Origin: Vermamoeba vermiformis
Taxonomy: Eukaryota
NCBI GenBank assembly: GCA_045837725.1
Contig: JBEWZL010000179.1
Coordinates: forward strand, 186,001-250,000
Direction of reading: 5' to 3'
DNA: 64,000 nucleotides
Shown: in pieces, positions 1-64,000 of the stretch
Layout of the letters: every line of letters begins with the position of its first letter
Numbering within the stretch: the stretch's first letter is position 1
Position numbers and translations under genes: made by a program
The notes under the pieces: generated by a model
Seen by the model: only the letters and a program-made list of their open reading frames with translations
Database searches by the model: none
What the model was told of the DNA's origin: nothing

Positions 1-259
1 CACAGTCACTGTAAAATTATTTAATGTAATATATGCTCCCATGCTGGTCATAATGTTGAAGAAGCAAAATTAAAGTCTCTCAAAAATTAAATTTTAGATC
101 TCGCTAACAGCGAGCTGAACTTCCATAAACCTATATTAAGCACTTAATATATTTACCCTCGGTATAGAATTCAAAGATATCAACTTATTTTAGTCTGAAA
201 ATGCCAAACTCCACTTAAATTTCGTTAGGTTATAATTCTAACGTTGCAATTTTTGCTAG

Positions 260-3200
260 GAATATAAAAAGCCAGCTGCCGACCTCTACCTATGTAACCC
301 TCCTATATTAGATGCCGTTGATGACCTTACGACCCTATCATTTTTGGTACGTATTTCAAACCAGATCTTGCAACTTTTTTAATTTTCAAAAATTAGCACG
401 AGCCTGGTGTGCTGCACAACCTTGAAACTCGATACCAAATGAACATGATTTACTCATTCTCAGGTATTTAATTAATTAAATAATATGACTCTTCACGATC
501 TAACCAATTTTAGGTCCAATTCTTATTGCTGTCAATCCCTATCAACGTCTGCCCTTATATGCCAATGAAATCATTGCAGCTTATTGCGGCCAACCGCTAG
601 GTACGAATAATTCATATTAACTGCGGGATTTGGTGTTGACACTCGTGTTTTGACAGGCAAATTGCAACCGCACATTTACGCCATTGCCGAGCAGTCATAT
701 CGTTCAATGTTAAGTGACGGCCAAAATCAATCTATTCTCGTATCTGGCGAGTCAGGTGCTGGTAAAACAGACTCGACAAAGGTAAGTCCAAATCATTTCA
801 TAGTTGATTTCAGCGGTCATTTTTGACACGTTGCCATCCAGTTTTTGTTGCAATACTTTGCAGCCATGAGTTCAAAGGACGCGACAGGCTCTATCGAGAA
901 GAAAGTGTTGGAATCAACGCCTGTGCTTGAAGCATTTGGTAACGCAAAGACATTGAAGAACGACAACTCGAGTCGATTTGGCAAGTTCATTGAAGTGCAG
1001 TTCAACGACAGAGGCTGTATTTGCGGTGCCAATCTGTCGACTTACTTGTTGGAGAAGTCACGTATTGTGCGTCAAGCAGAGGGTGAAAGAAATTATCACT
1101 TCTTTTACCAACTGTGCGCTGGTGCCTCACCTGAAGAACGACAACGCTTTTACTTGGAAGAACCAGGCTTCTATGAATTCTTGAACAAGAGCGGCTGTTA
1201 CGAAATTGAAGGTGTTGCTGATGACGAGTCATTCAGACGTACTCGTGTCGCTTTTGACATTTTGGGCATTACCAAAGACGAGCAAGAAAATATCTTTGCG
1301 ATCGTTTCTGCAGTACTTCGTCTCGGAAACGTCACGTAAGAATTCTGATTTATTTTGCACGAGAACAAATCTAACAAATATTTTAGCGTGGCACCCAACC
1401 CTAACAACAGTGACGAAGCTGTTATTGGCGATAAAGAGCACTTGGAAATTGCTTGCAAGCTCTTGGGCATTGATTTAGCCACGTGCGAGAAGACTTTCAC
1501 GGTCAGAAAAGTCGTGGCTCCCGGTGAAACTTACATTAAGCCCTTGTCTCCTGCTCAAGCAGAAAGTGCCAAGGACTCACTCGCCATGCTCATCTATTCG
1601 AAACTGTTTGATTGGCTCGTGGCTCGTATCAACAAGTCGATCAACAACAAGGCCGAGTCCAAGTCATTCATTGGCGTGCTTGACATTTACGGCTTTGAGT
1701 CGTTCGAAACAAACAGCTTTGAACAGTTCTGCATCAACTACGCCAATGAAAAGCTTCAGCAGCAATTCAACCAGGTACGATCCATTGGAATTTATTGTGT
1801 GCTAATTTGAATCTGACACGTGTCAAAACAGCACATTTTCAAAATTGAACAACAAGAATACACCAAAGAAAAGATTGACTGGTCGTACATTGAATTCAAA
1901 GATAACCAAGGATGTCTTGATTTGATTGAAAAGAAGCTCGGCATTATTGATCTCTTGGACGAAGAGTGTACTTTCCCTCGTGCCACTGACGACACATTTG
2001 TAAAGTAAGTCGAGCGTTTATTGACGAATCTTATCTAATATTATTACAGTAAACTCTACACTCATCATCTGAAGAACAAACAGTACTTCGAGAAGCCCAA
2101 GTTCGGCACTAACGGCTTCACAATCATGCACTACGCTGGCAAAGTGTCGTACAACTCCAAAGGTTTTCTTGACAAAAACAAGGACTTTATCATTCCCGAA
2201 CAAATGGCCATGATGCAAAGCAGCGCCGATCAGTTCGTGAAGAAGATGTTCTCGCCCCCTCCAAGCTCTGGTGGCTTGTTGAAGTCAGTCTCAAACCTCG
2301 TCAGCGGTAACAAGAGTGGCTCATCATTCAAACTGCTCTCTGTGGCCACACAGTTCAAAGAGTCCCTCGGCCAGCTCATGCAAACAATTTCAGCCACCAA
2401 CCCTCATTACATCCGGTGCATCAAGCCCAACACTTTGAAGCAGCCAATGTGCTTTGAAAGGATGATGGTCTTGCACCAACTTCGCTGCGGTGGTGTGCTC
2501 GAGACCATTCGAATTTGTCGCGCTGGTTTCCCTTCACGTCGTCAATACAACTCGTTCTTCAATCGCTACAAGTTGCTCATGTTGCCCACACCGTTCCCTA
2601 ATCCCACGACCGATGTGGCCTTCAAGAACGCAACAGAAACCCTACTCAAGTAAGAATAATTACTAGAAAACATCCAGAATTAACGAGTATTTGCTTAGGC
2701 ACTTGAACTTGGACCCCAAGACCTATCAACTTGGTCTGACGAAGATCTTCATGAAGGCAGGCATTATTGGTCTGTTAGAAGATCGTCGTACAGTCAAGAT
2801 GGGCAATGCCGCCACTGCCATGCAAAAACACATTCGCAGAATCTACGCAGAGCGCGCCTATGCCATTCAAAAGAAGGCAGTTTTGCGATTCCAAGCTGTG
2901 TTTCGTATGTGCCAGTGCCTCAAGATGGGCGAGTACTTGCGCAGAGAACGTGCCTCAGCCAAGTTACAGATTTATGTGCGCACCTACAATGCCCGCAAAC
3001 AGTACCTCGAAGACCGTCGTGACGTCATCACCTTGCAAAAACGTAAGTTATCTTCTAAAATAATCATAGTTGCTAATTGACCTGCTCAGACATTCGTGGT
3101 CACTTGGCACGCGTGTCATTCCGCGATTCATTGCAACACATTGCAGCCACCAAGATCCAAAAGTTCCTTCGTGCCAAGATGGAGCGCGACAGATTCAACG

Positions 3201-5727
3201 CTCTCAAGCGCATTGCAATTTGGTCGCAAACAAAATGGCGTGCTAAAGTTGCAAGGTAATTAGTGGCTTTTATTGACAGTAAAATAAGCAATATATGATA
3301 ACCTTTTGTGATATTAGAAAGGAGCTCCGCGCCTTGAAGATGGAAGCCAAGAGCTTGAACACAGTGATGAAACAAAAGAAAGAAATCGAAGAAAAATGGG
3401 AACAATTGGAGTGGCGTTATGCTGCTGAGATTAAACTCCGTGAACGACTTGAGAAACAAAAGCACACATTGGAGGATGATTTGAACAAAAAGAATAGCGT
3501 ATGTCGATTATGTATTCAACATTAGTACTCCTAACTAACTTGATCTGATCAGATGGTGGATAAATTGACCTCAACCACCAAACAGCTCGAAGAACAATTG
3601 CAGAGCTGGAAGAACAAGTTCAGCGACAAAGAGAAGGACATTAACACGTTGAAGGACAAGTTCCACGCGTTAGAAGGTGAATTGCAGGCCATGAAACACG
3701 ACAAAGACGAGCTGAAACAAGAAGTCAAGCAATTGAACAAAGACAACAGAGACCAAGATGACTTGATTCGGTCATTGCGCGAGAGAATTAAAGACCTGGA
3801 AGACGAGAATGCTGAGCTCAAGAACAGCCGTGACTCGCTGAAAGATGAGTTGGTGGAGTTTTCCAAGGCCAAACAAGTCATCGAAGACATGAAAAATGAA
3901 CTCGAAGCCATGCATGATGACCGCAAACGTCTCGAAGACGAAAACAATGCGCTCAACACCAAGCTGCTCGAAGCTGTCAAACAACGAGCAGCACAACAAG
4001 AGACCGCTGTTCAACCTCTCACACCTCGCTCTCGTCGCGGTGAAACACCTGAACTTGCTGCGTTGAGGCGACAATTAGCCGCTGAGACAGCACTGCGTCA
4101 CACGGCTGAAAAAGAATTGGCATTGTTCCGCTCTGCAAACCTCGATTTGCACAATGAAATTGCGCACTCGATTGCCTTGCATCAGAGCGAAGAAGAGATC
4201 ATTTACAACGCCATGTTGCCCATCACAACGTCAGGCGAAGTGCCGCGCAGTCTGATCGATCGATTGTTGCTCGACTACTTCGACAGCGCTGCTATCCCTG
4301 CATCGACCTCGAGCGGCAATCTGACCAGTCCCACCAAGGGTTCGCCTGCAACAAATACCTTGCCAACACTGGAAAGATTTGTCAATGGTCTGCCCACCCC
4401 TGGATTCGTCGTGTAAGTCCAAGTTGAATCTGTCGTCAGTAACAACACCAGTTCTAATCTGTGCCATTATTAGCTTCCGATTTTTGCTCCTTTGGAACGC
4501 ACTTTACAACGCCGAAGAATCAGCCCACAAGAAGCTGCTCACTTACTTGCCCCAAGTCATTCGCGCCATGGCTAACGTAAGTCCAACAAACATCTTTGAT
4601 CAATTCAAACTAACCTGGCCGTCATTAGAATGTCACTGAAGACAACACCAGTCTAGTGTACTGGTTGTCCAATCTGACACTGCTCTATCACTTGACGCGC
4701 AATGTAGTTGGTGCGCCACGCATTGAAGTGGTTGCGACACCTTTGTGGGAAGACAGTAAAAAGCCCAAACAATCACAGTAAGCCTTTCAATTCCAATTCT
4801 TCTAGGGTCCTTATTAACGAACTCTGTAGGAGCTCAAAGAACTTGAAGGAGCCTCACGCTGCTGACAAGTTCCGCGATGAAATTCAACACTTGCTGGTGC
4901 GCATTTACACCGTGCTGCTGGAGAATGTCATCACAAAGATCAAGCCCATTGTCTTGGAAAAGTTGTTGAAGCGAGCTCCTGCACCCACCAGTCCTCAATT
5001 GATTGGCAAGCGTGATGCCTCGTTGAAAGATCTCGTGATTTATTTGCGCGACATGCACAATCTGTTCCAACAACACATGGTCTGCCCTCAAGTCACGCAA
5101 CAGTTCTTCACTCAAGTGCTGCAGTTTATCTACGCCAATGTGTTCAACGAGATTATCATGCGCAGTGACTTGTGTAACTTCAACAAAGCATTGGAAATCA
5201 AGATGGACTTGACGCTGCTCGAGGAACGATTCTTCACTGGTCCGCACAAGATTGCCAGCACTCTATACAACGCAGAGCTCGTGCGTCAAGTCGTTAGTGT
5301 CATTTTGATGAGCGAGAAAGCTATTTTGAATGGCGCTGAGACACGCAAAACAGTCTGCCCAGACCTGACTTTGGTGCAGTTGAAACAATTGTTGTCGACC
5401 TTCAATCTCAACACTGACGGCAATGAAGAGGAGACTGTGCCGGTGTCAACATTGACAGCACTCGTGCGCGATCCTGCCTACGACTTGGAGAACTCGCAGC
5501 TGTTGATCGACACAGCTACTGTCCAGCCCCTCAACCTCGCTGAGTTGTACCCATTCGATCTCACCGAGTTCAAGACGATGATCTTCCCGCGCACTGTGTT
5601 CGAACGATTTTTGATCCTTGCCTCGCCATTGAAGAGCAAACATGACAAGCAAACTGAAAAGGCGCAAAAAGCTTATTTCAAGACACTGCTATCAAATTCT
5701 AGTCCTTTGAAAGACAAGATCAAATAA
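260..5727 (+). CDS. Class V/XI-type unconventional myosin (motor, IQ motifs, coiled coil, DIL/globular tail); multi-exon, 5' end not resolved
   Basis: Spliced exons give [19 protein letters not shown]-loop [52 protein letters not shown] and [12 protein letters not shown] repeats at ~2800-3260, coiled coil at ~3300-4000 and a DIL-like tail ([20 protein letters not shown]); stop at 5727. Confidence 0.93.
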
Positions 5728-5806
5728 AGCACTGACATGCGCATTGTATTTTTTAATTCGATTTTCGCAATTGTTTTATTTTAGTTATTAATGCACAATG
5801 TGGCTG

Positions 5807-8290
5807 TTAGAAGCGACCTCCGCGACCACCACGGCCACCACGACCGCCACCAAATCCTCCGCGACCACCGCGGCCACCGAAGCCTCCACGTGATCCACCG
5901 TAACCACCGCCGAAACCACCTCGACCACCACGGCCACCGAAGCCTCCGCGACCACCACGACCGCCGAAACCGCCACCAAAACCTCCACGTCCTTCGTCTT
6001 TTTCAACGAGTTCGGGCAAAGCGTCGGCAACGCTGAAAGTGTATTTGCGGAATTGATGGTGCGCATGCTCTTCTTCGCTTTGCATTTCGAGCAATTGATT
6101 GGCCAATTCATCGGGAACATCGACGACAGCACCGCCTTCAGTGGTCAAGCGAATGTCTCGAATGCCAAGTGTCTTGGCACTGTCGAAATCTTTATCAAAA
6201 ATGCTGCCAATAATGCGGATGATGAAGGAAGTAGATTGAATTTGATGTTGTTCTTGTGTGGGCTCGACGCGCAGAGTAGTGAGACCTTCTTGACTGGTCA
6301 ACAGGGAGCGAGACTTGACGGCGTCTTTAATGCCTGCAACGAATGCCAGAGCTGCAGCAACAGCTTGTTCAGCGCCAAAAGTGTCAATGAATGATGTGGC
6401 GTATTGTTTGAACGATTCAATAATCGTAGGGTCCACTGATTCGAGCTTCTCAATTGACTTTTGAGCAGACACTTTGAAGATGTCAGTGGCTTGAGGACGA
6501 CCGATGCGTGTGAATTTGAAGCCAGCCTTTTGTTCGATGAACTTCAGTCTGAAGGCTGTGCGTTGAGTGTAGAACATAATTGAAGTGCCCAATTTGCCCG
6601 CACGACCAGTACGGCCAGAGCGGTGAATGTAGGTCTCGAGTTCTGTGGGAGGTTGCATTTGAATGACCAAATCGACGCCCGGAATATCCAAACCACGAGC
6701 AGCAACGTCAGTGGCGACGAGGACGGAGAACTTCTTGTCGCGGAATGATTGCAAAGTGACTTCACGTTGAGGCTGAGCAATGTCACCGTGCAAGACTTGA
6801 GCCAAGCTAGCCAAATAAGACGAGAGACCGAGCTCGTTGCACTCTTGTTTAGTCTCGCAGAAAATAATTGTGGATTTGCCTTGACCGTAGACCTTGATGA
6901 TGTCACCCACAGTGCCGACACGAGCAGACATGGGCACTTCAATGGCCAAATGTTTCACGGTCTCAGCGGTCTTGACGCGTTCTTTGCCGACCAAATCGAT
7001 GACTTGGTGGTCGGGTGACAAGTGTGTTCTAGCGACGTTTTTGACCCAATCGGGAATGGTAGCTGAATAGAGCAAAGTCTGGTGCTTCTTGTCCTTGGGG
7101 ATGGCGTCGAGAATGCGCTCAATGTCCTCTTTGAAACCAATGTTCAACATCTCGTCAGCCTCGTCGAGAATAACGAATTCAATGTTGTTCAGCTTCAAAT
7201 TGCCACGCTCCAAGTGGTCAATAATACGACCAGGAGTGCCAACTACAATGTCGAGACCGCGGGCCATAGCATTCTCTTGCGGGGCATAGTCCACACCTCC
7301 GTAAATGCACAACGTCTCCATGCCACGAGCAATCATTTTGAATTGGTCGTGCACTTGACGCGCTAACTCACGAGTAGGAGCCATGACAATGACTTTAGGG
7401 CCACGTCCTCGTGTTTTGGTGGCGGGATTGAAAGTTACTAACAACTTTTCAACCACTGGCAAAGCGAAGGATAATGTCTGGATTATATTTAGATACTGCA
7501 TTCAGTATAACGAACGATTAATTAATTACCTTGCCGGTACCAGTACGAGCACGACCAATAATATCATTGCCATCATAAACGACGTCAAAAGACTTGGATT
7601 GGATGGGGAACAAGCGTTCGAAACCGTTTTCTTTCAAGATTGCAACTGTTTCAGGCGAGACACGGAACTCGCTGATAAGAGGCAGGTCTTCCAAATTTAC
7701 TGTAAAATAACATTAATTAATTTTTAACCTCGATCGCGATCCAGTTTTTAACAACATACCAGCTACGTCTTCTTCCTTCTTGACTGATTTTTTCTCGATT
7801 TTTTTCTCTTCTTTTGGTGCGGGTGCTGCAGCATGACCGTTGGTTTTCGGTTCATCCTCTTCCATCTGATCTTCGTCCTTTTTCTTCTTGTCCTTTTTGT
7901 CCTTCTTATCCTTTTTGTCTTTCTTATCTTTCTTATCTTTTTTGCTCTTCTCCTTGGGCTTGTCGCTGGATTCGTCCGACTGTAGATCACATTAGCAAAT
8001 CAAGACAATTCATAATAATAAACGTACCATATCTGCATCATCGTCAGATGCTTCAACTTTAGGCTTTTTTCTTTCAGGTCTGAATAAAATTAAAATTAGG
8101 AGATCAGATTCGAATCCAGATCGCAGTTAAATTTAATCGTCAGAACACCATAAAAGAATTTGGATAGTAAAATACGAACAATATTATGGGTTTTTTGCTA
8201 TTTATTGTTCACTTACTCCTCGTGATCTCCGTTCAGATCCTCGGGTCTAAATCTCTTTTTAGTTAACTCGCGCAAGGCAGACTTGGACAT
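5807..8290 (-). CDS. DDX21: DEAD-box RNA helicase, DDX21/DDX50-like, with Lys-rich N-terminus, GUCT-like domain and RGG tail
   Basis: ATG at 8290 (MSKSALRELTKKRF). Motifs GRARTGTGKT, APTRELA, DEADEML, SAT, HGDIAQ, ATDVAARGLD and HRSGRTGRAG; C-terminal GGRGGRGGF repeats. Confidence 0.9.
5810..5995 (-). repeat. Coding low-complexity RGG/GGFG repeat (helicase tail)
   Basis: Tandem GGFGGRGGRGG units in the translated tail. Confidence 0.85.
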
Positions 8291-8440
8291 CGTGTGTTCT
8301 TTTTCTTTTTGTTGAAGACGGCTTTATGGGTAACTAGTGTTGTGGACGTGAATACGCGATCAACAACGGAATGACCAAAACTCTGTGTCGTGTAAAATTT
8401 ATGGTATTTTTTCGCTTCGCAAAATTGATTCGTTTTCTAT

Positions 8441-11400
8441 TTACACTTTTTCGATCATTTCAAACACGAGATCACCAGCAGAGACGCTATCTCCTTTGGC
8501 AACCTTCAGGGCAGAGATCTTTCCGGTGAACGGCGCTGTGATGGTGACTTCGAGCTTCATGGCGCTGAGAACGATAACTGGAGTGCCCTTTTCGACTGCT
8601 TGACCAGCCGACACTTTAATATCGACAATTGAGCCGGGCAACGGAGCACCAACGTCGCCACGCTTGTTGGGATCAGCACGAGGTCGTTTGACTTCTTCGA
8701 CTGCTGTCTTGATAGGACCAGCAGAGCGTAAAATGAATGGCAGTAACTGAGGTGCAGCTGCCTTGACGTTGATGACGTGTTGTTGACCATTGAGATCGAA
8801 GGTCACGGGGAAAACACCGTCTTGAGCAGTGTTGCTGACTGAGACCGACTTGGCGGTGAACTGTTGACCCATTTCTTCGAATGTGACTGACTCGCCTATG
8901 CTCAGTGGCGCCAAGAAAGGACGAGTTGGCAGATTGGTGACATTTCCAAACTTCACTTGGTGCTCCATGTACTCCTCGAACACCTTCGGGTACTGCACGT
9001 AACTCATTACATCGACGTCGCGCATCTTACGACCCCATTTGGATTCAAGTTGCTGCTTGCACTTTTCAAAGTCAAGGGGCTTCATATCAGCACCAGGACG
9101 ACCTTGCACGCGTGGTTTATCCTTCAACACGCGGGAACGGAAAGGCTCGGGGAACCCGCCGTGAGGTTGACCCAAGTAACCTTGCAAGTATTCAATAACA
9201 GAGCTGGGGAAGTTGAGCTCTTCAGCCTTGTCCAATGTAGCCTGCTTGTTGAGCTTGTTGGCGACCATAAATGATGCCAAGTCACCGACAACTTTGCTGC
9301 TCGGTGTGACCTTGACGATGTTTCCAAGTATTTCGTTGGCTTCAGCGTAAGCTTGTTTGATTTGTTCCCATTCTTCAGCCAGACCCATAGAAATGGCTTG
9401 GAAGTACAAGTTGGTGTACTGGCCTCCAGGAATTTCGTTGATGTACACGTCAGCACCAGCGCTCTTTTGACCGGATTCGAAAGGAGAATACAATCGGCGA
9501 GTGCCCTCCCAGTAAGTAGTGAGCGGCAACAAGTTCTCGAGCTTAACGCCAGTGTCCTTGTTGGAATTAGCCAGGTCATGAATAATGGCACCCATAGCCG
9601 GTTGAGCTGTCAATCCACTCAACGCATCGTTGCAGCAATCCACGGCATTAGCTCCTGCGTTCACGCAAGCCAACATCGAGGCAACACCAGTTCCGGCAGT
9701 GTCATGAGTATGTACATGAATAGGAATATCCGGGAACTCCTTTCGCAGAGCTGAAATAAGGAGGGTCGCAGCTGTTGGTTTCAATAGACCAGCCATGTCT
9801 TTGATGCACAAAACATGCACACCAAGTTTGACAAGATCTCGTGCCATGTTCAAATAATACTCCAGGTCGTACTTGGTCTTGACCGGGCTGAGAATATCAC
9901 CAGTATAGCAAATAGCAGCTTCGATAATACCACCGGCTTGACCAACGGCATCAATACCAAGTTTCATGTTCTCGATGTAATTGAGCGAATCGAAGATGCG
10001 GAAGACGTCCATGCCCGTGTCTTTAGCTTGCTTGCAGAACTTGTAAATCACATTGTCGGGATACGCAGTGTAGCCCACAGCGTTGGCGCCACGGAAAAGC
10101 ATTTGGAAGGGAATGTTGGGAACGAGCTCACGCAACTCGGCAAGACGATCCCAAGGACATTCGTGCAAGAAGCGCAACGCGACGTCGAAGGTGGCACCAC
10201 CCCAGTTCTCAATGCTGTAGCAGTTGGCCAATGCGTGAGAAGTCGCGCGAGCAATGTTCTTCATGTCGATTGTGCGCATACGTGTCATCAACAATGATTG
10301 ATGTGCGTCACGCCAAGTCGTGTCCGTGAGCAGTGCGCCCTTGTGATTCCTCACTGCCTTGACGAAACCAGCTGCACCCTCCTTGTCAAAGATTTGCTTG
10401 AGACCTGGCGGTGGAGGCTGAGACGAGAATACACTGCCTGAGGGATATTCTGGCGATGCCTTGGGCAACTTAGGATTTGACTTGCTTGGAGCAGGTCCAA
10501 CAGCGCCAGGGTGCTTGGGACCGTTGACAGCCATCTCAGCCAAATACTTCGTGATCTTCAGCGCTTCTTCTGTCGCGCGTTGGGTCTGATTTGTACGTTC
10601 ACGTTCGAGTTTCAATTGGATGTCTTGAGCTTTCTTCTGCTTGGCTCTGAACTCCTGCGTCTCCTTTTCAATAGACTTTAGGAATTGGTTGTACTTCTTA
10701 ACGTCCAACACCTCTTCTTTGAAGTCCAACTTCATTTTGCCGCTGGTGAAGTCTGGGCGTTGACGCTCAAGCTCCTCCTCACTAACCTTCTTGAAACGAA
10801 TTTGATCGAACATGTCAAAGAGCCAAGGTTTTTCGGGGCTGAAGTTAGGCAAGTTACCAGCATTGTTCCAAATCGGCAGCGTACGGCCAACCAATTGATA
10901 TCCTCCAGGAGATTCCATCGAGTAGATGCACATATATTGTCCACCAATACCAACAGCTCCTTCGGGTGTGAATGTTCGGGCTGGATTGTATTTGGGAACA
11001 ACCAATCTGTGTCGAGGATCCAATGGCACTGCACAGGGAGCACCTAAGTAGACGTCTCCAAGACCCAACACCAAGTAACTAGCGTTCAGAACGATGTTTT
11101 CTACATCTTTAGGACCATCAAGTCCGTTGTTCTTCGCTATGAAGTCAACGTTCTCGGGCAAATAGAGAGCTTCCGAACGAATGCTTTTCATGTATCTGTC
11201 GATGGCCTGTCTGTTCCACTTGTCTTGGAATGCAAGAGGAAGAGTGAAAACACGGCTCTTGAGCTTTACGTCGTCTGACTTTGGTAATTCGTCTTCAGCA
11301 GTTGTCAAAATATTCATCAAATCGTTCAACGGTAGTTTTCTGTTATCGTAGTAGATCAGCATGTTACGCACACCGGGGATCGTGTCAATCAGGCCAGTTA

Positions 11401-12959
11401 TTTTCTTCTTGCGGAGGTACTCTTCCAAGAAGTGAATACGAACACGAGTATTAATGTCCAGAACCAGCTCGCCATATTCTACCAAAACATATCTATCACC
11501 AGCAATGCGGTACTCGACCTTGGGACGAGTGGCTGTTGCTTCCATTCGCGTTATTAGAGCGCGATCCCCGTGCTTATTCTCTTTCGATACAGCCACACTC
11601 GGTGCGGAAGCTTTCTTTTCTGATTGAAGCTGAAGAGATGCGATTGAATCGTCAACAGCCTTGCGAGCAGCTAGAGCTTGGTCCATATTTACGCGACGGA
11701 ATTTAATTTTATCGCCGGGCTTGACTTGACCAATCTTCCACATTTGATACGAAGGGATTGTGATAGGACAAACAAAACCGCCTAAACTAGGGCCATCGAC
11801 GGTCAAAAGTACGGGATGATCACCAGTAAAGTTAATCGCACCAATGGCGTAGGGGCTATCGTTGATGTTAGAAGGGTGACTACCTCCTTCACCGCCGTCA
11901 GGACGCGCGAACTTTGGCTTGGATCCATTTGATATTAGGCGCACCCCCAATCGACTGGCATTGTGTGTAACTTCGAAGGTAGAAGTGAACAAGCTAGCAA
12001 TGTCCTCGTTTGTAAAGTACTCTGGAGCCTCTTGCGGACCAAGCAGAACATCAACGTTCCATTCAGAAGTTATTGCTGGGACTAGAGACTTCGGAAGTGT
12101 TCTTTCGGCAGCCTTTGAAGATGGTTTTCCGAAGTACAATTCGTCGTTTGCCTGCAACTGACGACCCTGTTCATTTGTGTTAGAGAAGTCACGATGCACG
12201 ATATTAGCTTAATCTTACATCTGCTCCACCAAACTTGCCCAAAGGGAAAGTTGCTTTGCTTCCCAAGTATTTTGGAACGTCTATACCGCCTGGAACAATT
12301 CATTAGTCAAATTTAAAATTGAGGTGGTACAAAAATGACGTACCAGCAATAGCAAGATAAGTGCGCGCACCGCATCCCTCTATCTTTCCGAGCTTCAATA
12401 CGCTTCCTTTTTTTACGGCCACTGAGGTCCACCAAGGAACAGGTTTACCATCCAAATCTGCCTGCATCTGAGCGCCAGTGATGGCGACGAAAGTATCCTG
12501 ATTGAATTGTATAGTAGGGCCTGTGAAGGATAACTCTAGAGCGGCAGCGCCCTCTTCATTGCCGACAAGCACGTTGGCGAGACGAAAAGAGTAGTCATCC
12601 ATCGGGCCAGATGGGGGTACACCAACTCGCCACAACCCTTCTCGACCAGGGAAATCTTGAATTAAAGAAAAAGTTCCAGGGCTGAGAATTTTTACGGAGT
12701 GATCCGGAAACGCTGGAGACCGCGGATGAACAACTGAATCCGGATTCACCTTTTGTGTTGAATAGCTCGTGTATTGCAAGGCATCTGATGCGCACATTCC
12801 ATTTGAGACTCCACAGGCGTGGAACAAAGCCTTCTTTCTCGCTTTTTCTCGTACACTTTTCTGGATGGACCATTGAAGTCCAGCCCTCAGTGAAGAGCTG
12901 CCCTTATTTAGTGAAAGGTATGTGCCAGGTACCCGAAGACACGCTCTCAGTCCTAGCAT
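8441..12959 (-). CDS. Fusion of urea-carboxylase carboxyltransferase (CT_A_B + CT_C_D), pyruvate-carboxylase carboxyltransferase and biotinyl domain; no biotin carboxylase domain; putative mitochondrial presequence
   Basis: Three exons (~12959-12344, 12289-12219, 12166-8441). UC motifs: QDFPGREGLWRVGVPPSGPMD, HPSNINDSPYAIGAINFTGD, GLGDVYLGAP, KYNPARTFTPEGAVGIGG. PC motifs: TDTTWRDAHQSL, WGGATFDVALRFL, IKDMAG, HVHTHDT, VKVTPSSKVVGD. Biotin-carrier motif SAMKLE. Confidence 0.9.
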
Positions 12960-13750
12960 GTTGTCCGTGTGAGTAAAATAAACGGTTACAAAAAAAAAAT
13001 GTTTATAAAAATCGCGTGCCTCGCTTCTCATTGGTCCGTTCAAATAAATTTGTTTAATTAAACACAATTTTATGTACCTACACATAAATCAATTGTTACT
13101 AGTAACATACCATGCTTCGTCCGTGCGTAGCAAGATCAGTGTAAAAAGTGCTCCTCTAACCTGGCCGAATTATGTGGGACTACAGTAGAGAGGCAAGCCA
13201 AAGGTGTTAACAATTCAACGCACGCTATTGACAGTATTAATAAGGTTCATGTAGCCGAAGCAACAGAAATTACCCTTATCTATTTCTCTCGGAAAGTAAA
13301 ACGAGTTATTTTTCATTAATTAACAAAAAATATATTAATGCGTAGTTAAACAACGATGTTATCTGTTTGTAATATCAATCCACTGTAATATGAAAGATTT
13401 CATTTATTTTGAATTTTCTTCATAATTATTTATAATACCTTTTTGCCGAAGAGGGTTACGTTTTTAGAGCATGGACGAGGAAAGTATTTGTTCGTGGTTA
13501 TGGCGGTAGAATACGAAGGTCTACAAAAACTGACAAACGTGTTTGATCTTTGGACACCTGTTGTGCATAATAGTATTTCGAGCGCTAGCCTTGTTGAGAC
13601 ATTGATTTAATTAAATTGTATCGCATTTATGTCACACTGAAGTCGAGTACACCACATGTATATCATCAACACTATATAAATAACACATATATCACAAAAC
13701 TAGGTTGCTCGAATTACAGATCTGACACTTTTTTGTTGCTAGTAACATCG

Positions 13751-14523
13751 TTAGGGTCCCAGGAAGTCTTGCCTTCAGAAGCAGGTCGATAAAACTTGGC
13801 ACCGACCCAAGTAGGAGGTGAGTAGGCCTTGTCTGTGCCTGTCAAGTTCTCCACGTGTTCTTTTTTGTACGTCGGTGTCACTTGCGAAATGCGCGATTGT
13901 TTATCTGTAGGGACTTCATCTGAAGCGTGGTGTAACCATGAGTGCCTATTAAATGGACATCAGATACAAATCAAAGTCAAGCAATGAGCGACAAAACAGA
14001 TCTGATCTCTGTGCGTAACCCGATTGAAAACACTGTTATCGATTTTGGCACGGTGTATCTAAAATTAAATATAGTATAATGCTCACCATTCTGGAGGCAC
14101 TGCTGAAGCTTCGTTGTCCTTGCTGAATTCAACCCATCTTTCACGACCTATTCAGGAGAAGTTATATGTCTGCTAAAGTGAAAATAACGTTATTAAAAAG
14201 CATACCCCAATATTCGGGATCATCCTCCACGAAATACCTGTCGATTAAAGAAATGTAGTTGAGTAATTATTTAATAAATATTATTATGTAATTATATAGC
14301 GTTCTACAGACATATTTCATTACTTGCAAGTAATATGCACGTGTAAATAAATTATTTATGATTTTTAACCGGTAATTTAAGCTTACTTGTTACCAAACTC
14401 GTCTTGGCCAATCTGACGACCGAATTTGACTTCGTTAGTTTGCACAAATCGCTTAAGAGTGGGCATAAAGCCTGACTCCTTAATCTTTTTTGCGATATAA
14501 GTAAGCTTCTTGACAGAGCTCAT
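13751..14523 (-). CDS. NDUFA12: NADH:ubiquinone oxidoreductase subunit A12 (B17.2), 4 exons
   Basis: Spliced reading gives GRQIGQDEFGNKYF, GRERWVEF, ASAVPPEWHSWLHH and HVENLTGTDKAYSP. Not in the ORF track because the exons are short. Confidence 0.88.
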
Positions 14524-14787
14524 GGTGTATGTTTGATCAGGCTGGAATGGACACTGCCAAATTTCAACGATCTTGCCTTCAGAGCAGCTGCTGGGAACTT
14601 TAACTGGCTAGACAATTAGCGTTCGTAGTGCAAGCAGCTGTAACACGACCGAACCGAATACACCTTGAAACCGCGTTGGCAACTTGAACAACTGATCTAA
14701 TTTCGCATATTTATTCTCGCTTTGCTTTTTATAGCTGGCCTTAATTTTAACAACAAATGGATACATACAATTTATTAAGTAGTCCTC

Positions 14788-16939
14788 TTAAGGAGTGATA
14801 CCGAGTTGCTTGTAGGCAGTGGCGATCTTTTGGATGGCGCTAACGAAGGCAGCAAGTCTCAAAGAGCAGTTCTACAGGACACGACATTAGTGGCCAGTTC
14901 TAATGTACATTGCAGTGTTGTAATACATACCTTTTCGTGAGAGATGGCGCGAACTTGTTCGTAAGCAGTGGCCATAGTGTCCAAGAGACCAGAGCGGACC
15001 AAATCCAACTCTTCAGGACCACGAGGAGTGATCTTCTTGTGAGCAACGTGCTCAAGGGTATCAGTGATCTCCTTGATTTGGGCCTCAGTGAATCGCTTAG
15101 TCTATTATAAAAAAAAAGCGCGGTTAGTAACGGTAACAAATAGTTCTGGATCTTCACTCCACTTACCAAACGACCGAAGCGAACGTGTTGAATGTTCTTC
15201 AACCACTCGAAGTATGAGACGACGACACCACCAGCATTGCAGAGAATGTCGGGGATGATAAGAACACCCTTGTTGTAGAGGATCTTGTCGGCGTCAGCAG
15301 TGACGGGACCGTTGGCACCTTCGGCGATGAGCTTGGCCTTGATCTTGTGAGCGTTGTCCTTGGTGATTTGACCTTCGAGGGCAGCAGGGACGAGAATGTC
15401 GCAGTCGAGTTCGAGACCTTCAATGGAGGGGATGATGACAGACTTGGCGCCGGGGAACTTGTTGAGCTCGTTGCCCTTCTCCTTCCACTCCCACAAAGCA
15501 GGGATGTCAAGACCTTCGGGGTTGTACAAGCAGCCGTTGGCCTCAGCGATGGCGACGACCTTAGCACCGTTCTCGTGCAAGAACTTGGCGCTGAAGGAGC
15601 CGACGTTACCGAAACCTTGAACGACAACACGCTTGCCAGCAATACCAGGGGTGAGACCCATCTTCTTGACGTCATCAGCGTAGCTCAAGGCCTCACGGAC
15701 GGCGTAGAAAACACCGAGACCGGTGGCTTCGTTACGACCACGAACACCTCCTTGGGTCACAGGCTTACCAGTGACGCAAGCAGTGGCGTTCAAGTCCTCG
15801 CTGCGCATAGCCTCATAGGTATCCTTGATCCAAGCCATTTCACGGGGACCAGTACCGACGTCAGGGGCGGGCTAGGAAACAAGTTTAGGTAAGAAACGAG
15901 GTAGTTTCGTAATGAGGCCTAATACTTACGACGTCGAGGGCAGGGCTGAGCATGTTCTTCTTGATCAACTCAGAAGCATAACGACGAGTGATAGCTTCCA
16001 ATTGGCCAGCGTTGAACTTGCGGGGGTCAATCTTAACACCACCCTTGGCACCACCGAAGGGAACATCGACAACGGCGCACTTGTAGCTCATGAGAGAAGC
16101 CAAAGCGACGACTTCCTTCTCGGAGACGTGAGTGCTGAAGCGAATACCTCCCTTCATGGGCAAACGGTGAGGGCTGTGTTGGCATCTCCAAGCCTCAACG
16201 AGGGTAGTGTCGTGAGTGCCAGTTTTCTGAACGGAATGGGGTTAATCGCGGGTAATATAATTAATTATAATTAATTTTAAAATATTAAATATAAATTTGT
16301 GCGCTAAAGTGGTAGACAGAAAATTGGTAAATCTTGAGCTTAATCCACTTACGGGGTTGTAGTCCATCTTGACGGGGAAAGAAACCTTGTAGACGGAGCG
16401 GCAGACTCTAGAAAGGGCGATTGTCAGTATAAGGGCACATAAGGACGCAATCTAAGCCTACCTGATAACATCCAAAATGTTTTGAGGAATCTCGGGCAAG
16501 AGCTTGGCAGCCTCGTTGAAGAAATGCTCGGTGGAAGCCAAGAAGGTGTTGTCATCAGGAGCACCAGTGTTTTGAGCGTTGCGCTTGGCCGAAACGGTGA
16601 AGCTGCAAGATTTGACCGTTAGAAGATGCATTGAATTAACTCTCAAAAATTAGCAAGAAAATCCACGAAAATGTGGTCGGATAGGTATTCAGTCGATCTT
16701 TAGATTAGTGGGGTGGGTAAATTCATTCAGATGAAAGGAAATTAATTAACCGCAACCCTATATCAAGTGCGACACTGTAAGGCGGGCGATCAATACCTTC
16801 GAGTGGCAGTCTTGGAGGTAGTACCAACCAAAGCGGTCTTTAAATACAGAGCTCCGTTAGTCAAGGGATGGGGTAGTTTGAGGTGTTTCGTGTCACTTAC
16901 GCTGCGCTTGGAGGTTTGGCGAAGAACTTGCGAGAGCAT
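14788..16939 (-). CDS. GDH: Glutamate dehydrogenase, NAD(P)-dependent, probably mitochondrial; multi-exon
   Basis: Motifs [57 protein letters not shown] and [15 protein letters not shown]. Arg/Ser-rich N-terminus [13 protein letters not shown]. Confidence 0.95.
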
Positions 16940-17333
16940 TATGCGAGATGTTGCTTCTAGCGTAAAGAAGTAAAATAAAGTCACTGAAAGATTTTTTTTA
17001 CGGTTTTGCCTCTTCGATCAAGAACCATTCCGAAAGCATTTTCGAGCTTTTTATGAGCTCCGCTACGTCAAAAAAGAATCCGTCTTCCAGAAGGGGCGTT
17101 TCCGTCTGCTTGTCATATTTTTTGAATTTTTTTGGTCAAAGGATCGGATGTACATCCGAAAGTTAATTACCGGTTAATGAATTGTGGCAATGTCCAACTT
17201 AAAGGCAAATTTCGGCTTTAAAAAGAAGCAAAGAGCGAATTCGTACAAATTTTGTACTCGATCTGTTCGCGCCAGGTGCTGCAAGCGCAGTTTTTTGCAT
17301 TTTATGATTTGTAGTATTGAGAGAACAACCACT

Positions 17334-19101
17334 ATGATTAAGATACCAAGGCCACCGCCTATACTGGCGTTGGTACTGGCTGTAATCACGTCACAGCTGT
17401 CTACTGGCATAGTTTACGGATGGCCTGCTCTTTTGCCAATTTTAGAGCAAGAAGGCGTGTATAAAGATTTGTGCAACGGAGTAGGTCGATCAGATACACC
17501 GATCTATCGCTAATTAGCTAGACAGAGACATGCGCTGAAAGGAGTACCAGATTCAATGCTGTTTACACCTCAGGAATTACCGCGAATATTTGTAATAATA
17601 TTTTACGATTTATTAACAATATTAATTAATTTCCTTGTGTGTCAGGCTCCTATCTTCTATTTGGTATAATTTTGGATAAAATTGGACCGCTGAAAACAGC
17701 GGTGATTGGTGCTTCTATGTCAGGAAGTGGCATTCTTTTATTGGGATTTGCTACAGAATATCGTACGCTTAATATTCACTATTTTGCAAGCCATTAATTC
17801 AATTTGATGCTGGTCCAGAATTTGAAGGCCTGATTGTGGCGTATATACTCATGGGCTCTGGCGGTGTGGCAGTGCATCTTGCGTCATTTCATTTAGGCAA
17901 TTTGTTTCCTGCTTGGAGGTACGTGTACCAACGCTACAACCGGCCACCAGTGAAACTTATCGTCTCCATAGATCTGTTATCATCAATCTATTTTCGGGGA
18001 TATTCAATGCATCGTGCATCAATTTTGTATTTATATTGGTAAGTCAGCTGTCAAGTTTCAACGACTGAACACCGCGTAGTTGATTTATCAAAGTGGTACT
18101 TCGTTCTTCACCCTAATGCTGATCTACGGCTCGTTAGTGTTAGTGCAAATAGTAAGCATTTTATTCTTTCAACACGAGAAGGCAATTCCGAACACTTCGC
18201 CGCCAGTAAGTCGCTATTGGATTGATGGTTTATTGTAACTTACGCTCTCGTAGCCAGCAGTCGCATCGAAGAGTGCCTCAGATAACTGCTGCTTATTGTG
18301 GTATCGGGCACCTATTCCAAATTACACGAAGATGAGTTCATTTTGGAAACAGACGCGAACATTGGTGTTCATTCTTACCGTTGTGTGGATCATGTTTCAC
18401 TTCTTTCGCATGTCGTTCTATATCGGTCAGTTGAGATATCAGCTAGCTAGTCTAGGAGCGGTTGGTAGGTGCTAAGTGTGAGTTAGATTGTACTCATCGT
18501 GTCATTGCAGGTAACACGTACGTACTTCTCGCAACAGGACTGTACGGAGGTAGTGCACTTCTCACGGTACGATTCAATCACGATAGCAGTGGTGTGTGCT
18601 AATGACATCATATCAAGGTCTTGTTGTCGGGCAAGATGATTGACTGGCTCGGATTAATACCCACAATGGTCATTGCTAATTCATTGCAAATCTTGTTTGG
18701 AGTCTTTGTCATAATTCCTATCCTCGACGTTCAAATTGCAACATTTATTCTTTATGGAATCGCGCGACAGTTTGTTATCGGCCCTTATTTCTACACATGT
18801 GCTACAATGTAAGTCGTATGATAGTTTGGCGCTTGGTAACATTCGCGATAGTTTTGGACCGAAGGTGTTTGGTAAAATATCTGGTTTGGGATTATTTGTC
18901 GCGGGAGCAGTCACGCTCTTACAATTAGCGGTGAATTACATAGTGTTGAACTTCTACGACGGAGAATATTTGACGACGCGGATCGTCTTGGCGAGTTTGT
19001 GTGTGCCGTTCTATCTATATCCCTACTTCGTGTGGAGACAAGGAAATCGTACAAGGAATGAATCTAAGGATGAAGGACCCGAGGCAAGTAGTATTCAATA
19101 A
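17334..19101 (+). CDS. MFS transporter, SLC43/LAT3-like; multi-exon
   Basis: TGIVYGWPALLPILEQEGVYKDLC N-terminal signature, GIILDKIGP MFS loop, many hydrophobic segments, FGPKVFGKISGL. Confidence 0.75.
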
Positions 19102-19271
19102 TAAACTTTGCGAGAATGTACCCGCGTTTTTGGAGATCTGGAAATATAATCTCCGGCCAATCCAAACTTTGCATTTATTTGTTACCATTTTTGGACCGTC
19201 GTGAGACCCACTCTTTTTATGTATAATTTTTTAAATACAAATTCTCGTAAGTTTGCGCAGTACACCATCGT

Positions 19272-21092
19272 ATGGAACCGTACGTCTTGGTACAAAACGT
19301 AGTGATTAACTAATTATACCATTAGATCGTTTCAGACGACTCTTAACTCCGGTGGTACGGGACAGGTAGTTTCCCTTCTTCAACGCCGTAGTGAGCGAAG
19401 GCTAATTGAAGAGCCGAAACCTGCGGATGCGGACCCGCAGCCCAACTTAATTTCTCGGCTAGCAACGGCGCCGGACCATTCTGATGAAGAGTCGAAGACA
19501 GCGCCGATTTCTCGCCAGCCATCATTATTAAAGAACGTAGCTAATTCAGCAGTTGCAGATGATGACCCCTCAGCGAGTGATACAGACTCCCAAATTAATT
19601 TAATTACACGACGAAATAGTTTCGTAAAAGACTCACTATTAGGAAAAAGCGCTAATAATGAGGCACCTAGTTCTCGAGCGGTTAAATTTAAGAAGTTCAG
19701 GAAACAGTACCTGAAATCCATACCCGCTTGGGAAAAGAAATTAAATGAAATGGAAACTGTCGGAGGAGCTGTACTACGATTTTGCGACTCATTTTTTCGT
19801 GGAGTTTCACAGGTAATAATAAAACGTAGACTTTTGATAAAATTATTAATAAATTTATCCAGATCGGATTCGTTAATAACCCGCTCTTTGGAGTTGCAAC
19901 AATACTTATAGCACTGATAACAGAGTAAGCGCAAAAGCACCTTAAATATTGTTTGCTCATTTTTAACTCATTCATTATAGTACGTGGATCGCAACTTGCG
20001 GTATCGTGGGTTGTTTTTGTACAACTTTATTCGCGGCAGTGGGAGGTCTGAAGAAGGAAATTTTTAGGTCAGTATTACTATTTAACACGGCCAAAGAGCT
20101 TAAGATTTGCCAGAGCTGGCCTATTCGGGTTCAATGGTTATTTGCTGGGTGGAATTATGGGAATTTTTATACTCTCACCATGGGACTGGCGGACCATCAT
20201 TGTTATTATTGTGCTATCGCCGGTGACTATCGTACGTGATGATCAAATAGTAGCGAGGTCGTCAACTAACAAAGGAAATTTAGGTCTCTCAAATTGCGTT
20301 CAGTCACATCTTCGTGTCTTTTGATTCACCGCCCTTTGGACTGCCTTTAATATTAGTGCTCAATTTCTTCTTCTTGGCTACATACGGGTCTGGTTATTTC
20401 CGACCAGTGGGGTTCACGCCGCAGTCTCCGAGTGTTATTGAACCAACGCAAGAAGTGCGAGCTGATTATATCTTTGAGTCGCTAGGCTTGTGCATCGCCC
20501 GTATATTCTTTGGATCCAATCCGTGGACGTAAGTACAGTCCCTAAGGATCTTAGCTTTGAATATCAGTATTAACATTAGCACAGGGGTATTGCGTTCCTG
20601 CTCATGCTATTTCTCTACACTCCGTGGCACGGAATTGCTGCAGCTACTGGAGCAGTGCTCAATACACTCACGCTGTACTTACTCGGCGTCAATTCTGATT
20701 TCATTGCGACTGGTTTGTGGGGCTGGAACGCTACTTTGATATGTACGTCATTAGCGCTTTATCGCGGTGCACCGATCACTGACCACTAATGTTCAGGTAT
20801 CGCCCTCTTTGGTGAGTTTTTGGCGCACTCGTGGCAATCTTGGGTATATTCAGCATACGCAGTGATTGCAACGACTATTGTGCACGTCGGGTGCTCGCCA
20901 TTGTTCAAAGTGTTTGGCATACCGGAAACGAGTTTTGCATTCAGTATTGTGGGCATTGTATTCATGGCAGCACGTAAGAGTCTGCCAGGCTTGCAAGAAA
21001 ATGTCGTGGAGCAAGTTCCAGTCGACTCTGTTGCCGCACGCAGACAAGCCTTCTCACGTCGTCGTGCAGTGTCACGTTTTATGAAACTATAA
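19272..21092 (+). CDS. Urea transporter (UT/SLC14 family) with long hydrophilic N-terminus; multi-exon
   Basis: Spliced FCDSFFRGVSQ|IGFVNNPLFG matches the UT RGxxQxxFVNNP signature. The second repeat has LCIARIFFGSNPW and GLWGWNATL; there is also a PFGLPL motif. The start codon is inferred from a micro-exon at 19272. Confidence 0.85.
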
Positions 21093-21119
21093 TGGGTTTA
21101 TATAAATACATTAAAGCGT

Positions 21120-21731
21120 TTAATAACCAAATGCATCGGTCAAAGCTACGCAATCAATTTGAAACAAAGCTCCTTTAGGCAGATCCATCACGCATATTGT
21201 CGTACGTGCAGGTTCTTCGCGGTTGAAAACTAAAGGAGGTTAATTTCAAAATAAGGCTAGAAAACCACGTACATGATTGATATACAGAATCTACTTGGTC
21301 ATAGTCTTTCATGTTGCGCAAGTACATCGTAACTTTTACAACGCTGCCCAGTGACGAATTTCCAGCCGTGACTAACAATAACATATTGTCGATAGCCTGT
21401 ATAATGGTAACTATCTGTATTGTCATTGTTTTGTTTTACCTTCTTAACTTGCTCCTGCAATTGGTCGCTGACCAGCTCTCCTTTCTGATAAAAATATTAG
21501 CAACGTCCCAGGTAAAGTTATTAATAAATTTATTCATTAATAAATATTCAATACCTTATTTACGCCAATACATCCGGAGACGTACAGGAATCCGTTCGCC
21601 TTTATTGCTTGGCTTTTTTGCGCATCCAAGTTAATTGCGTAAATAAGAATTATATTCTCCTCTTACCTGTAAGGGCGAGTCACTAGCGCGACCTTCTTTG
21701 TAGTCACTACGCTACGAATTGGCTTACTCAT
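21120..21731 (-). CDS. RidA/YjgF/UK114 family imine deaminase; multi-exon
   Basis: Spliced PYSQAIKANGFLYVSGCIG, VVKVTMYLRNMKDY and EEPARTTICVMDLPKGALFQIDCVA, with the catalytic Arg of PAR present. Confidence 0.88.
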
Positions 21732-21838
21732 GTGTTTTCGGTTGTAATTAGCGAAACAAAAGTATTGTGTAAATAAATTCACTTTATTTTGCCCGAGCAA
21801 ATAAGTTACCACACGTATTGATAGACGTACTCGCTAAG

Positions 21839-22102
21839 ATGACTTCTGAGGCCCCAGAGCACCTCCCGTTGGATAAGCCAGAGGACAGATCGCTCGTTAA
21901 AGCCGCCGATAAGAAAAGAGCAGACGTGCTGCTCAGATTTGACCAAGAAGGAGAGCAAAATGCACGAGAGCCTATCAAAAAGGCCCCATCAAATTTTGAT
22001 GTACTGAATACAGATCCGAAGGTAGAGACGGTTAGAAAACAAGTTTCGGTACTCAAGATAGAGAACCAAGGGAAGAAACGGAGGAGATGCATTATTCAAT
22101 AG
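21839..22102 (+). CDS. Small hypothetical protein ending in a polybasic CAAX motif (KKRRRCIIQ)
   Basis: Single ORF of 87 aa from ATG 21839, between RidA and the kinase. The terminal CAAX box is preceded by five basic residues. Confidence 0.5.
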   Translation: MTSEAPEHLPLDKPEDRSLVKAADKKRADVLLRFDQEGEQNAREPIKKAPSNFDVLNTDPKVETVRKQVSVLKIENQGKKRRRCIIQ

Positions 22103-22372
22103 AAGATATATATATTCTAATTATTGAAGGTTAATGGGATGTAAATTTGTACAAAGATCGATCTGCCTAAGTAATAAAGCGGCTTGCTAGATTTAGACCT
22201 ACTTTATAGTCAGTACTATAATTTGTACTTCAAGATTACATCCTGCACCTACCAACCGTGGACGGTTCACGGGACTCGCGCGATCCAAATTAGTCACGGC
22301 TTATCTCCGGGTTATGTGATTTAAAATTTTAATGATAAAATGTTATTACTAAAATAAGGTCCATAGACCACA

Positions 22373-23709
22373 ATGGGCCAGAAAGAGAGTAAACGAAAGG
22401 GGGGCGTTGAAGCAGCGCCAGCGAAAGGTATTAAAGTCGTTGCATTGATGCTAGAAGTTTAACTAACTAATTTGAAAGCTTTTCCGACTTCTTTGGTGAG
22501 TGATATCGAAGACGACTATACGATAGGAAAAGAAGTAGGAAGGTGCGTGATCCCGCCCTATTAAATAATTTCGAGCGTAACAATTAATCGGTACAACAGG
22601 GGTGGATTTTCAGTAGTGCATGAATGTTTTTCAAAGCGGAATGGCGTCAAATATGCCGTTAAAATTTACGAGAAAGGAGTCCTAGTAGAGCACAATCAGG
22701 ATTATCGAGTGTTATTGAGAGAAGTTGAAGTTCAGTCTCTTATTACGCACGAGAATATAATCAAGCTGTATGATATTTATGAAACCAAAAAGAAGGTCTA
22801 TTTTGTCATGGAAATGTACGCAAGTCATATTTAACATTTAACGCTGATATTCTTTTTTTAGTATTGATGGTGAGGAGTTGTTCGAACGCATTGTGAAAGC
22901 TAAGGGATACTCCGAAAGAGCAGCAGCACGGGTTGTCTACCAACTGCTCCAAGCGGTGCGATACATGCACGCTAAAAATATTGTGCACCGGGATCTTAAG
23001 GTACCTTGCCAAAACTGGTCAAACGTTTTTGATAAAGCAGTTACTAAGGTCATATTTAGCCCGAGAATATATTATGCGAAGGGGAGGGAGATAACGAAGT
23101 TGTAAAGATCGCTGATTTCGGTTTTGCGAAGCAGATGGATCCAAAAGAAAAGTTAAAAACAACGTGTGGCACGCCAAATTATGTTTGTACGTGATCGCAG
23201 TTCCTCACTTGCACTACTAACTATCTCCCAGCCCCAGAAATTTTAAAGCAAGAAATTTACGACCAGTCTGTGGATTGTTGGAGCATGGGTGTTATTACCT
23301 ATGTACTGTACGTATTGATGAGCAGTCTTATTGATAAGATCTCTAACCGCACGAACAGATTATGCGGGTACGCTCCGTTTTACGGCAAAACAGAGAAGTT
23401 GCTCTACGACCGGATAAAAACCGGAACATTCGACTTCGAGGAGGATCCGTGGCCTAATCTGTCTCTCGAGGTCAAAGACTTCATTAGCAAGCTGCTGGTA
23501 GTGGACCCCGTACATCGGATGTCGGCTTCAGAAGCGCTAGAACATCCCTGGATCGTAAGTATACCAGCTGAATACGAACGCTGTACTGACTATTGTACCA
23601 ACAGAAAAACAACTACGGCAAGCGTAAAGAAAGCAAACCGATCGAATCACAACTTACCGCAAAGCTTGTTAGCAAAGCCGATTCCCATCGTTCGTTGCTA
23701 TCTGACTAG
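22373..23709 (+). CDS. CaMK-family Ser/Thr kinase, probably N-myristoylated; multi-exon
   Basis: MGQKESK start. Motifs GRGGFSVV, YAVKI, GEELFERIV, HRDLKPEN, ADFGFAK, CGTPNY, APE, DCWSMGVI and RMSASEALEHPW. Confidence 0.92.
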
Positions 23710-23844
23710 CGGAGATATCACTTGCCTTATTTGTAAATACAATTTTATCAATAAAAGTTGTTCGTCATTATTGTAAAGTTCATGAAGCTGTTGTTTCTTA
23801 CACTGTAACCACAATAGGGACGCGCTTACAGCTGAGCTCAAGAA

Positions 23845-26800
23845 ATGGCTAGTAAAGCTAAATCCAAGCACGTGCGGTTTAATGACGCAGTAAGAAGCTC
23901 ACTTTTTGGTCGTTCTACTGCACAATACTAATAAAAAATAACTATTAATTAGCAACAAACATTGTCCTACAATGTGGATAATTCCCCGGCGGTTTTGAAA
24001 AAAGAATCCACGCCTCGCCTGGAATTTTTACTTACTGACCGTCTGCATTATAATACCGAGGTAAGCATAATATTAAAGTATTAGTAGTTGTAATTTTATA
24101 ATGTCTATTTTGAATATTACCTGAAGAATACATTGTAAAATTATTAATTTACAGTACAACGGCGTGCTTCGCGACTGCGTGGAGCATTCATTGCTGCCCT
24201 TGCAAGAATTACCCAAGAGATATACGGCAGACAAATTAATTAAGAAAATTGAGCGAGTATTTGGGATTAGCGCCGCAGACATTAAAACCAAACTGCTAAA
24301 CTCAGGCCTCGACTACCGCGTAAGTGTGCTTCCTACGAATACTTTTGGTTCTTCATCATGGTTAATGCTCGTATAGTCAATTAAGGCCCGTCTTGAGGCT
24401 AATGTGACAGGTTTGGGCTCGCACCAATTTTACACCGAAAATTCATTCGAGGACGTCACGCGCTACGAACTGTGGAAGGACCAAGAGCGCACTCGATTGC
24501 GCAAAGCTATCGCAGAGATTGAAGCCAAACTGGTACGTATTATTATCTGACTTGGATCCGCAACTGACTTGAGCAGGCGAATTCCCCGGGTAACTCGACT
24601 CCTGTGCGCACCGACACTCTGACTCCAGTCGAGGCCAGGTACGCAGTTTTGATATTATTACCGACCTGCATATTAATGCACGAGACAGAGTGAGACACGA
24701 GTACTTGTGCCGTACACTTGCCGCTTCAATCCTCTGCAGCAAAAAGCAAGAACAAAAGAACCACAGCAAGTTGGTGCGTATATAAGCACAGCTGTGGACC
24801 AGAACCTGGCGACTAATCGATTCACAGGTCAAATTCTTCGAAAGATTAGAAGCACACATGAAGACCGTTCCTGATCACCTGGCTCTCGAGGTTGACCCGT
24901 TTATTGCACAAGGTAATGGTGCCTATATGATTACGAATGCTGATTGGTCTATGTGTAGACGCTGATTCGTCAAAAGTCAAGCGACACTTGCTGCCGTTGT
25001 CATCGTGGCACACTTGGTTGTTGCAAGAGTTCGAGTCCGCTTATGGCATTGGTCGATTAACGCGTTACGTTAGGTAAGAAGCAGTTTGATGTGACTGCTA
25101 GTCTAATTCACTCGCAGCGTGCTTCACTTTGTTATTTCTACCACGAATTACACGAGACACACTCTCTTGTTAATTATTTGGTTGGTGGAAATGGGCGTGA
25201 AAGAAGTGAACAAACGAGCGTACAACAAAATTGAGGTAATTGACATGCAATATTAACCGCACAACTGCTAATTCGTATCCAGATTAGAGAATTTCAGACC
25301 GTGATTGAGACACTGATCAAAGAAGTCGATCATTTAATGTTGAATTTGTTCCGTTATTTCGGTGAAGATATGTTAGGCGCTGCATTAGTGAACAAGATGC
25401 TGGTGCAACTCTTCGATGTCAGCAAAGTGTTGAAGATGGACATATTCAGAGATATCAACTATCAGAATGCTATTCTGTTCAGTTTGGAGGTAAGAAAAGC
25501 GGCAATATTATCACCCCTTTTAACGCAATTTGTAGTATTCGATGCGCAACAAATACGCCGATGAGTTGATGGCATGCGAAGAGGCTAAAGAAGTCATTAG
25601 AGTAGATCCCGATGCATATGAAAAGTTGGCAGAAAAAGAAATTGAATCAAAAGTTGAGGACTTGACATCAATTCCGAGCCTCACTGGTAGTCTATTCTGT
25701 CCCCCGCTAGTTATTAATCGCAATTAGGTTCCAAAAACAAGAATAGGAGAATTGTTACTCCGCGCCAATTGAGTGCGATGTGCGGTAAACTGCAACAATC
25801 ATTCGACAACGCGGCGAAGTACAATTCGATTTTCAATCAGCTGAAACTTGACTTGCAAGCGGAGTGCCAAAGATATTTCATTAAACTGCTCATGGAAGAT
25901 GTCAAGGTACAATCATAGGCTATAGCTAATAAGCTAACTAACAACTGCGTAGTTGATCGTCATGGGCCGAACACGAGAAATGACGTGTCGTGACATGTTA
26001 GAGTTGTGCTTTGTACTGAAAACAACGCGAAACCGATTTGCGGCCACATACGAAGAGTAAGACTGACTCACTTATTATAGTGCATGATCACTCATTTGTT
26101 TCAGGCTACGACAAATCGGGCTTGAAGAGCCACCTCTTCAGTACTTGTTCGGCACCTTTGTAGCCAAGTGGTCCGTGGAGGCATTGGAGATTTTGAAGCG
26201 CCAAATTAACAAGTGGATTCTCACGCAAATTGTAAGCGAACTCAATATAACGTCTGTGTGCTAATAGTAGTACAGTGGAATCCGACAGACACAGAGTTGG
26301 AGTGTGTGCAACAGCTGTTTAAAGAACTGAAAGATGCACACAACTTTGTGCGACGCGTTGAAGAGAGCAAAATCTTCAGTGAAGTGTCAGACATGAAGAC
26401 TGAGTTGCGAGGGGTGAGTTATATTGCTCTGATTGTGATTCGAGTGAGTTCGAACTAATGCGCGCAGCTCATTGGTCTGGCCGTGAAGTACCTCGCTGAA
26501 GAGATTTACAACGTGTTCATTCAAACCTTCCCAGTGGATGTGCGCGGTGAATTGCATCAGTTCTTATTGCCCAAGGCCTCAATGGCCGAGAACATCGTCT
26601 CGGCTAACAAACGAGTCGAGCAACAGTAAGACTACGAGCTGCATGAGTATCGTCGACTAATCCTTGCATAGAAATCCTTCTTCAGTTGAGGAGCGTCGTC
26701 AAGCCCTGATTAGAAGCGCGTCTAATCCAGACATTAAGGATGAGTCTGAGTACGTGTTATCTATCCTCTTATACGTCTACGTTACTAATCGTCGTTATTA

Positions 26801-27615
26801 TCAGGGCACCAGATGACACCGAGGCTGTGATCAGATGGTACACCCCGAGTTTGGCTGTTCCTAAAAAGTCCAAGAAAGTGTGGAAGGGCACACCGATCAA
26901 GCTATCGCTAAGCGTAAGTGGCACTGATTCACGACGTCAATACTTACCTTCCATACAGCAATGTGCTCACGTCAACATGATAAAAGAGCTGCAGCGACAA
27001 GTAGTGGAGTTCAACAAGGTCTATTCACTCGTGAGCAATTTGTTGCCCGTTTACAACATGCTCAAAGACCTCGAGGTGTCAATGCTCAAGATTCTCGCTC
27101 ACACTGTATGCAACACGACTATATGTTCAGTCAATACTAACCAGTGCCTGCTAGGTGATTGTGTGCATTCGTGAACAGCTGGCACAAAAGACCAAAGAGC
27201 ATGAAGTGAGGTTGTACTCGCAGCAACAGATCAGTACTGTGGTGTTGGTCGATCCAGCCTCGCTGCCCACGTTCAAAGAGATTTCGCTGTCACTGCTGCA
27301 GTCATACGTATGTTGCACTATTGCTCGTTACTTAGTTACTGATTGGTGATGCAGTGCAAGGACAATGATGTCAGCACATTGCGAGAGGACTACGAGAAGA
27401 TTGTCACCTCCGCCGATGCAACAGACAAAGACCTTATTGGCCGCGTCACGCAGCAAGAGGAGTCCAAGCCAGCTCCAATCTCGCTGTTAGCTCTCAGCGC
27501 GCCGAACAACAAATTGAGCAAAGAAGAACGAGCGTTGAAGACACAGCCCGTCAGTCGAGCGACCTCGCTGTTTAGCTTCAAAGAGGACAAGAAGAAGAAA
27601 TCGTTCTGGAAGTAG
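23845..27615 (+). CDS. Large uncharacterised helical protein, possibly MUN/Munc13-related; multi-exon
   Basis: Chain of + strand exons with GT-AG introns from MASKAKSK to KKKKSFWK*. Segments such as WLLQEFESAYGIGRLTRY are only weakly reminiscent of MUN-domain proteins. Confidence 0.5.
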
Positions 27616-27707
27616 AGGACCGTGTTGGGAAATTTCCAGCAAAGCACGTGATACAAATATTTTTATATTTAAAAAATTTTAATGTACTGAACACTGTATT
27701 GTGCAAC

Positions 27708-29266
27708 ATGCAAGCAACTAAGTTGATACAACGAGTTTATTCAACCGCTGCTAGCTCGATTCGAGATGCAATCAAAGCGTCTAATAACGCAGTCATCGAG
27801 AAGTTGCAATCTCCTGAGCTCTACCTGACAGACGTAGCGCCAGCCAAAGATTATATACCGGCCATTGCGAATAAAAAAGTTATATTGGCCTCTGGACCAC
27901 CAGTGGAGTGGCAGAAAAGACACGAAATCCAAAAGGGCGCCATAATTGGTCAAGTACTCTTTGAGAAGTGGGCAGACAATTCCCAAACAGCTCGCAAGTT
28001 ACTAGATGAAGGCACAATCGTGGTAGAAAGTTGTAACGAACACAACGCGGTTGGTCCACTCACCGGTACAATTAAATAATAAATTGATTTTAAATTTAAA
28101 ATTATCTCCGCTAACAGATTACTTAGGAACGATATCCCCCAACTTTCCAGTATTTGTAGTCGAGAATAAAAAGCACGGTACTCGTTCTTTCAGCAGAATC
28201 GCCGAAATGTGGGAGATGTGGGGAAACCACGATAAACTTCCGAATCTACTATCTTGGAATGAAAGATATGCGCCTGCATTGCAAAGAGCACTTCGAAGCA
28301 TGAAAGGAGGCCTCTATTTGAACCCTTTATTAGCCCAAGCTCTGGAAATGGGCGATGACAACGGCAACAGACAGATCGCACTCACGCTGCTGCTGAACAA
28401 CAGTTTGGCCTTGCATATGCTCAACAACGGCTTTACTTCAGGTACGTAGTGTGCTGACTACACTCCTCGCTCACTGGCCTGGCAGATGACATTCGCACAG
28501 CCCTCGAAGTGCTGAACATTCCCAGTGGGGGCGGCGGAGGTCCCCGCGCTGTGATAGGCATATCAATGGCTGCAGCCAAAGCAGCGATCATACCCGCTGA
28601 GAACACACCCTACTCGACCATTGTCACGAACATGGCGCGCAATGGTGCACTGTGGGGCATTCAAGTCGCAGGTCTGGGCCAGCAGTGGTTCACAGTGCCA
28701 GCACCCCTGCCCAACGTCGTCAACTTCCACGACAATCCCAACACGAGTAAGTGCGACTAGTGCGTGAGTGCGCGACTAACCAGTGCTGCAGAGGTGCCCT
28801 ATCAGCAGTCAGATCGTTGTCCAGACATCGGTGGCGATGCGTCCATTCACGAGACCTTTGGATGGAGTGGCATGGCACTCTCAGCGGCCTCACAGCGCTT
28901 CTTGACCATGCTCGGAGACTTGACTGTCGAACAGGCATTTGCGTACAACAAAGAGGTATGTGAAGTGACAGGCTGCAATGTACTGACACGCGACAGATGC
29001 AACACATCAGCACTGGTCTCTCCAGCAAGTTCTTCGTGCCAGCACTCGGCAGCAAGACCATGATTGGCTGTGCACTGGGCATTGATGCTGCCAAAGTGCT
29101 CAAGTCAGGCATTGCACCGCTGATTGACACTGGTGTGGCCAACAAACAGCTCGGCCACAGCGTCATTGCGCGAGGTCTCATTCGTGCACCCATTGCGTGC
29201 TTCGAACAGGCACTCACCGCCTATTGTGAGCGGTACAAGACTAGCCTCGACTCGTTGCTCAATTAG
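27708..29266 (+). CDS. DUF1116 (YlbE/AllG/YahG-like) family protein, divergent copy; multi-exon
   Basis: ILASGPPVEW, GAIIGQVLFEKWA, CNEHNAVGPLTG, ALEMGDD-GNR, VTNMARNG, DIGGDASIHETFG and GIDAAKVLKSGIAPLIDTG are colinear with the DUF1116 half of the 44985-48212 gene. Confidence 0.85.
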
Positions 29267-29290
29267 CGAAAATAAATTTGTGAAATTTCA

Positions 29291-31800
29291 CTACTGCGTG
29301 CTGATCTGCCAGAACTGCAACTTCTCCAAGAAGGACATCTTGCTCATGTCCAAGGTCTTGCGGCGGTGCAGTGATTCAGGTGCGCGTGTGGTAGTGCGAC
29401 GCAGGGCAGGCTTGTCGTTGACTTCCAACACTGGGGCTGCAGGACTCTTCGGTGCAGCGGCACTGTACTTGTCGCGCAGTGCTGTCAATTTGTGCTGCAG
29501 TTGAGTGCGCTCTGCTTCGAGGGACTGCAGCTGTGTCGCGCTGTGGGCAGTGTCACGTGCCAGCATGTCAATCTCGCGCGTGAGAGATTCAACGAGATTG
29601 GCGAGTCTGACTTGTTCAATAATGTCCTGTTCAATCGAGCTCTGCCACGTGTCAAAGTCCTGGGCCATGTTCACTTCGAGCTCGAGCATGCCCTGCGAGT
29701 CTTCAACTTCGTGCAGCAATTCTTGCAAGTTTGACAGCTCGTGTGACACTTGATCACGTGATTCAGCGGTCTCATCGCGATTCTTTTTCTCTTCTTCAAT
29801 CTCCCGCGCAATCTCCTCGAGTGCCAAGTCCACCTCAGCCTTGTCTTTGTTGTCAATGTTCATGCGCAGCTGATGCTGTTCGAACTCCAGGCCCTAGTCA
29901 TCGGTCAATACACGTCTTTACAACAGCTGTGCGGTACACACCTTGATGATCTCCGAGCCCATGAGCGCGTCATTCTCGAGCTTGTGCAACATTTCCTGCA
30001 GCTCTTGAATGTTCTCCTTCAAGTCCTCGCACTGCGCACTCAGTTCGCGCTTCAACAGCTCCAGTCGTGTGCGCGCCTTCACCTCCTCTTCAAAGGCCAC
30101 GCGCATCTGTGCCATCACCTTCTCCAAGTTGTCACGTGCTTTCACTTCGCGGGCCAGTCGCGCGTGTGTCTCTTCGAACTTCTTTTCAGCCTCTTTGCGC
30201 CACGCTGTCACTTCCACACTCACAGCTGCGGCCTCTTCTTCGAGCGTGCGATTGACACGTGTCAACTCGTGAAATTCCTGTTCGAGCCGTGCTGACTCGC
30301 GACTCAAATCGTGGTGCTGTTGCTGGGTGAGATCTACGCCACGTGTCACTTCATCAATGCGCGTCTGTACAGCTGTCACGCTGCGCTCTATTTTTAGATT
30401 GGTGCGAATGAGTTTCTGACGGTGACTGCCAGCCTCTTGAATCTGCTTTTGGAGATCGAGCACTTCGGGCTGAACTTCGTGGGACCCGCCCTGAACATTC
30501 ACTGAAAATGGACTGTGCTGAATGTGCTGACCGCGCCACGTGACGGTGATCACGTGCTGACCGTGCTGCGTGGGTGTGAATCTGACCGCGTACAGCCCTG
30601 GTGCGTGCACGTGAATGAGACCTCTGTAGCGCACGGAGGGACCTTGAATGGACACTGAGAACCCCTCGCTGTCACGTGTGCTGGGGACTGGCTGACTAGT
30701 AACAGCATTGCCATATTTGTCCAATGCCTTAATTAGGAAAGTCGATGGTGCCCCGACAAATCCACCCTCCAGACCAGGACCACGTGCCACACAGTGTGGT
30801 GCGGAGATGAGTGCGGCGTGCACGAGAATGTCAACACTCGTTTGACACGTGTCACTTGCAGATACGTGCAACTTCCACGTGCCAGCGCGAGTGGGTGCCA
30901 CACGAAGTTCTGCGCGTCCAGGTCTCACCCAGCGCGAAGTGACCACGTGCCGCTCATTGTGCGGTCCTTGCAGCCACGTGGTCAACTGCGTGATCTCCGG
31001 CGACATCTCCGCTGTCAAAGACATGTCACGCCCTGCTTCGAGTTCTAGCGCTGTGTCACGTGCTGTGGCCTGTGCGTGCACGTGACTGCGTGAAATGTGA
31101 ATGGCGTGCGTGACAGGTGTCAATTCGCTGCTCAACAGTGCGCGCAAGTGACTTAAAATAGCCACAGAACCACGTGCCGTGAGACTGAGGGGCGGAGATT
31201 TGAGCGGATTTTCATCGACGAGCAGCTCTTGCAAGTGCAGCTGTGCCAGTGTGGGTGGCAGTGTCGCGAGCACATTGGAGCGCAGATCGAGCTTGACCAG
31301 CGAGTGGCACTGTGCCAGCTGTGCGGGCAGTTGCGCGAGTTTGTTGCGATGCAATTTGAGTTCCGAGAGCAGTGTGAGGCGTTGCACAGCAGGTGGCAGG
31401 TCTTTGAGCGCGTTGTTGCTCAGATCCAGCTCTTGCAGCGACACGAGGTCAAACAGCTGCGCGGGCACTTCTTTGAGCCGATTGGAACTCAAATTGAGCA
31501 CGCGCAGCAGTGTGAGGGCACCAATGTCACTGGGCACCTCGACTAGACCACTGCGTACCAGCAACAACTCGCGCAGATTGGTCAGCTGCGTGATTTTGAC
31601 TGGAAAGGCCTGGATGTGGTGTTAGCAGCGATTGGCGCGTCGATCATACGTACTTTGAGGGGATTTCGATTTAAATTGAGTGATCGGAGGTTAGTAATAG
31701 TCAACACCTCATTAGGCACATCACTTAAGAACGCATTGCTCAGATCTAGCTTGCCTGTTTTTTCTGCTTGTTTTATTCGCTCTGATAATTTTTCCGTCAT
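29291..31800 (-). CDS. LRR, filamin-type Ig repeat(s) and coiled-coil protein; multi-exon
   Basis: LxxLxLxxNxL repeats and a NPLKSPP cap. Filamin motifs GPGLEGG, FLIKALDKYGN and QHIQHSPFSV. Long Glu/Gln-rich coiled coil. Confidence 0.8.
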
Positions 31801-32237
31801 TCTAATAATATAAGAATAATTAGAGAGGAGCTTTTTTAGTAATATGCCGAATTGTAAATATTATTGGCGCTTTTCGCCGTAATACTTACCAGATCTGTTG
31901 GCAAACAAATTATAGAAGCGATGAACAGGTCGCACGATACCAATAATCACAGCACACTCAATAATGCCGTGTGGTTGTTGTGACCGATCAAATAATAATA
32001 GCAAAGATACGCACTTGACCGGTTATCCACCTAATCTAATTTTAGCGCCGTTCAGTGAACGACACATTTCGCGCCAAGAATTTTGAGTCTGACATGAAGT
32101 TCATTTTCATTCTTTTGTACCGACTGAGTACAACACCGCTCATTCCTCGTACTGGTGTTCATTCATCTACGTACTACTCACTCCGCTCAAACACCGCCCA
32201 GTCCTCAACCACCGCCGCTACATTGACCAGCATCGCT

Positions 32238-32678
32238 ATGGGCACGCATTGCTACATCAAAGTCGTTCAGCTCCGACAGAGCGGCGCCAAGCTCAAAAAG
32301 TATCTCTACGTCTTCATGTACATTCACTACGACGGCTACCTCTCCGGTGTGGGCAAGCAGCTCGCTAATTTCTTGCGCGGCATCACTTGTCGCGACGACG
32401 ACGCGGATCAGACTGCATTCCGCTACGTCAACGAGGCAAGAGAGCTCGCTGCGCTGATTGTGCACCACTTCAAGAACTTGCATCCGAGCGGCAACGTATC
32501 TCTCGAGCCTCTAGCTACGGGTTGGGAGGAGGCACAAGAAGAGTACACGTACGAAGTCATGGTGGACTGCGGTGACATCCGCGTCAGAGTGTGCAAGTAC
32601 GACGAAGTATTGCTCGACAGTGGCACTGTGAAGCAGTTCTTAGAGCTCTGTAGCAAGGAGGAGGAGGACGACGACTAG
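32238..32678 (+). CDS. Intronless hypothetical protein resembling phage/virus-type MGT..HYDGY..G.G..L proteins
   Basis: 146-aa ORF with MGTHCYI, YIHYDGYLSGVGKQLANFL, LAALIVHHFK and EEYTYEV. Family resemblance is from recall only. Confidence 0.6.
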   Translation: MGTHCYIKVVQLRQSGAKLKKYLYVFMYIHYDGYLSGVGKQLANFLRGITCRDDDADQTAFRYVNEARELAALIVHHFKNLHPSGNVSLEPLATGWEEAQEEYTYEVMVDCGDIRVRVCKYDEVLLDSGTVKQFLELCSKEEEDDD

Positions 32679-32891
32679 TTGGCGCCAGGCTCGCGTGCTT
32701 GGCTTGTCGGTTGAAAGACATCTGCTTTAAGACAGCTCGTGTCTTTAAACGTTGTATAATGTCATATAAACATTATATTTATTACAAATATACAGACCCC
32801 AAGTAATGAACACAAAGTCTTGTTGCAGTAAGGAAAGATAAGCGAGGGGAATCTAATCTTCTTTCAAAGCAAGAAGCAGGCACAAATCACC

Positions 32892-33211
32892 TCATTTTTT
32901 CGCTACTGGTTTTTCCTGAGCTAGCTTTTGTTTCTCGCGCATAATGTCTGCGTCTCTGTTATCCACAAATAAATTAGATTTCGCTCGGAAAATAAAATTG
33001 ATCAATTCGAATTAACGCACCTCTGTTGACGCTTGGCTGCGTCGCCTAATTTGCCCTTAGGAGCATTTTCTTCTTTTCTTTTCTTGGCGCGCTCGCGGTT
33101 AACTAAATTAATTTGAGAATGGAAGTGAGAAAAGCTCCGAAATGGATTGAACCGACAACAGATCAGCTGTCAGTGAAGCTACGTACTCTCACGTTGGTTT
33201 CCTCGAGTCAT
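32892..33211 (-). CDS. SERF: Small EDRK-rich factor (SERF/4F5 family), 3 exons
   Basis: Spliced MTRGNQREINRERAKKRKEE...RQQRDADIMREKQK*, with the MTRGNQRE and RDAxIMREKQ signatures. Confidence 0.9.
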
Positions 33212-33355
33212 GGTACTCAATGAAGTGCGGACGGTTGTGTGGGAGTCGAGTGGGTGTAGTAGTGATAAATACCACCAGCCAAAATTTCTGCTCCACGTCA
33301 CTGACCACGTGCTTAAAGTTCATTCGCACTAGCGCATGTCAATAGAGCACTGCAC

Positions 33356-33919
33356 ATGGGCAATAAATTACGACAATTAGCACGTGTTGGTCAAGAAGCT
33401 AAAGCACACCGGGAATGGGCTACATCCGATATTAAAAAGGAATACAAATTTGACGACAATCGCAGGGCTCTTAGTCAAGAACAAATGCTCGATGAATTAA
33501 ATAAGCAGACTTCACCTGATGAGAGTTATTTAGAGAATTTAAACAAGTTGATGAAGAGCTCATCTATTGAAGCCCGTCCCGCTCCAGGAGCACTGCCTAA
33601 AGGAGTCTCATTCATTCAAAATAATGACAGCAATAATAAGGGCCTAGAGTCATTGCCAGGACTGAGTGCAGAGCTAGCAGATCAGATGGAACACGTTAAC
33701 AAAGCTAAAATGCCATTAAATCGATTCAAAGTAGCACGTAATGATAAGAGCAACGATAATATGCAAGGCAAGCTGACAGGCGATCAAATGAATGCCATAT
33801 TAGTCATGCACACACGAGATCCAGCGACAAACACTGCAGAAAAACTTGCCTCGCAATTCGGTGTGAACATAGATCAAGTACAAATATTGTTGTCTTCTAT
33901 TACTATCCCACGGAAGTAA
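33356..33919 (+). CDS. NDUFAF4-like complex I assembly factor (putative)
   Basis: MG start. The C-terminal GKLT...ILVMHTRDPATNTAEKLASQFGV resembles the NDUFAF4/UPF0240 C-terminal motif. Confidence 0.55.
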   Translation: MGNKLRQLARVGQEAKAHREWATSDIKKEYKFDDNRRALSQEQMLDELNKQTSPDESYLENLNKLMKSSSIEARPAPGALPKGVSFIQNNDSNNKGLESLPGLSAELADQMEHVNKAKMPLNRFKVARNDKSNDNMQGKLTGDQMNAILVMHTRDPATNTAEKLASQFGVNIDQVQILLSSITIPRK

Positions 33920-34232
33920 TAGCAGCCGTTAAATAAGTTAAATATGCATTAGTCACTGTACATTTGTAAATAAAGCTGTATCAACCTTGTGCGCTGTGTG
34001 TCAGTTCACCGAGACTCAACTTATTACTCAGTCCACGTTCTATGATACAAAATATGTATAAATCGCCTTAATGATGCATGTAGGTATTCTTAAACGCTGT
34101 GAAAGATCATTTGAAATTGATTTTGACAACCGACAGTTGGATATCTGATTTATTTATTGTATATACACACCACAGTGCTCGATATTTCCATGGCACTATA
34201 GACATCATTCATAGCAGAGTTATTGAGTCATA

Positions 34233-37200
34233 ATGAGCACTTCAACCTCACCTGGATCTGTTGCCGATCCAAAGAGTGCCGAACACGCAGGAGTGATATT
34301 GAACTCAATATTTAAAGTATTTCAGAACGAAATAACGGCTGCTATTAACGCGAACCTCCAATCTTATCCACTAAACGATGAATCCAAAAGAAATAAGGTA
34401 AATTAAATTTGAAAATATCAAAAATATTTAGATACCAGCACGGTGTATTATTCATCCATTGTTATTAATGTGTATGCATAAATATTACCGCAATCATCAA
34501 AAAATCATGTATCGCCACAATTCCTGATCCGTTGTAATCTCTGCAGGACACTATTCGAGCGAGTCGTGAGCCCAGCAAAGACAAATCAAGGCAGCAGTTG
34601 ACTGAAGTGCACGAACACCCACATCTCAAGCACTGGCTGCACTTCCCCAAAGACATTTCCTTTTTTGGTGAAATGATCCAGTCCATCAGTCAAGTCGCGC
34701 AGTACAACTTTGAAGTGTTGTTCTCACTGCTGCTCGCCTGGCTGCCACAACGCGCCATCAAAGACAGCGAAGAGTTGCTGAGTGCGCTGGACACGGAGAG
34801 CTGGTGCTCATTCACGACCTTTGTGCACGGCATCAAGGGCTTCAAACTGAGTGATCAGCGCACCCTCGATCTGTTGGAGATCGTCGTCGTGTACATCATC
34901 AGCGAGCTCTTGCGCCGTGTGCTCTGTGCGCGCGCGGTCACGCAACAACTGACGGGCCCAGCACTCAACAAGCTGTTTCAGATGGCTGTCAACTTCTTCA
35001 AGCCCATGACTCCCAGGTAGGCGTGTGACACGTGTCATTGCAGTGTTTGTGTTGTTGACACGTGCTGGCAGGGCGATGGAGAGCAGTGCGTGGAGTGCGT
35101 TGAATCAGACCGTGTTGGAGAATTGGATCAATATCTGCGGCTACATCTCGCCATTCGTGTATGTATCGCTATATTTGGTAACATGTCTGCACACGAGTTG
35201 ACAGGTTGTTGTGACAGCTTGCCCCAAATCTCGGAATATCTCGCGAAGACAGTGACGAAGCTGAGCGCGGAACAACAGAACAGCGTGCTGCACGGTCTGT
35301 CAGCAATCAAGCTGAATGTGACGAGCAGCGAGCTGAGCGAGGAGTCCAAGAACATTGTCAGTCGCGTGCTGCCCTTCATCATCTTGAAGGACAAGAACAC
35401 GCTGCGTGCCGGGCCCTTGGAGGTGTTGGACAGCGCACTCATGTCGATTGACTTCAGCAACAACCCCGTCATCGATGAGAAGGCACGTGCTGCGTACAAA
35501 TTCTTGCAAAAGCTGAACGAGAAGGGCGATGACAGTGCCGTGGAGGGGCCAGCACTGCGACTGATGGCCACCATTCTGGCGCACGGACCGCGCGAGTACT
35601 ACTTCAAGCACGCGTACTCGTACGTCAGCAAGACACTGCTCAAGGGCGCATTCAATCCCAAGAAGAAGGACGCCTGTCTCGCGGCCATCCTCACGCTGCT
35701 GCAGGGACGACACGTGCCGGGTGCTGATTCGCCGTACACCTACTTGCCTTTTATGGAAATGGACAAGTGCAAGGACAAGTTGTTGAGCATCAGCGAAGGG
35801 CTCTTCGGTCAAAAAACTCCGCTGCCACGTGTCAACGAGTCACTCGATCTCTGCGCGGAGATATTGCTGCAGATCGGTGCGCACGTGGGTGTCAAGGCCC
35901 TGCACGAGGGACCACTCACTGATCTGCTCAATTCGCCGCACCACGCACACGTCTTGCTGGCACTGCGCGTCACTCGCCGTTTGACACTGCCCGACCTGCC
36001 ACTCAAAGCACCACGTGACACTTTGGAGGCCCTGGCACGTGTTCTCAGCAAACTGTCACGTGCGCTGAGTGAATTGAATGCCGACTGCCCTGGCCGCGTA
36101 GATCTCGCACCTGTGACACTCGTTGACAGCGAGCTGTTGACACGTGTCATTGACGAGACCGTAGATCAAAATATTCCGCTGGACGCTACCATCAATGCGC
36201 AGGAAGAGCGAGCCCTGGTGAGTATATGTGCAGCCATGGACTCGAGCACGTGACTGAAGTCTATATGTAGCGCGACAAATTCAAAGCCATGCAAAGTCGA
36301 TTGAAACGCTTTGCCACCACCACGAGCGAAGACCTCGAGTCTGAAGAGGAGAAGTCGCTGTACAAGATTGTAAGTGCTATTTATAGCCCCATGCCCTGTT
36401 TGACCATATTAGGACCACTTCGTGCAAGATCGCATCAAGATCTGGTCGAGTGTGGTGAATGAACTCACTGCCAACAACTACGCGCAGCCGATATTCGAGG
36501 AATTCGATCAGAGCGACGAGACCAAAGCCGTGGTACGTGCCGCATTGTGTTTGACACCTGTCACACCTGTCAGTTAACGTTGTTGCACAGAATAAGCGCA
36601 CCATTTTCAACAAGCCAGCGACCAAGAGACGCGTGACCAGTCCCGAGCGGAGTGTGCAGCACGAGCTATTTAAGGAAATGATCACGTGCCTCGAGTCACT
36701 GTTGCCCGACGAACAAACGCTGCAACTGGCCCTGCTGCCCGACGAGAAGTTGATGCTGCAAGTGCCCGGCGAAGAGGGCGCGTTCATTGGCCGCTACGTG
36801 CTGCACAGCGACGACGAGGTGAGCAGTGTCTGCGCGCACTTCTTGCAGCGCGTGATGCTCACCCAGCCCAGTCTGCGCGTCAGTGTCGTCAAGGCCATGT
36901 GTGCCCTGGTGCTGCAGCTCAGCGAGAGTGCGGAACAACAGCAGCACAACATCCGCTCCGCACTGCAACACCTCTTGCTGCTCGTCGATCTCTGGGTGTT
37001 TGCACTCATGCGCACCACTGCCCGTGAAGGCGTGCCACCAGTGCCACTCTCGCTGATTCTAAAATTAGAGCGCGTGGCACTGATCATGATGTCGCACTGG
37101 AGTGCTTCAGTGCGCGGTGTGGCGATCGATCTGGTGCACAGTGCGCAGTGTCTGGCCACACTCGCCGTGCACGCGACACACGACCGCGCCCACATTGTCA

Positions 37201-40200
37201 CGCGCAGACTGGCCTATGTGCTCGACAAGCACAGCGCGCAGATCATTCAGAACGCACGCTGGCACTTCTTCATGTACCTCACCAATGGCATTGACAAGGA
37301 CGTTAAAATGGCAAGTGACTGAGCACGCGAGGTGTGTTGTACTCATCAGTCTATTTTTAGAACCACACGGCAGCGATACAACTCACGCTGGCACACATCG
37401 CCAAGAGCACGCAAGATGTGCTGTGGAGTCACGTGCTCAGCGAAGTGGGTCGATTGTGCGTGCAGTACGAGTTCAATCAGCTGCTCACCAAGCTGCGACA
37501 CGTGCTGCTGACACGTCTCAAGGCCCTGAGTGGCGTGCTGAATGACAGCGCGGACTCGGTGCTGTTGCCCGTGATCATTGCGCGCAATTACAGAACGCTG
37601 TTCATGGCCACCAGCACACCTGACCTCGATGTCGTGCGACGTGCGGACAAACCAGCGACACCTCGCGGGGTAAGTGTGACATGCGATGACACGTGTCAAA
37701 CAGTGACTGACATGCGTGACAGGAGGAGAGTGCGCGCAGTGAACTCGGTGCCTATTTAGAGGAGTGTTGGAAGGTGCGTAACAGAATTGGTTCACTGAAT
37801 TGAGCCACGTGACTGACACGATCTAAAAATAGCTATTGCTGAAAGACAATGCCCTGGTAAGTCACACAGTGCAGTACTCGCTGGGCTGTGTGCATCCCCT
37901 CGCATGGGGCACTGTGCTCGATTCGATGTGGCGCTGGTACGCGTCCATCAAGCGCGGCGACAGCAAGAAACGCAGCAAGGCACGTGGCAGCGTGGTGTAC
38001 ATCCTGCGGTAAGTGTTCGTGAATGCTGTTCAGTGAACCACTGACACATGTGACAGCACACTGGCCACGTATCGTCAGTTCAGACAGTTCGTAACCGACA
38101 ACGACAAGGCGGTGGCAGTGTGTGCGGAATTACTCAAAGACCTGGCAGCCCTGCTCGACGAGTGCAGCAAGACCTCGTCACTGCTCGCGGGGCCTGTCGT
38201 GCTCGATCACCTCCTGCTGCTCATTCACTTTGCACGTGCTGTCGCTGTGGACTCGCAGTGCTGCAAACGCGGTCCTCTGCGGTGGTATTTGCAGACAGGT
38301 GTCACCAAGCCAGCAGTGCTGCAAATATTGACTGGCCCTGATCGCTATCAGCTCTATCAACAGCTGATTCGCTGGTGCGGCACTGGCAAGACTGCACAGC
38401 CCCGTGTGGTACGTACTGTCGCGCTATTTTTAGCCACCGTGCACTGAACGTCACCTTGCCCAGGCCCTGGACCAAGCAGAGGCCACGCGACTGTTGAACA
38501 AGATCAAAGACAATGCGCGGCGTGACAGCAAGAAGATCAAGTACGAGCGCGTGGTGCGTGCCGTGCAGTGCAGTGCAGCCCAGGCCATTGAACAGTTGTT
38601 CCGCTTGGAGTCGCTGCTGCCACCCACGGACCTCAAGACCGTGCGCAAGCTCATTCTCGATTGGATGTTGCCCGCGGTACGTGCTGGTGGCACTCTGACA
38701 CGTGCTCTGACATGTCTAAATTAGGAAATTGTGCACGGCACGCGCATACTGCGGTGGATGATGTCCATATACTTCGAGGAGACCTTCCCGCTGTTCATCG
38801 ACAAGTGCTACAGCGAGTCCGTGAAAGAATCGATCTACTTCATCAATGCCGTGTACGATCAGTTCCTGCCCGTCAAAGTCAATCCGCCACACAACGGCAT
38901 TGCAGACGACGTGCGCATCTACTTCAACGACTACCTCGTGCACAAGCAGCACCGCGTGGCCCTGGAGACACAGAGCGCGAGTGCCTTCGACAAGACCTTC
39001 ACCGCACAGATCTCCGCGCACGCAGGGGCACTGCTCTACCTCGCACTCTACAACCTCGTGCACCAGTCCTCGGTGCTGCGGGCGCGCTCCTTCAAGCTGC
39101 TCGTCAGACTCGTGCCCGTGGCGTTTGGACTGTTGAATCCGCACAGCGAACTCGAGGCCAGCTACACGCGCGACAAGTTGTTGCAGCACAAGAGCACCTT
39201 CAGCTCCAAAGTCGACGACACCTCCAAGAAGAGTGCGCTCGATGTCGTGGCGGTGGCCAGCAAGCAGTGTCAGCTGTTCACTGAAGATCTCTTCGCGGAG
39301 ATATTCACCAGATTCAAGTAAGTCGTTGCAGTTAATCGCGTGTCAGTTGACGGCACTCACCCCCGATCAGATCGGTGTCCATAGAAGGCAAGTGCTGGAC
39401 CTTGCACTGCATGCTGCCCTGGCTTGACAACGTTGTGCTGCAAGATGATGTCGCAGTAAGTCACGTGCCACTCTGTTGCTAAATATAGCTCACTCCCTCC
39501 GTGCACAGAAGAAGCCCAGTTCACTGAAGCGCTACAGCACGAGCGAGTTCCTCGAACAGCTGTTCACGTACATGACCGTGCTGCTGGCACTCAGACCGGA
39601 CACCTCCGAGCTCTTCGTGCAGCTCTGGCACCGACTCGCGAAGACGTAAGTGACTATATTTAGCTGCAGCTATAATTAGACTCACCTTTCTCACCAGTGC
39701 CACCAACATTGGCCCCGTGGTGAGTTTCTTGTTGAAGCGTGGTCTGGGCAACAAAAATCACTTGGAGATCTGCAAATCTGTACGTACCTCACTTTGACAC
39801 CTGTCAATGCGTGTCACTGACACTGCTGCACAGATCATTCTCAGCCTCTACAAGGTGAACGCGCCTGCCACCTTGAAACAAATTATTCCGCACCTTTCAG
39901 TGAAAGGAATCATCGACTTCATTCTCACCAGCAACACTCCGCCCATGTTATGTAAGTGCAGTGCTAAATATAGGCACAAGTATACTGACCACGTGCCACC
40001 AGCTACCACGGATGAAGTGCCAGCGGTGCGCAATTCACCAGGGCCCTCGCGGCAGAGTCCGGTCAAGCCGATTTTGGGCCTGGCACGCCAGCTGTCACTG
40101 CTGTGGCCACAACGCGCCACCAGTCCGAGCAAGTACGACAAATTTAGCAAGGTGCCACCAATCAATGTCAATGTGGCACCTGGCAGTCCTAGTCGCAACA

Positions 40201-43200
40201 AAAATCGCGAGGTCTCGTTTCAGATCCGCGAGGTCTCGGTGGCCCTGCTCACTGACTTGTACGTATTCAGGGTGCTATATTTAGACCCACTCACTCACTC
40301 ACCGTTCACAGTGCCACCGAGAACATTGTTCCGCTGCTGTCGCACGTGCACATCATCTTCAACTACGCGATACTGCGCATGGACTCGAATGAGGCGCACA
40401 ATCTCTCGCGTCTGCTCTACGTCATATTGATTGCCATCAAGCGCACCTTCAAGGCCGACAAGAAGCTCGCAGGTACGTATTTGCGTGTTCATATGGACAT
40501 CACTGGTCCTCACCCGAGTGCTGCAGATCTGCCCTGTTTGACGCCGCTCGACAACTTGGTGCGACTGCTCAAGACAGTCTCGTTCAAGCTCAAGTGGAAT
40601 TTCAAGTCCACGGGCCCTGAAGCTGCACCGAGCACTGATGCGAACACCAATCAGCTGCTCGAATGGGCCACCAATGCTGTTGACGTCGCGACCTTGATCC
40701 AACTGCTGATCGAGTGCTGTCAACCGATAGAGCCGCAGGTGCAGAAACATTGGGCAGATGAAGCACTTAATTGGGCCATTGAGTACAAGGTACGCATATT
40801 GAATCACGTGATTTTTTACTGGCCCTGGTAGATTTTATTTTAAATCAACGTGTGTCATTTTTGACTGCGAAATTGAATTGACACACCATGCGTGAATAGC
40901 AACACGAATCATACAACATAGCGCCTAAAATATAATCACAATATACCCAGATTTTAGGTATTTATTTTGATTATTTTGGTTCGATCAGGATCTGGGCCTG
41001 TCAACGAAATCTTTTGAAATGTACAAAAACATTACCAACAATGCCAATGGCGCCAAAGTGATTGAAGACAAAATATCGCGCACGACCATCAAGCGATTGG
41101 TGCGTGTACTGGATGAGACACTGCGCGGACTGGATGAGGCGTTCAGCACCTTGAGCAGCATTTCAGTGAATGCGAAATACACCGCCAAGGCAGCACAGTC
41201 GCCGCGCAGTGATGCTGCAGCTGATGCAGTGGAGCCGCAAGGACCGCCCAGTGAGAACACACTGCAGCTGTCAGATCCGAGCACGAGCACCGCTGACAAG
41301 ACCACGCCGCGCTTCACACTGGCCTCGTCGAGCACTGGCACACCACTCGCTGCACCGGGCCCGCTCTCTGCCAACAGCAATGGCTCGGACCCGCTCTCTT
41401 CGCCTCGAGGACGCAGATCCAGTGGTAGCGGCAACTTGCCACTGCCGAACTTCAGAGAGACGCCTGCGACACCCAGCAGTGCTAATAATAGCGCTACGAA
41501 CAGTGGCACAGTGACACCGAGTGGACGCGACAGCAGCGAGTCCTCGCGCACGCCCGTCGATGCCACTGCCGCGCAATATCGACGCTTGCAACACTTGGCG
41601 GAGGACAACATTCAGATCCTCACTGCGCGTGCTGTCGAGATATTGACTACGTTGCAGGTACGGCGCTGATCGCTCGATTGGACTATATTTAGACTCACCT
41701 CTCCATTCACAGAAAATAGCTGCCGTGCTGCGCAGCGAAGAGTTCCTGCTGTACCTGTTTTGGACCGCACAATCGATGCTAAAAATAGCACCGCTGCGTC
41801 TGCCCCGCGTGTACGAAGAGGCACTGCGTCTGTTGAGTGTCTTGCTGCAGAACGCGGTGCTGCGACCTGTGCTCGAGAGTCCCGCGGACCACGCCACTTA
41901 TCAGCTGTTGCGCGAGCGATCAGCCCTGGTAGATGTCACGTGCTTGCAAGAACTCGTGCTGCCGGGCCTCTACTTGCCGCAGACTGAACTGCTCGCCGCG
42001 GCAGTGTTGAGCGAACTGAATTCGTCGCGCAGTGAACTCGTGTCCAGCAGCAAGGCGCGTCACGTGCTGTGGCTGCTCAGCTTTGTGCCCTGGCTCGACG
42101 CACATCTCACGCACTCGGACCTGCGCGTCAAGGTAACTGCTGCTATATTTAGCGCTGCGTGCTCACCTATATTTAGATCACGCCCTCGCTCGATCACGTG
42201 ATTGCGGCTCTCGAGTCAGCACCGGGACACTTCACAACCATTGCAGATATTTTGCAGCGTTATCAAGCTGGAAATTTCGATCAGAATCCGGCTCTATTTT
42301 TAGAATTGATCGGCTCCGAATTGTACAGCATTGGATTTGTTCCCTATGCCCGCGAGGTCATCAATTTGATTGCCATTCTTTGCAACTATGCACCGAGATC
42401 AGCGTGGAGATTGGCGCGATTGTTTGCATCACAGCCACACGCGGCGAAACACGCACCTGACTTCCACGCACTCGTGCAGGTAGGAGTGTACTGCTCTGTT
42501 GTGGCACACATACTGATCGATGTCATTTCCTAATTAGGAAGCAGCACAACGGCTGAGTCAAGGCGACCAATCAGCAGCGAGTTTCATCAACGAGCTCGCA
42601 GGACTGTTGGACCGCGCCACGAGCAACAAGTTGGTGTTTGCGCCGAGTGTGCTGGACTGGACTCCGCACGTCGAGCTCGGAGACCCGCGCACCAATCACG
42701 TGATCACGTGTCTGCGCATCGTGTCGACCCTGGTTGAAGAACAGAGCAAACAGCGCAAAGAAAACAAAGAGAAGCGCCGCGCAGCAGTGCGAGTGAATGC
42801 AGCCAAGGACAAGGCGAGCAAAGACAAGACTCCGCGCCATCACGTGCGCGCCAAGTCGACCATGGTGACCAGTCCGCGACGATCACGTGACAAAGAGGGC
42901 ACAGTGCGCGACAAGCCACGTGACAAGAAAGAAGATCGCATGTCACTGTCACTTGCACAAGTCACCGTCACACCGCGCGAGGGGCCCAAGTCCGCCGGCA
43001 CTTCTCCGCGCACCGTTGAGCCGTTGAAGATTTCTGTGGGCAATGAGTCAGATGGCAGCGAAGATCTCGATTTTGATCTCTCGCTCGCTGAAGATCTCAT
43101 CGGGGACGACGACAAGCTCGAGTCGCTCAAGAAACAGCTGCAAATGAACTTCGGTGAGGAGGCCGGACTGACAGAGGTGCGCGAGGACGACGAAGACGAG

Positions 43201-44088
43201 GACGAGGACAGCATGGACAGCTTTGATCTCGATATGGAGGGCGCAGACGACGCGTTCTTCAAGGCGTTTGATCTGGAAGAGAAGGAGTCGAGCAAGCTAG
43301 ACGACGACTTCAACAGCCTCATGTCCTCGCTCAACAATCCCAGTGTCCTCGCGGCCAATGACGACGATCTCGCCTCGCTGCCCTCGCTGCCCTATGAAGT
43401 TGACTCCATTCAGAAAGCACTGCACGGCCTCAAACTGCTCGAGTCGAATGACAGCTCGTCCACTGAGCCTAAAAATAGCACCAAGACGGACAGCGGTCTC
43501 TCCACGCCCTCCTCCATGCCCTCCACACCCACCACGGCTCCGAGCTCGCCCTTCACCCCTGCGCCCGTCGCTGACATTGCCACGCAGTTGAGTGACATCT
43601 TTGACAAGTCGCAGGTCCGACGTGTGTTCAAGAGCTTTGTCGGTGAGTAGATTGCCTTATTTGGCAGTGCCAGCATACTAACCCTACCCCTTGCTGCAGA
43701 GAAGAACAATCTCGACAAGACACTCGTGGACTTGGCCGAGGCACTGTACGACTATCGCAACAACATCATCTCGAGCACGTCGTCCATGTCCACCAAGGCC
43801 AAGCTCATCATGCAGCGCTTCTTCCCCAAGAGTTCTTCCGCTGCGAGCTCGAGCAGCATACCCGAGGCACTGAAGCGCGAGACGATCAAAGCCTATGAGA
43901 CTGCACTGCTGTCAGGTACTGTCGCATTGCACCGCACGTGATGCATATATTCACCTTCTTCCTAATTAGGCAAATTCTCCAAGTCATTGTTCGAGAAGAT
44001 TGAAGCAATTACCACCCAGATATTGAACCGCGACTATTTCCCGCTGTTTGTCAAGTCAGATCTATTCGCGCAGATCAACCAGAGCTAA
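34233..44088 (+). CDS. Furry/Tao3/Mor2-like giant helical-repeat protein with C-terminal RGS-like domain; multi-exon
   Basis: The N-terminal VILNSIFKVF and MIQSISQVAQYNFEVLFSLLLAW segments resemble the MOR2-PAG1 N-domain, followed by ~9 kb of helical exons. The last exons read RRVFKSFVEK...AKLIMQRFF...SLFEKIEAITTQILNRDYFPLFVKSDLF, an RGS-type pattern. Confidence 0.6.
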
Positions 44089-44149
44089 AACACTTGTAAT
44101 TATTGTAAAACTTATTTATTGTGCTCTAACTGTTATGTACTGGTGCGTA

Positions 44150-44770
44150 TTAACTGCCGCGATAAGTGCTGAAGCCGTAAGGACTCAATATGAGTGGTAT
44201 GTGATAGTGCTGCGCGAGATCTGACTGCTTGAGCTCGAAGATGATCGGCACTTTCGGGTACAAGAAGTGTTGGATCTGCTTGTTGTCAAAGTACTCCGCA
44301 GTGTAGAAGGTCATGCGATAACGTCCTACTCCTGGCAATGTCACACCAAAGTCCTTGCTCGTTACACGTCCATCCGCGCTTGTCACGCCACTCGCCAACA
44401 ACTGCCACTTGCCTAATTTAATTAATGAGTAAAATAATGGCATAACTATATGCTTGCTTATTGATGAAAATTCGGCTACGTAACGTGATAATTAAATTGG
44501 AGAAGTTCAATTTCAATAATTAATTTAACACAACAGCGTAGTTAATTAATTACCTTGTTGATCTTTAATGTGTAATTTCAAGCGCAATCCGCTCGCAGGT
44601 TTTCCACTCTGGGTGTCAAGCACATGCGAGGAGATGGTGGTCTGTTTCTCCGTATTGTGCGTAGCAGACTGCTCAATATGTGCAGAAGAGTGATTAGTTG
44701 CCATATTGCTCACACTGGGTGCAATGTGTCCGAGTATTGTGTGCAGTCGTGTTGCTGCGTTGTGTTGCAT
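44150..44770 (-). CDS. URAH: 5-hydroxyisourate hydrolase (transthyretin-like) with PTS2; 2 exons
   Basis: ISSHVLDTQSGKPASG, DGR, HYHIPLILSPYGFSTYRGS* (YRGS signature). N-terminal RLHTILGHI fits the PTS2 consensus. Confidence 0.95.
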
Positions 44771-44984
44771 GTTTGGCAATGAGTTCAATACCGTTGAAGG
44801 GCTTGATACTGAATAGAGCAAGGCACCGCTCATCAATGCTGTACTCATATTTAATGCCATGCAGGTAACGGATAACGCAGCTCGATATCTCAGAATACGA
44901 ATCGACCACGTGATTTCAGGTACAATATTTTATTTTAGTTTTGTGCATAAATTTATCTTTAGTATCCCACAAAACTGCACTATC
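44771..44984. promoter_or_regulatory. Putative bidirectional promoter between HIU hydrolase and the FdrA-DUF1116 fusion
   Basis: Only ~214 bp separate two divergent start codons. It contains a CACGTG at 44907 and an AT-rich tract; function is inferred from geometry. Confidence 0.5.
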
Positions 44985-47900
44985 ATGGCACATCAAGGCA
45001 TTAAAGTGTTGAAAGACACGTACAGAGACTCGGTGGAGTTGATGCAAATCGCATCTGGCCTCGAACGGTCCTTTAAAGGAGTGAAGGCTTCTGTGATGAT
45101 GGCAACTCCCGCATTTGTAGAACTACTTGCCAAAAGTGGAGTAGATGTGCCTGCTGAATTAGCTGCCAATGATTTAATCATCCATGTGAAAGCGGATGCA
45201 CCAGACGTTCTCCAAGCAGCACTGGAGAGCGGCGTCAAATCGATCACAGAAAACAAGAGCGCTAGTGCTCACGAGTCCATGGAAGTACCAAAGCCCACTA
45301 CTATAGCAGAAGGAAGCAGTATTCAAGGAGGTTCAAATTTGGTGCTGATCTCGGTGCCTGGTCAGTACGCGACAGCTGAAGCGATGAAAGCACTCAAACG
45401 AGGTGCGCACGTGTTCATGTTCAGCGACAATGTGCCACTCGAAGATGAAATTGAGCTGAAACAGTTCGCCCAAGAGCGCCACTTGCTGCTGATGGGTCCT
45501 GACTGCGGCACGGCACTCATCGACGGACTGCCCCTGGGATTTGCGAATGTGGTTCGCAAGGGGTCGATTGGTCTCGTGGGTGCATCGGGCACGGGACTGC
45601 AACAAGTGTCGAGTCTGATCGATCGCTACGGACACGGTGTGAGTCAGATGATTGGCGTGGGGGGCCGTGACTTGGACGATGCAGTGGGCGGTGCGATGAT
45701 GTTGCAGGCCATGCAGCGTCTCATGCAAGACCCTGCCACCGCCGTCATCGTGCTCGTGTCCAAGATACCGGGCACGCACGTGACTGCTAAGATCTACGAC
45801 CTCGTGCGCCGCTCACCCAAGCCAGTGGTGGTCAACTTCTTGGGCGGTGATCCACAACCCATATTAGGCAGTGGTGGCATCTACGCCGCGACACTCGAGG
45901 ACGCAGCGCTGCTCGCAGTCAGTGTGAGTGAAGGCAAGCCCCGTGTCCGCGACAGCACTCCATTGACAGCAGTGCCATCACGCGCTGGTCACGTGCGCGG
46001 TCTGTACAGTGGTGGCACCCTGTGCAAAGAGGCCAAGCTGATCTTCCAGCAGACATTGGGTGCGGAGGCCGCACAGCACACACTGATCGACTACGGTGAG
46101 AGCGAGTACACCGTGGGCAAGGCACATCCCATGATTGACTTCAGCACGCGCAATGCAGAGCTCGTCAAAGCTGCGGCAGATCCGAACACTTCCGTCCTCT
46201 TGTTCGATGTGGTGCTCGGATATGGCGCGAATATGGACCCCGTTGGTCAACTAGCCCCTGCATTGATGGCAGCCACTGAACTGCGCAGCAAGCAGAATCG
46301 ACCAATCACATTCATTGCTTCGGTGTGCGGTACTGCCTCAGATCCGCAAGACATGCAGCAGCAATCAGACAGACTCGCACAACTAGGGGTTATATTGGCC
46401 GCATCCAATGCTGAGGCTGCGAGACTGGCGCTGTTCGTCGCTACAGGCCAGCGTGTCACACCCGCAGCAGTGTCGCTGAACAAGAGCCGTGCAGCGAGTG
46501 CAGCAGTGCAGAGCAATCCGCTGTTGAAGGAGATTAAAGCACTCAATATCGGACTGAAACACTTCGCAGAGCCGATCAGCAAGAGTGGCGGTCAAGTGCT
46601 GCAACTCGATTGGAAGCCACCAGCAGAGGGCCACCGAGCACTCGGACTGCAGCTGGCACGCCTCGAGGACGACAGTGCGGGGGTGGGTCAGAGAATCAAA
46701 CTGGCCAATGACGAGGCCTTGCAACGACTGCAGAAAGGACTGCCCGTGTGGACTGGTGTGGCACTGGCGCGCGAGGTGATACCAGGCATGGGCACACGCA
46801 CCATCCTGCACAGCGGTCCTCCAATCACGTGGCGCGCCATGTGTGGTCCGATGAAGGTGAGTACTGCCAGTGCGTGCATGACGTGTTGACACGTGTCACA
46901 GGGTGCGGTGATTGGTGCCATTCTGTACGAGGGCTGGGCGCAGAGTCCTGAAGAGGCAGAACAGCTCGCAGCACGCGAGATCAGCTTTGCACCATGCAAC
47001 GATCACCACGCAGTCGGTCCCATGGCAGGCATCATATCGCCCAGCATGCCCGTCGCCATCGTGGAGAACAAGACATTCGGCAACAAGGCCTACGCAACCT
47101 TCAACGAGGGACTGGGTCGTCGATTGCGCTTCGGTGCGTACGATGCGAGTGTGATGGAGCGACTGCACTGGATCCGGAACGTGCTCGCCCCCGTGCTGCA
47201 ACAGATCGTCGCTGCACACCCGATTCAGCTCAAGACCATACTCGCACAAGCACTGCAGATGGGCGATGAGTGTCACAATCGCAACACAGCTGCCACGTCA
47301 CTGCTGACACGTCACCTCGCCCCGCTGCTGTTGAGCACGGTGCGCGACACGAGTCAGGTGCTGTCCATCCTCGAGTTCTTGCGCGACAACGACCACTTCT
47401 TCTTGAACCTCTCCATGGCCTGTTCCAAGTGCATGCTGCAGGCTAGTGCGGACATGGACGCGAGCAGTCTGGTCACCATCATGAGTCGCAATGGCGTCGA
47501 GTTTGGCATTCAGATGAGTGGCACGGGCAACACGTGGTTCACCGCGCCCTCACCCGTGGTGGACGGACTCTACTTCCCAGGTACGCGGTGCACTGTGCGC
47601 GAGTGTTGCTGATGTGTTGACAGGGCGTACCAAAGCTGATGCCAATCCCGATCTGGGCGACAGCAGCATCACCGAGACAGCTGGCTTTGGTGGCTTTGCG
47701 ATGGCAGCATCACCCGCCATTGTTCGCTTCGTGGGTGGCACGGCGCACTCAGCCCTGCAACACACGCTGCGCATGTACAAGATCACACTCGGTAAGAATC
47801 CTGACTACGCCATTCCGAGTCTCAATTTCAGTGGCATCCCTCAGGTAAGCACTGGGCGCTGCATTACATAGGACTGCACCATGGACTCACGTGCGCTGAT

Positions 47901-48212
47901 CAGGGCATTGATGCACGTCGCGTGGTGGACAGTGGCATTGCGCCAGTGATCAACACGGGCATTGCACACAAGCAGCCAGGCATTGGACAGGTCGGGGCGG
48001 GCATTGCACTCGCACCACTCAGTCCATTCGCAGCCGCACTGGGCGCACTCAGCAGCAGACTCCTGCACAAGACCTCGCAGCACAAGAACACGCGTGCCTA
48101 CTCCACGCAGATTGTGCGTCGTCACGTGCCTGGCCACACATTGGTGGTGCGCAGAACAGCTGTGGCGTCAGTGCTGCGCGTGTTGAAGCGTGCGGTGACA
48201 CTGCTCAAGTGA
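44985..48212 (+). CDS. FdrA(AllF)-YlbE(AllG, DUF1116) fusion; succinyl-CoA-synthetase-like fold plus DUF1116; putative oxamate carbamoyltransferase-like enzyme; 4 exons
   Basis: FdrA motifs: YRDSVELM, ISVPGQYA, MFSDNV, MGPDCGT, GASGTGLQ, GVGGRDL, GLYSGGTLC, HPMID, DWKPPAEG. DUF1116 motifs: LHSGPPI, HHAVGPMAG, NEGLG..LRFGA, ALQMGDECHNRN, NDHFFLNLSMA, MSRNG, DLGDSSITET, NTGIAHKQPGIGQVGAG. Confidence 0.9.
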
Positions 48213-48265
48213 AGTACGTTGTAAAGGGAACTAGTGTATTTGAAAATAATACAAGACGGGGGTAA

Positions 48266-49206
48266 TTACATCTTAGACTTGGGCTTGGTGATAGTCGCGT
48301 GAATGAAGCCGCTCGGTTCATCGACGGGAATGAGCAGATCCGGTGTGTTTTCGAGCTTGAGCTTGGTGAAGTCGATCGTCCAGTTGTGAATGTTGGGCAT
48401 GGTCAGCGTGATGTTCTCAACTTGCGCGAGACGAGTGACGACCTTCTCGCCCGCAGAGTGAATGGTGCGCTGCACTGAAGGGCTGTACTCTGTCGCAAAG
48501 GTGCTGAACACCAGCGCGAGCACTTTGTTCCACGTGTCATTGAAGTCCACTGACTTGTAGCCACCGCGCACTGCTTCGGGGGTGTAGGTCCACACTGCTT
48601 GGACCTTGGTGCCGAACAATCTGTCAGCAACATCAGGCAGAGTGGTGTAGCGGCAGCGATGGAAGTTTTCGAAGCCAGATCCAGTCGTCTTGAGCACTTG
48701 CAAGTCGCGCACACCAGATTCGACCACTGCTGGGGCTCCACGAGGGGCGCTAATCTTAGCGGTGCGCACATACATAGCCTTCACGAACGAATGACCGTGC
48801 GGCTTGCCGTTGACGGGCATGCGCTCCCAGATGTCCTCCGTGATCTCAACATTGACTTTCTTTACGTGGCTGTATTCGCTGAGGAATTTTGCCGCCAATG
48901 CTTGACCATACTCTTCGATTGACTTGATGGGGTGGTCACGGGCAACAACGTAACTGAATTTAATTAAATTAGTAACAATTTTCATGAAATAAATTCAGGA
49001 TGGAGTTTTATGACATACACCATGTTTTTGCAGGTATCAGTAGGAACGACTTGAGAGTTGTCATCAGAGGTAAAACTCTTCTGGAAATCTCCTTCCAACA
49101 AGACTGCAACGTTGAGTTGCTTCAAGTCGTGATTTTCCTTGGAGTGGCGCGTGACCTTGACCAAGCGGACCTTGATCTTGCCGTAAGTATCGTAAGTAAT
49201 GGACAT
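48266..49206 (-). CDS. UOX: Urate oxidase (uricase) with PTS1 (SKM); 2 exons
   Basis: YGKIKVRLVKV, DNSQVVPTDTCKN, VLKTTGSGFENF, TLPDVADRL, SPSVQ and MPNIH; ends KSKM*. Confidence 0.96.
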
Positions 49207-49533
49207 GATTGCGGTGTTGTGTGAGTGTTGTGCTTGATGTTGCAAAATAGAAAATACCTGTTCGGCAAAGAATGGACGAAAAAGAATGTTTGGAAAAAAT
49301 CGGCGCTTCGTTCAGTGAAACAAACAGATTGCGATGGAGATTGCGAAAGAAGGCGTCTTAACATTAAGCATTCAGTACAGTGCCCCTAGCCATGTGTATA
49401 TACGTGGATGAAAGAGACGTGCGTTGTGAATCAATATTATACATTTATTCGGGCGCCGCTAATGAAATCTCTGCTAGTAGTCCCAGCGCATATATGCTTG
49501 AGTATACGCTATACTAGATATAAGACTAGCAGC

Positions 49534-50292
49534 TCACTTCAACTTCTTGCTGCTAGCATTCAACAAACTGAAGTAGATGTTCCACACCAGGGCCACCAAG
49601 TTGGAGAAGAGCACTTGGAGGTTGAGTGGCACGTAGCGGAAGTTGATGTACTGCGCCAAGGGCCATATTTTCAACTGCGCCACGACCATGCGCAACATGT
49701 TCTGCGAGATCTGAGTGTGCAATTTGTACCAAGTGCCTTCGAAAAGCGCGATCCAGCTCCAGAATAATACAAAGAGTGCAGGAGTGAATACTAGTTGATG
49801 CAGGGCTATTTTGAGCACGACTGTAACGGGAGTCTGGTGTAATTAAGCAGAATTAGCGCACTGCAGCGCGGTGTTTGAAATGGATCGTACCGTGGGGAAA
49901 CGACTGAAAACGTGATTTAAGAGCTTGTACCAATAATGTACTAATGGTCCTGTAACCACCAAGCCAAAGGAACCTGAACAACTCTGTTAAGATCGCGGAG
50001 TAATATTTCATTCATAGTCGAAATAATTATTCGCAGCGATTATTATTCATATTATTCAATGTGCACAGAGGTCGTACCAAATTTAATGGTGCGCATGACG
50101 TCCAATTTTTTGTTGCCGGCAATCTCTTGCGCAATAACATCACCCACCACATTGGTCACTGCCGATGTGATCGCCTTAATATTCATTAGTTATATATTAT
50201 GAGACCACGGTAAATATTACTTTAGTTTTGATTGGATGTTGATTCAGGTAGTTCAAGTAAAATTGCCAAATTGTCTTCAGCTGTGCTGCCAT
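49534..50292 (-). CDS. Mpv17/PMP22 (PXMP2-like) family membrane protein; multi-exon
   Basis: YLNQHPIKTKAITSA, GDVIAQ, GPLVHYWYKLL, HQLVFTP and WPLAQYINFRYVPLNLQVLFSNLVALVWNIYFS. Confidence 0.9.
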
Positions 50293-50422
50293 ATTGCAAT
50301 ACAAATATCAATAATTGTATAAATAACGGCCACTTGTTGCCCTATCAGCAAAATACACGCAAATGAAATGATCCGCGAGTTTTATTTACAATTTGTAGGC
50401 GCCAACAAACGATGCGCAGTAA

Positions 50423-51568
50423 TTAGCGTCGTCGCTCTTGTTTGACTGCTGCCTTCTTGCGCTCTTCTTCCTTGCGCGCCTTCTCTGCTTTGAACTTCTC
50501 GCGGGCTAGCTTCTTCTCTTCGACTTTCTGGGAACGTGTCAGTACCACGTGTCAAACAGTGACCTGCACTGCAGTAACACGTGACTTACCTTCACGTGGT
50601 CTAGTTTCATCTGTTCGCGCTTGGCTTGTTCTTCGAGCTTGGCCGCAGCACGATTGGGATTGACATCAGCTGTGACAGGTGTCAGTTCACGACCAGCAAT
50701 CAACGTGTCACACTGAGGTCTGCAAGCTACACTCACCGAAGGGGTCTTCAGGCAGACTGTCGAGCTTGAAGTGCGACAAGTCCTCTTCTTGACTGTCTTC
50801 GCCCTCTTCTTCGTCACTCCTGCGTGCACGTGTTAGTCTGGACTGCTACTGACAAATGAATATAGCAGCACAACAAATATAGCAGTAGTAACACCGCGGT
50901 GCTTGCTATCAACATCTGATTCGACGTACAGTCCTTCGCGCACGTAGCTGTACTGGGACAGAATGGCGCGCTTCTCAGCCTGACTCAACTTGTTTATCTC
51001 CCTGTCAACTGTTAGTACGCGACATCTACCAGGGCCTGTCACGTGACACGCGCAGACAGGTCTACTAGGACGCAGATAATAGCGGTCTGCTGCTTACTTC
51101 TTTTCAGCCGTGTCTTCAGGGGTGAGAATTTTAAGCTCGGTCAATGCTACAAATGCGACGTTAGGCCTGCATAATAGCCACTGTTCTATTCTCGCTTACT
51201 CTCTTCCAAACTCTTCACTGATTTCTTAGCGGCATTGGTATTGTTTTTATTATTTTTGACTGATCGCCATTGATCGAGAACGCTGCTTACAAAATCATCC
51301 TGAATAATCATTAATAATTAATACGATTTTTTTTAAATTGTTTTAAAACGTCGTGTCACGAACAGATCGAGATCCAGGTAAGATCGTGTCGTGACTCGAC
51401 AAAATAATTACGCACGATATTTGGGAGGTCACCAATATAGTCCTTGATTTCTTCACTTTTAGAAGCATTGTCCATAGAATCGTCGTCGAGAATGGTCATT
51501 ATGAAGGGGAGGTAGACGGCTTCATCCAGATCCATTTCAATCAACTTGCTTTTCAACCAACCATCCAT
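50423..51568 (-). CDS. CCDC43-like protein; multi-exon
   Basis: N-terminal WLKSKLIEMDLDEAVYLPFIMTIL, central KRAILSQY, and charged C-terminus ending KAVKQERRR*. Confidence 0.7.
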
Positions 51569-51973
51569 TGTCGATAATCTAATAACTTGTTCTGAACTAC
51601 AACGTCTTGTCTTCTGAATGAAGAGGGTTAGATCGAAAGAAAAAAAACAGTCACACGTGATTTTGTGGACGCGACTACATCTCACAAGGACGATTAAGAA
51701 GAATAACAAGAGGGTGCATAACACTAGCTGAGTGCGTCGATAACACGCTGAGATAGGCATTAATTGATGATGCACCCTCGCTGGTTGGCTGGACAGCGAA
51801 TGGGTGAGTCAAGCGACCGTCAACGACTCGTCATCACAGAGCAACATCATTATTAGTCGCGCATTCAGTGGGTCAGCGGAGCGGTCTAATTCCTCGGCTG
51901 ACTCAGTCAACACGTTCAGTTTTCAATTTCAATTTCACTCAACAACAACGCAGCACGAATAAGTAACTCTATT

Positions 51974-54900
51974 ATGGAGTACCTACCCGAGCTGCCATAT
52001 AGCAACAAGACCTCGCTGCAAGATGAAGCACGCGATAATGTTGCTAAAGTAATCCATGGTCTGGAAGAGGCGCTTCGCGTGCACGATTATCATCGCGGCA
52101 CTACATATTATATTAGAGGGCTTAACACATGTTTGGATCAGAAGATCGCACTCTCCGCGAAAGAAAGGGAGCAGATTTGTCAGGTTCTTTGGAAAACTTT
52201 CCAACAGCCTGATCTGAGTTTGCATATTCAAACCAAAGTGGCGAACGTATTAGCACGAATTTTGAAGCAAGTATCTCCATTATTTCAATTTCTTAAGCCA
52301 CCTAATAATGAGTCACTATATTTATTAAAAATATTTTTTACCAAATTAGGAAATCAAATAAGAAACCAGACGTCGCATTCAATTTCACAGTGTCATGGAG
52401 ACCTGTGTACGATATATTGCGACAAGTTCACTTTCGCAAGTGGTTTGTACCTGAGTACAACGGTCCCGCAATCAAAATGTAAGCCAGCGGTTGACAGGTG
52501 TCATCCAGTGACTGACGCGTGAACAGGTCGCACACCAGAGCCATCAAAAATCTCGTCAGACATCTCCGAGCTCGCTTTGACGTCAATGCCGGCAGTGAAT
52601 TGTTGCACGAATTCAGCGGCCTCATGTCGTCACGTGACAACACATTGTTCCGCGCACAGATCGTGCTGACACTGCTGTACCCTACGCGTCACATCGGCAA
52701 TGACACGCAGCACACTGAGCAGTGGCACGTGTTCATCGATCGCTGTTTGGACTGGTGGGAACTCGTGGGTGAGTACTGACGATGACACTTGCCTAATATG
52801 GTAACTGACAGCAGCGACAGACAACAGTCTGGGCTGGGACTACAGCTTCATCGCACTGCTCGCGCGCATTGCCAAGCATCAAGTGGCGTGTGTGCACTGG
52901 ACGCAACCGCAAGTGGCGCGAATCTTTGCGCGCATAATTAAGATGACCGGTGAGCAGTTGAATGATGACTATATTTGGCAATGACCACGACTTATTGTGC
53001 AAATTACAGACTTGGCTCTCGGCAACACGCAGCTGCAACACGTGAAACAACACGTGCCCAATGACTGTCGGCTGTTTTTGCCACGTGACATCAGCTATGC
53101 CGCATTCTCCAAAATAGGCAAGTTCCTGGCCTATGCGGTAGATCACGGCGATCACGTGCTCGACAACACCGCGCAGTTGATGTCACAGCTGCGCACGTAC
53201 TACCAGCCCGTCAACCAGGGCAGTTGGACCACCAAGCTGTCCACGCTGTTGCTCGCCGTCACGCAGCACTTCACGCACCGATTGAGTCAGCCGAGTGTGC
53301 CCGCACCTGAGACCAGTGCCAGCATGGTGCAGTTGTTGTTGCCACTTGCCACCAGTCAGTTGTACTCCTCGCAACATGGGGCTAGTCGTGCCGCGGTGCA
53401 ATGCTTGAAGTATCTCAGCTGTAAGTGCCGCTAAAAATAGCTCTCCAATCAGCACTCACGCCTTCGCAGATCTCGATGCAGCACTGGTGTTTCAAGCCCT
53501 GGTCGATCGATTCTATTTTGCACTGGAGACGCTGAATGCGGTACGGCACACTTTTGAGATCTATTTATAGAGCTGACTGACACGTGACAGGCCCAACAAC
53601 TGGGACCCACCCTCGATGCTCTGAGTGCCATGTTAGAGTCGCTGATTCTGAACCGTCGCAATGGTGTCAGTCACGTGGAGGGTGACAGCAATCTCGTGAC
53701 GCATCTCGCGGACTTTTTGTTCCACATCTTGCCAGCCATTGACACCAATGACCCGCAGAAGACTTATTCCGCCTTCAAGTTTTATTATGGTATTGAATGC
53801 CGTTCATGAATCTTTCTTCTCATTCTATTTTTAGCCTTTTTACTTGCGGTGCCACTCGTGCAGGAGACCAGTGCCAGCAACTCTTTGTCAGCTATTGATC
53901 AGCAGCGGCAAAATGTCACTGCTGTGTTCCCTGAGTGGGCGATGCTATTTTTGGACAAAACTTTCACTTACGTACGTACTCGTTTGCTGATTGGCGCAGT
54001 GGTTGACACGTGTCATTTGCAGCTCAGCAACAAGACCAAACCACCCAAAAAACCGTCGTATCAAGAACAGCTGTTCACTTTGGTGTTCACGGTATGACAC
54101 GACCATATATAAGGCGGACCTCAACTAAATCACGTGACTCAGAACACGTGCGACCTCTTCTTCGCGCAGTCCTCCGATGAAATCTACACTGCCGCACTCA
54201 CCAAACTGCTCGACTTCATTGCCAATGAATTTGCTCTCAATGCCACCGCGGAGGTCTGTATTTGACAGCTGTCATCTGAAAATCGTTGCAAAGATTTACT
54301 TAATTTGGCAGTTCTCCATCATGCTGGCAGCAGCAGTGCGTGGGCGTCCTTCAGAGGCCTATCCGCGCGTGATGCAACGACTGCTGTCACGTGTGCTCGA
54401 TGACGATGAGCCCTCGCTCGAACATCAGAGTGCGGAACAACTCCAGTGGTTCACTGAACTCATTGCTGGGGCCTCCTCGCAAGCCGGTGCAGCCGTCTTG
54501 CCCTTCAGGCACGTGACATTTCTGTCTTCGCGCTCACTGACCTATTTTTAGAACACCACTCACGCGCTTGCTGTCACTGACACTCAATGACACGCGCAAA
54601 TCTGTCATCGAAGTTGGTGCCACTCTGTTGACAGGTGTCATCAAGGGTGTTGCGCACTACTGGCCCAATGATTTCCGCTCGTTGCCACCCTCGTTGTGGC
54701 ACTCTGCCACGCCGAAAGTTAGTCTTTGGTGTCACCGCACGGACAAGGCTGAAATTTCGTGGCATGTCCCCTCAGCGGAAGAACTCGCATTCGCTGGTGA
54801 AGTGCTCACCGCCGTGGCTCGTCCCGCCATGACGCGCTTGCAGAAAGGTTTGGACGAGCAAATTGCCTTATTTGGCAGCCACCACAAATTCACCACGTGG

Positions 54901-57900
54901 CGAGATTTGCATCACGTGCTCACAGTGGTGCGCAGTGGCAGCACAGTACTGCGAGCTGAACGACGCGATCTGGATGACGAGTGAGTTACCATATTTAGCA
55001 CATTATTCCGCCATACTGACCTCTCAGCAGCCAAGAGTGGACCGCGCACAAAGGACTCACTGAACTGCGCGAGATCACGTGGTACCACGGATACGAGCAC
55101 GGTGTGGACGGTGCGTCTAAATTTAGCCGCAGACAGTCAACTGACACTTTGACAGCTGCAGATCATCCTCTGCGCGAAGACATGCTGGCCCTGGTTGATG
55201 GCCTCATTCAAGCGCACGTGTCACGAGGTCAAAGTGACACTTCGCCTGACGCGTTGGTTGAGTTGCTAAAATTAGCTACCACACTGTTGACGCACGGGCC
55301 CAACACGCACAAGGTACGGTGCTATAATTAGCTGACGATGGCACTGACTCGTGGCAGAATGTGACACGTGTCAGAATGCGATACTCAATTTGGAGAGCCA
55401 CGTGGAGCCCCAAAGAACTGAATGTCAAAGTGCCACTGCCACGTCACCTGCAAGCGATGCGCGCGCACTACCGTCACGTGACACGCGTGCCCGAAATAGG
55501 TCCTTTGCGCCACTCCAAGTCACGTGACTGTCTCGCATCGGTGGTGGCACTCGCTGGCACGGATTGGCAGGTGTTCAGCCCCCTGAGCAACAAGTTGACA
55601 TCTGCTGTCAAACGACCTGCTGCGCTGAGTGCCGTACTGCCAGGTAAATAGTTGCAATGACAATCATAGTATTAACGCTGCTATTTTTAGATCTGCTGCA
55701 CATTCTGTCCAGTGCTGGTAAGTGATCGCTCTCCAGCAAAAGCTGTTCTAATCTATTTTTAGACACCACGGAAGATCGTGTCAAAATGTCAGTCCACGTG
55801 CTCAAAGACAGTGGCGTGTTGAAGCGCGTGTCACACGAGTGGAAGTGGCGCGCAGAATTGTTGCAACACTTGCTGCACGCCGATGTGCACACCGATGCCC
55901 TGATTCAACTGCAAATATTCGAATTGTTCGCCAAATTTGCAGCTAGTTTGTATCACTTGCCACTCACAACGGACACTGCCCTGGTGGAAGATGTCAAACT
56001 CCGAGAGCTACTCGTGCAGCGGAACAACTCCGTTCTGAAAGCTTTTGTCGGCTTGGTACGTTGCAGATGACATTTCCATATTTGGCTAACGAATCATTGC
56101 ACTAGTTTGAATCCCTTGTGTCTGTGTTGGACAAGCCGAATCTCCATTGGAGATATGAACTGTTTGTGGTGGCATCGATCGTTCTGCTCGCGCAACGCTT
56201 GCCCGACGAATTCCCAGTTGCCATTTTAGGCAAGTACTGCCACGTAGGACCGTAGAAGCAAGAACTAACAGGCTTTCACAGAACGGCTGGTCACGTGGCT
56301 GTTGGACCAATGTCAGCACAATCTCCCTGTCATTCGGTCACTGGCTGTCAAAGCTGTCTCAGCTCTGTTGATTGCACATCAGCAAAGACATCACGTGACT
56401 GCTGCTCCTTGGAAGCCGAGATTACCTTCCTTATTTGGCACTTCGAGACCCCTCACTTCACCGCTGCATGCCGTGCTGACCTCGTGCGTTGAACGGAAGC
56501 TGTCAAGTGTCAAACAGGTGACTGCGCTATTGACTTTGTTTGACCAAGACCACGCGACTCAGGTACGAACTTGCCTAATTTAGCAATGTCCAGTGCACTA
56601 ACTGTGCCCAGACGAGCGAAGAGCCGCAACAACAAATCGCGAGCATGATGAAGTCCAAGCTGAGCTGGGCCTCGAATGTCTTGGTAAGTCACGTGACTGT
56701 GCGTGCGAGTGCGCTACTGACACGTGTCAGAACATGAACTTGGACTTCTTGACGAGCGGTGACAGCAACAACAGCGACCAGGGCTCGGTGTTCAACAAGC
56801 TGTTGGAGGTGCAGCGTGACTGGGTGCACTTCAAATCTCCGCTGGCACGTGACACCTCCGAACACTCGCAATTCTCCGTGCTGTTTGCCTCCTTCTGGTA
56901 CAATGTAGCACGTGTCTTCAGCGCCAACAATAATTCCGCCTGGTTCACGCAAGTCGTACATCCTATTTTGGAATCACGGCTGAATTCCAACGACGTGTCA
57001 CGCGCTAGCAGATGTGTGACAGCGGAATTACTCGCAGGTCTGACACGTGCATTGACAGCAGATCACGTGGCTCGCAACGACGCGCAGCTAATCACGTGGT
57101 GGAGTGCGGTGCATCGCCGATCACTCGATGTCGATGACGTGGATGATTGGTCCGCTGCATTGAGATATTCCGCGCACCATCGCGACCCTGCGCGCTTTGA
57201 ATTCCTAATTAAGAGCGTGCTGTCACCAAGGCCCTTGGACGTCGAATCCAGTTCTTTGGAGCACGTGAAGCAGTTGAATCTGATTGGTGCGTTGTTGCCC
57301 GAACACTCGTGGCTGGCACTCAGCTACGCGACTGAACTGCTGCACTATCTCGCGGAACATTTGACGCACGTGAACAAACTGGTTCGCTTGGAAATAGCGT
57401 CATTGCTTAATTTGGTAAGTGGGGTAGTGCGTTGCAACGAGTGTTGCTAATATTGGCAAAGATTGCAGGAATTTACGAACAATCAGCGGTGCATGCCCCC
57501 CACGTGCCGGTGGAAAGGTAAGAGCACGACAACAGCGATAGCCACTGACCTCCTCGCAGCTTCAAACAGTTCATGCACCAGTTGATTGCGCGCCTGGACC
57601 AGTCTGAGGCTCTGAACGACACTGACAGCAAAGCGATGAGTGAACAAGCGCGGTAAGTGACACGTGTCAAACAGCGTGTCAGAGCTAATGTTTCACGGAT
57701 AGATTCAAAGAGACGATTGTCAATGTGATTCACAAGGCCGTAGCGCACAACAACGCAGCCCCGTTGATGCCCTACTTGTCGCGCTTGTTGGTGGCACTGT
57801 TCGCGCACGCGGTGGACCAGAACGAGGACGTGAAGAATTCTGCGCGCAAGACACTGCTGCTCGTGGCACAGACCAGTGTGAAGCAACCCTACTTGGACGA

Positions 57901-58453
57901 GTACATTGCGGCTATTGAAGCCATCAGTCGCAGCAACAACTTCCAAGTGCGCAAGACGTTGTTGCTCTTCACGCAGATTATGGTCTTCAATCACGCCTAC
58001 TCCCTCAGCCAACAGCAGATCCACGCCCTGCTGCGCGTCATCACTGGCTTGCTCTATGACTTGCGCGTTGAAGTCGCAGACACCGCACGAGTAGCATTGT
58101 CCTCGTTCATCAAGTCCATTGCCCCACGCATCCAGGTCGCAGATCTGATCGCTCAGTTTGCAGCGCAGTTAGCTGCCGAGGGAACTGAAACTCGACTTGG
58201 AGCTGCACTTGGATTGCGAGGAGTCATTGAAAGCTATCCATACGATGTACCTGAATGGATGCCTGCAGCGCTCACCAAGCTCGTGGCGTACTTGCGCGAC
58301 AAGAACAGCAACATCCGGCAAAGTGTCAATGATGGCTTGCAAGAGTTCTGGAGAACGCACAGGGATGACTGGGAGCTCAACTTCAAGAACAAGTTCACTA
58401 CCGCTCAGATCAATGCTATTCAGCAGCGAACGAGCACTTCTTACTATGCCTAA
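51974..58453 (+). CDS. PSME4: Proteasome activator PA200/Blm10; multi-exon
   Basis: LPAIDTNDPQKT, ISWHVPSAEE, and C-terminal ESYPYDVPEWMP...EFWRTHRDDW...SYYA* (HbYX-type YYA tail). Confidence 0.92.
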
Positions 58454-58503
58454 ATAGTTTGATTGATCTGTAGATCGAGTTTTATTTACAATTACAAAGT
58501 TGT

Positions 58504-58923
58504 TTATTTCTTTTTTGAAGGCGGCGATACAGTATTGCTTGTGCTGGCAATCTTATCTTGCGGTATCATCTTCAAATTTTTATAAAGCAGGACGTTATTG
58601 GTCGTTCCTTTTGGGATAGATGTGGCTCCGTCTGGCAGCAAGCAAAATGAGAGTGTAGGATCTATCCCCCCAACAGCTTCATATTTAATTCCAATTGTTT
58701 TTGTCCCCTCAATATTGACTGGGTATACTTTGATATTATTCGTGTTGTTAGCTGCAAAGCAGTCGTGGATGCTATCATTTTCATTGCTCTTTAACATCTT
58801 GCGCTTAGAAAAACATTCACTAGCAGCTTGAGAGAATGAGTGCATGATCCCGTCGTGAGTAAACATTTTTTTGCGATCATCCAGCCACTCCGGGATGGAA
58901 TACCACAAAGAGACGCTCGTCAT
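58504..58923 (-). CDS. Hypothetical protein; may have upstream exon(s)
   Basis: 139-aa open frame in AT-rich DNA, convergent with PSME4; no recognisable motif. Confidence 0.35.
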   Translation of the reverse strand: MTSVSLWYSIPEWLDDRKKMFTHDGIMHSFSQAASECFSKRKMLKSNENDSIHDCFAANNTNNIKVYPVNIEGTKTIGIKYEAVGGIDPTLSFCLLPDGATSIPKGTTNNVLLYKNLKMIPQDKIASTSNTVSPPSKKK

Positions 58924-59459
58924 TCACTAAATTGTAAATACAGGCACTATAGTAAGGCTTATTGTTACCTATTTATCAACCGTTTCATTTAGTAATGGCC
59001 CAACGGAGATTGATTTACCATGATTGCGTTTGACATAAAAGTCCGAAATTGATGGTAAATTCCCACCTCGGACCGAGAGTTTTCCATCGAGTGATGCATG
59101 TTAACATTGCTGTAGAGGGCTTGGATCCACCCTCGTACTGCGACGGTTACTTCTCAGACAGGTTTGTTCAACAAAAAAGTTTATCGCAAGACAAAAATTG
59201 AGTCATATATTACAGGCAGTTGTTTGTGAGTGACGTATAGACAGAGTTTGTTCAATTGGGTGGGAGGGGCCGCGAACCAGGCCAACAGTGCTCAACTACA
59301 CATCATGCATCATAATGTGGTTCGAGCACGTGGGGCTCTAAGTCCGTGCCTCGGTGTTGTGAGGGGGTAGTACATTATTGGTTCGCTGTACCAGGCACGA
59401 GGACCAAGTACATGAGGGGCTGGGGTGAAGTTGATTGAGGGGGTGTTAAATAATATTGA

Positions 59460-60006
59460 CTACTTGTTGGCAGTAGCAGCCATCTTATCGAGTTCAGCTT
59501 GAATCGCTTCGACGGTCTCGCTCACCACAATGTCGAGTTGTTGTAGCGCATCCGTGGCCTCTGTCACGTTACCGTCTTTGCAGGCTATTTCAATGGTAAA
59601 TGCCAATGTTTGCAGCTGTCAATAAAGGGAGTTAAAATGAATGTTACTCGAGTAACAAATGAACAGCGGAAAACTGGTGTTTGTGCGACAGATTCAAGGA
59701 CGCGTGTCAAGATCAAGAATAAATAGGGTTGCAAAACACAAATTACATAAAAAACAAATGCACGTAGTCGCTCTAATTGCGTACCCTTTTAGCAGCAACA
59801 GAGCGGGCTGCTCCTTTAATTGTGTGGGCTTGAACTTCGGCTTCCATACGCAAATCTCTTGCAAGGAAACGCTTTAAAGTACCAATATCTTCAGGTATTT
59901 GTTGCATGAATGACTTCAATATTTCTTCTGCAATTTCTGCATCTCCTCCTGTAATATCATTCAATTCGTCAATACAAATAATTTCGTCTCCTCCTTCGTC
60001 AGCCAT
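59460..60006 (-). CDS. Histidine phosphotransfer (Hpt) protein; 2 exons
   Basis: ELNDITGGDAEIAEEILKSF and the phospho-His motif AHTIKGAARSVAA. Exon 2 reads LQTLAFTIE...AATANK*. Confidence 0.88.
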
Positions 60007-60525
60007 GATAATAATAGTGCTGGGTGATTTTGAATTAATTATTGGTGATAGACTGTCAGTGAATGGTTGCCAATTAGACTGTCAAGTAATAATTATGCAG
60101 GTTGAGAGAATGATGCGTATTGAAATAAGCAGTAATTGGAAGTCTGAAGGGAGTCTTTGGAACCAATTACTTATTGTAGTTACTTCAATACTTTGAGCGA
60201 AGAACAGCAAAATTTTTTTGTTGGGTATATCCTGGAGAATCGGTAAACGATCGAGATACACGCGAAATCTCGTGCAGCTATCTCCGTTACAAACGGCGAA
60301 TCACATGATTTTCTCGGCTTGCAAAGAAAGAACACAAACTCAATGGCTGCCGTAGAAATTTGGCTTGTGGGTTTTGGTACTGCCTGCGGTTTATTTTATT
60401 TTATTAACAACCGTCAAGCACCGTACAACCAGTCGGATCCGATCCAACGCTGCTTTCTCGTTCCATCAAACGATAAAATTAAACGCTAGACGCTTCGGAG
60501 GAACGAGTTTAGTTAAAACAAAACT
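60007..60525. promoter_or_regulatory. Putative bidirectional promoter between Hpt and the poly-HAMP kinase
   Basis: ~520 bp AT-rich spacer between divergent ATGs. Confidence 0.4.
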
Positions 60526-63500
60526 ATGGATCCTCTAGAATTATTGAAGGTAATCATTACGTTATTTTAATTTTGAATTATTTTGTTTTGTATTTATGCT
60601 GAAATGATATTGCAACAATTTTAATTCGAGTGTACCCTCATAAATCATAAAAAGAGACTGCTTGTTGATTCTGTTTCTGGATAATATAATAACTGCTTAA
60701 TCGTTAGTGCTTGCACGCACTCAGAGATGGAGACTTTTCAGTGCGGTTATCTGCCGCAAGTTCAGGAGCAGCCAATGCTTTACCAGATGATATTTCACGC
60801 GAGATCGCAGCAGCTTTTAATGATGTAGCCTCCAGACATCAAGCTTTATTATCAGAATTACAACGAGTAAGCACAGCAGTTGGCAAAGAAGGAATTATTA
60901 CAGAACGAATGGACATGCATCCACTGGGAGACGACGAAAAACCTATTCAATTAGAAGGAGATTGGTCGGAGTGCTTTGAATCAATCAACGTATTAGTAGA
61001 AGACTTGACTAGACCCACTACCGAAGTTGTAGGCGTGGTTGAAGCAGTCGCCAGAGGAGATTTGACAAAAACAATGAGATTGGATTCAACCGGTATCCCT
61101 CTGAAAGGTAATTGACAGCAAATACTGCATCAATTCCTTAATTTCTGTTCTTTCGATTGTACTAACCGACATTTTGCCAGGTGAATTCTTGCGAATGGGT
61201 GTCGTGGTCAACACCATGGTCAGCGAGCTCAAGGTGTTCGCTTCTGAAGTCACTCGTGTGGCCCGCGAAGTCGGTGTCGAAGGCAAGCTCGGCGGTCAAG
61301 CCAACGTGAAGGGCGTTGCTGGCACTTGGAAAGATCTCACAGACAGTGTCAACATTATGGCTGCCAACTTGACCTCTCAAGTACGTGCCATTGCCGAAGT
61401 CACAACTGCAGTTGCTCGAGGCGACTTATCAAAGAAAATCACAGCCGACGTGCGAGGCGAGATTTTAGAACTTAAGAACACAATCAACACGATGGTCGAT
61501 CAGTTGAACTCTTTTGCTTCTGAAGTCACTCGTGTCGCTCTAGAAGTAGGAACTCAAGGCAAACTTGGTGGCCAAGCCAACGTCAAGGGCGTAGACGGAA
61601 TTTGGAAAGATCTCACTGACAATGTAAATATTATGGCTGCCAACTTGACTTCCCAAGTCAGAGCTATTGCTAAGGTTGCTACCGCCGTCGCCAACGGAGA
61701 TTTATCGAAGAAGATTACTATCGACGTACATGGAGAGATCTTAGAGCTCAAGAACACCATCAACACGATGGTCGACCAGTTGAGTACCTTTGCTCGAGAA
61801 GTCACTCGTGTCGCTCTTGAAGTCGGAACAGAAGGCAAACTCGGTGGCCAGGCTGTAGTGAAAGGAGTTGGTGGAACCTGGAAAGATCTCACTGACAATG
61901 TAAATATTATGGCCGCCAACTTGACCTCTCAAGTACGTGCCATTGCCGAAGTAGCCACTGCTGTCGCCAACGGAGATTTATCGAAGAAGATTGCCATCGA
62001 CGTGCACGGAGAGATCTTAGAGCTCAAGAACACCATCAACACGATGGTCGACCAGTTGAGTACCTTCGCCCGAGAAGTCACTCGTGTCGCCTTGGAAGTA
62101 GGAACAGAAGGCAAGCTCGGTGGTCAAGCCATTGTGAAAGGTGTTGGTGGAACCTGGAAGGATCTTACTGACAACGTCAACATTATGGCTGCCAACTTGA
62201 CTTCTCAGGTCAGAGCTATTGCTGAAGTAGCCACTGCTGTCGCCAACGGAGACTTGTCCAAGAAGATTACTATTAATGTCCATGGCGAGATTTTAGAGCT
62301 CAAGAACACCATCAACACGATGGTCGACCAGCTGAGTACCTTCGCCCGAGAAGTCACTCGTGTCGCTCTTGAAGTCGGAACAGAAGGCAAACTCGGCGGT
62401 CAAGCCATTGTGAAAGGCGTCGGTGGAACCTGGAAAGATCTCACAGACAACGTAAATACGATGGCTGCCAACTTGACCTCTCAGGTCAGAGCTATTGCTG
62501 AGGTAGCCACTGCTGTCGCCAATGGAGACTTGTCCAAGAAGATCACTATCGACGTACTCGGTGAGATTCTAGAACTTAAGAATACCATCAACACGATGGT
62601 CGACCAACTGAGTACCTTCGCCCGAGAAGTCACTCGTGTCGCCTTGGAAGTCGGAACAGAAGGCAAGCTCGGCGGTCAAGCCATTGTGAAAGGAGTTGGT
62701 GGAACCTGGAAAGATCTCACTGACAATGTGAATACGATGGCTGCCAACTTGACGGGACAGGTGCGTGCCATTGCCGAAGTGACAACCGCAGTAGCCAACG
62801 GAGACTTGTCCAAGAAGATTACGGCTGATGTCCAAGGAGAGATCTTGGAGTTGAAGAACACAATCAACACCATGGTCGACCAACTTAACACCTTCGCCCG
62901 AGAAGTCACTCGTGTCGCCTTGGAAGTCGGAACAGAAGGCAAACTCGGCGGTCAAGCCAACGTCAAGGGCGTCGGTGGAGTCTGGAAGGATCTCACTGAC
63001 AACGTCAACATTATGGCTGCCAACTTGACTTCTCAAGTACGTGCTATTGCTGAAGTCGCCACTGCAGTAGCCAACGGCGATCTTTCAAAGAAGATTACTA
63101 TCGACGTACTTGGTGAAATCTTGGAGTTGAAGAACACAATCAACACGATGGTCGACCAACTTAACACCTTTGCTCGAGAAGTCACTCGTGTCGCTTTAGA
63201 AGTCGGAACAGAAGGCAAACTTGGTGGCCAAGCCAACGTGAAAGGTGTTGGCGGAGTCTGGAAAGATCTAACCGACAATGTAAATATTATGGCTGCCAAC
63301 TTGACCTCTCAAGTCAGAACCATTGCCGAAGTGACAACCGCTGTTGCGAGGGGAGACTTGTCCAAGAAGATTACAGCTGACGTACGCGGTGAAATCTTGG
63401 AGTTGAAGAACACCATCAACACGATGGTCGATCAACTGAGTACCTTCGCCCGAGAAGTCACTCGTGTAGCCCGCGAAGTCGGCACAGAAGGCAAACTTGG

Positions 63501-64000
63501 TGGTCAAGCCAACGTCAAGGACGTGGCAGGCATTTGGAAGGGTCTTACCGACAATGTCAACACGATGGCTGCCAATCTAACGAACCAAGTACGTGCTATT
63601 GCTGAAGTAGCCACTGCTGTCGCCAACGGAGACTTGTCCAAGAAGATCACTATCGACGTACATGGAGAGATTCTAGAACTTAAGAACACCATCAACACCA
63701 TGGTCGATCAACTGAGTACCTTCGCTCGAGAAGTCACTCGTGTCGCTCTTGAAGTCGGAACAGAAGGCAAGCTCGGTGGCCAAGCCATTGTGAAAGGAGT
63801 TGGTGGAACCTGGAAAGATCTCACTGACAACGTCAACACGATGGCTGCAAACTTGACTTCTCAAGTACGCGCTATCGCTGAAGTCACCACTGCAGTAGCC
63901 AACGGCGATCTTTCAAAGAAGATTGCAGCTGATGTCCAAGGAGAGATCTTAGAGCTCAAGAACACCATCAACACGATGGTCGACCAGTTGAACTCTTTTG
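60526..64000 (+). CDS. Poly-HAMP sensor, N-terminal part of a group III (Nik1/Os-1-like) hybrid histidine kinase; runs off the window
   Basis: MDPLELLK micro-exon, then [13 protein letters not shown]. An open frame from ~61181 repeats [65 protein letters not shown]. The kinase core is not visible. Confidence 0.85.
61240..64000 (+). repeat. Coding tandem array of 276-bp (92-aa) HAMP repeats, at least 10 units
   Basis: GAAGTCACTCGTGT recurs every 276 nt (units begin near 61240, 61516, 61792, 62068, 62344, 62620, 62896, 63172, 63448 and 63724). Confidence 0.95.

What the first reader, a model, noticed from the sequence alone, without database searches (positions are those of the whole stretch)
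8441..12959. Candidate single-chain urea/oxaloacetate transcarboxylase: two different carboxyltransferases share one biotin arm and there is no biotin carboxylase
Seen: the order is presequence-like leader, urea-carboxylase CT, pyruvate-carboxylase helix (KITKYLAEMAVNG) and TIM-barrel CT, then one biotinyl domain (AMKL). The UC-PC junction (~10560-10700) lies inside one continuous exon. Both active sites look intact: UC has HPSNIND, GDVYLG, KYNPAR and MCIY; PC has RDAHQS, KDMAG, HTHD and VTPSSK. No ATP-grasp motif is present, and the ~790 bp before the next gene (NDUFA12) is too short for a ~450-aa BC domain. Known: urea carboxylase and pyruvate carboxylase normally each use an ATP-dependent BC, whereas Propionibacterium transcarboxylase couples two CTs through biotin without ATP. 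The Asn in GAINFTGD is the urea-type state; guanidine carboxylases have Asp there. Inference: the enzyme may catalyse oxaloacetate + urea <-> pyruvate + allophanate without ATP, probably in mitochondria. I do not know of this architecture being characterised.
Basis: partly seen in the sequence, partly recalled or inferred. Interest (0 to 1): 0.92.

Follow-up and report, generated by a model that had tools for sequence, protein, structure and literature searches.

The report
Amoeba biotin enzyme lacking ATP domain
An amoeba gene joins the urea-handling half of urea carboxylase to the oxaloacetate-handling half of pyruvate carboxylase on one biotin arm with no ATP-using domain, so it may pass CO2 from oxaloacetate to urea without ATP, an activity not described before.

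Summary
A minus-strand gene at 8441-12959 has three coding exons. It encodes a urea-carboxylase-type carboxyltransferase (CT_A_B + CT_C_D), the pyruvate-carboxylase PT helix, the PC carboxyltransferase and one biotinyl domain. No biotin carboxylase (BC) is in the gene or anywhere in the 64 kb.

It is not an assembly chimera. Fifteen protein clusters share the architecture, including transcriptome ORFs from Copromyxa, Amoeba proteus and Dracoamoeba. Each half forms one clade.

Both catalytic halves look intact. The window keeps 62 of 62 columns near-invariant in urea carboxylases and 118 of 120 near-invariant in pyruvate carboxylases. The Asn that separates urea from guanidine enzymes is present. 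The tether to the biotin domain is 43-48 residues, against a median of 30 in 135 ordinary PCs.

Best reading (about 0.5): an ATP-independent oxaloacetate:urea transcarboxylase, untested. Main rival: a BC supplied in trans. One relative has a decayed PC site and three lack it. The one spliced contig covering the leader removes the proposed start codon, so mitochondrial targeting is unsure. Transcarboxylases, including a fused Giardia one, are known, so this is a new variant of a known kind.

The parts
13439..13589 (-). 5' leader exon A (upstream end open)
   Evidence: X1 contig record 6. The joint 13224->13439 has CT..AC ends on the + strand, which is GT..AG on the minus strand, with sides of 115 and 151 nt. 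It holds only short uORFs.
13111..13224 (-). 5' leader exon B
   Evidence: Same contig. The joint 12951/12952->13110/13111 has a 20-nt side and depth 3.5, so support is weak. It ends in an ATG that gives a 2-codon uORF after splicing.
12344..12959 (-). Coding exon 1. It holds a basic N-terminal extension and the first part of CT_A_B. The start is either ATG 12959-12957 (genomic reading) or ATG 12797-12795 (if the leader intron ending at 12953 is removed).
   Evidence: ORF and Pfam CT_A_B profile 1-94. Splice donor after 12344. Start-codon alternatives.
12219..12289 (-). Coding exon 2 (71 nt), middle of CT_A_B
   Evidence: GT..AG borders. The translation aligns without gaps to P0004-P0007, P0010 and P0019.
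8441..12166 (-). Coding exon 3. It carries the rest of the UC-type CT, the junction, the PC-type CT and the BCCP. Stop codon at 8443-8441.
   Evidence: Continuous ORF with Pfam and NCBIfam matches.
11696..12626 (-). UC carboxyltransferase subdomains A and B (across both introns). The urea-type Asn (K. lactis N1330) is at codon 11833-11831.
   Evidence: PF02626 at 5.3e-37 and 2.1e-38. Mapping to 3VA7/5I8I numbering. The Asn/Asp rule is in PMC11410670.
10859..11515 (-). UC carboxyltransferase subdomains C and D. The Asp (K. lactis D1584) is at 11056-11054, and the general-base Lys (K1605) is at 10993-10991.
   Evidence: PF02682 at 2.5e-40. K1605 is called the general base in PMC5770610. The 21-residue spacing is the same as in K. 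lactis.
10520..10675 (-). Junction, where the C-terminal helix of the UC part runs directly into the PC PT-domain helix
   Evidence: UC homology ends at ORF residue 509 and PC homology begins at residue 500. The PT helix begins at codon 10558.
8861..10342 (-). PC-type carboxyltransferase (TIM barrel plus PYC_OADA). Site residues by codon: R 10312, D 10309, Q 10300, R 10093, K (KDMAG) 9802, H 9712, H 9706, T (VTPSSK) 9307.
   Evidence: PF00682 and PF02436. 799 bits to human PC structures. 118 of 120 near-invariant PC columns kept. Coordinates. The roles of these residues are recalled from the PC literature, not from a call.
8651..8785 (-). Lengthened tether between the PT domain and the BCCP (45 residues)
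   Evidence: 43-48 residues in 17 clade rows, against a median of 30 (IQR 30-30, range 26-52) in 135 canonical PCs.
8456..8653 (-). Biotinyl (BCCP) domain, with the biotinyl-Lys codon at 8557-8555 in an AMKL motif
   Evidence: PF00364 at 2e-15. The Lys is kept in 16 of 16 aligned rows.

Best explanation
The gene encodes a biotin enzyme that has no biotin carboxylase. It most likely works as a self-contained transcarboxylase.

**Proposed mechanism.**
- The PC-type carboxyltransferase takes CO2 from oxaloacetate onto the tethered biotin and releases pyruvate.
- The biotinyl domain swings on a lengthened tether to the urea-carboxylase-type carboxyltransferase. That module sits where BC sits in pyruvate carboxylase.
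- There the CO2 is passed to urea, giving allophanate.
- Net reaction: oxaloacetate + urea <-> pyruvate + allophanate, with no ATP.

**Shown here:** the domain order, the absence of BC, intact catalytic residues in both carboxyltransferases, the urea-type Asn, one biotinyl lysine, the long tether, and conservation of the whole arrangement across Amoebozoa.

**Inferred:** the reaction itself, its direction in the cell, the pull by an allophanate hydrolase, and the compartment.
For: 1. **Domains.** CT_A_B, CT_C_D, HMGL-like, PYC_OADA and Biotin_lipoyl are present and no BC family is. The same holds in the transcriptome ORFs P0005 and P0010.
2. **Clean cut at the BC boundary.** P0005 matches urea_carbox profile positions 450-1102 of 1201 and pyruv_carbox positions 462-1142 of 1143. 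Both halves are cut exactly at the BC boundary.
3. **No BC in the window.** The best tblastn E-value for three BC queries is 0.95. The 5' leader seen in RNA is non-coding.
4. **A conserved family.**
   - Among the 282 proteins then held, 23 carry both halves. They fall into 15 clusters at 90% identity.
   - Named members come from Copromyxa protea, Amoeba proteus and Dracoamoeba.
   - The UC halves form one clade (SH-like support 99) and the PC halves one clade (support 100), with matching subgroups. This points to an old single fusion.
5. **Both halves constrained.**
   - The window keeps 62 of 62 columns that are at least 95% conserved in 57 other UC-type rows.
   - It keeps 118 of 120 columns that are at least 95% conserved in 136 canonical PCs.
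   - The other main-clade rows keep 93-100%.
   - Identity to the window is similar in the two halves: 52-86% for UC and 56-92% for PC.
6. **Urea-type site.** The window has N at K. lactis 1330, D at 1584 and K at 1605. All rows that cover the site have the N.
7. **Tether.** It is 43-48 residues, against a median of 30 in 135 canonical PCs.
8. **Precedent.** Biotin transcarboxylases need no BC. A fused one exists in Giardia (passage in PMC7985675; background passages in PMC3199775).
Against: - No activity data exist.
- No genome is held. A stand-alone BC, an allophanate hydrolase, a urease or a urea transporter could not be sought. No AH is in the window (best tblastn E = 2.3).
- Four members of the same clade lack a working PC site in cis.
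  - P0019 keeps only 61 of 112 covered PC columns and has lost the RDAHQS, KDMAG, HTHD and VTPSSK motifs. It still keeps 58 of 62 UC columns and its biotinyl Lys.
  - P0143, P0146 and P0276 lack the PC barrel altogether.
  - If these proteins work, their biotin must be loaded in trans.
- UC-CT-like proteins are known to seize the biotin of another carboxylase's BCCP in trans. The example is mycobacterial MSMEG_0435-0436 on the LCC complex (passages of PMC13012033).
- Bacterivorous amoebae are not obviously short of nitrogen, so the benefit of breaking down urea is unclear (my reasoning).
- P0008 has G in place of the metal-binding D in RDAHQS.
Confidence: 0.5

Rival explanations
1. This is an ATP-dependent carboxylase whose BC comes in trans. 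The protein would be a beta-type subunit with two carboxyltransferases and one BCCP. Its biotin would be carboxylated by a separate BC subunit, or by the BC domain of canonical pyruvate carboxylase (or another mitochondrial carboxylase) after co-assembly through the retained PT and CT oligomerisation surfaces. It would then carboxylate urea, and perhaps pyruvate, at the cost of ATP.
For: - The PC part passes the NCBIfam 'pyruvate carboxylase subunit B' domain model (450 bits, cut-off 402). It also matches the beta subunit of a two-subunit PC (5KS8, 2.3e-86).
- Clade members with a dead (P0019) or deleted (P0143, P0146, P0276) PC site must load biotin in trans.
- P0143 keeps the PT helix and the PT strands while losing the barrel. 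This fits a docking role.
- One BC-BCCP serving two different carboxyltransferases, and UC-like proteins binding a foreign BCCP, are both documented in the mycobacterial LCC complex (PMC13012033 passages).
- Canonical PC exists in Amoebozoa (Phalansterium, P0288).
Against: - If the PC part were only a dock, its catalytic columns should decay as in P0019. Instead the main-clade rows keep 111-120 of 119-120 covered columns.
- No BC lies in the gene, the leader or the 64-kb window.
- From general knowledge, not a call: stand-alone BC subunits in eukaryotes are known from plastid acetyl-CoA carboxylase, and amoebozoans have no plastid.
- The UC module replaces BC exactly at the domain boundary. 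That fits a substitution of one biotin-loading site by another.
Confidence: 0.25
2. The mechanism is transcarboxylation, but the acceptor is not urea. It could be another amide, ureido or lactam nitrogen compound. In that case the UC-type site has been retuned, or the physiological direction is different.
For: - The UC-CT fold family handles several substrates. These include urea, guanidine (PMC12186494 and PMC11410670 passages) and, in the PxpBC relatives, 5-oxoproline (family names).
- The clade is a distinct branch, separate from characterised urea enzymes.
- No allophanate hydrolase was found in the window.
Against: - All 62 near-invariant UC columns are kept, including N1330, D1584 and K1605.
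- The score to the urea_carbox model (699-865 bits) far exceeds the scores to PxpB and PxpC (45-133 bits, both below cut-off).
- Asp at 1330, the guanidine mark, is absent in every row that covers the site.
Confidence: 0.12
3. The protein is non-catalytic or regulatory, for example a biotin-sequestering or scaffold protein. Alternatively it is an artefact of assembly or gene calling.
For: MSMEG_0435-0436 lowers carboxylase activity by sequestering biotin and has no urea carboxylase activity (PMC13012033). RNA coverage in the window's own species is low and patchy (X1 depth 3-12 over parts of the gene).
Against: - Catalytic columns are fully kept in both halves, unlike MSMEG_0435, which lacks key residues.
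- The junction is present in three independent transcriptomes and in many independent contigs.
- It also lies inside one uninterrupted exon here.
Confidence: 0.03

Closest known systems
Propionibacterium transcarboxylase (methylmalonyl-CoA:pyruvate carboxytransferase, 12S + 5S + 1.3S subunits)
   Same: Two different carboxyltransferases exchange CO2 through one biotin carrier, without BC and without ATP. One of them is the PC/5S-type TIM-barrel enzyme acting on oxaloacetate and pyruvate. The window matches 5S structures at 3.7e-64 and the 5S NCBIfam model at 278 bits.
   Different: The second carboxyltransferase there is a 12S acyl-CoA enzyme. Here it is the unrelated urea-carboxylase type (CT_A_B/CT_C_D), and no acyl-CoA CT domain was found. 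That system has three subunits and this one is a single chain. The PC part here derives from a eukaryotic single-chain PC, with its PT domain, and is closest to human PC (799 bits).
Giardia/retortamonad fused (methyl)malonyl-CoA:pyruvate transcarboxylase (Jordan et al. 2003, seen only as cited in PMC7985675 and PMC3199775)
   Same: It is a eukaryotic single polypeptide combining two carboxyltransferases and a biotin carrier without BC (passage in PMC7985675).
   Different: The acceptor module is an acyl-CoA carboxyltransferase, not the urea type. It belongs to a different eukaryotic supergroup and the fusion is independent. I did not see the 2003 paper itself, so its exact domain order is not checked.
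Urea carboxylase / urea amidolyase (K. lactis 3VA7, 5I8I)
   Same: The carboxyltransferase is homologous over about 480 residues (E = 4.6e-132), with D1584, K1605 and the urea-type N1330 kept. The domain order A-B-C-D is the same.
   Different: There is no BC and no allophanate hydrolase domain, and the BCCP is of PC origin. The whole-protein score falls below the curated cut-off: 699 bits for the window exon and 865 for P0005, against 1304.
Single-chain eukaryotic pyruvate carboxylase (human 7WTA, 3BG3)
   Same: The PT helix, CT barrel, PT strands and BCCP are colinear with PC residues 455-1177. 118 of 120 near-invariant columns are kept.
   Different: BC is replaced by the UC carboxyltransferase. 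The tether to the BCCP is about 15 residues longer. In the subclade that holds the window, the biotin motif is (A/S)MKL instead of AMKM.
[quoted passage not shown]
   Same: A UC-CT-like module without its own BC engages the biotin of a BCCP that also serves another carboxyltransferase (PMC13012033 passages).
   Different: Those proteins lack key urea carboxylase residues, show no such activity and act in trans as inhibitors. Here the residues are intact and the BCCP is on the same chain.

Membership tests
Urea carboxylase (EC 6.3.4.6; NCBIfam TIGR02712) | N-terminal biotin carboxylase (ATP-grasp) domain | tested here: not met
   No PF00289, PF02786 or PF02785. The TIGR02712 match covers only profile positions 450-1102 (P0005) or 589-1119 (window exon). 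tblastn of BC queries against the window finds nothing better than E = 0.95.
Urea carboxylase (EC 6.3.4.6; NCBIfam TIGR02712) | UC-type carboxyltransferase with D1584, K1605 and Asn at 1330 (K. lactis numbering) | tested here: met
   CT_A_B and CT_C_D are present. The residues map to model positions N341, D600 and K621. 62 of 62 conserved columns are kept. The residue rules come from PMC11410670 and PMC5770610.
Urea carboxylase (EC 6.3.4.6; NCBIfam TIGR02712) | Curated whole-protein score | tested here: not met
   699 bits (window exon) and 864.6 bits (P0005), against a cut-off of 1303.85.
Pyruvate carboxylase (EC 6.4.1.1; NCBIfam TIGR01235) | BC domain and curated whole-protein score | tested here: not met
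   The match covers profile positions 421-1141 only. The score is 913 bits against a cut-off of 1114.45.
Pyruvate carboxylase (EC 6.4.1.1; NCBIfam TIGR01235) | PT domain, CT barrel with metal and substrate residues, and C-terminal BCCP with biotinyl Lys | tested here: met
   (118 of 120 columns kept). The Lys is at model position 1433.
Biotin-dependent transcarboxylase (EC 2.1.3.1 type) | Two carboxyltransferase sites plus a biotin carrier, with no BC | tested here: met
   Domain content.
Biotin-dependent transcarboxylase (EC 2.1.3.1 type) | 12S-type acyl-CoA carboxyltransferase as the second site | tested here: not met
   No acyl-CoA carboxyltransferase family appears among the Pfam hits. The second site is of the UC type.
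Biotin-dependent transcarboxylase (EC 2.1.3.1 type) | ATP-independent carboxyl transfer between two substrates | not testable with these tools
   Needs an enzyme assay.
Two-subunit pyruvate carboxylase, subunit B (NCBIfam NF006761 domain model) | CT + BCCP scoring above the curated cut-off | tested here: met
   450 bits against a cut-off of 402, over residues 624-1248. This is a domain-level model only.
Two-subunit pyruvate carboxylase, subunit B (NCBIfam NF006761 domain model) | A partner BC subunit encoded in the genome | not testable with these tools
   No genome is held for this window. None lies within the 64 kb.
Oxaloacetate decarboxylase Na+ pump, alpha subunit (TIGR01108) | Curated whole-protein score | tested here: not met
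   425 bits against a cut-off of 756.5. Membrane partner subunits were not sought.
5-oxoprolinase PxpB/PxpC | Curated scores for PxpB and PxpC, in a biotin-independent enzyme | tested here: not met
   PxpC scores 133 bits against 500. PxpB scores 45-48 bits against 145.55. A BCCP is fused here.

The most novel reading that the evidence does not exclude
Amoebozoa possess a new enzyme activity, oxaloacetate:urea carboxyltransferase. It would form the first ATP-independent route from urea to allophanate and, with an allophanate hydrolase, on to ammonia. It would harvest the energy of oxaloacetate decarboxylation, a step that protein- and purine-fed amoebae need anyway. The enzyme would have arisen by swapping the biotin carboxylase of pyruvate carboxylase for the urea carboxyltransferase.
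Probability: 0.42. Interest if true: 0.85.

Novelty: new variant of a known kind. Interest (0 to 1): 0.76.

Why it matters
- **New enzyme activity.** If the reading is right, it adds a new reaction to the small set of biotin transcarboxylases. Urea could then be activated without ATP or nickel, beside urease and ATP-dependent urea amidolyase.
- **Module swapping.** It would be a natural experiment in swapping modules of swinging-arm enzymes. A carboxyltransferase takes the structural place of BC in the pyruvate carboxylase frame, and the tether is lengthened. This is of interest for enzyme engineering.
- **Nitrogen metabolism.** It bears on nitrogen handling in free-living amoebae, which are major bacterial grazers.
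- **Directly testable.** One recombinant protein and a lactate-dehydrogenase-coupled assay would test it.
- **If the rival is right.** It would be a eukaryotic case of a carboxylase that borrows its BC in trans, which is also unusual.

Tried and rejected
- **Whole-genome search.** No genome is held for this window.
- **RNA evidence.**
  - No RNA holder was listed for the stretch.
  - The three raw-read RNA runs of a related species (X21-X23) laid almost nothing on the gene. Reads were 90-99% alike and fell almost only on NDUFA12. They give no evidence on this gene's expression or 5' end.
  - Only Logan contigs of X1, a run guessed to be RNA and showing spliced contigs, touch the gene.
- **Metagenome scan.** A scan of metagenome contigs with the window's UC part matched 45 pattern stretches, and none was a relative. 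DNA of relatives, synteny and dN/dS were therefore not obtained.
- **Prokaryote genome scan.** A scan of genome contigs with a 4-row UC-only alignment used only two patterns. It gave one locus, a split CT_C_D/CT_A_B gene pair in a Desulfobacter MAG, which is not a fusion. With so few patterns this is weak evidence that prokaryotes lack the fusion.
- **ESM Atlas.** The best score was 0.77, to PC subunit B clusters. No large cluster shows this architecture. This is a lead only.
- **Earlier findings of this scan.** Nothing lies near this place. One unrelated bacterial urea cluster shared 4 of 180 words.
- **Papers.**
  - The K. lactis UC structure paper (JBC 2012) is not held. Only K1605, D1584 and N1330 could be taken from other papers.
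  - Four searches for a described UC-PC fusion or urea transcarboxylase found none. One search was too loose to be informative.
  - Supplements were not consulted.
- **Jobs not sent.** No structure or complex prediction was run. The full protein exceeds the 1200-residue limit. BCCP docking would not separate the main reading from its rival.
- **Rejected readings.**
  - Assembly chimera: three transcriptomes and many contigs carry the junction.
  - 5-oxoprolinase-type PxpBC: scores are far below cut-off and a BCCP is fused.
  - Guanidine carboxylase type: Asn, not Asp, at position 1330.

Full report
**What is in the sequence.**

The finding lies on the minus strand. A single uninterrupted ORF, 8441-12199, encodes 1252 residues. 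An upstream ORF, 12303-13085, carries the start of the same protein.

Pfam places the domains in this order:
- CT_A_B, with profile positions 1-94 in the upstream ORF and 117-260 in the large exon
- CT_C_D
- HMGL-like
- PYC_OADA
- Biotin_lipoyl

No biotin carboxylase (BC) family is found.

The missing CT_A_B positions lie in a 71-nt exon, 12289-12219. The two coding introns have GT..AG ends. The spliced translation aligns without gaps to seven homologues.

Homology to the K. lactis urea carboxylase structure ends at ORF residue 509. Homology to human pyruvate carboxylase begins at residue 500. The junction therefore has no spacer and sits at about 10675-10520, inside the exon.

**The 5' end.**

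NDUFA12 lies upstream on the same strand. Its stop codon is at 13714-13716. Related-species RNA reads end in poly(A) near 13612.

Contigs of run X1 are spliced at NDUFA12, so X1 very likely holds cDNA, although its kind is only a guess on record. One X1 contig (depth 3.5) joins 13589-13439 to 13224-13111 and then to 12952, all with GT..AG ends. The last joint has only a 20-nt anchor.

That leader holds only short uORFs. Its last splice removes the ATG at 12959. The next in-frame ATG is at 12797, giving 1416 residues instead of 1470.

Two conclusions follow. There is neither room nor evidence for BC exons upstream. And the presequence-like leader is not established.

Among homologues, the N-terminus differs:
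- Dracoamoeba (P0010) and P0019 have basic N-terminal extensions.
- P0146 also starts with a short basic stretch.
- Copromyxa (P0005), P0004 and P0006 start right at the domain.

tblastn of three BC domains and two allophanate hydrolase domains against the whole window found nothing better than E = 0.95.

**It is a real, conserved gene family.**

A word-indexed search returned 14 clusters with 80-99% query coverage and 55-89% identity (P0001-P0014). Each carries both halves and no BC. The search also returned P0019 at 39% identity. Canonical pyruvate carboxylases follow, and they cover only the PC half.

Among the 282 proteins then held, 23 carry both halves. Nine of these are members of the P0001 cluster, including a 99%-identical NCBI ORF, P0133.

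Named members are:
- Copromyxa protea
- Dracoamoeba jomungandri, whose source header says Stereomyxa
- Amoeba proteus

All three are Amoebozoa and all three records come from transcriptomes.

In the exhaustive HMMER search of 1.84 billion representatives, only two of the best 150 match the query end to end: P0001 and P0019.

NCBIfam shows where the cut lies. P0005 matches urea_carbox profile positions 450-1102 of 1201 and pyruv_carbox positions 462-1142 of 1143. Both scores are below the curated cut-offs.

**Trees.**

I used FastTree on 75 UC-type rows and on 154 PC-type rows. I left out the near-identical P0001-cluster members and rows with under 420 (UC) or under 600 (PC) aligned residues.

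The fusion's UC halves fall in one clade of 18 rows (SH-like support 99). Its sisters are BC-bearing eukaryotic-type urea carboxylases such as that of Paulinella. The PC halves fall in one clade of 17 rows (support 100) among eukaryotic PCs.

P0019's PC half is the exception. It sits on a very long branch (2.18) and its position is not reliable.

Subgroups agree between the two trees. This fits one old fusion that was then inherited vertically.

**Are both sites intact?**

I took columns that are at least 95% one residue in rows outside the clade.

| Row | UC columns kept (of 62; 57 outside rows) | PC columns kept (of 120; 136 outside rows) |
|---|---|---|
| Window | 62 of 62 | 118 of 120 |
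| Other main-clade rows | 93-100% of covered columns | 111-120 of 119-120 |
| P0019 | 58 of 62 | 61 of 112 covered |

The window's two PC differences are an A>M change and the M>L change of AMKM to AMKL.

Using the alignment to 3VA7 and the 593-residue offset to 5I8I, I mapped three K. lactis residues onto the window:
- N1330 is the N of GAINFTGD (model N341).
- D1584 is the D of GLGDVYLG (model D600).
- K1605 is the K of KYNPAR (model K621).

K1605 is described as the likely general base in passages of PMC5770610. A Methods passage of PMC11410670 states that D1584 is required and that Asp at 1330 marks guanidine carboxylases. The review PMC12186494 says the same in words.

All rows that cover the site have Asn. 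A bacterial homologue fetched here, P0194, has Asp in that motif. This shows that the column does vary.

**A derived feature.**

The linker between the last PT strand and the BCCP differs:
- 43-48 residues in 17 clade rows
- 40 residues in P0019
- median 30 (IQR 30-30, range 26-52) in 135 canonical PCs

A conserved lengthening of about 15 residues is what one would expect if the carrier must reach a new site. That is an inference.

**Mechanism.**

In pyruvate carboxylase the BCCP shuttles between BC and CT. Here the UC carboxyltransferase is fused to the PT helix exactly where BC would be.

The simplest working cycle has two steps:
1. The PC-type site loads biotin from oxaloacetate.
2. The UC-type site unloads it onto urea.

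This is a transcarboxylase. The principle is established for the Propionibacterium enzyme, and a fused eukaryotic form exists in Giardia (PMC3199775 and PMC7985675 passages).

A possible rationale is that amoebae feeding on bacteria must turn C4 acids into pyruvate anyway. Coupling that decarboxylation to urea activation would save the ATP that urea carboxylase spends. This is my reasoning and is not shown.

**What argues against a self-contained enzyme.**

Some members inside the clade lack a working PC site:
- P0019 has lost nearly all PC catalytic motifs but keeps the UC site and the biotinyl lysine.
- P0143 lacks window ORF residues 564-1089, the span between its two aligned segments. This removes the CT barrel and PYC_OADA but leaves the PT helix, the PT strands and the BCCP.
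- P0146 and P0276 have UC-CT followed directly by the BCCP tether.

These three are ORFs on unnamed contigs and could be paralogues or imperfect gene calls. If they are real, their biotin is loaded in trans.

UC-like proteins that grasp a foreign BCCP are documented in mycobacteria (PMC13012033). So a BC supplied in trans remains a serious rival, for instance by co-assembly with canonical PC. Its weakness is that it does not explain why the PC catalytic residues stay invariant in the main clade.

**Comparison with what is known, and verdict.**

The protein fails the defining BC test for both urea carboxylase and pyruvate carboxylase. It lacks the acyl-CoA carboxyltransferase of classical transcarboxylase. 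It is not a member of any of these three families. It works most like a transcarboxylase.

Four literature searches found no description of this fusion or of a urea transcarboxylase. One of them was too loose to be informative.

I rate it a new variant of a known kind, of high interest and unproven. My odds are:
- about 0.5 for the oxaloacetate:urea transcarboxylase reading
- 0.25 for BC supplied in trans
- 0.12 for a different acceptor

Noticed in passing
window 44817-47612 (+) and 48266-48994 (-): Purine-catabolism genes lie 32-36 kb from the fusion gene. One ORF carries CoA-ligase and CoA-binding domains. It is followed directly by an ORF matching AllG, the oxamate carbamoyltransferase subunit (7e-89), a bacterial-type allantoin/oxalurate pathway enzyme. 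A uricase exon (8.8e-41) lies nearby. The first two sit in a GC-rich block of 55-59%. A link to urea supply is possible but untested.
   Followed up: partly
window 35021-43650 (+): Six long ORFs of 210-410 aa in the GC-rich block have no Pfam match. Their nature is unknown.
   Followed up: no
window 61105-63999 (+), open at the window end: A long protein built of at least ten HAMP repeats (1.2e-98). It probably belongs to a HAMP-repeat sensor kinase. That assignment is recalled, not tested.
   Followed up: no
window 12952-13589 (-): The fusion gene's leader has two introns and three short uORFs. It starts within about 25 nt of the NDUFA12 poly(A) site seen in related-species RNA. Splicing versus retention of the last leader intron would switch between a long basic N-terminus and a short one.
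   Followed up: partly
protein P0019 (unnamed ENA contig): A full-length relative (1390 aa) has a decayed PC carboxyltransferase (31% identity, catalytic motifs lost). Its UC site and biotin motif are intact.
   Followed up: partly
proteins P0143, P0146, P0276 (unnamed contigs): Clade members with clean in-frame absence of the PC barrel. P0143 keeps the PT helix and strands. P0146 and P0276 go from the UC linker straight to the BCCP tether.
   Followed up: partly
L001 9965-11940 (+), Desulfobacter MAG: A split bacterial CT_C_D / CT_A_B gene pair is 49% identical to the window's UC part and has the INFTGDH-type motif. It lies next to an arylamine N-acetyltransferase and a LysR regulator. No BC or biotinyl domain was found among the 10 ORFs scanned, out of 17 listed.
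   Followed up: partly
window 827-5727 (+), 5807-7501 (-), 14900-15871 (-): Ordinary eukaryotic neighbours: a myosin with head and DIL domains, a DEAD-box-like helicase with a Gly/Arg-rich tail (judged from the translation only), and glutamate dehydrogenase.
   Followed up: no

Follow-up and report, generated by a model that had tools for sequence, protein, structure and literature searches.

Between positions 44150 and 50292 of a 64,000-nt window of the Vermamoeba vermiformis genome (assembly GCA_045837725.1, contig JBEWZL010000179.1, positions 186,001 to 250,000), a bacterial-type gene joining FdrA/AllF to AllG (+ strand) lies between genes for HIU hydrolase (HIUase; -) and uricase (-), the latter followed by an Mpv17/PMP22-family gene (-). 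By homology to E. coli AllFGH the fusion product probably splits acyl-ureas into carbamoyl phosphate, and its gene is intact and constrained and appears to be anciently acquired. We regard it as an evenly balanced proposition that the uricase, HIUase and Mpv17/PMP22 genes form a compact set for urate oxidation of the peroxisome type, with localisation predicted, and that the fusion is a carbamoyltransferase acting phosphorolytically on acyl-ureas, with a loose tie to urate catabolism.

Uricase, HIU hydrolase and Mpv17/PMP22 genes flank the fusion

Pfam domains on all four genes bear out the identities and positions given by a first-pass annotation of the window (Table 1), and the introns modelled for uricase, HIUase and the Mpv17/PMP22 gene are all confirmed by spliced RNA contigs from two sets, X5 and X6. 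The 291-aa uricase model is in frame, with Pfam Uricase matches on both exons (48266-49245, - strand; 8.4e-41 and 5.4e-10), and exon 2 alone exceeds the NCBIfam urate-oxidase equivalog cut-off (TIGR03383, 237 vs 168.4). Its junction (48953/49019) occurs in spliced contigs of both sets, where exon 2 reaches depths of 110 (X5) and 237 (X6), and the terminal SKM presumably matches the PTS1 consensus.

The 189-aa HIUase model contains a Transthyretin/HIUase domain (44150-44443, - strand; 6.1e-23; PF00576, 82 bits vs 25.3), with a weak match to profile positions 1-27 in exon 1 (3.4e-4). Exon 2, the only exon scored against TIGR02962, reaches 85 bits, just below the cut-off of 87.45. The junction 44411/44553 is found in spliced contigs of both sets. 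Exon 1 encodes an N-terminal extension of ~75 aa with a nonapeptide, RLHTILGHI, which we liken to the PTS2 consensus, and we take the terminal YRGS to be the HIUase-type C-terminal signature; translation may start at M1 (44860) or M31 (44770). The Mpv17/PMP22 gene (PF04117 on 49534-49818, - strand; 1.2e-18, 67.3 bits vs 27), all three of whose intron junctions are in X6 contigs only, encodes a putative peroxisome-type membrane protein.

Table 1. Positions of the genes, exons and spacer described in the text, numbered from the first letter of the window.
Feature	Position	Strand	Basis
HIU hydrolase exon 2 (C-terminal part)	44150..44411	-	PF00576, spliced contigs, in-frame model
HIU hydrolase exon 1	44553..44860	-	weak Pfam match, spliced contigs, translation
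Divergent spacer between HIUase and fusion start codons	44861..44984		AT-rich sequence
Fusion exon 1: whole FdrA/AllF (CoA_binding + Ligase_CoA), linker, AllG start	44985..46856	+	Pfam, NF004760, PDB 3DMY
Fusion exon 2: AllG/DUF1116 core	46902..47580	+	PF06545, PDB 3CLQ
Fusion exon 3: DANPDLGDSSITE...GG motif region	47624..47844	+	frame and motif agree with fused homologues P0003/P0004
Fusion exon 4: AllG end, ~45-aa basic tail ending LLK	47904..48212	+	gene model
Uricase exon 2 (protein ends SKM)	48266..48953	-	PF01014 8.4e-41, TIGR03383, spliced contigs
Uricase exon 1	49019..49206	-	PF01014 5.4e-10, spliced junction, in-frame model
Mpv17/PMP22-family gene, 4 exons, 184 aa	49534..50292	-	PF04117, spliced junctions, in-frame model
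Mpv17/PMP22 exons	49534-49833, 49891-49971, 50076-50173, 50220-50292	-	in-frame model
AllG2, stand-alone AllG/DUF1116 paralogue, 5 exons, 455 aa	27708..29266	+	PF06545, tblastn, GT..AG model
AllG2 exons	27708-28065, 28127-28441, 28486-28746, 28792-28955, 28997-29266	+	GT..AG model

The genes are tightly packed. The gap from the HIUase M1 codon to the fusion ATG is 124 nt, or 214 nt with M31 as the HIUase start; 53 nt lie between the stop codons of fusion and uricase, and 327 nt separate the uricase ATG from the Mpv17/PMP22 stop, in agreement with the ~214, ~53 and ~330 bp reported earlier. Tight spacing is general in the window, the RNA contig of the left neighbour reaching 44100 and that of HIUase beginning at 44123, and a comparison of four upstream regions yielded no 7-9-mer common to at least three of them. 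The label "operon-like" initially applied to the cluster is an overstatement, because both strands are used and unrelated neighbours are spaced equally tightly. Two consecutive enzymes of urate oxidation would be unlikely to lie two genes apart by chance (by our estimate, a probability of about 4 over the number of genes). Uricase and fusion are found together on a second record as well, a 16,180-nt contig that is 99% identical and therefore of the same species.

The co-expression proposed earlier as a check on the cluster was not seen. In X5 and X6, for which growth conditions are unstated, depths were 0-7 for the fusion, 87-237 for uricase, 3-30 for HIUase and 0-27.5 for the Mpv17/PMP22 gene, and these sets gave no sign of co-regulation among cluster members. 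Among the fusion contigs listed, two from X5 span predicted introns 1 and 3 and are unspliced, and the one from X6 lies inside exon 2; in two raw RNA runs, with 90 and 99 reads placed, depth on the fusion was zero.

An intact, bacterial-type fusion and its relatives

The bacterial character attributed to the fusion is borne out. The 1026-aa product, encoded over four exons with every intron GT..AG, matches CoA_binding (1.3e-8), Ligase_CoA (3.8e-34) and AllG/PF06545 (7e-89, 297 bits vs 27), all on the + strand, along with PDB entries 3DMY (FdrA, 4.9e-84) and, for the AllG part, 3CLQ (7.3e-59). Its score against the FdrA subfamily model NF004760 (487.6 bits; cut-off 433) equals those of YahF (487.7) and of the protein from the bacterial locus L006 (494), with E. 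coli FdrA at 1043, and therefore denotes subfamily membership rather than AllF orthology. Columns near-invariant in bacteria are kept at 60 of 63 positions over the whole fusion and 58 of 61 within exon 1, including His381 in GKAHPMID; for the AllG part after re-alignment the figure is 42 of 42. Codon usage is host-like in GC (GC3 0.64, vs 0.50-0.70 in ten other coding stretches of the window). Homology to fused relatives runs exactly across the 45-nt intron 1, and P0002, an 80%-identical relative, breaks at the same site; in this relative and in the 99%-identical strain, reading frame and intron site are both preserved. A strain in X5 has a 7-nt deletion at 47852, within predicted intron 3. 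The C-terminal tail, without a PTS1, has counterparts of similar character in P0003, P0004 and P0148.

A second, stand-alone AllG gene (AllG2) lies 16 kb upstream of the cluster, in a window that also contains a urea transporter and a glutamate dehydrogenase. One AllG2 exon matches PF06545 (4.2e-17), and tblastn matches to bacterial AllG are collinear; exon 1 is 74% identical in the relative P0313. The protein, a degenerate paralogue, is 34% identical to the AllG part of the fusion and keeps 29 of 42 near-invariant columns. Several partner genes were not recovered within the 64-kb window: AllH (PF11392/DUF2877) was absent from Pfam scans of 215 ORFs and from tblastn searches with E. coli AllH, YahE and AllH-like ORFs of 7 loci, AllD, AllC, AllE and carbamate kinase were likewise absent from the window, and OHCU decarboxylase was absent from its Pfam scans.

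The fusion is a member of a fused lineage present in several eukaryotes, with homologues of about 950-1095 aa. Two EukProt entries fall in this group, one of them amoebozoan (one cluster is labelled Stenamoeba stenopodia, the other g2359.t1). Homologue contigs from other organisms are full-length, intron-free and mRNA-like (about 3.07-3.09 kb for 998-1023 aa). An AllH domain is fused in none of 12 fused homologues; other fusion arrangements include a Cupin_7 tail (P0147) and an AllG domain joined to NmrA without an FdrA part (P0133). For the relative whose fusion is 80% identical, a uricase search limited by word matching and length found none close: P0279, 99% identical to the window uricase, is from the same species, and the next-best match was 50% identical on a 971-nt contig. 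This counts only weakly against the proposed tie to urate.

In two maximum-likelihood trees, the fusion falls outside a clade (SH-aLRT 100) that unites E. coli AllFG with every allD/allC/allE locus, and its nearest bacterial relative is L006 (SH-aLRT 96 and 94). Its AllG part is 56% identical to that of L006 and 54.5% to that of L001. A sister position of the fused eukaryote-like group to the allantoin-type clade was not rejected by the AU test (delta lnL 12.2, p 0.30), and the likelihood improved by 15 units when the 9 fused eukaryote-like rows were constrained to a single clade (p-AU 0.75). Single-ORF AllF-AllG fusions also occur in the bacterial allantoin-type clade (e.g. L005, L008, L011, L014 and L023).

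Outside that clade, bacterial relatives adjoin other acyl-urea chemistry. In both L006 and L001, AllH-FdrA-AllG is accompanied by an unknown ORF (about 460-480 aa), a cyanuric-acid amidohydrolase (AtzD) above the equivalog cut-off (527 and 553 vs 360) and a PucR regulator; L006 further includes carbamate kinase as well as a xanthine/uracil permease. Genes for allophanate hydrolase and an amidase, along with an isochorismatase-like gene, are found in L013 and L041. Uricase, HIUase and Mpv17/PMP22 genes were found in none of the 49 metagenome loci with relatives.

Proposed function and competing readings

The fusion joins an AllF part (FdrA), with a fold like succinyl-CoA-synthetase alpha, to an AllG part (DUF1116), and we infer that it exchanges carbamoyl between phosphate and an acyl-urea (R-CO-NH-CO-NH2). 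The carbamoyl phosphate produced would allow nitrogen, and possibly ATP, to be recovered from ureido compounds, with oxalurate or an acyl-urea from urate oxidation (for example of the carboxybiuret/biuret/triuret class) as candidate substrates. The uricase reaction makes peroxide. Chemical oxidation of urate by peroxides gives triuret and cyanuric acid (PMC7948467).

The first-pass annotation had proposed an oxalurate/oxamate branch, in which the fusion would be a true oxamate carbamoyltransferase downstream of uricase and HIUase, with allantoin passing through ureidoglycolate and oxalurate to oxamate and carbamoyl phosphate. In favour of this branch, the fusion falls into the families of both E. 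coli AllF and E. coli AllG and adjoins the first two steps of urate oxidation, single-ORF fusions occur within the bacterial allantoin-type clade, and the sister position is not rejected. However, the oxalurate reading is supported only in part and this specific branch is not, because the fusion lies outside the fully supported clade, AllH, AllD, AllC, AllE and carbamate kinase are missing from the window and fusion and uricase are not co-expressed; the NF004760 score, at the level of the uncharacterised paralogue YahF and far under that of E. coli FdrA, also counts against it, and we consider it unlikely. The annotation's fallback idea, an enzyme dealing with by-products of urate oxidation, agrees with the evidence better than this main-line route does.

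The adjacency may also be incidental, uricase, HIUase and Mpv17/PMP22 being a real peroxisomal module and the fusion serving an unrelated pathway or another substrate in a gene-dense genome. Such a coincidence, which we think rather doubtful, accords with the generally tight spacing, the uncoupled expression and absence of a common promoter motif, the LLK terminus, the missing uricase link in all 49 loci and the other partners of fused homologues, but chance would not readily place a gene exactly between those of two successive urate enzymes, all bacterial contexts found belong to ureide, purine or triazine nitrogen catabolism, and the urea transporter, glutamate dehydrogenase and AllG2 share the window. 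A third possibility, a relic gene that is silent or in decay and has no present function, is very improbable: near-zero RNA depth, unspliced contigs and the absence of an AllH partner from the window would suit a relic, yet the frame is open over four exons, conserved residues are retained, strain and relative keep the frame and intron site, and homologues in other organisms have mRNA-like contigs. An acyl-urea carbamoyltransferase with a loose tie to urate catabolism is our preferred reading.

Comparison with known systems

The eukaryotic peroxisomal urate pathway comprises uricase, HIU hydrolase and OHCU decarboxylase, and the yeast DAL cluster is an example of clustered allantoin genes. Like these, the window combines adjacent catabolic genes with a PTS1-like uricase end, an HIUase and a putative peroxisome-type membrane protein; unlike them, it showed no OHCU decarboxylase in its Pfam scans and has a putative bacterial-type carbamoyltransferase inserted. 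L006 and L001 differ from the window fusion in having separate genes, AllH upstream and no uricase or HIUase.

The only characterised member of the family is E. coli AllFGH; there, oxamate and carbamoyl phosphate are interconverted with oxalurate and Pi, as the first-pass annotation had correctly recounted, and all three genes are required (PMC11326118). Like the E. coli oxamic transcarbamylase AllF-AllG-AllH, which has carbamate kinase AllK as a companion, the window fusion represents the FdrA subfamily NF004760 and the AllG family PF06545, keeps the near-invariant residues and lies in a purine-catabolic neighbourhood. Unlike AllFGH, it is one fused polypeptide encoded with introns, bears a ~45-aa basic C-terminal tail, has no AllH, AllK or AllD nearby and falls outside the allantoin-type clade; it adjoins aerobic uricase and HIUase, whereas AllFGH adjoins anaerobic allantoin genes.

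In comammox Nitrospira MAGs, allFGHK lie beside the triuret/biuret genes trtA, biuH and atzF, a link drawn from gene order only (PMC12625717). As in L013 and L041, AllFG is there tied to downstream products of purine/urate oxidation rather than to allantoin enzymes. The Nitrospira genes are prokaryotic, and the passages on them include no eukaryotic case; the window gene is eukaryotic.

Gene models and conservation of the AllF-AllG fusion

The window is eukaryotic. Introns of its gene models are of GT..AG type and short (43-141 nt), and the surrounding genes, which code for myosin, a DEAD-box helicase, an LRR-filamin protein and PSME4, are typically eukaryotic. Pfam matches were obtained for all four genes that the first-pass annotation had assigned to a urate-catabolism cluster: HIU hydrolase (HIUase), uricase and an Mpv17/PMP22-family gene on the minus strand, and a plus-strand gene joining AllF (FdrA) to AllG/DUF1116, referred to here as the fusion. 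In-frame models were made for each of the four, and the spacer lengths reported earlier agree with them. The introns of HIUase and uricase are seen in spliced contigs of both assembled RNA contig sets (X5 and X6), all three PMP22 introns in spliced contigs of X6 only, and introns of both genes bordering the cluster are also backed by spliced contigs (X5/X6). No RNA confirmation of the fusion introns was found in the X5/X6 contigs; the predicted introns are backed by homology that is unbroken exactly over each junction, by the match to an 80%-identical relative, which is interrupted at the first junction as well, and by a 7-nt strain deletion that sits within predicted intron 3.

Features of the window and of the compared bacterial loci
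Feature	Sequence	Position	Strand	Description
Large carboxyltransferase-domain gene	Window	8444-13088	-	CT_A_B and CT_C_D domains (5-oxoprolinase/urea-carboxylase type) with HMGL-like, PYC_OADA and biotinyl
Glutamate dehydrogenase	Window	14903-16241	-	Nitrogen metabolism
UT-family urea transporter	Window	~20052-21092	+	Multi-exon; three collinear Pfam matches
RidA/L-PSP-like gene	Window	21175-21662	-	Nitrogen metabolism
AllG2	Window	27708-29266	+	Stand-alone AllG/DUF1116 paralogue; five exons, 455 aa; ~16 kb upstream of the fusion
HIU hydrolase	Window		-	189 aa; C-terminus YRGS
Fusion	Window	44985-48212	+	1026 aa, four exons; CoA_binding, Ligase_CoA and AllG/DUF1116 domains
Tail of the fusion	Window	48080-48212	+	Basic, Ser/Thr-rich, ~45 aa
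Uricase	Window		-	291 aa; C-terminus SKM
PMP22-like (Mpv17/PMP22)	Window	start 50292	-	184 aa; start coincides with the end coordinate of the first-pass annotation
Hpt-domain gene	Window	59776-60081	-	Adjoins the HAMP-repeat protein
HAMP-repeat protein	Window	60708-63999	+	10 or more HAMP repeats; resembles a hybrid histidine kinase of group-III type, truncated at the window edge
Locus content	L006			AllH, FdrA, AllG, carbamate kinase, unknown ~480-aa ORF, xanthine/uracil permease, PucR regulator, ring-opening amidohydrolase
Locus content	L001			Similar to L006
Conserved ~460-480-aa ORF	L001	7984-9360		Follows AllG
Conserved ~460-480-aa ORF	L006	6779-8224		Follows carbamate kinase
Locus content	L013, L041			AllH, carbamate kinase, allophanate hydrolase, amidase, isochorismatase-like gene
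Single-ORF AllF-AllG fusion	L005	9195-12236		1014 aa

The fusion is a solid member of both the FdrA subfamily and the AllG family, keeping 60 of 63 near-invariant columns over its full length against 35 bacterial rows, and all 42 such columns in its re-aligned AllG part. Recent transfer was excluded by a foreign-composition test because the GC3 of the fusion (0.64) is host-like (host range 0.50-0.70). Homologues sharing the fused architecture are not rare, with four among the 120 best word-indexed matches and at least nine fused proteins of ~950-1095 aa among the best 150 representatives. Two homologue clusters carry EukProt labels, Stenamoeba stenopodia (labelled amoebozoan) and g2359.t1, and several fused homologues lie on mRNA-like contigs of ~3.07-3.09 kb with little else; for the unlabelled fused rows we infer a eukaryotic origin. 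Forcing the nine eukaryote-like fused rows into one clade improves the likelihood, which would fit a single old acquisition. The basic tail of the fusion is similar in character to those of three homologues (P0003, P0004 and P0148), and bacterial AllG is without such a tail. In the fusion and in several fused homologues the tail is basic and Ser/Thr-rich, and its last three residues are a hydrophobic pair followed by lysine (LLK, FFK).

The second AllG gene, AllG2, is divergent: it is 34% identical to the AllG part of the fusion and keeps only 29 of the 42 near-invariant columns, the 13 lost residues including two His, one Glu and one Ser. It is taken to be conserved, since its exon 1 is 74% identical in the relative and has the same upstream neighbour there, and it may serve as a non-catalytic partner. 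The short leader at its N-terminus, MQATKLIQRVYSTAASS, is presequence-like, and an R-x-Y-S-T motif is found in this leader, in the fusion tail and in the P0003 tail.

Linkage and expression of the urate genes

The locus had been described as an operon-like urate cluster. Its genes, their adjacency and their spacing stand, but the term operon-like fits the genome and not this locus, since both strands are used and unrelated neighbours are packed equally tightly. That enzymes of two consecutive urate steps lie so close together is unlikely to be due to chance. The SKM terminus of uricase and the RLHTILGHI stretch in the HIUase leader are probable peroxisomal signals by consensus pattern; as predicted, they would suit a module, as does the PMP22-family neighbour. 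The fusion carries no peroxisomal signal and ends instead in its basic tail. Uricase, HIUase and PMP22 are found in none of the 49 metagenome loci with fusion relatives, and the loci examined look prokaryotic. Only one second record holds both uricase and the fusion, and it is 99% identical. Beyond the 99%-identical same-species record, the uricase search gave a best match of 50%, and the uricase of the 80%-identical relative was not seen, a result that counts weakly against a functional link.

The RNA data also speak against a functional link: depth in X5/X6 was 87-237 for uricase, 3-30 for HIUase, 0-27.5 for PMP22 and 0-7 for the fusion. Of the fusion contigs listed, the two that span predicted introns (1 and 3; both X5) retain them and may represent DNA carry-over or pre-mRNA. 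Two raw RNA runs with the species label of the window (X21 and X23) gave 90 and 99 matched reads at 95-99% identity, mostly from the uricase 3′ end, and these numbers are too thin to judge expression of the fusion. No promoter k-mer common to at least three of the four upstream regions (HIUase/fusion, uricase, PMP22 and AllG2) was found. The sequence CACGTGAT is common to two upstream regions and was dropped as a cluster signal because the window as a whole is enriched in it (26 occurrences vs 2.95 expected), and there it is scattered rather than cluster-bound and often forms the palindrome ATCACGTGAT.

Other genes of nitrogen metabolism and a urea transporter are present in the window (see table). 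No biotin-carboxylase domain was detected in the large carboxyltransferase-domain gene, whose architecture is unusual.

Phylogeny and bacterial contexts

The 49 metagenome loci and the E. coli allF-K and yahE-I regions were compared, with contexts typed by tblastn and additionally by Pfam on five loci and by NCBIfam on selected ORFs of L001, L006 and L013. Maximum-likelihood trees were built by quick search from 48 rows and 1000 columns (LG+C20 PMSF) and from a reduced set of 28 rows (LG+G4). In both trees, which carry long branches and compositional warnings, E. coli AllFG and all loci with allD/allC/allE form one clade (SH-aLRT 100) with the fusion outside; judged by this position, the fusion is not an ortholog within the AllFG clade. 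The fusion, the other fused eukaryote-like rows and L006 group together (support 96 and 94 in the two trees), and placement of the eukaryote-like group as sister of the allantoin clade was not rejected by the AU test (p 0.30).

The ring-opening amidohydrolase of L006 scores above the NCBI cyanuric-acid amidohydrolase equivalog cut-off. Of the bacterial loci, L001 and L006 are closest to the fusion, and in both a conserved ORF without Pfam or NCBIfam match lies directly upstream of the cyanuric-acid amidohydrolase; AllG2 was considered as a homologue of this ORF and rejected, as it gave no tblastn match to it. True single-ORF AllF-AllG fusions are also bacterial, for example in the gut-type loci L005 and L008, where the fused ORF has allD, a cupin, an OTCase-like gene and carbamate kinase as neighbours and the only AllH-like match close by is weak. 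The AllH domain is present in none of 12 fused homologues.

Putative activity and relation to known systems

E. coli AllFGH converts oxalurate and Pi to oxamate and carbamoyl phosphate, with AllF, AllG and AllH all required (PMC11326118). This transcarbamoylase type was identified as recently as 2024, and work on it is confined to E. coli. In published work, comammox MAGs carry allFGHK beside triuret/biuret genes (PMC12625717), and oxidation of urate with peroxide yields triuret and cyanuric acid; freshwater amoebae store nitrogen as triuret crystals, and how triuret is made biologically is reported as unknown (PMC7948467). An acyl-urea motif, R-CO-NH-CO-NH2, appears common to oxalurate, the cyanuric-acid ring-opening product and biuret/allophanate contexts. 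From the E. coli activity, the bacterial contexts and the published triuret/biuret links, the fusion is read as a putative acyl-urea phosphorolytic carbamoyltransferase, its acyl-urea substrate left unspecified.

The first-pass annotation had proposed that purine nitrogen may pass through an oxalurate/carbamoyl-phosphate branch, or that oxalurate formed as a urate-oxidation by-product may be removed. This proposal is partly supported: an FdrA/AllG enzyme does lie beside urate genes, but it falls outside the AllFG clade, and none of AllH, carbamate kinase, AllD, AllC or AllE was found within the 64-kb window; a role in dealing with by-products of urate oxidation is no worse a fit than an oxalurate route on the main line. 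It is also conceivable, if rather improbable, that fused AllF-AllG, perhaps with AllG2, fills an enzymatic gap in the poly-urea metabolism of amoeboid protists. Such an enzyme would catalyse reversible carbamoyl transfer from carbamoyl phosphate to urea, biuret or carboxybiuret, by which triuret would be built or mobilised, and it would be coupled to uricase, a peroxide producer, within or next to the peroxisome. This idea can be entertained because one fused homologue is labelled amoebozoan, because the nearest bacterial relative adjoins cyanuric-acid hydrolase and other relatives adjoin biuret/allophanate genes, and because the E. coli reaction, that of the only characterised member, was assayed in the direction of synthesis (PMC11326118).

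With regard to the broader acyl-urea carbamoyltransferase assignment, the bacterial contexts suggest that the family may act on acyl-ureas generally (oxalurate, carboxybiuret/biuret, perhaps ureidomalonate), which, if true, calls for caution against labelling every member 'oxamate carbamoyltransferase'. If the enzyme is active, eukaryotes would be able to recover the ureido nitrogen of purine breakdown products by phosphorolysis, as carbamoyl phosphate, in addition to the textbook urea/ammonia endings. Our literature search found no published account of FdrA/DUF1116 proteins in eukaryotes, and the papers in which DUF1116 and eukaryotes are both mentioned concern bacteria, judged by title. The version in the window is host-adapted, lies between uricase and HIUase, and has relatives in other eukaryote data sets; the locus is a known enzyme system in a new form, eukaryotic, fused, intron-bearing and beside urate-oxidation genes.

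What the first reader, a model, noticed from the sequence alone, without database searches (positions are those of the whole stretch)
44985..48212. FdrA and DUF1116 fused in one intron-containing polypeptide, with no YlbF/AllH partner in view
Seen: one frame runs from FdrA (putative phospho-His motif HPMID) through the DWxPPAxG module into DUF1116 inside exon 1. Three spliceosomal introns follow (~46857-46901, ~47581-47623, ~47845-47903). Known: in E. coli these are separate genes (fdrA/ylbE, yahF/yahG) with a third partner. Inference: a domesticated horizontal acquisition that may work as a simplified single-chain enzyme. The introns argue against bacterial contamination.
Basis: partly seen in the sequence, partly recalled or inferred. 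Interest (0 to 1): 0.7.

Follow-up and report, generated by a model that had tools for sequence, protein, structure and literature searches.

The report
Eukaryotic FdrA–DUF1116 fusion in purine cluster
A protist nuclear gene joins two subunits of a bacterial carbamoyl-transfer enzyme into one intron-bearing protein and sits between two uric-acid breakdown genes, so a bacterial-type last step of purine breakdown may also run in a eukaryote.

Summary
Four exons (44985-46856, 46902-47580, 47624-47844, 47904-48212) give a 1026-aa protein, collinear with E. coli FdrA then YlbE and with intronless fused homologues. It keeps 66 of 66 (FdrA half) and 92 of 93 (DUF1116 half) strongly conserved columns.

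The gene lies between HIU hydrolase and uricase. A second, degenerate stand-alone DUF1116 gene lies at 27708-29266.

No AllH (DUF2877) is in the 64-kb window. No whole genome was available, so "no partner" stays untested.

The fusion is not unique:
- Fused forms occur in Stenamoeba (Amoebozoa), in another EukProt entry and in unnamed transcript-sized contigs.
- They also occur in a few bacteria, and the two bacterial fusion loci examined keep AllH nearby.

Both halves group with the same Chloroflexota-labelled operons (PucR | AllH-FdrA-AllG-carbamate-kinase-like). This clade is separate from E. coli YlbE and YahG.

Splicing rests on homology. The only assembled contigs that cross introns 1 and 3 retain them.

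Best reading: a domesticated bacterial gene, an OXTCase-type enzyme of ureide breakdown. Its substrate and its need for AllH are unproven.

The parts
44985..46856 (+). Exon 1 (624 codons, phase 0). It holds the FdrA/AllF-type part (aa 1 to about 485), a poorly conserved linker (about aa 485-514), the NIGL...DWKPPAEG module (about aa 515-560, motif at 46608-46631), and the start of the DUF1116/AllG part (from about aa 565). The HPMID motif is at 46125-46139.
46857..46901 (+). Intron 1, 45 nt, GTGAGT...CAG, with an in-frame stop if read through.
   Evidence: ORF calls in a 99%-identical assembly (P0001) and in an 80%-identical relative (P0002 cluster) end just inside it. It is retained in contigs of X1 (46822-47385) and X2 (46653-46990).
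46902..47580 (+). Exon 2, the core of the DUF1116/AllG domain, including the MGDECHNRN motif.
   Evidence: Pfam PF06545 at E 7e-88. PDB 3clq at E 7e-59. Alignment.
47581..47623 (+). Intron 2, 43 nt, GTACGC...CAG, phase 1.
   Evidence: No listed contig piece crosses it.
47624..47844 (+). Exon 3, continuing the AllG domain (ANPDLGDSSITET).
47845..47903 (+). Intron 3, 59 nt, GTAAGC...CAG.
   Evidence: It is retained in X1 contig 47707-48112, which carries a 7-nt deletion at 47852 inside the intron.
47904..48212 (+). Exon 4 with the stop. The AllG domain ends near 48062. Positions 48063-48209 encode a 49-aa basic tail that E. coli YlbE lacks, carrying an R-A-Y-S-T motif.
   Evidence: Similar tails with [YF]-S-T are seen in P0003, P0004 and P0131.
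44150..44704 (-). HIU hydrolase (transthyretin-like). Exons are 44150-44411 and 44553 to about 44704, with an intron at 44412-44552. It is transcribed away from the fusion gene across a gap of about 280 bp. The start codon is my reading.
   Evidence: Pfam PF00576 at E 8e-23. The 141-nt intron is spliced out in X1 and X2 contigs.
48266..49206 (-). Uricase, 291 aa. Exons are 48266-48953 and 49019-49206. It ends in S-K-M and converges on the fusion gene, with 53 bp between the two stops.
   Evidence: Pfam PF01014 at E 7.5e-41. The 65-nt intron is spliced out in X1 and X2 contigs, and RNA reads of X7 and X8 cover it. Translation.
27708..29266 (+). Second, divergent stand-alone DUF1116 gene, 5 exons and 455 aa, without an FdrA part and without the DWxPPAxG module.
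   Evidence: An orthologous ORF, P0286, is 74% identical.

Best explanation
This is a nuclear, intron-bearing gene of a microbial eukaryote, probably an amoebozoan on weak evidence. It encodes in one 1026-aa chain the two large subunits of the bacterial FdrA/DUF1116/DUF2877 enzyme family. The only characterised member of that family is E. coli oxamate carbamoyltransferase AllF-AllG-AllH (oxalurate + phosphate <-> oxamate + carbamoyl phosphate).

The gene came from bacteria. The nearest relatives of both halves are the same group of Chloroflexota-labelled MAGs, where the two loci examined read PucR | AllH-FdrA-AllG-carbamate-kinase-like. It then gained lineage-specific introns and a basic C-terminal tail.

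It sits head to head with HIU hydrolase and tail to tail with uricase. It therefore most likely carries out a late, carbamoyl-phosphate-forming step of urate/ureide breakdown, with oxalurate as the most likely substrate.

What is shown: the gene model by homology, domain membership, residue conservation, the genomic context, and the bacterial affinity of both halves.

What is inferred: splicing in vivo, the substrate, the reaction, and coupling to a carbamate kinase. Whether an AllH-type third subunit encoded elsewhere is needed remains open.
For: Gene model and collinearity.

Family membership: FdrA NF004760 at 487.6 bits against a cut-off of 433, and AllG PF06545 at 294 bits against 27. PDB FdrA 3dmy matches at E 5e-84 and the DUF1116 structure 3clq at E 7e-59.

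Conservation: the fusion keeps 66 of 66 columns that are at least 95% conserved in 83 FdrA rows, and 92 of 93 such columns in 92 AllG rows.

Purifying selection: 10 of the 13 listed exon differences to a related strain are synonymous, while the intron carries a 7-nt indel.

Context: HIU hydrolase and uricase lie directly on either side, and both are expressed and spliced in X1 and X2.

Bacterial affinity: in the G-half tree the window sits in a 95* set of 13 rows, 7 fused proteins plus 6 MAGs of which 5 are labelled Chloroflexota. In the F-half tree it sits in a 96* set of 17 rows that includes five of those six MAGs (L002, L003, L006, L007, L015) plus L018. L002 and L006 carry PucR, AllH, FdrA, AllG, AA_kinase and isochorismatase.

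E. coli biochemistry: allF, allG and allH are each needed for oxamate formation, and AllF and AllG appear in similar amounts on the gel (PMC11326118, abstract, Discussion and passages read). Equal amounts fit a fusion.

Eukaryotic setting: myosin V, a DDX21-type helicase, PSME4 and other intron-bearing genes lie on the same contig. GC is 0.577 and GC3 0.64, against GC3 0.675 for uricase.
Against: No AllH, carbamate kinase, AllD, AllC or AllE homologue is in the window, and the genome could not be searched.

The window's clade is separate both from E. coli YlbE (the proven AllG) and from YahG (function unknown) in a 63-row tree. Orthology to the characterised enzyme is therefore not shown, and the substrate is inferred from context only.

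No spliced RNA was seen. The contigs of X1 and X2 that cross introns 1 and 3 retain them, at depth 3-5, while HIU hydrolase at depth 7 and an upstream gene at depth 5.4 are spliced in the same runs. The two RNA-seq runs X7 and X8 gave no read on the gene.

In E. coli, allFG without allH gave 7% of wild-type oxamate.
Confidence: 0.6

Rival explanations
1. The fold and the chemistry type are the same, but the substrate or pathway differs. The protein would belong to a third, uncharacterised branch of the FdrA/DUF1116 family (like YahEFG) and act on another ureido or carbamoyl compound, or in another nitrogen-heterocycle pathway.
For: The window clade (95*) is separate from YlbE and from the 99* clade that holds YahG. 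Identities to the two E. coli pairs are about equal: FdrA 37.9% against YahF 38.1%, and YlbE 47.0% against YahG 45.1%. The gene order H-F-G-carbamate kinase in the nearest MAGs is the yahEFG-yahI order, not the allFGH order. The bacterial fusions L043 and L067 lie beside cyclase, thiolase and xanthine-dehydrogenase-like genes.
Against: Uricase and HIU hydrolase flank the gene directly. The nearest MAG loci examined have a PucR-type purine-catabolism regulator. Oxalurate is the only substrate proven for the family (PMC11326118).
Confidence: 0.25
2. The fusion is self-sufficient: a single-chain enzyme that no longer needs a DUF2877/AllH subunit.
For: No AllH is found in 64 kb by Pfam on 101 ORFs, by tblastn with YlbF, or by a purpose-built AllH profile on all six-frame ORFs of at least 25 aa (best E 0.1). 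In E. coli, AllH bound the other two weakly during purification, and allFG alone gave some oxamate, 7% of wild type.
Against: Eukaryotic pathway genes are usually scattered, so absence from one window says little. The genome was not searchable. The nearest bacterial relatives examined, L002 and L006, and both bacterial fusion loci keep AllH. A delta-allH mutant in E. coli blocks oxamate formation.
Confidence: 0.25
3. The gene is decaying or poorly expressed. Its introns are not removed efficiently and little or no full-length protein is made.
For: Contigs of X1 and X2 retain introns 1 and 3. X7 and X8 gave no reads on the gene while they cover the uricase next door.
Against: The reading frame is intact. 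All but one of 159 highly conserved columns are kept. Ten of the 13 listed differences to a related strain are synonymous. The orthologue in a relative is about 80% identical with the same intron 1 site. Contigs cannot measure splicing efficiency, and the depth is only 3-5.
Confidence: 0.07
4. The gene is bacterial contamination or an assembly chimera.
For: The family is overwhelmingly prokaryotic.
Against: The coding sequence holds three GT..AG introns. Both flanks carry eukaryotic genes with RNA-confirmed introns. The same locus, with the same intron 1, is seen in a second assembly (P0001) and in an 80%-identical relative on contigs of 622-637 kb that also carry the neighbouring helicase.
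Confidence: 0.01

Closest known systems
[quoted passage not shown]
   Same: Both large subunits are present and collinear: FdrA 1-555 at 38% identity and YlbE 8-416 at 43-60% per piece (37.9% and 47.0% by blastp). The conserved columns are kept. Both are linked to purine/ureide breakdown by neighbouring genes.
   Different: Here there is one polypeptide, not two. It has introns and a 49-aa basic tail. No allH, allK or allD lies nearby. It is not in the YlbE branch of the tree. The host is a eukaryote.
E. coli YahE-YahF-YahG (function unknown), with YahI carbamate-kinase-like
   Same: The family is the same. The border between the two genes lies before the DWxPPAxG module (YahF 515 aa, YahG 472 aa), as in the window's nearest bacterial relatives. 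The gene order H-F-G-kinase matches L002 and L006.
   Different: YahG lies in a separate 99* clade with Firmicutes. Its genes are unfused.
Bacterial single-ORF FdrA-DUF1116 fusions: Sphaerochaeta MAG (L043), Caldiserica MAG (L067), and the Anaerolineae MAG protein MBN1954655.1 (P0130, partial)
   Same: The two domains are fused in the same order, with no stop between them.
   Different: They lie in other branches of both trees, so the fusions are independent. They have no introns. In L043 and L067 an AllH gene lies about 4 kb downstream, beside cyclase, thiolase and xanthine-dehydrogenase-like genes.
Fused homologue of Stenamoeba stenopodia (EukProt EP01102; P0071/P0127) and the unnamed fused proteins P0003, P0004, P0126, P0131 and P0152
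   Same: The fusion and its linker position are the same. These proteins share a starred set with the window in both half-trees. They are 45-50% identical to the window's protein. P0003, P0004 and P0131 share the tail motif.
   Different: Introns lie elsewhere. ORF pieces of a Stenamoeba-like genomic contig break after aa 371 and before aa 583, and run unbroken where the window has its three introns. P0126 and P0127 have no tail.
Succinyl-CoA synthetase alpha subunit
   Same: The CoA_binding and Ligase_CoA folds of the FdrA part match (E 1e-15 to 1e-10 over aa 78-305).
   Different: The phospho-histidine of MGHAGA aligns, weakly, to a Ser here. No beta-subunit partner is present, and the E. 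coli relative catalyses a different reaction.

Membership tests
FdrA / AllF (NCBIfam NF004760; Pfam CoA_binding + Ligase_CoA) | The full-length profile match is above the curated cut-off. | tested here: met
   487.6 bits against a cut-off of 433, aa 8-560 on profile positions 6-554 of 555. PF00549 at E 3e-34 and PF02629 at E 1e-8. PDB 3dmy at E 5e-84.
FdrA / AllF | The family-wide conserved residues are kept. | tested here: met
   66 of 66 columns that are at least 95% conserved in 83 rows. HPMID is invariant in 10 fused proteins.
DUF1116 / AllG (Pfam PF06545) | The profile match is above the gathering score and the conserved residues are kept. | tested here: met
   294.2 bits against 27. 92 of 93 conserved columns are kept. 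PDB 3clq at E 7e-59.
Oxamate carbamoyltransferase system AllFGH | A third subunit, AllH (DUF2877, PF11392), is present. | tested here: not met
   None in the 64-kb window: Pfam on 101 of 113 ORFs of at least 110 aa, tblastn with YlbF, and an AllH profile on six-frame ORFs of at least 25 aa with best E 0.1. The rest of the genome is not testable here.
Oxamate carbamoyltransferase system AllFGH | The protein is orthologous to the characterised E. coli AllF/AllG rather than to paralogous branches. | tested here: inconclusive
   The window clade (95*) is separate from YlbE+P0135 (100*) and from the YahG clade (99*). The deeper forks are open.
Oxamate carbamoyltransferase system AllFGH | The pathway partners carbamate kinase (AllK) and ureidoglycolate dehydrogenase (AllD) are present. 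| tested here: not met
   tblastn with E. coli YbcF and AllD gave only chance hits (E of at least 2) in the window. The Pfam scan found no AA_kinase or Ldh_2. The genome is not testable.
Oxamate carbamoyltransferase system AllFGH | The protein catalyses oxalurate + Pi <-> oxamate + carbamoyl phosphate. | not testable with these tools
   This needs an enzyme assay.
Spliceosomal-intron-bearing nuclear gene | The introns have GT..AG ends, and removing them restores collinearity with intronless homologues. | tested here: met
Spliceosomal-intron-bearing nuclear gene | The spliced form is seen in RNA. | tested here: not met
   No joint at any of the three introns. Contigs that cross introns 1 and 3 retain them. 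The neighbouring genes' introns are spliced in the same runs.
Purine (urate) catabolic gene cluster | Adjacent genes belong to the same pathway. | tested here: met
   Uricase PF01014 and HIU hydrolase PF00576 lie directly on either side.

The most novel reading that the evidence does not exclude
An amoeboid eukaryote may run the bacterial "oxamate branch" of purine breakdown: urate to allantoin to ureidoglycolate to oxalurate, then oxamate plus carbamoyl phosphate. The enzyme would be a single-chain AllF-AllG encoded inside a uricase/HIU-hydrolase gene cluster. The bacterial AllH subunit would be dispensable, or replaced by the degenerate, presequence-bearing DUF1116 paralogue encoded 16 kb away. 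The conserved basic C-terminal tail would direct or anchor the enzyme. That would make it the first eukaryotic OXTCase, with a new subunit make-up.
Probability: 0.12. Interest if true: 0.8.

Novelty: new variant of a known kind. Interest (0 to 1): 0.6.

Why it matters
Oxamate carbamoyltransferase had no known gene until 2024 and has been described only as a three-gene bacterial enzyme (PMC11326118). Four full-text searches found no paper on a eukaryotic or fused form.

A conserved, intron-bearing fused version between uricase and HIU hydrolase suggests that some protists recover the ureido nitrogen of purines through carbamoyl phosphate rather than through urea.

The fusion also bears on how the enzyme is built:
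- AllF and AllG can work as one chain in equal amounts.
- The DWxPPAxG module that joins them sits on different genes in different bacteria. That points to a tight F-G interface and to repeated fusion and fission.

It is also a clean example of a bacterial operon fragment domesticated in a eukaryote, with lineage-specific intron gain, and of a small metabolic gene cluster in a eukaryote.

Tried and rejected
- Whole-genome search for PF11392 and PF06545: no genome is held.
- Earlier notes of this scan: nothing by place, by words or by sequence.
- The look-up of sequencing runs: no RNA holder listed. X7 and X8, raw RNA reads under the same species label, gave no read on the fusion gene, only on uricase and its edges. 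This says nothing firm about expression.
- Metagenome scan with the Stenamoeba-like protein P0127. The aim was to fetch the 13,148-nt genomic contig of its cluster and read its neighbours. The 80 loci were used only for the gene-border count.
- First attempts to flag bacterial fusions by longest ORF, and by an HSP spanning the junction, over-called them. Causes were spurious long ORFs in high-GC DNA, and HSPs that run through a stop or start at residue about 515. These were replaced by the stricter count.
- ESM Atlas search with a MAG AllH: the three clusters shown are 93-100% bacterial. Only clusters of at least 50 members are searched, so this gives no evidence on eukaryotic AllH.
- Word-based search with exon 1 of the paralogue found a single relative, P0286.
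- The organism could not be named. The helicase at 5810-7501 has two 94-95% matches in unnamed JGI data. Its best named matches are only 48-50% identical: Phalansterium and Pyxidicula, checked as Amoebozoa, and Flabellula.
- Structure and complex prediction were not run.
- Rejected: that HPMID is the SCS-type phospho-histidine. The position does not correspond. A catalytic role is neither shown nor excluded.
Full report

Yes. The frame that opens at the ATG at 44985 runs to 46856. There it meets GTGAGT, and a stop follows 33 nt later. Removing 46857-46901, 47581-47623 and 47845-47903 (45, 43 and 59 nt, all GT..AG) gives a 3081-nt CDS of 1026 codons with no internal stop.

Domain and homology matches:
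- Exon 1 matches the NCBIfam FdrA model end to end (aa 8-560, 487.6 bits, cut-off 433) and Pfam CoA_binding and Ligase_CoA.
- Exon 2 matches Pfam AllG/DUF1116 at E 7e-88.
- E. coli FdrA residues 1-555 map to 44985-46667. YlbE residues 8-416 map to 46704-48062 in three pieces that abut the predicted splice sites.
- In an alignment with the uninterrupted fused proteins P0003, P0004, P0126 and P0127, the partial P0006 and P0071, and an E. coli FdrA+YlbE display row, the three junctions fall in gap-free, conserved stretches.

The fusion keeps 66 of 66 FdrA-half columns and 92 of 93 AllG-half columns that are at least 95% conserved in 83 and 92 reference rows.

**2. RNA evidence, told as it came.**

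No listed run is on record as RNA and holds the stretch. I laid X1 and X2 (Logan contigs, kind guessed) and X7 and X8 (raw RNA-seq, same species label) on 43800-49400.

In X1 and X2:
- The 141-nt intron of HIU hydrolase, the 65-nt intron of uricase and a 54-nt intron of the upstream gene are spliced out. These runs therefore behave as RNA.
- The contigs over the fusion gene have depth 3-5, and those that cross intron 1 (46822-47385 and 46653-46990) and intron 3 (47707-48112) retain them.
- No listed piece crosses intron 2.

X7 and X8 cover uricase but give nothing on the fusion gene.

So splicing of this gene is not shown by RNA. What the contigs do show:
- A 7-nt deletion inside intron 3 in the related strain.
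- Thirteen listed differences within exon 1, of which 10 are synonymous. Forty further differences over the laid stretch were not listed by the tool.

That pattern is what an intron within a constrained coding gene looks like. ORF calls from a second assembly (P0001, 99% identical) and from an 80%-identical relative (P0002 cluster) both stop a few codons into intron 1.

**3. Surroundings.**

- Directly upstream, on the other strand, is a transthyretin-like HIU hydrolase (44150 to about 44704). It lies about 280 bp from the fusion's ATG.
- Directly downstream, converging with 53 bp between the stops, is uricase (48266-49206, 291 aa, ending S-K-M).

Three consecutive genes therefore point to urate breakdown.

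The rest of the window is ordinary eukaryotic: myosin V, a DDX21-type helicase, glutamate dehydrogenase, a filamin/LRR protein, a MOR2/PAG1-like gene, PSME4 and a HAMP-repeat histidine kinase.

A second DUF1116 gene lies at 27708-29266 (5 exons, 455 aa).
- It has no FdrA part.
- It is 32-40% identical to the fusion's AllG part.
- It keeps only 53 of the 93 conserved columns and has lost the Glu and His of MGDExH.
- It sits on a branch of 5.75 changes per site with no secure place in the tree.
- It is conserved at 74% identity in the relative (P0286), with the same first intron site.
- Its N-terminus resembles a mitochondrial presequence. That is my reading of the motif and was not tested.

**4. 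AllH.**

No DUF2877 is in the window.
- Pfam on 101 ORFs of at least 110 aa found none. These were 101 of 113; the 12 left out overlap the fusion and uricase, of which the largest were scanned as exon pieces.
- tblastn with E. coli YlbF gave a best E of 0.87.
- A profile built from YlbF plus 48 MAG AllH ORFs, run over every six-frame ORF of at least 25 aa, gave a best E of 0.1, inside a coiled-coil gene.

No whole genome is held, so absence from the organism cannot be claimed.

Three facts speak against a self-sufficient enzyme:
- In E. coli each of allF, allG and allH is needed. allFG alone restored 7% of wild-type oxamate and allGH alone 16% (PMC11326118, passages).
- The nearest bacterial relatives examined, L002 and L006, encode AllH.
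- Both true bacterial fusions, L043 and L067, keep an AllH gene about 4 kb downstream.

**5. How widespread is the fusion?**

Word-based search: among the best 120 of 7999 scored candidates, 4 are fused (P0003, P0004, P0006, P0071).

Exhaustive representative search: 4229 proteins at E of 1e-3 or better. Among the best 150, ten have fused length and match through the junction: P0003, P0130, P0131, P0132, P0135, P0152, P0155, P0169, P0170 and P0189.

Named members:
- Stenamoeba stenopodia (EukProt; Amoebozoa, Discosea).
- An unnamed EukProt model (g2359.t1).
- A partial protein of an Anaerolineae MAG (MBN1954655.1).

P0003, P0004, P0126, P0127 and P0132 sit on contigs barely longer than their ORFs (3.07-3.29 kb). 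That fits mRNA.

Of 160 bacterial, archaeal and metagenomic loci, 128 cover both halves:
- 2 are single-ORF fusions (Sphaerochaeta and Caldiserica MAGs).
- 18 have the two genes in one frame with a stop between them.
- 108 have them in two frames.

One lost stop codon would therefore often be enough to fuse the two genes. The fused forms lie in several separate branches. A DUF2877-FdrA fusion also exists (P0200; a fragment in the same 90% cluster is named Desulfosporosinus).

**6. Where the joint really is.**

Against E. coli the joint looks as if it lies after the DWxPPAxG module (FdrA 555 aa, YlbE 419 aa). In 122 of the 126 unfused loci, however, the gene border lies before that module, at residue 485-515 of the window's protein. 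The same holds for E. coli YahF (515 aa) and YahG (472 aa).

For this lineage the fusion linker is therefore the poorly conserved stretch at about aa 485-514. The module is normally the N-terminus of the DUF1116 protein. Its shift between genes suggests that it bridges the two subunits. That last point is inference.

**7. Origin.**

Quick IQ-TREE trees (SH-aLRT support only) were built for each half.
- G half, 95 rows: P0130 and P0002 were dropped as too short. The window sits in a 95* set of 13 rows. These are 7 fused proteins (window, P0127, P0126, P0131, P0152, P0003, P0004) and 6 MAGs (L002, L003, L006, L015 and L035 labelled Chloroflexota, L007 labelled Verrucomicrobiia).
- F half, 84 rows: P0002, L004, L034, L074 and L063 were dropped. 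Ten fused proteins including the window form a group at 87, not starred. They sit inside a 96* set of 17 rows with L002, L003, L006, L007, L015 and L018.

Both halves therefore have the same nearest bacteria, which fits one transfer of an adjacent F-G pair. In L002 and L006 the order is PucR (divergent), AllH, FdrA, AllG, an amino-acid-kinase-family gene (carbamate-kinase-like), and isochorismatase.

Introns are lineage-specific. ORF pieces of a Stenamoeba-like genomic contig break after aa 371 and before aa 583 and are unbroken where the window has its three introns. The window has none where those breaks lie.

Its helicase has its best named matches in Amoebozoa at only 48-50% identity, so "amoebozoan" is a weak inference. 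In the relative, the helicase and the fusion orthologue are each seen on contigs of 622,662 and 636,932 nt.

**8. Function.**

Membership of the FdrA and AllG families is met. Membership of the characterised AllFGH system is not established:
- AllH, AllK and AllD are not in view.
- In a 63-row tree the window clade is separate both from YlbE (100* with P0135) and from the 99* clade with YahG. That tree left out the paralogue, the long-branched P0189 and 31 loci for speed.

The case for an OXTCase-type role rests on four points:
- The only biochemistry known for the family.
- The PucR and carbamate-kinase context of the nearest relatives examined.
- The uricase and HIU-hydrolase flanks.
- Complete conservation of the family's invariant positions.

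I put 0.6 on [quoted passage not shown]. I put 0.25 on the same enzyme type acting on another substrate.

The SCS-alpha phospho-histidine position aligns, weakly, to a Ser in this protein. The HPMID histidine lies in the second domain and is invariant, but its role is unknown.

**9. Unexplained.**

A 49-aa basic tail follows the AllG domain. It carries R-A-Y-S-T, and similar [YF]-S-T tails occur in P0003, P0004 and P0131. A similar R-V-Y-S-T motif sits near the paralogue's N-terminus. The motif may be a targeting or docking element. This was not tested.

**10. Literature.**

PMC11326118 was read as outline-level passages, the Discussion and term hits. It describes only the three-gene E. coli enzyme. 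The words "fused" and "eukaryot" do not occur, and "fusion" occurs once, for a lacZ reporter.

Four searches found no paper on a eukaryotic or fused form:
- DUF1116 / FdrA / horizontal gene transfer / eukaryot.
- Oxalurate / oxamate / fungi / carbamate kinase / purine.
- FdrA with amoeb.
- DUF1116 alone, which returned 7 papers.

Only listings and abstract starts of those hits were seen. Subscription journals are outside the library.

**Verdict.**

It is a new variant of a known enzyme system and is not unique to this genome. The headline idea, an AllH-free single-chain enzyme, is untested.

Noticed in passing
window 27708-29266 (+): A stand-alone, highly divergent DUF1116 paralogue of 455 aa in 5 exons. 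It keeps 53 of 93 conserved columns, has lost the Glu and His of MGDExH, and has a presequence-like N-terminus. It is conserved at 74% identity in a relative. It may be a pseudo-enzyme or an accessory subunit.
   Followed up: partly
window 8444-13088 (-): Two adjoining long ORFs, probably one gene. Together they carry CT_A_B + CT_C_D (KipA/KipI-type carboxyltransferase), HMGL-like + PYC_OADA (pyruvate-carboxylase-type carboxyltransferase) and a biotinyl domain. No biotin carboxylase domain was seen. This is an unusual architecture in a nitrogen-metabolism neighbourhood, with glutamate dehydrogenase at 14903-16241 (-).
   Followed up: no
window 46527-46664 (aa about 515-560); loci L002-L161: The NIGL...DWxPPAxG module belongs to FdrA in E. 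coli allF. In 122 of 126 unfused loci, and in E. coli YahG, it belongs to the DUF1116 gene. The border between the two genes has moved during evolution.
   Followed up: yes
window 48063-48209: A basic 49-aa C-terminal tail carries R-A-Y-S-T. Similar [YF]-S-T tails occur in the fused homologues P0003, P0004 and P0131, and an R-V-Y-S-T motif sits at the paralogue's N-terminus. Its function is unknown.
   Followed up: partly
window 46857-46901 and 47845-47903, runs X1/X2: Low-depth contigs retain introns 1 and 3 of the fusion gene, while the introns of the neighbouring genes are spliced out in the same runs. This could be intron retention or pre-mRNA.
   Followed up: partly
protein P0200 (cluster with a fragment named Desulfosporosinus): A 788-aa protein joins DUF2877 (AllH) to FdrA. 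This is another fusion pattern within the same three-gene system.
   Followed up: no
loci L043:6914-16145 and L067:6920-17065: The bacterial FdrA-DUF1116 fusions are followed by a putative cyclase, a thiolase, a GntR regulator (L043 only), AllH and xanthine-dehydrogenase-like subunits. This context differs from the allantoin operon.
   Followed up: partly
window 60708-63999 (+): A histidine kinase with at least ten HAMP repeats, the architecture I recall as the fungal Nik1 type, runs off the end of the window.
   Followed up: no
window 48266-48268 upstream codons (uricase C-terminus): The uricase ends in S-K-M, which I recall as a peroxisomal PTS1-type tripeptide. The fusion protein has no such ending, so the neighbouring enzymes may sit in different compartments.
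   Followed up: no
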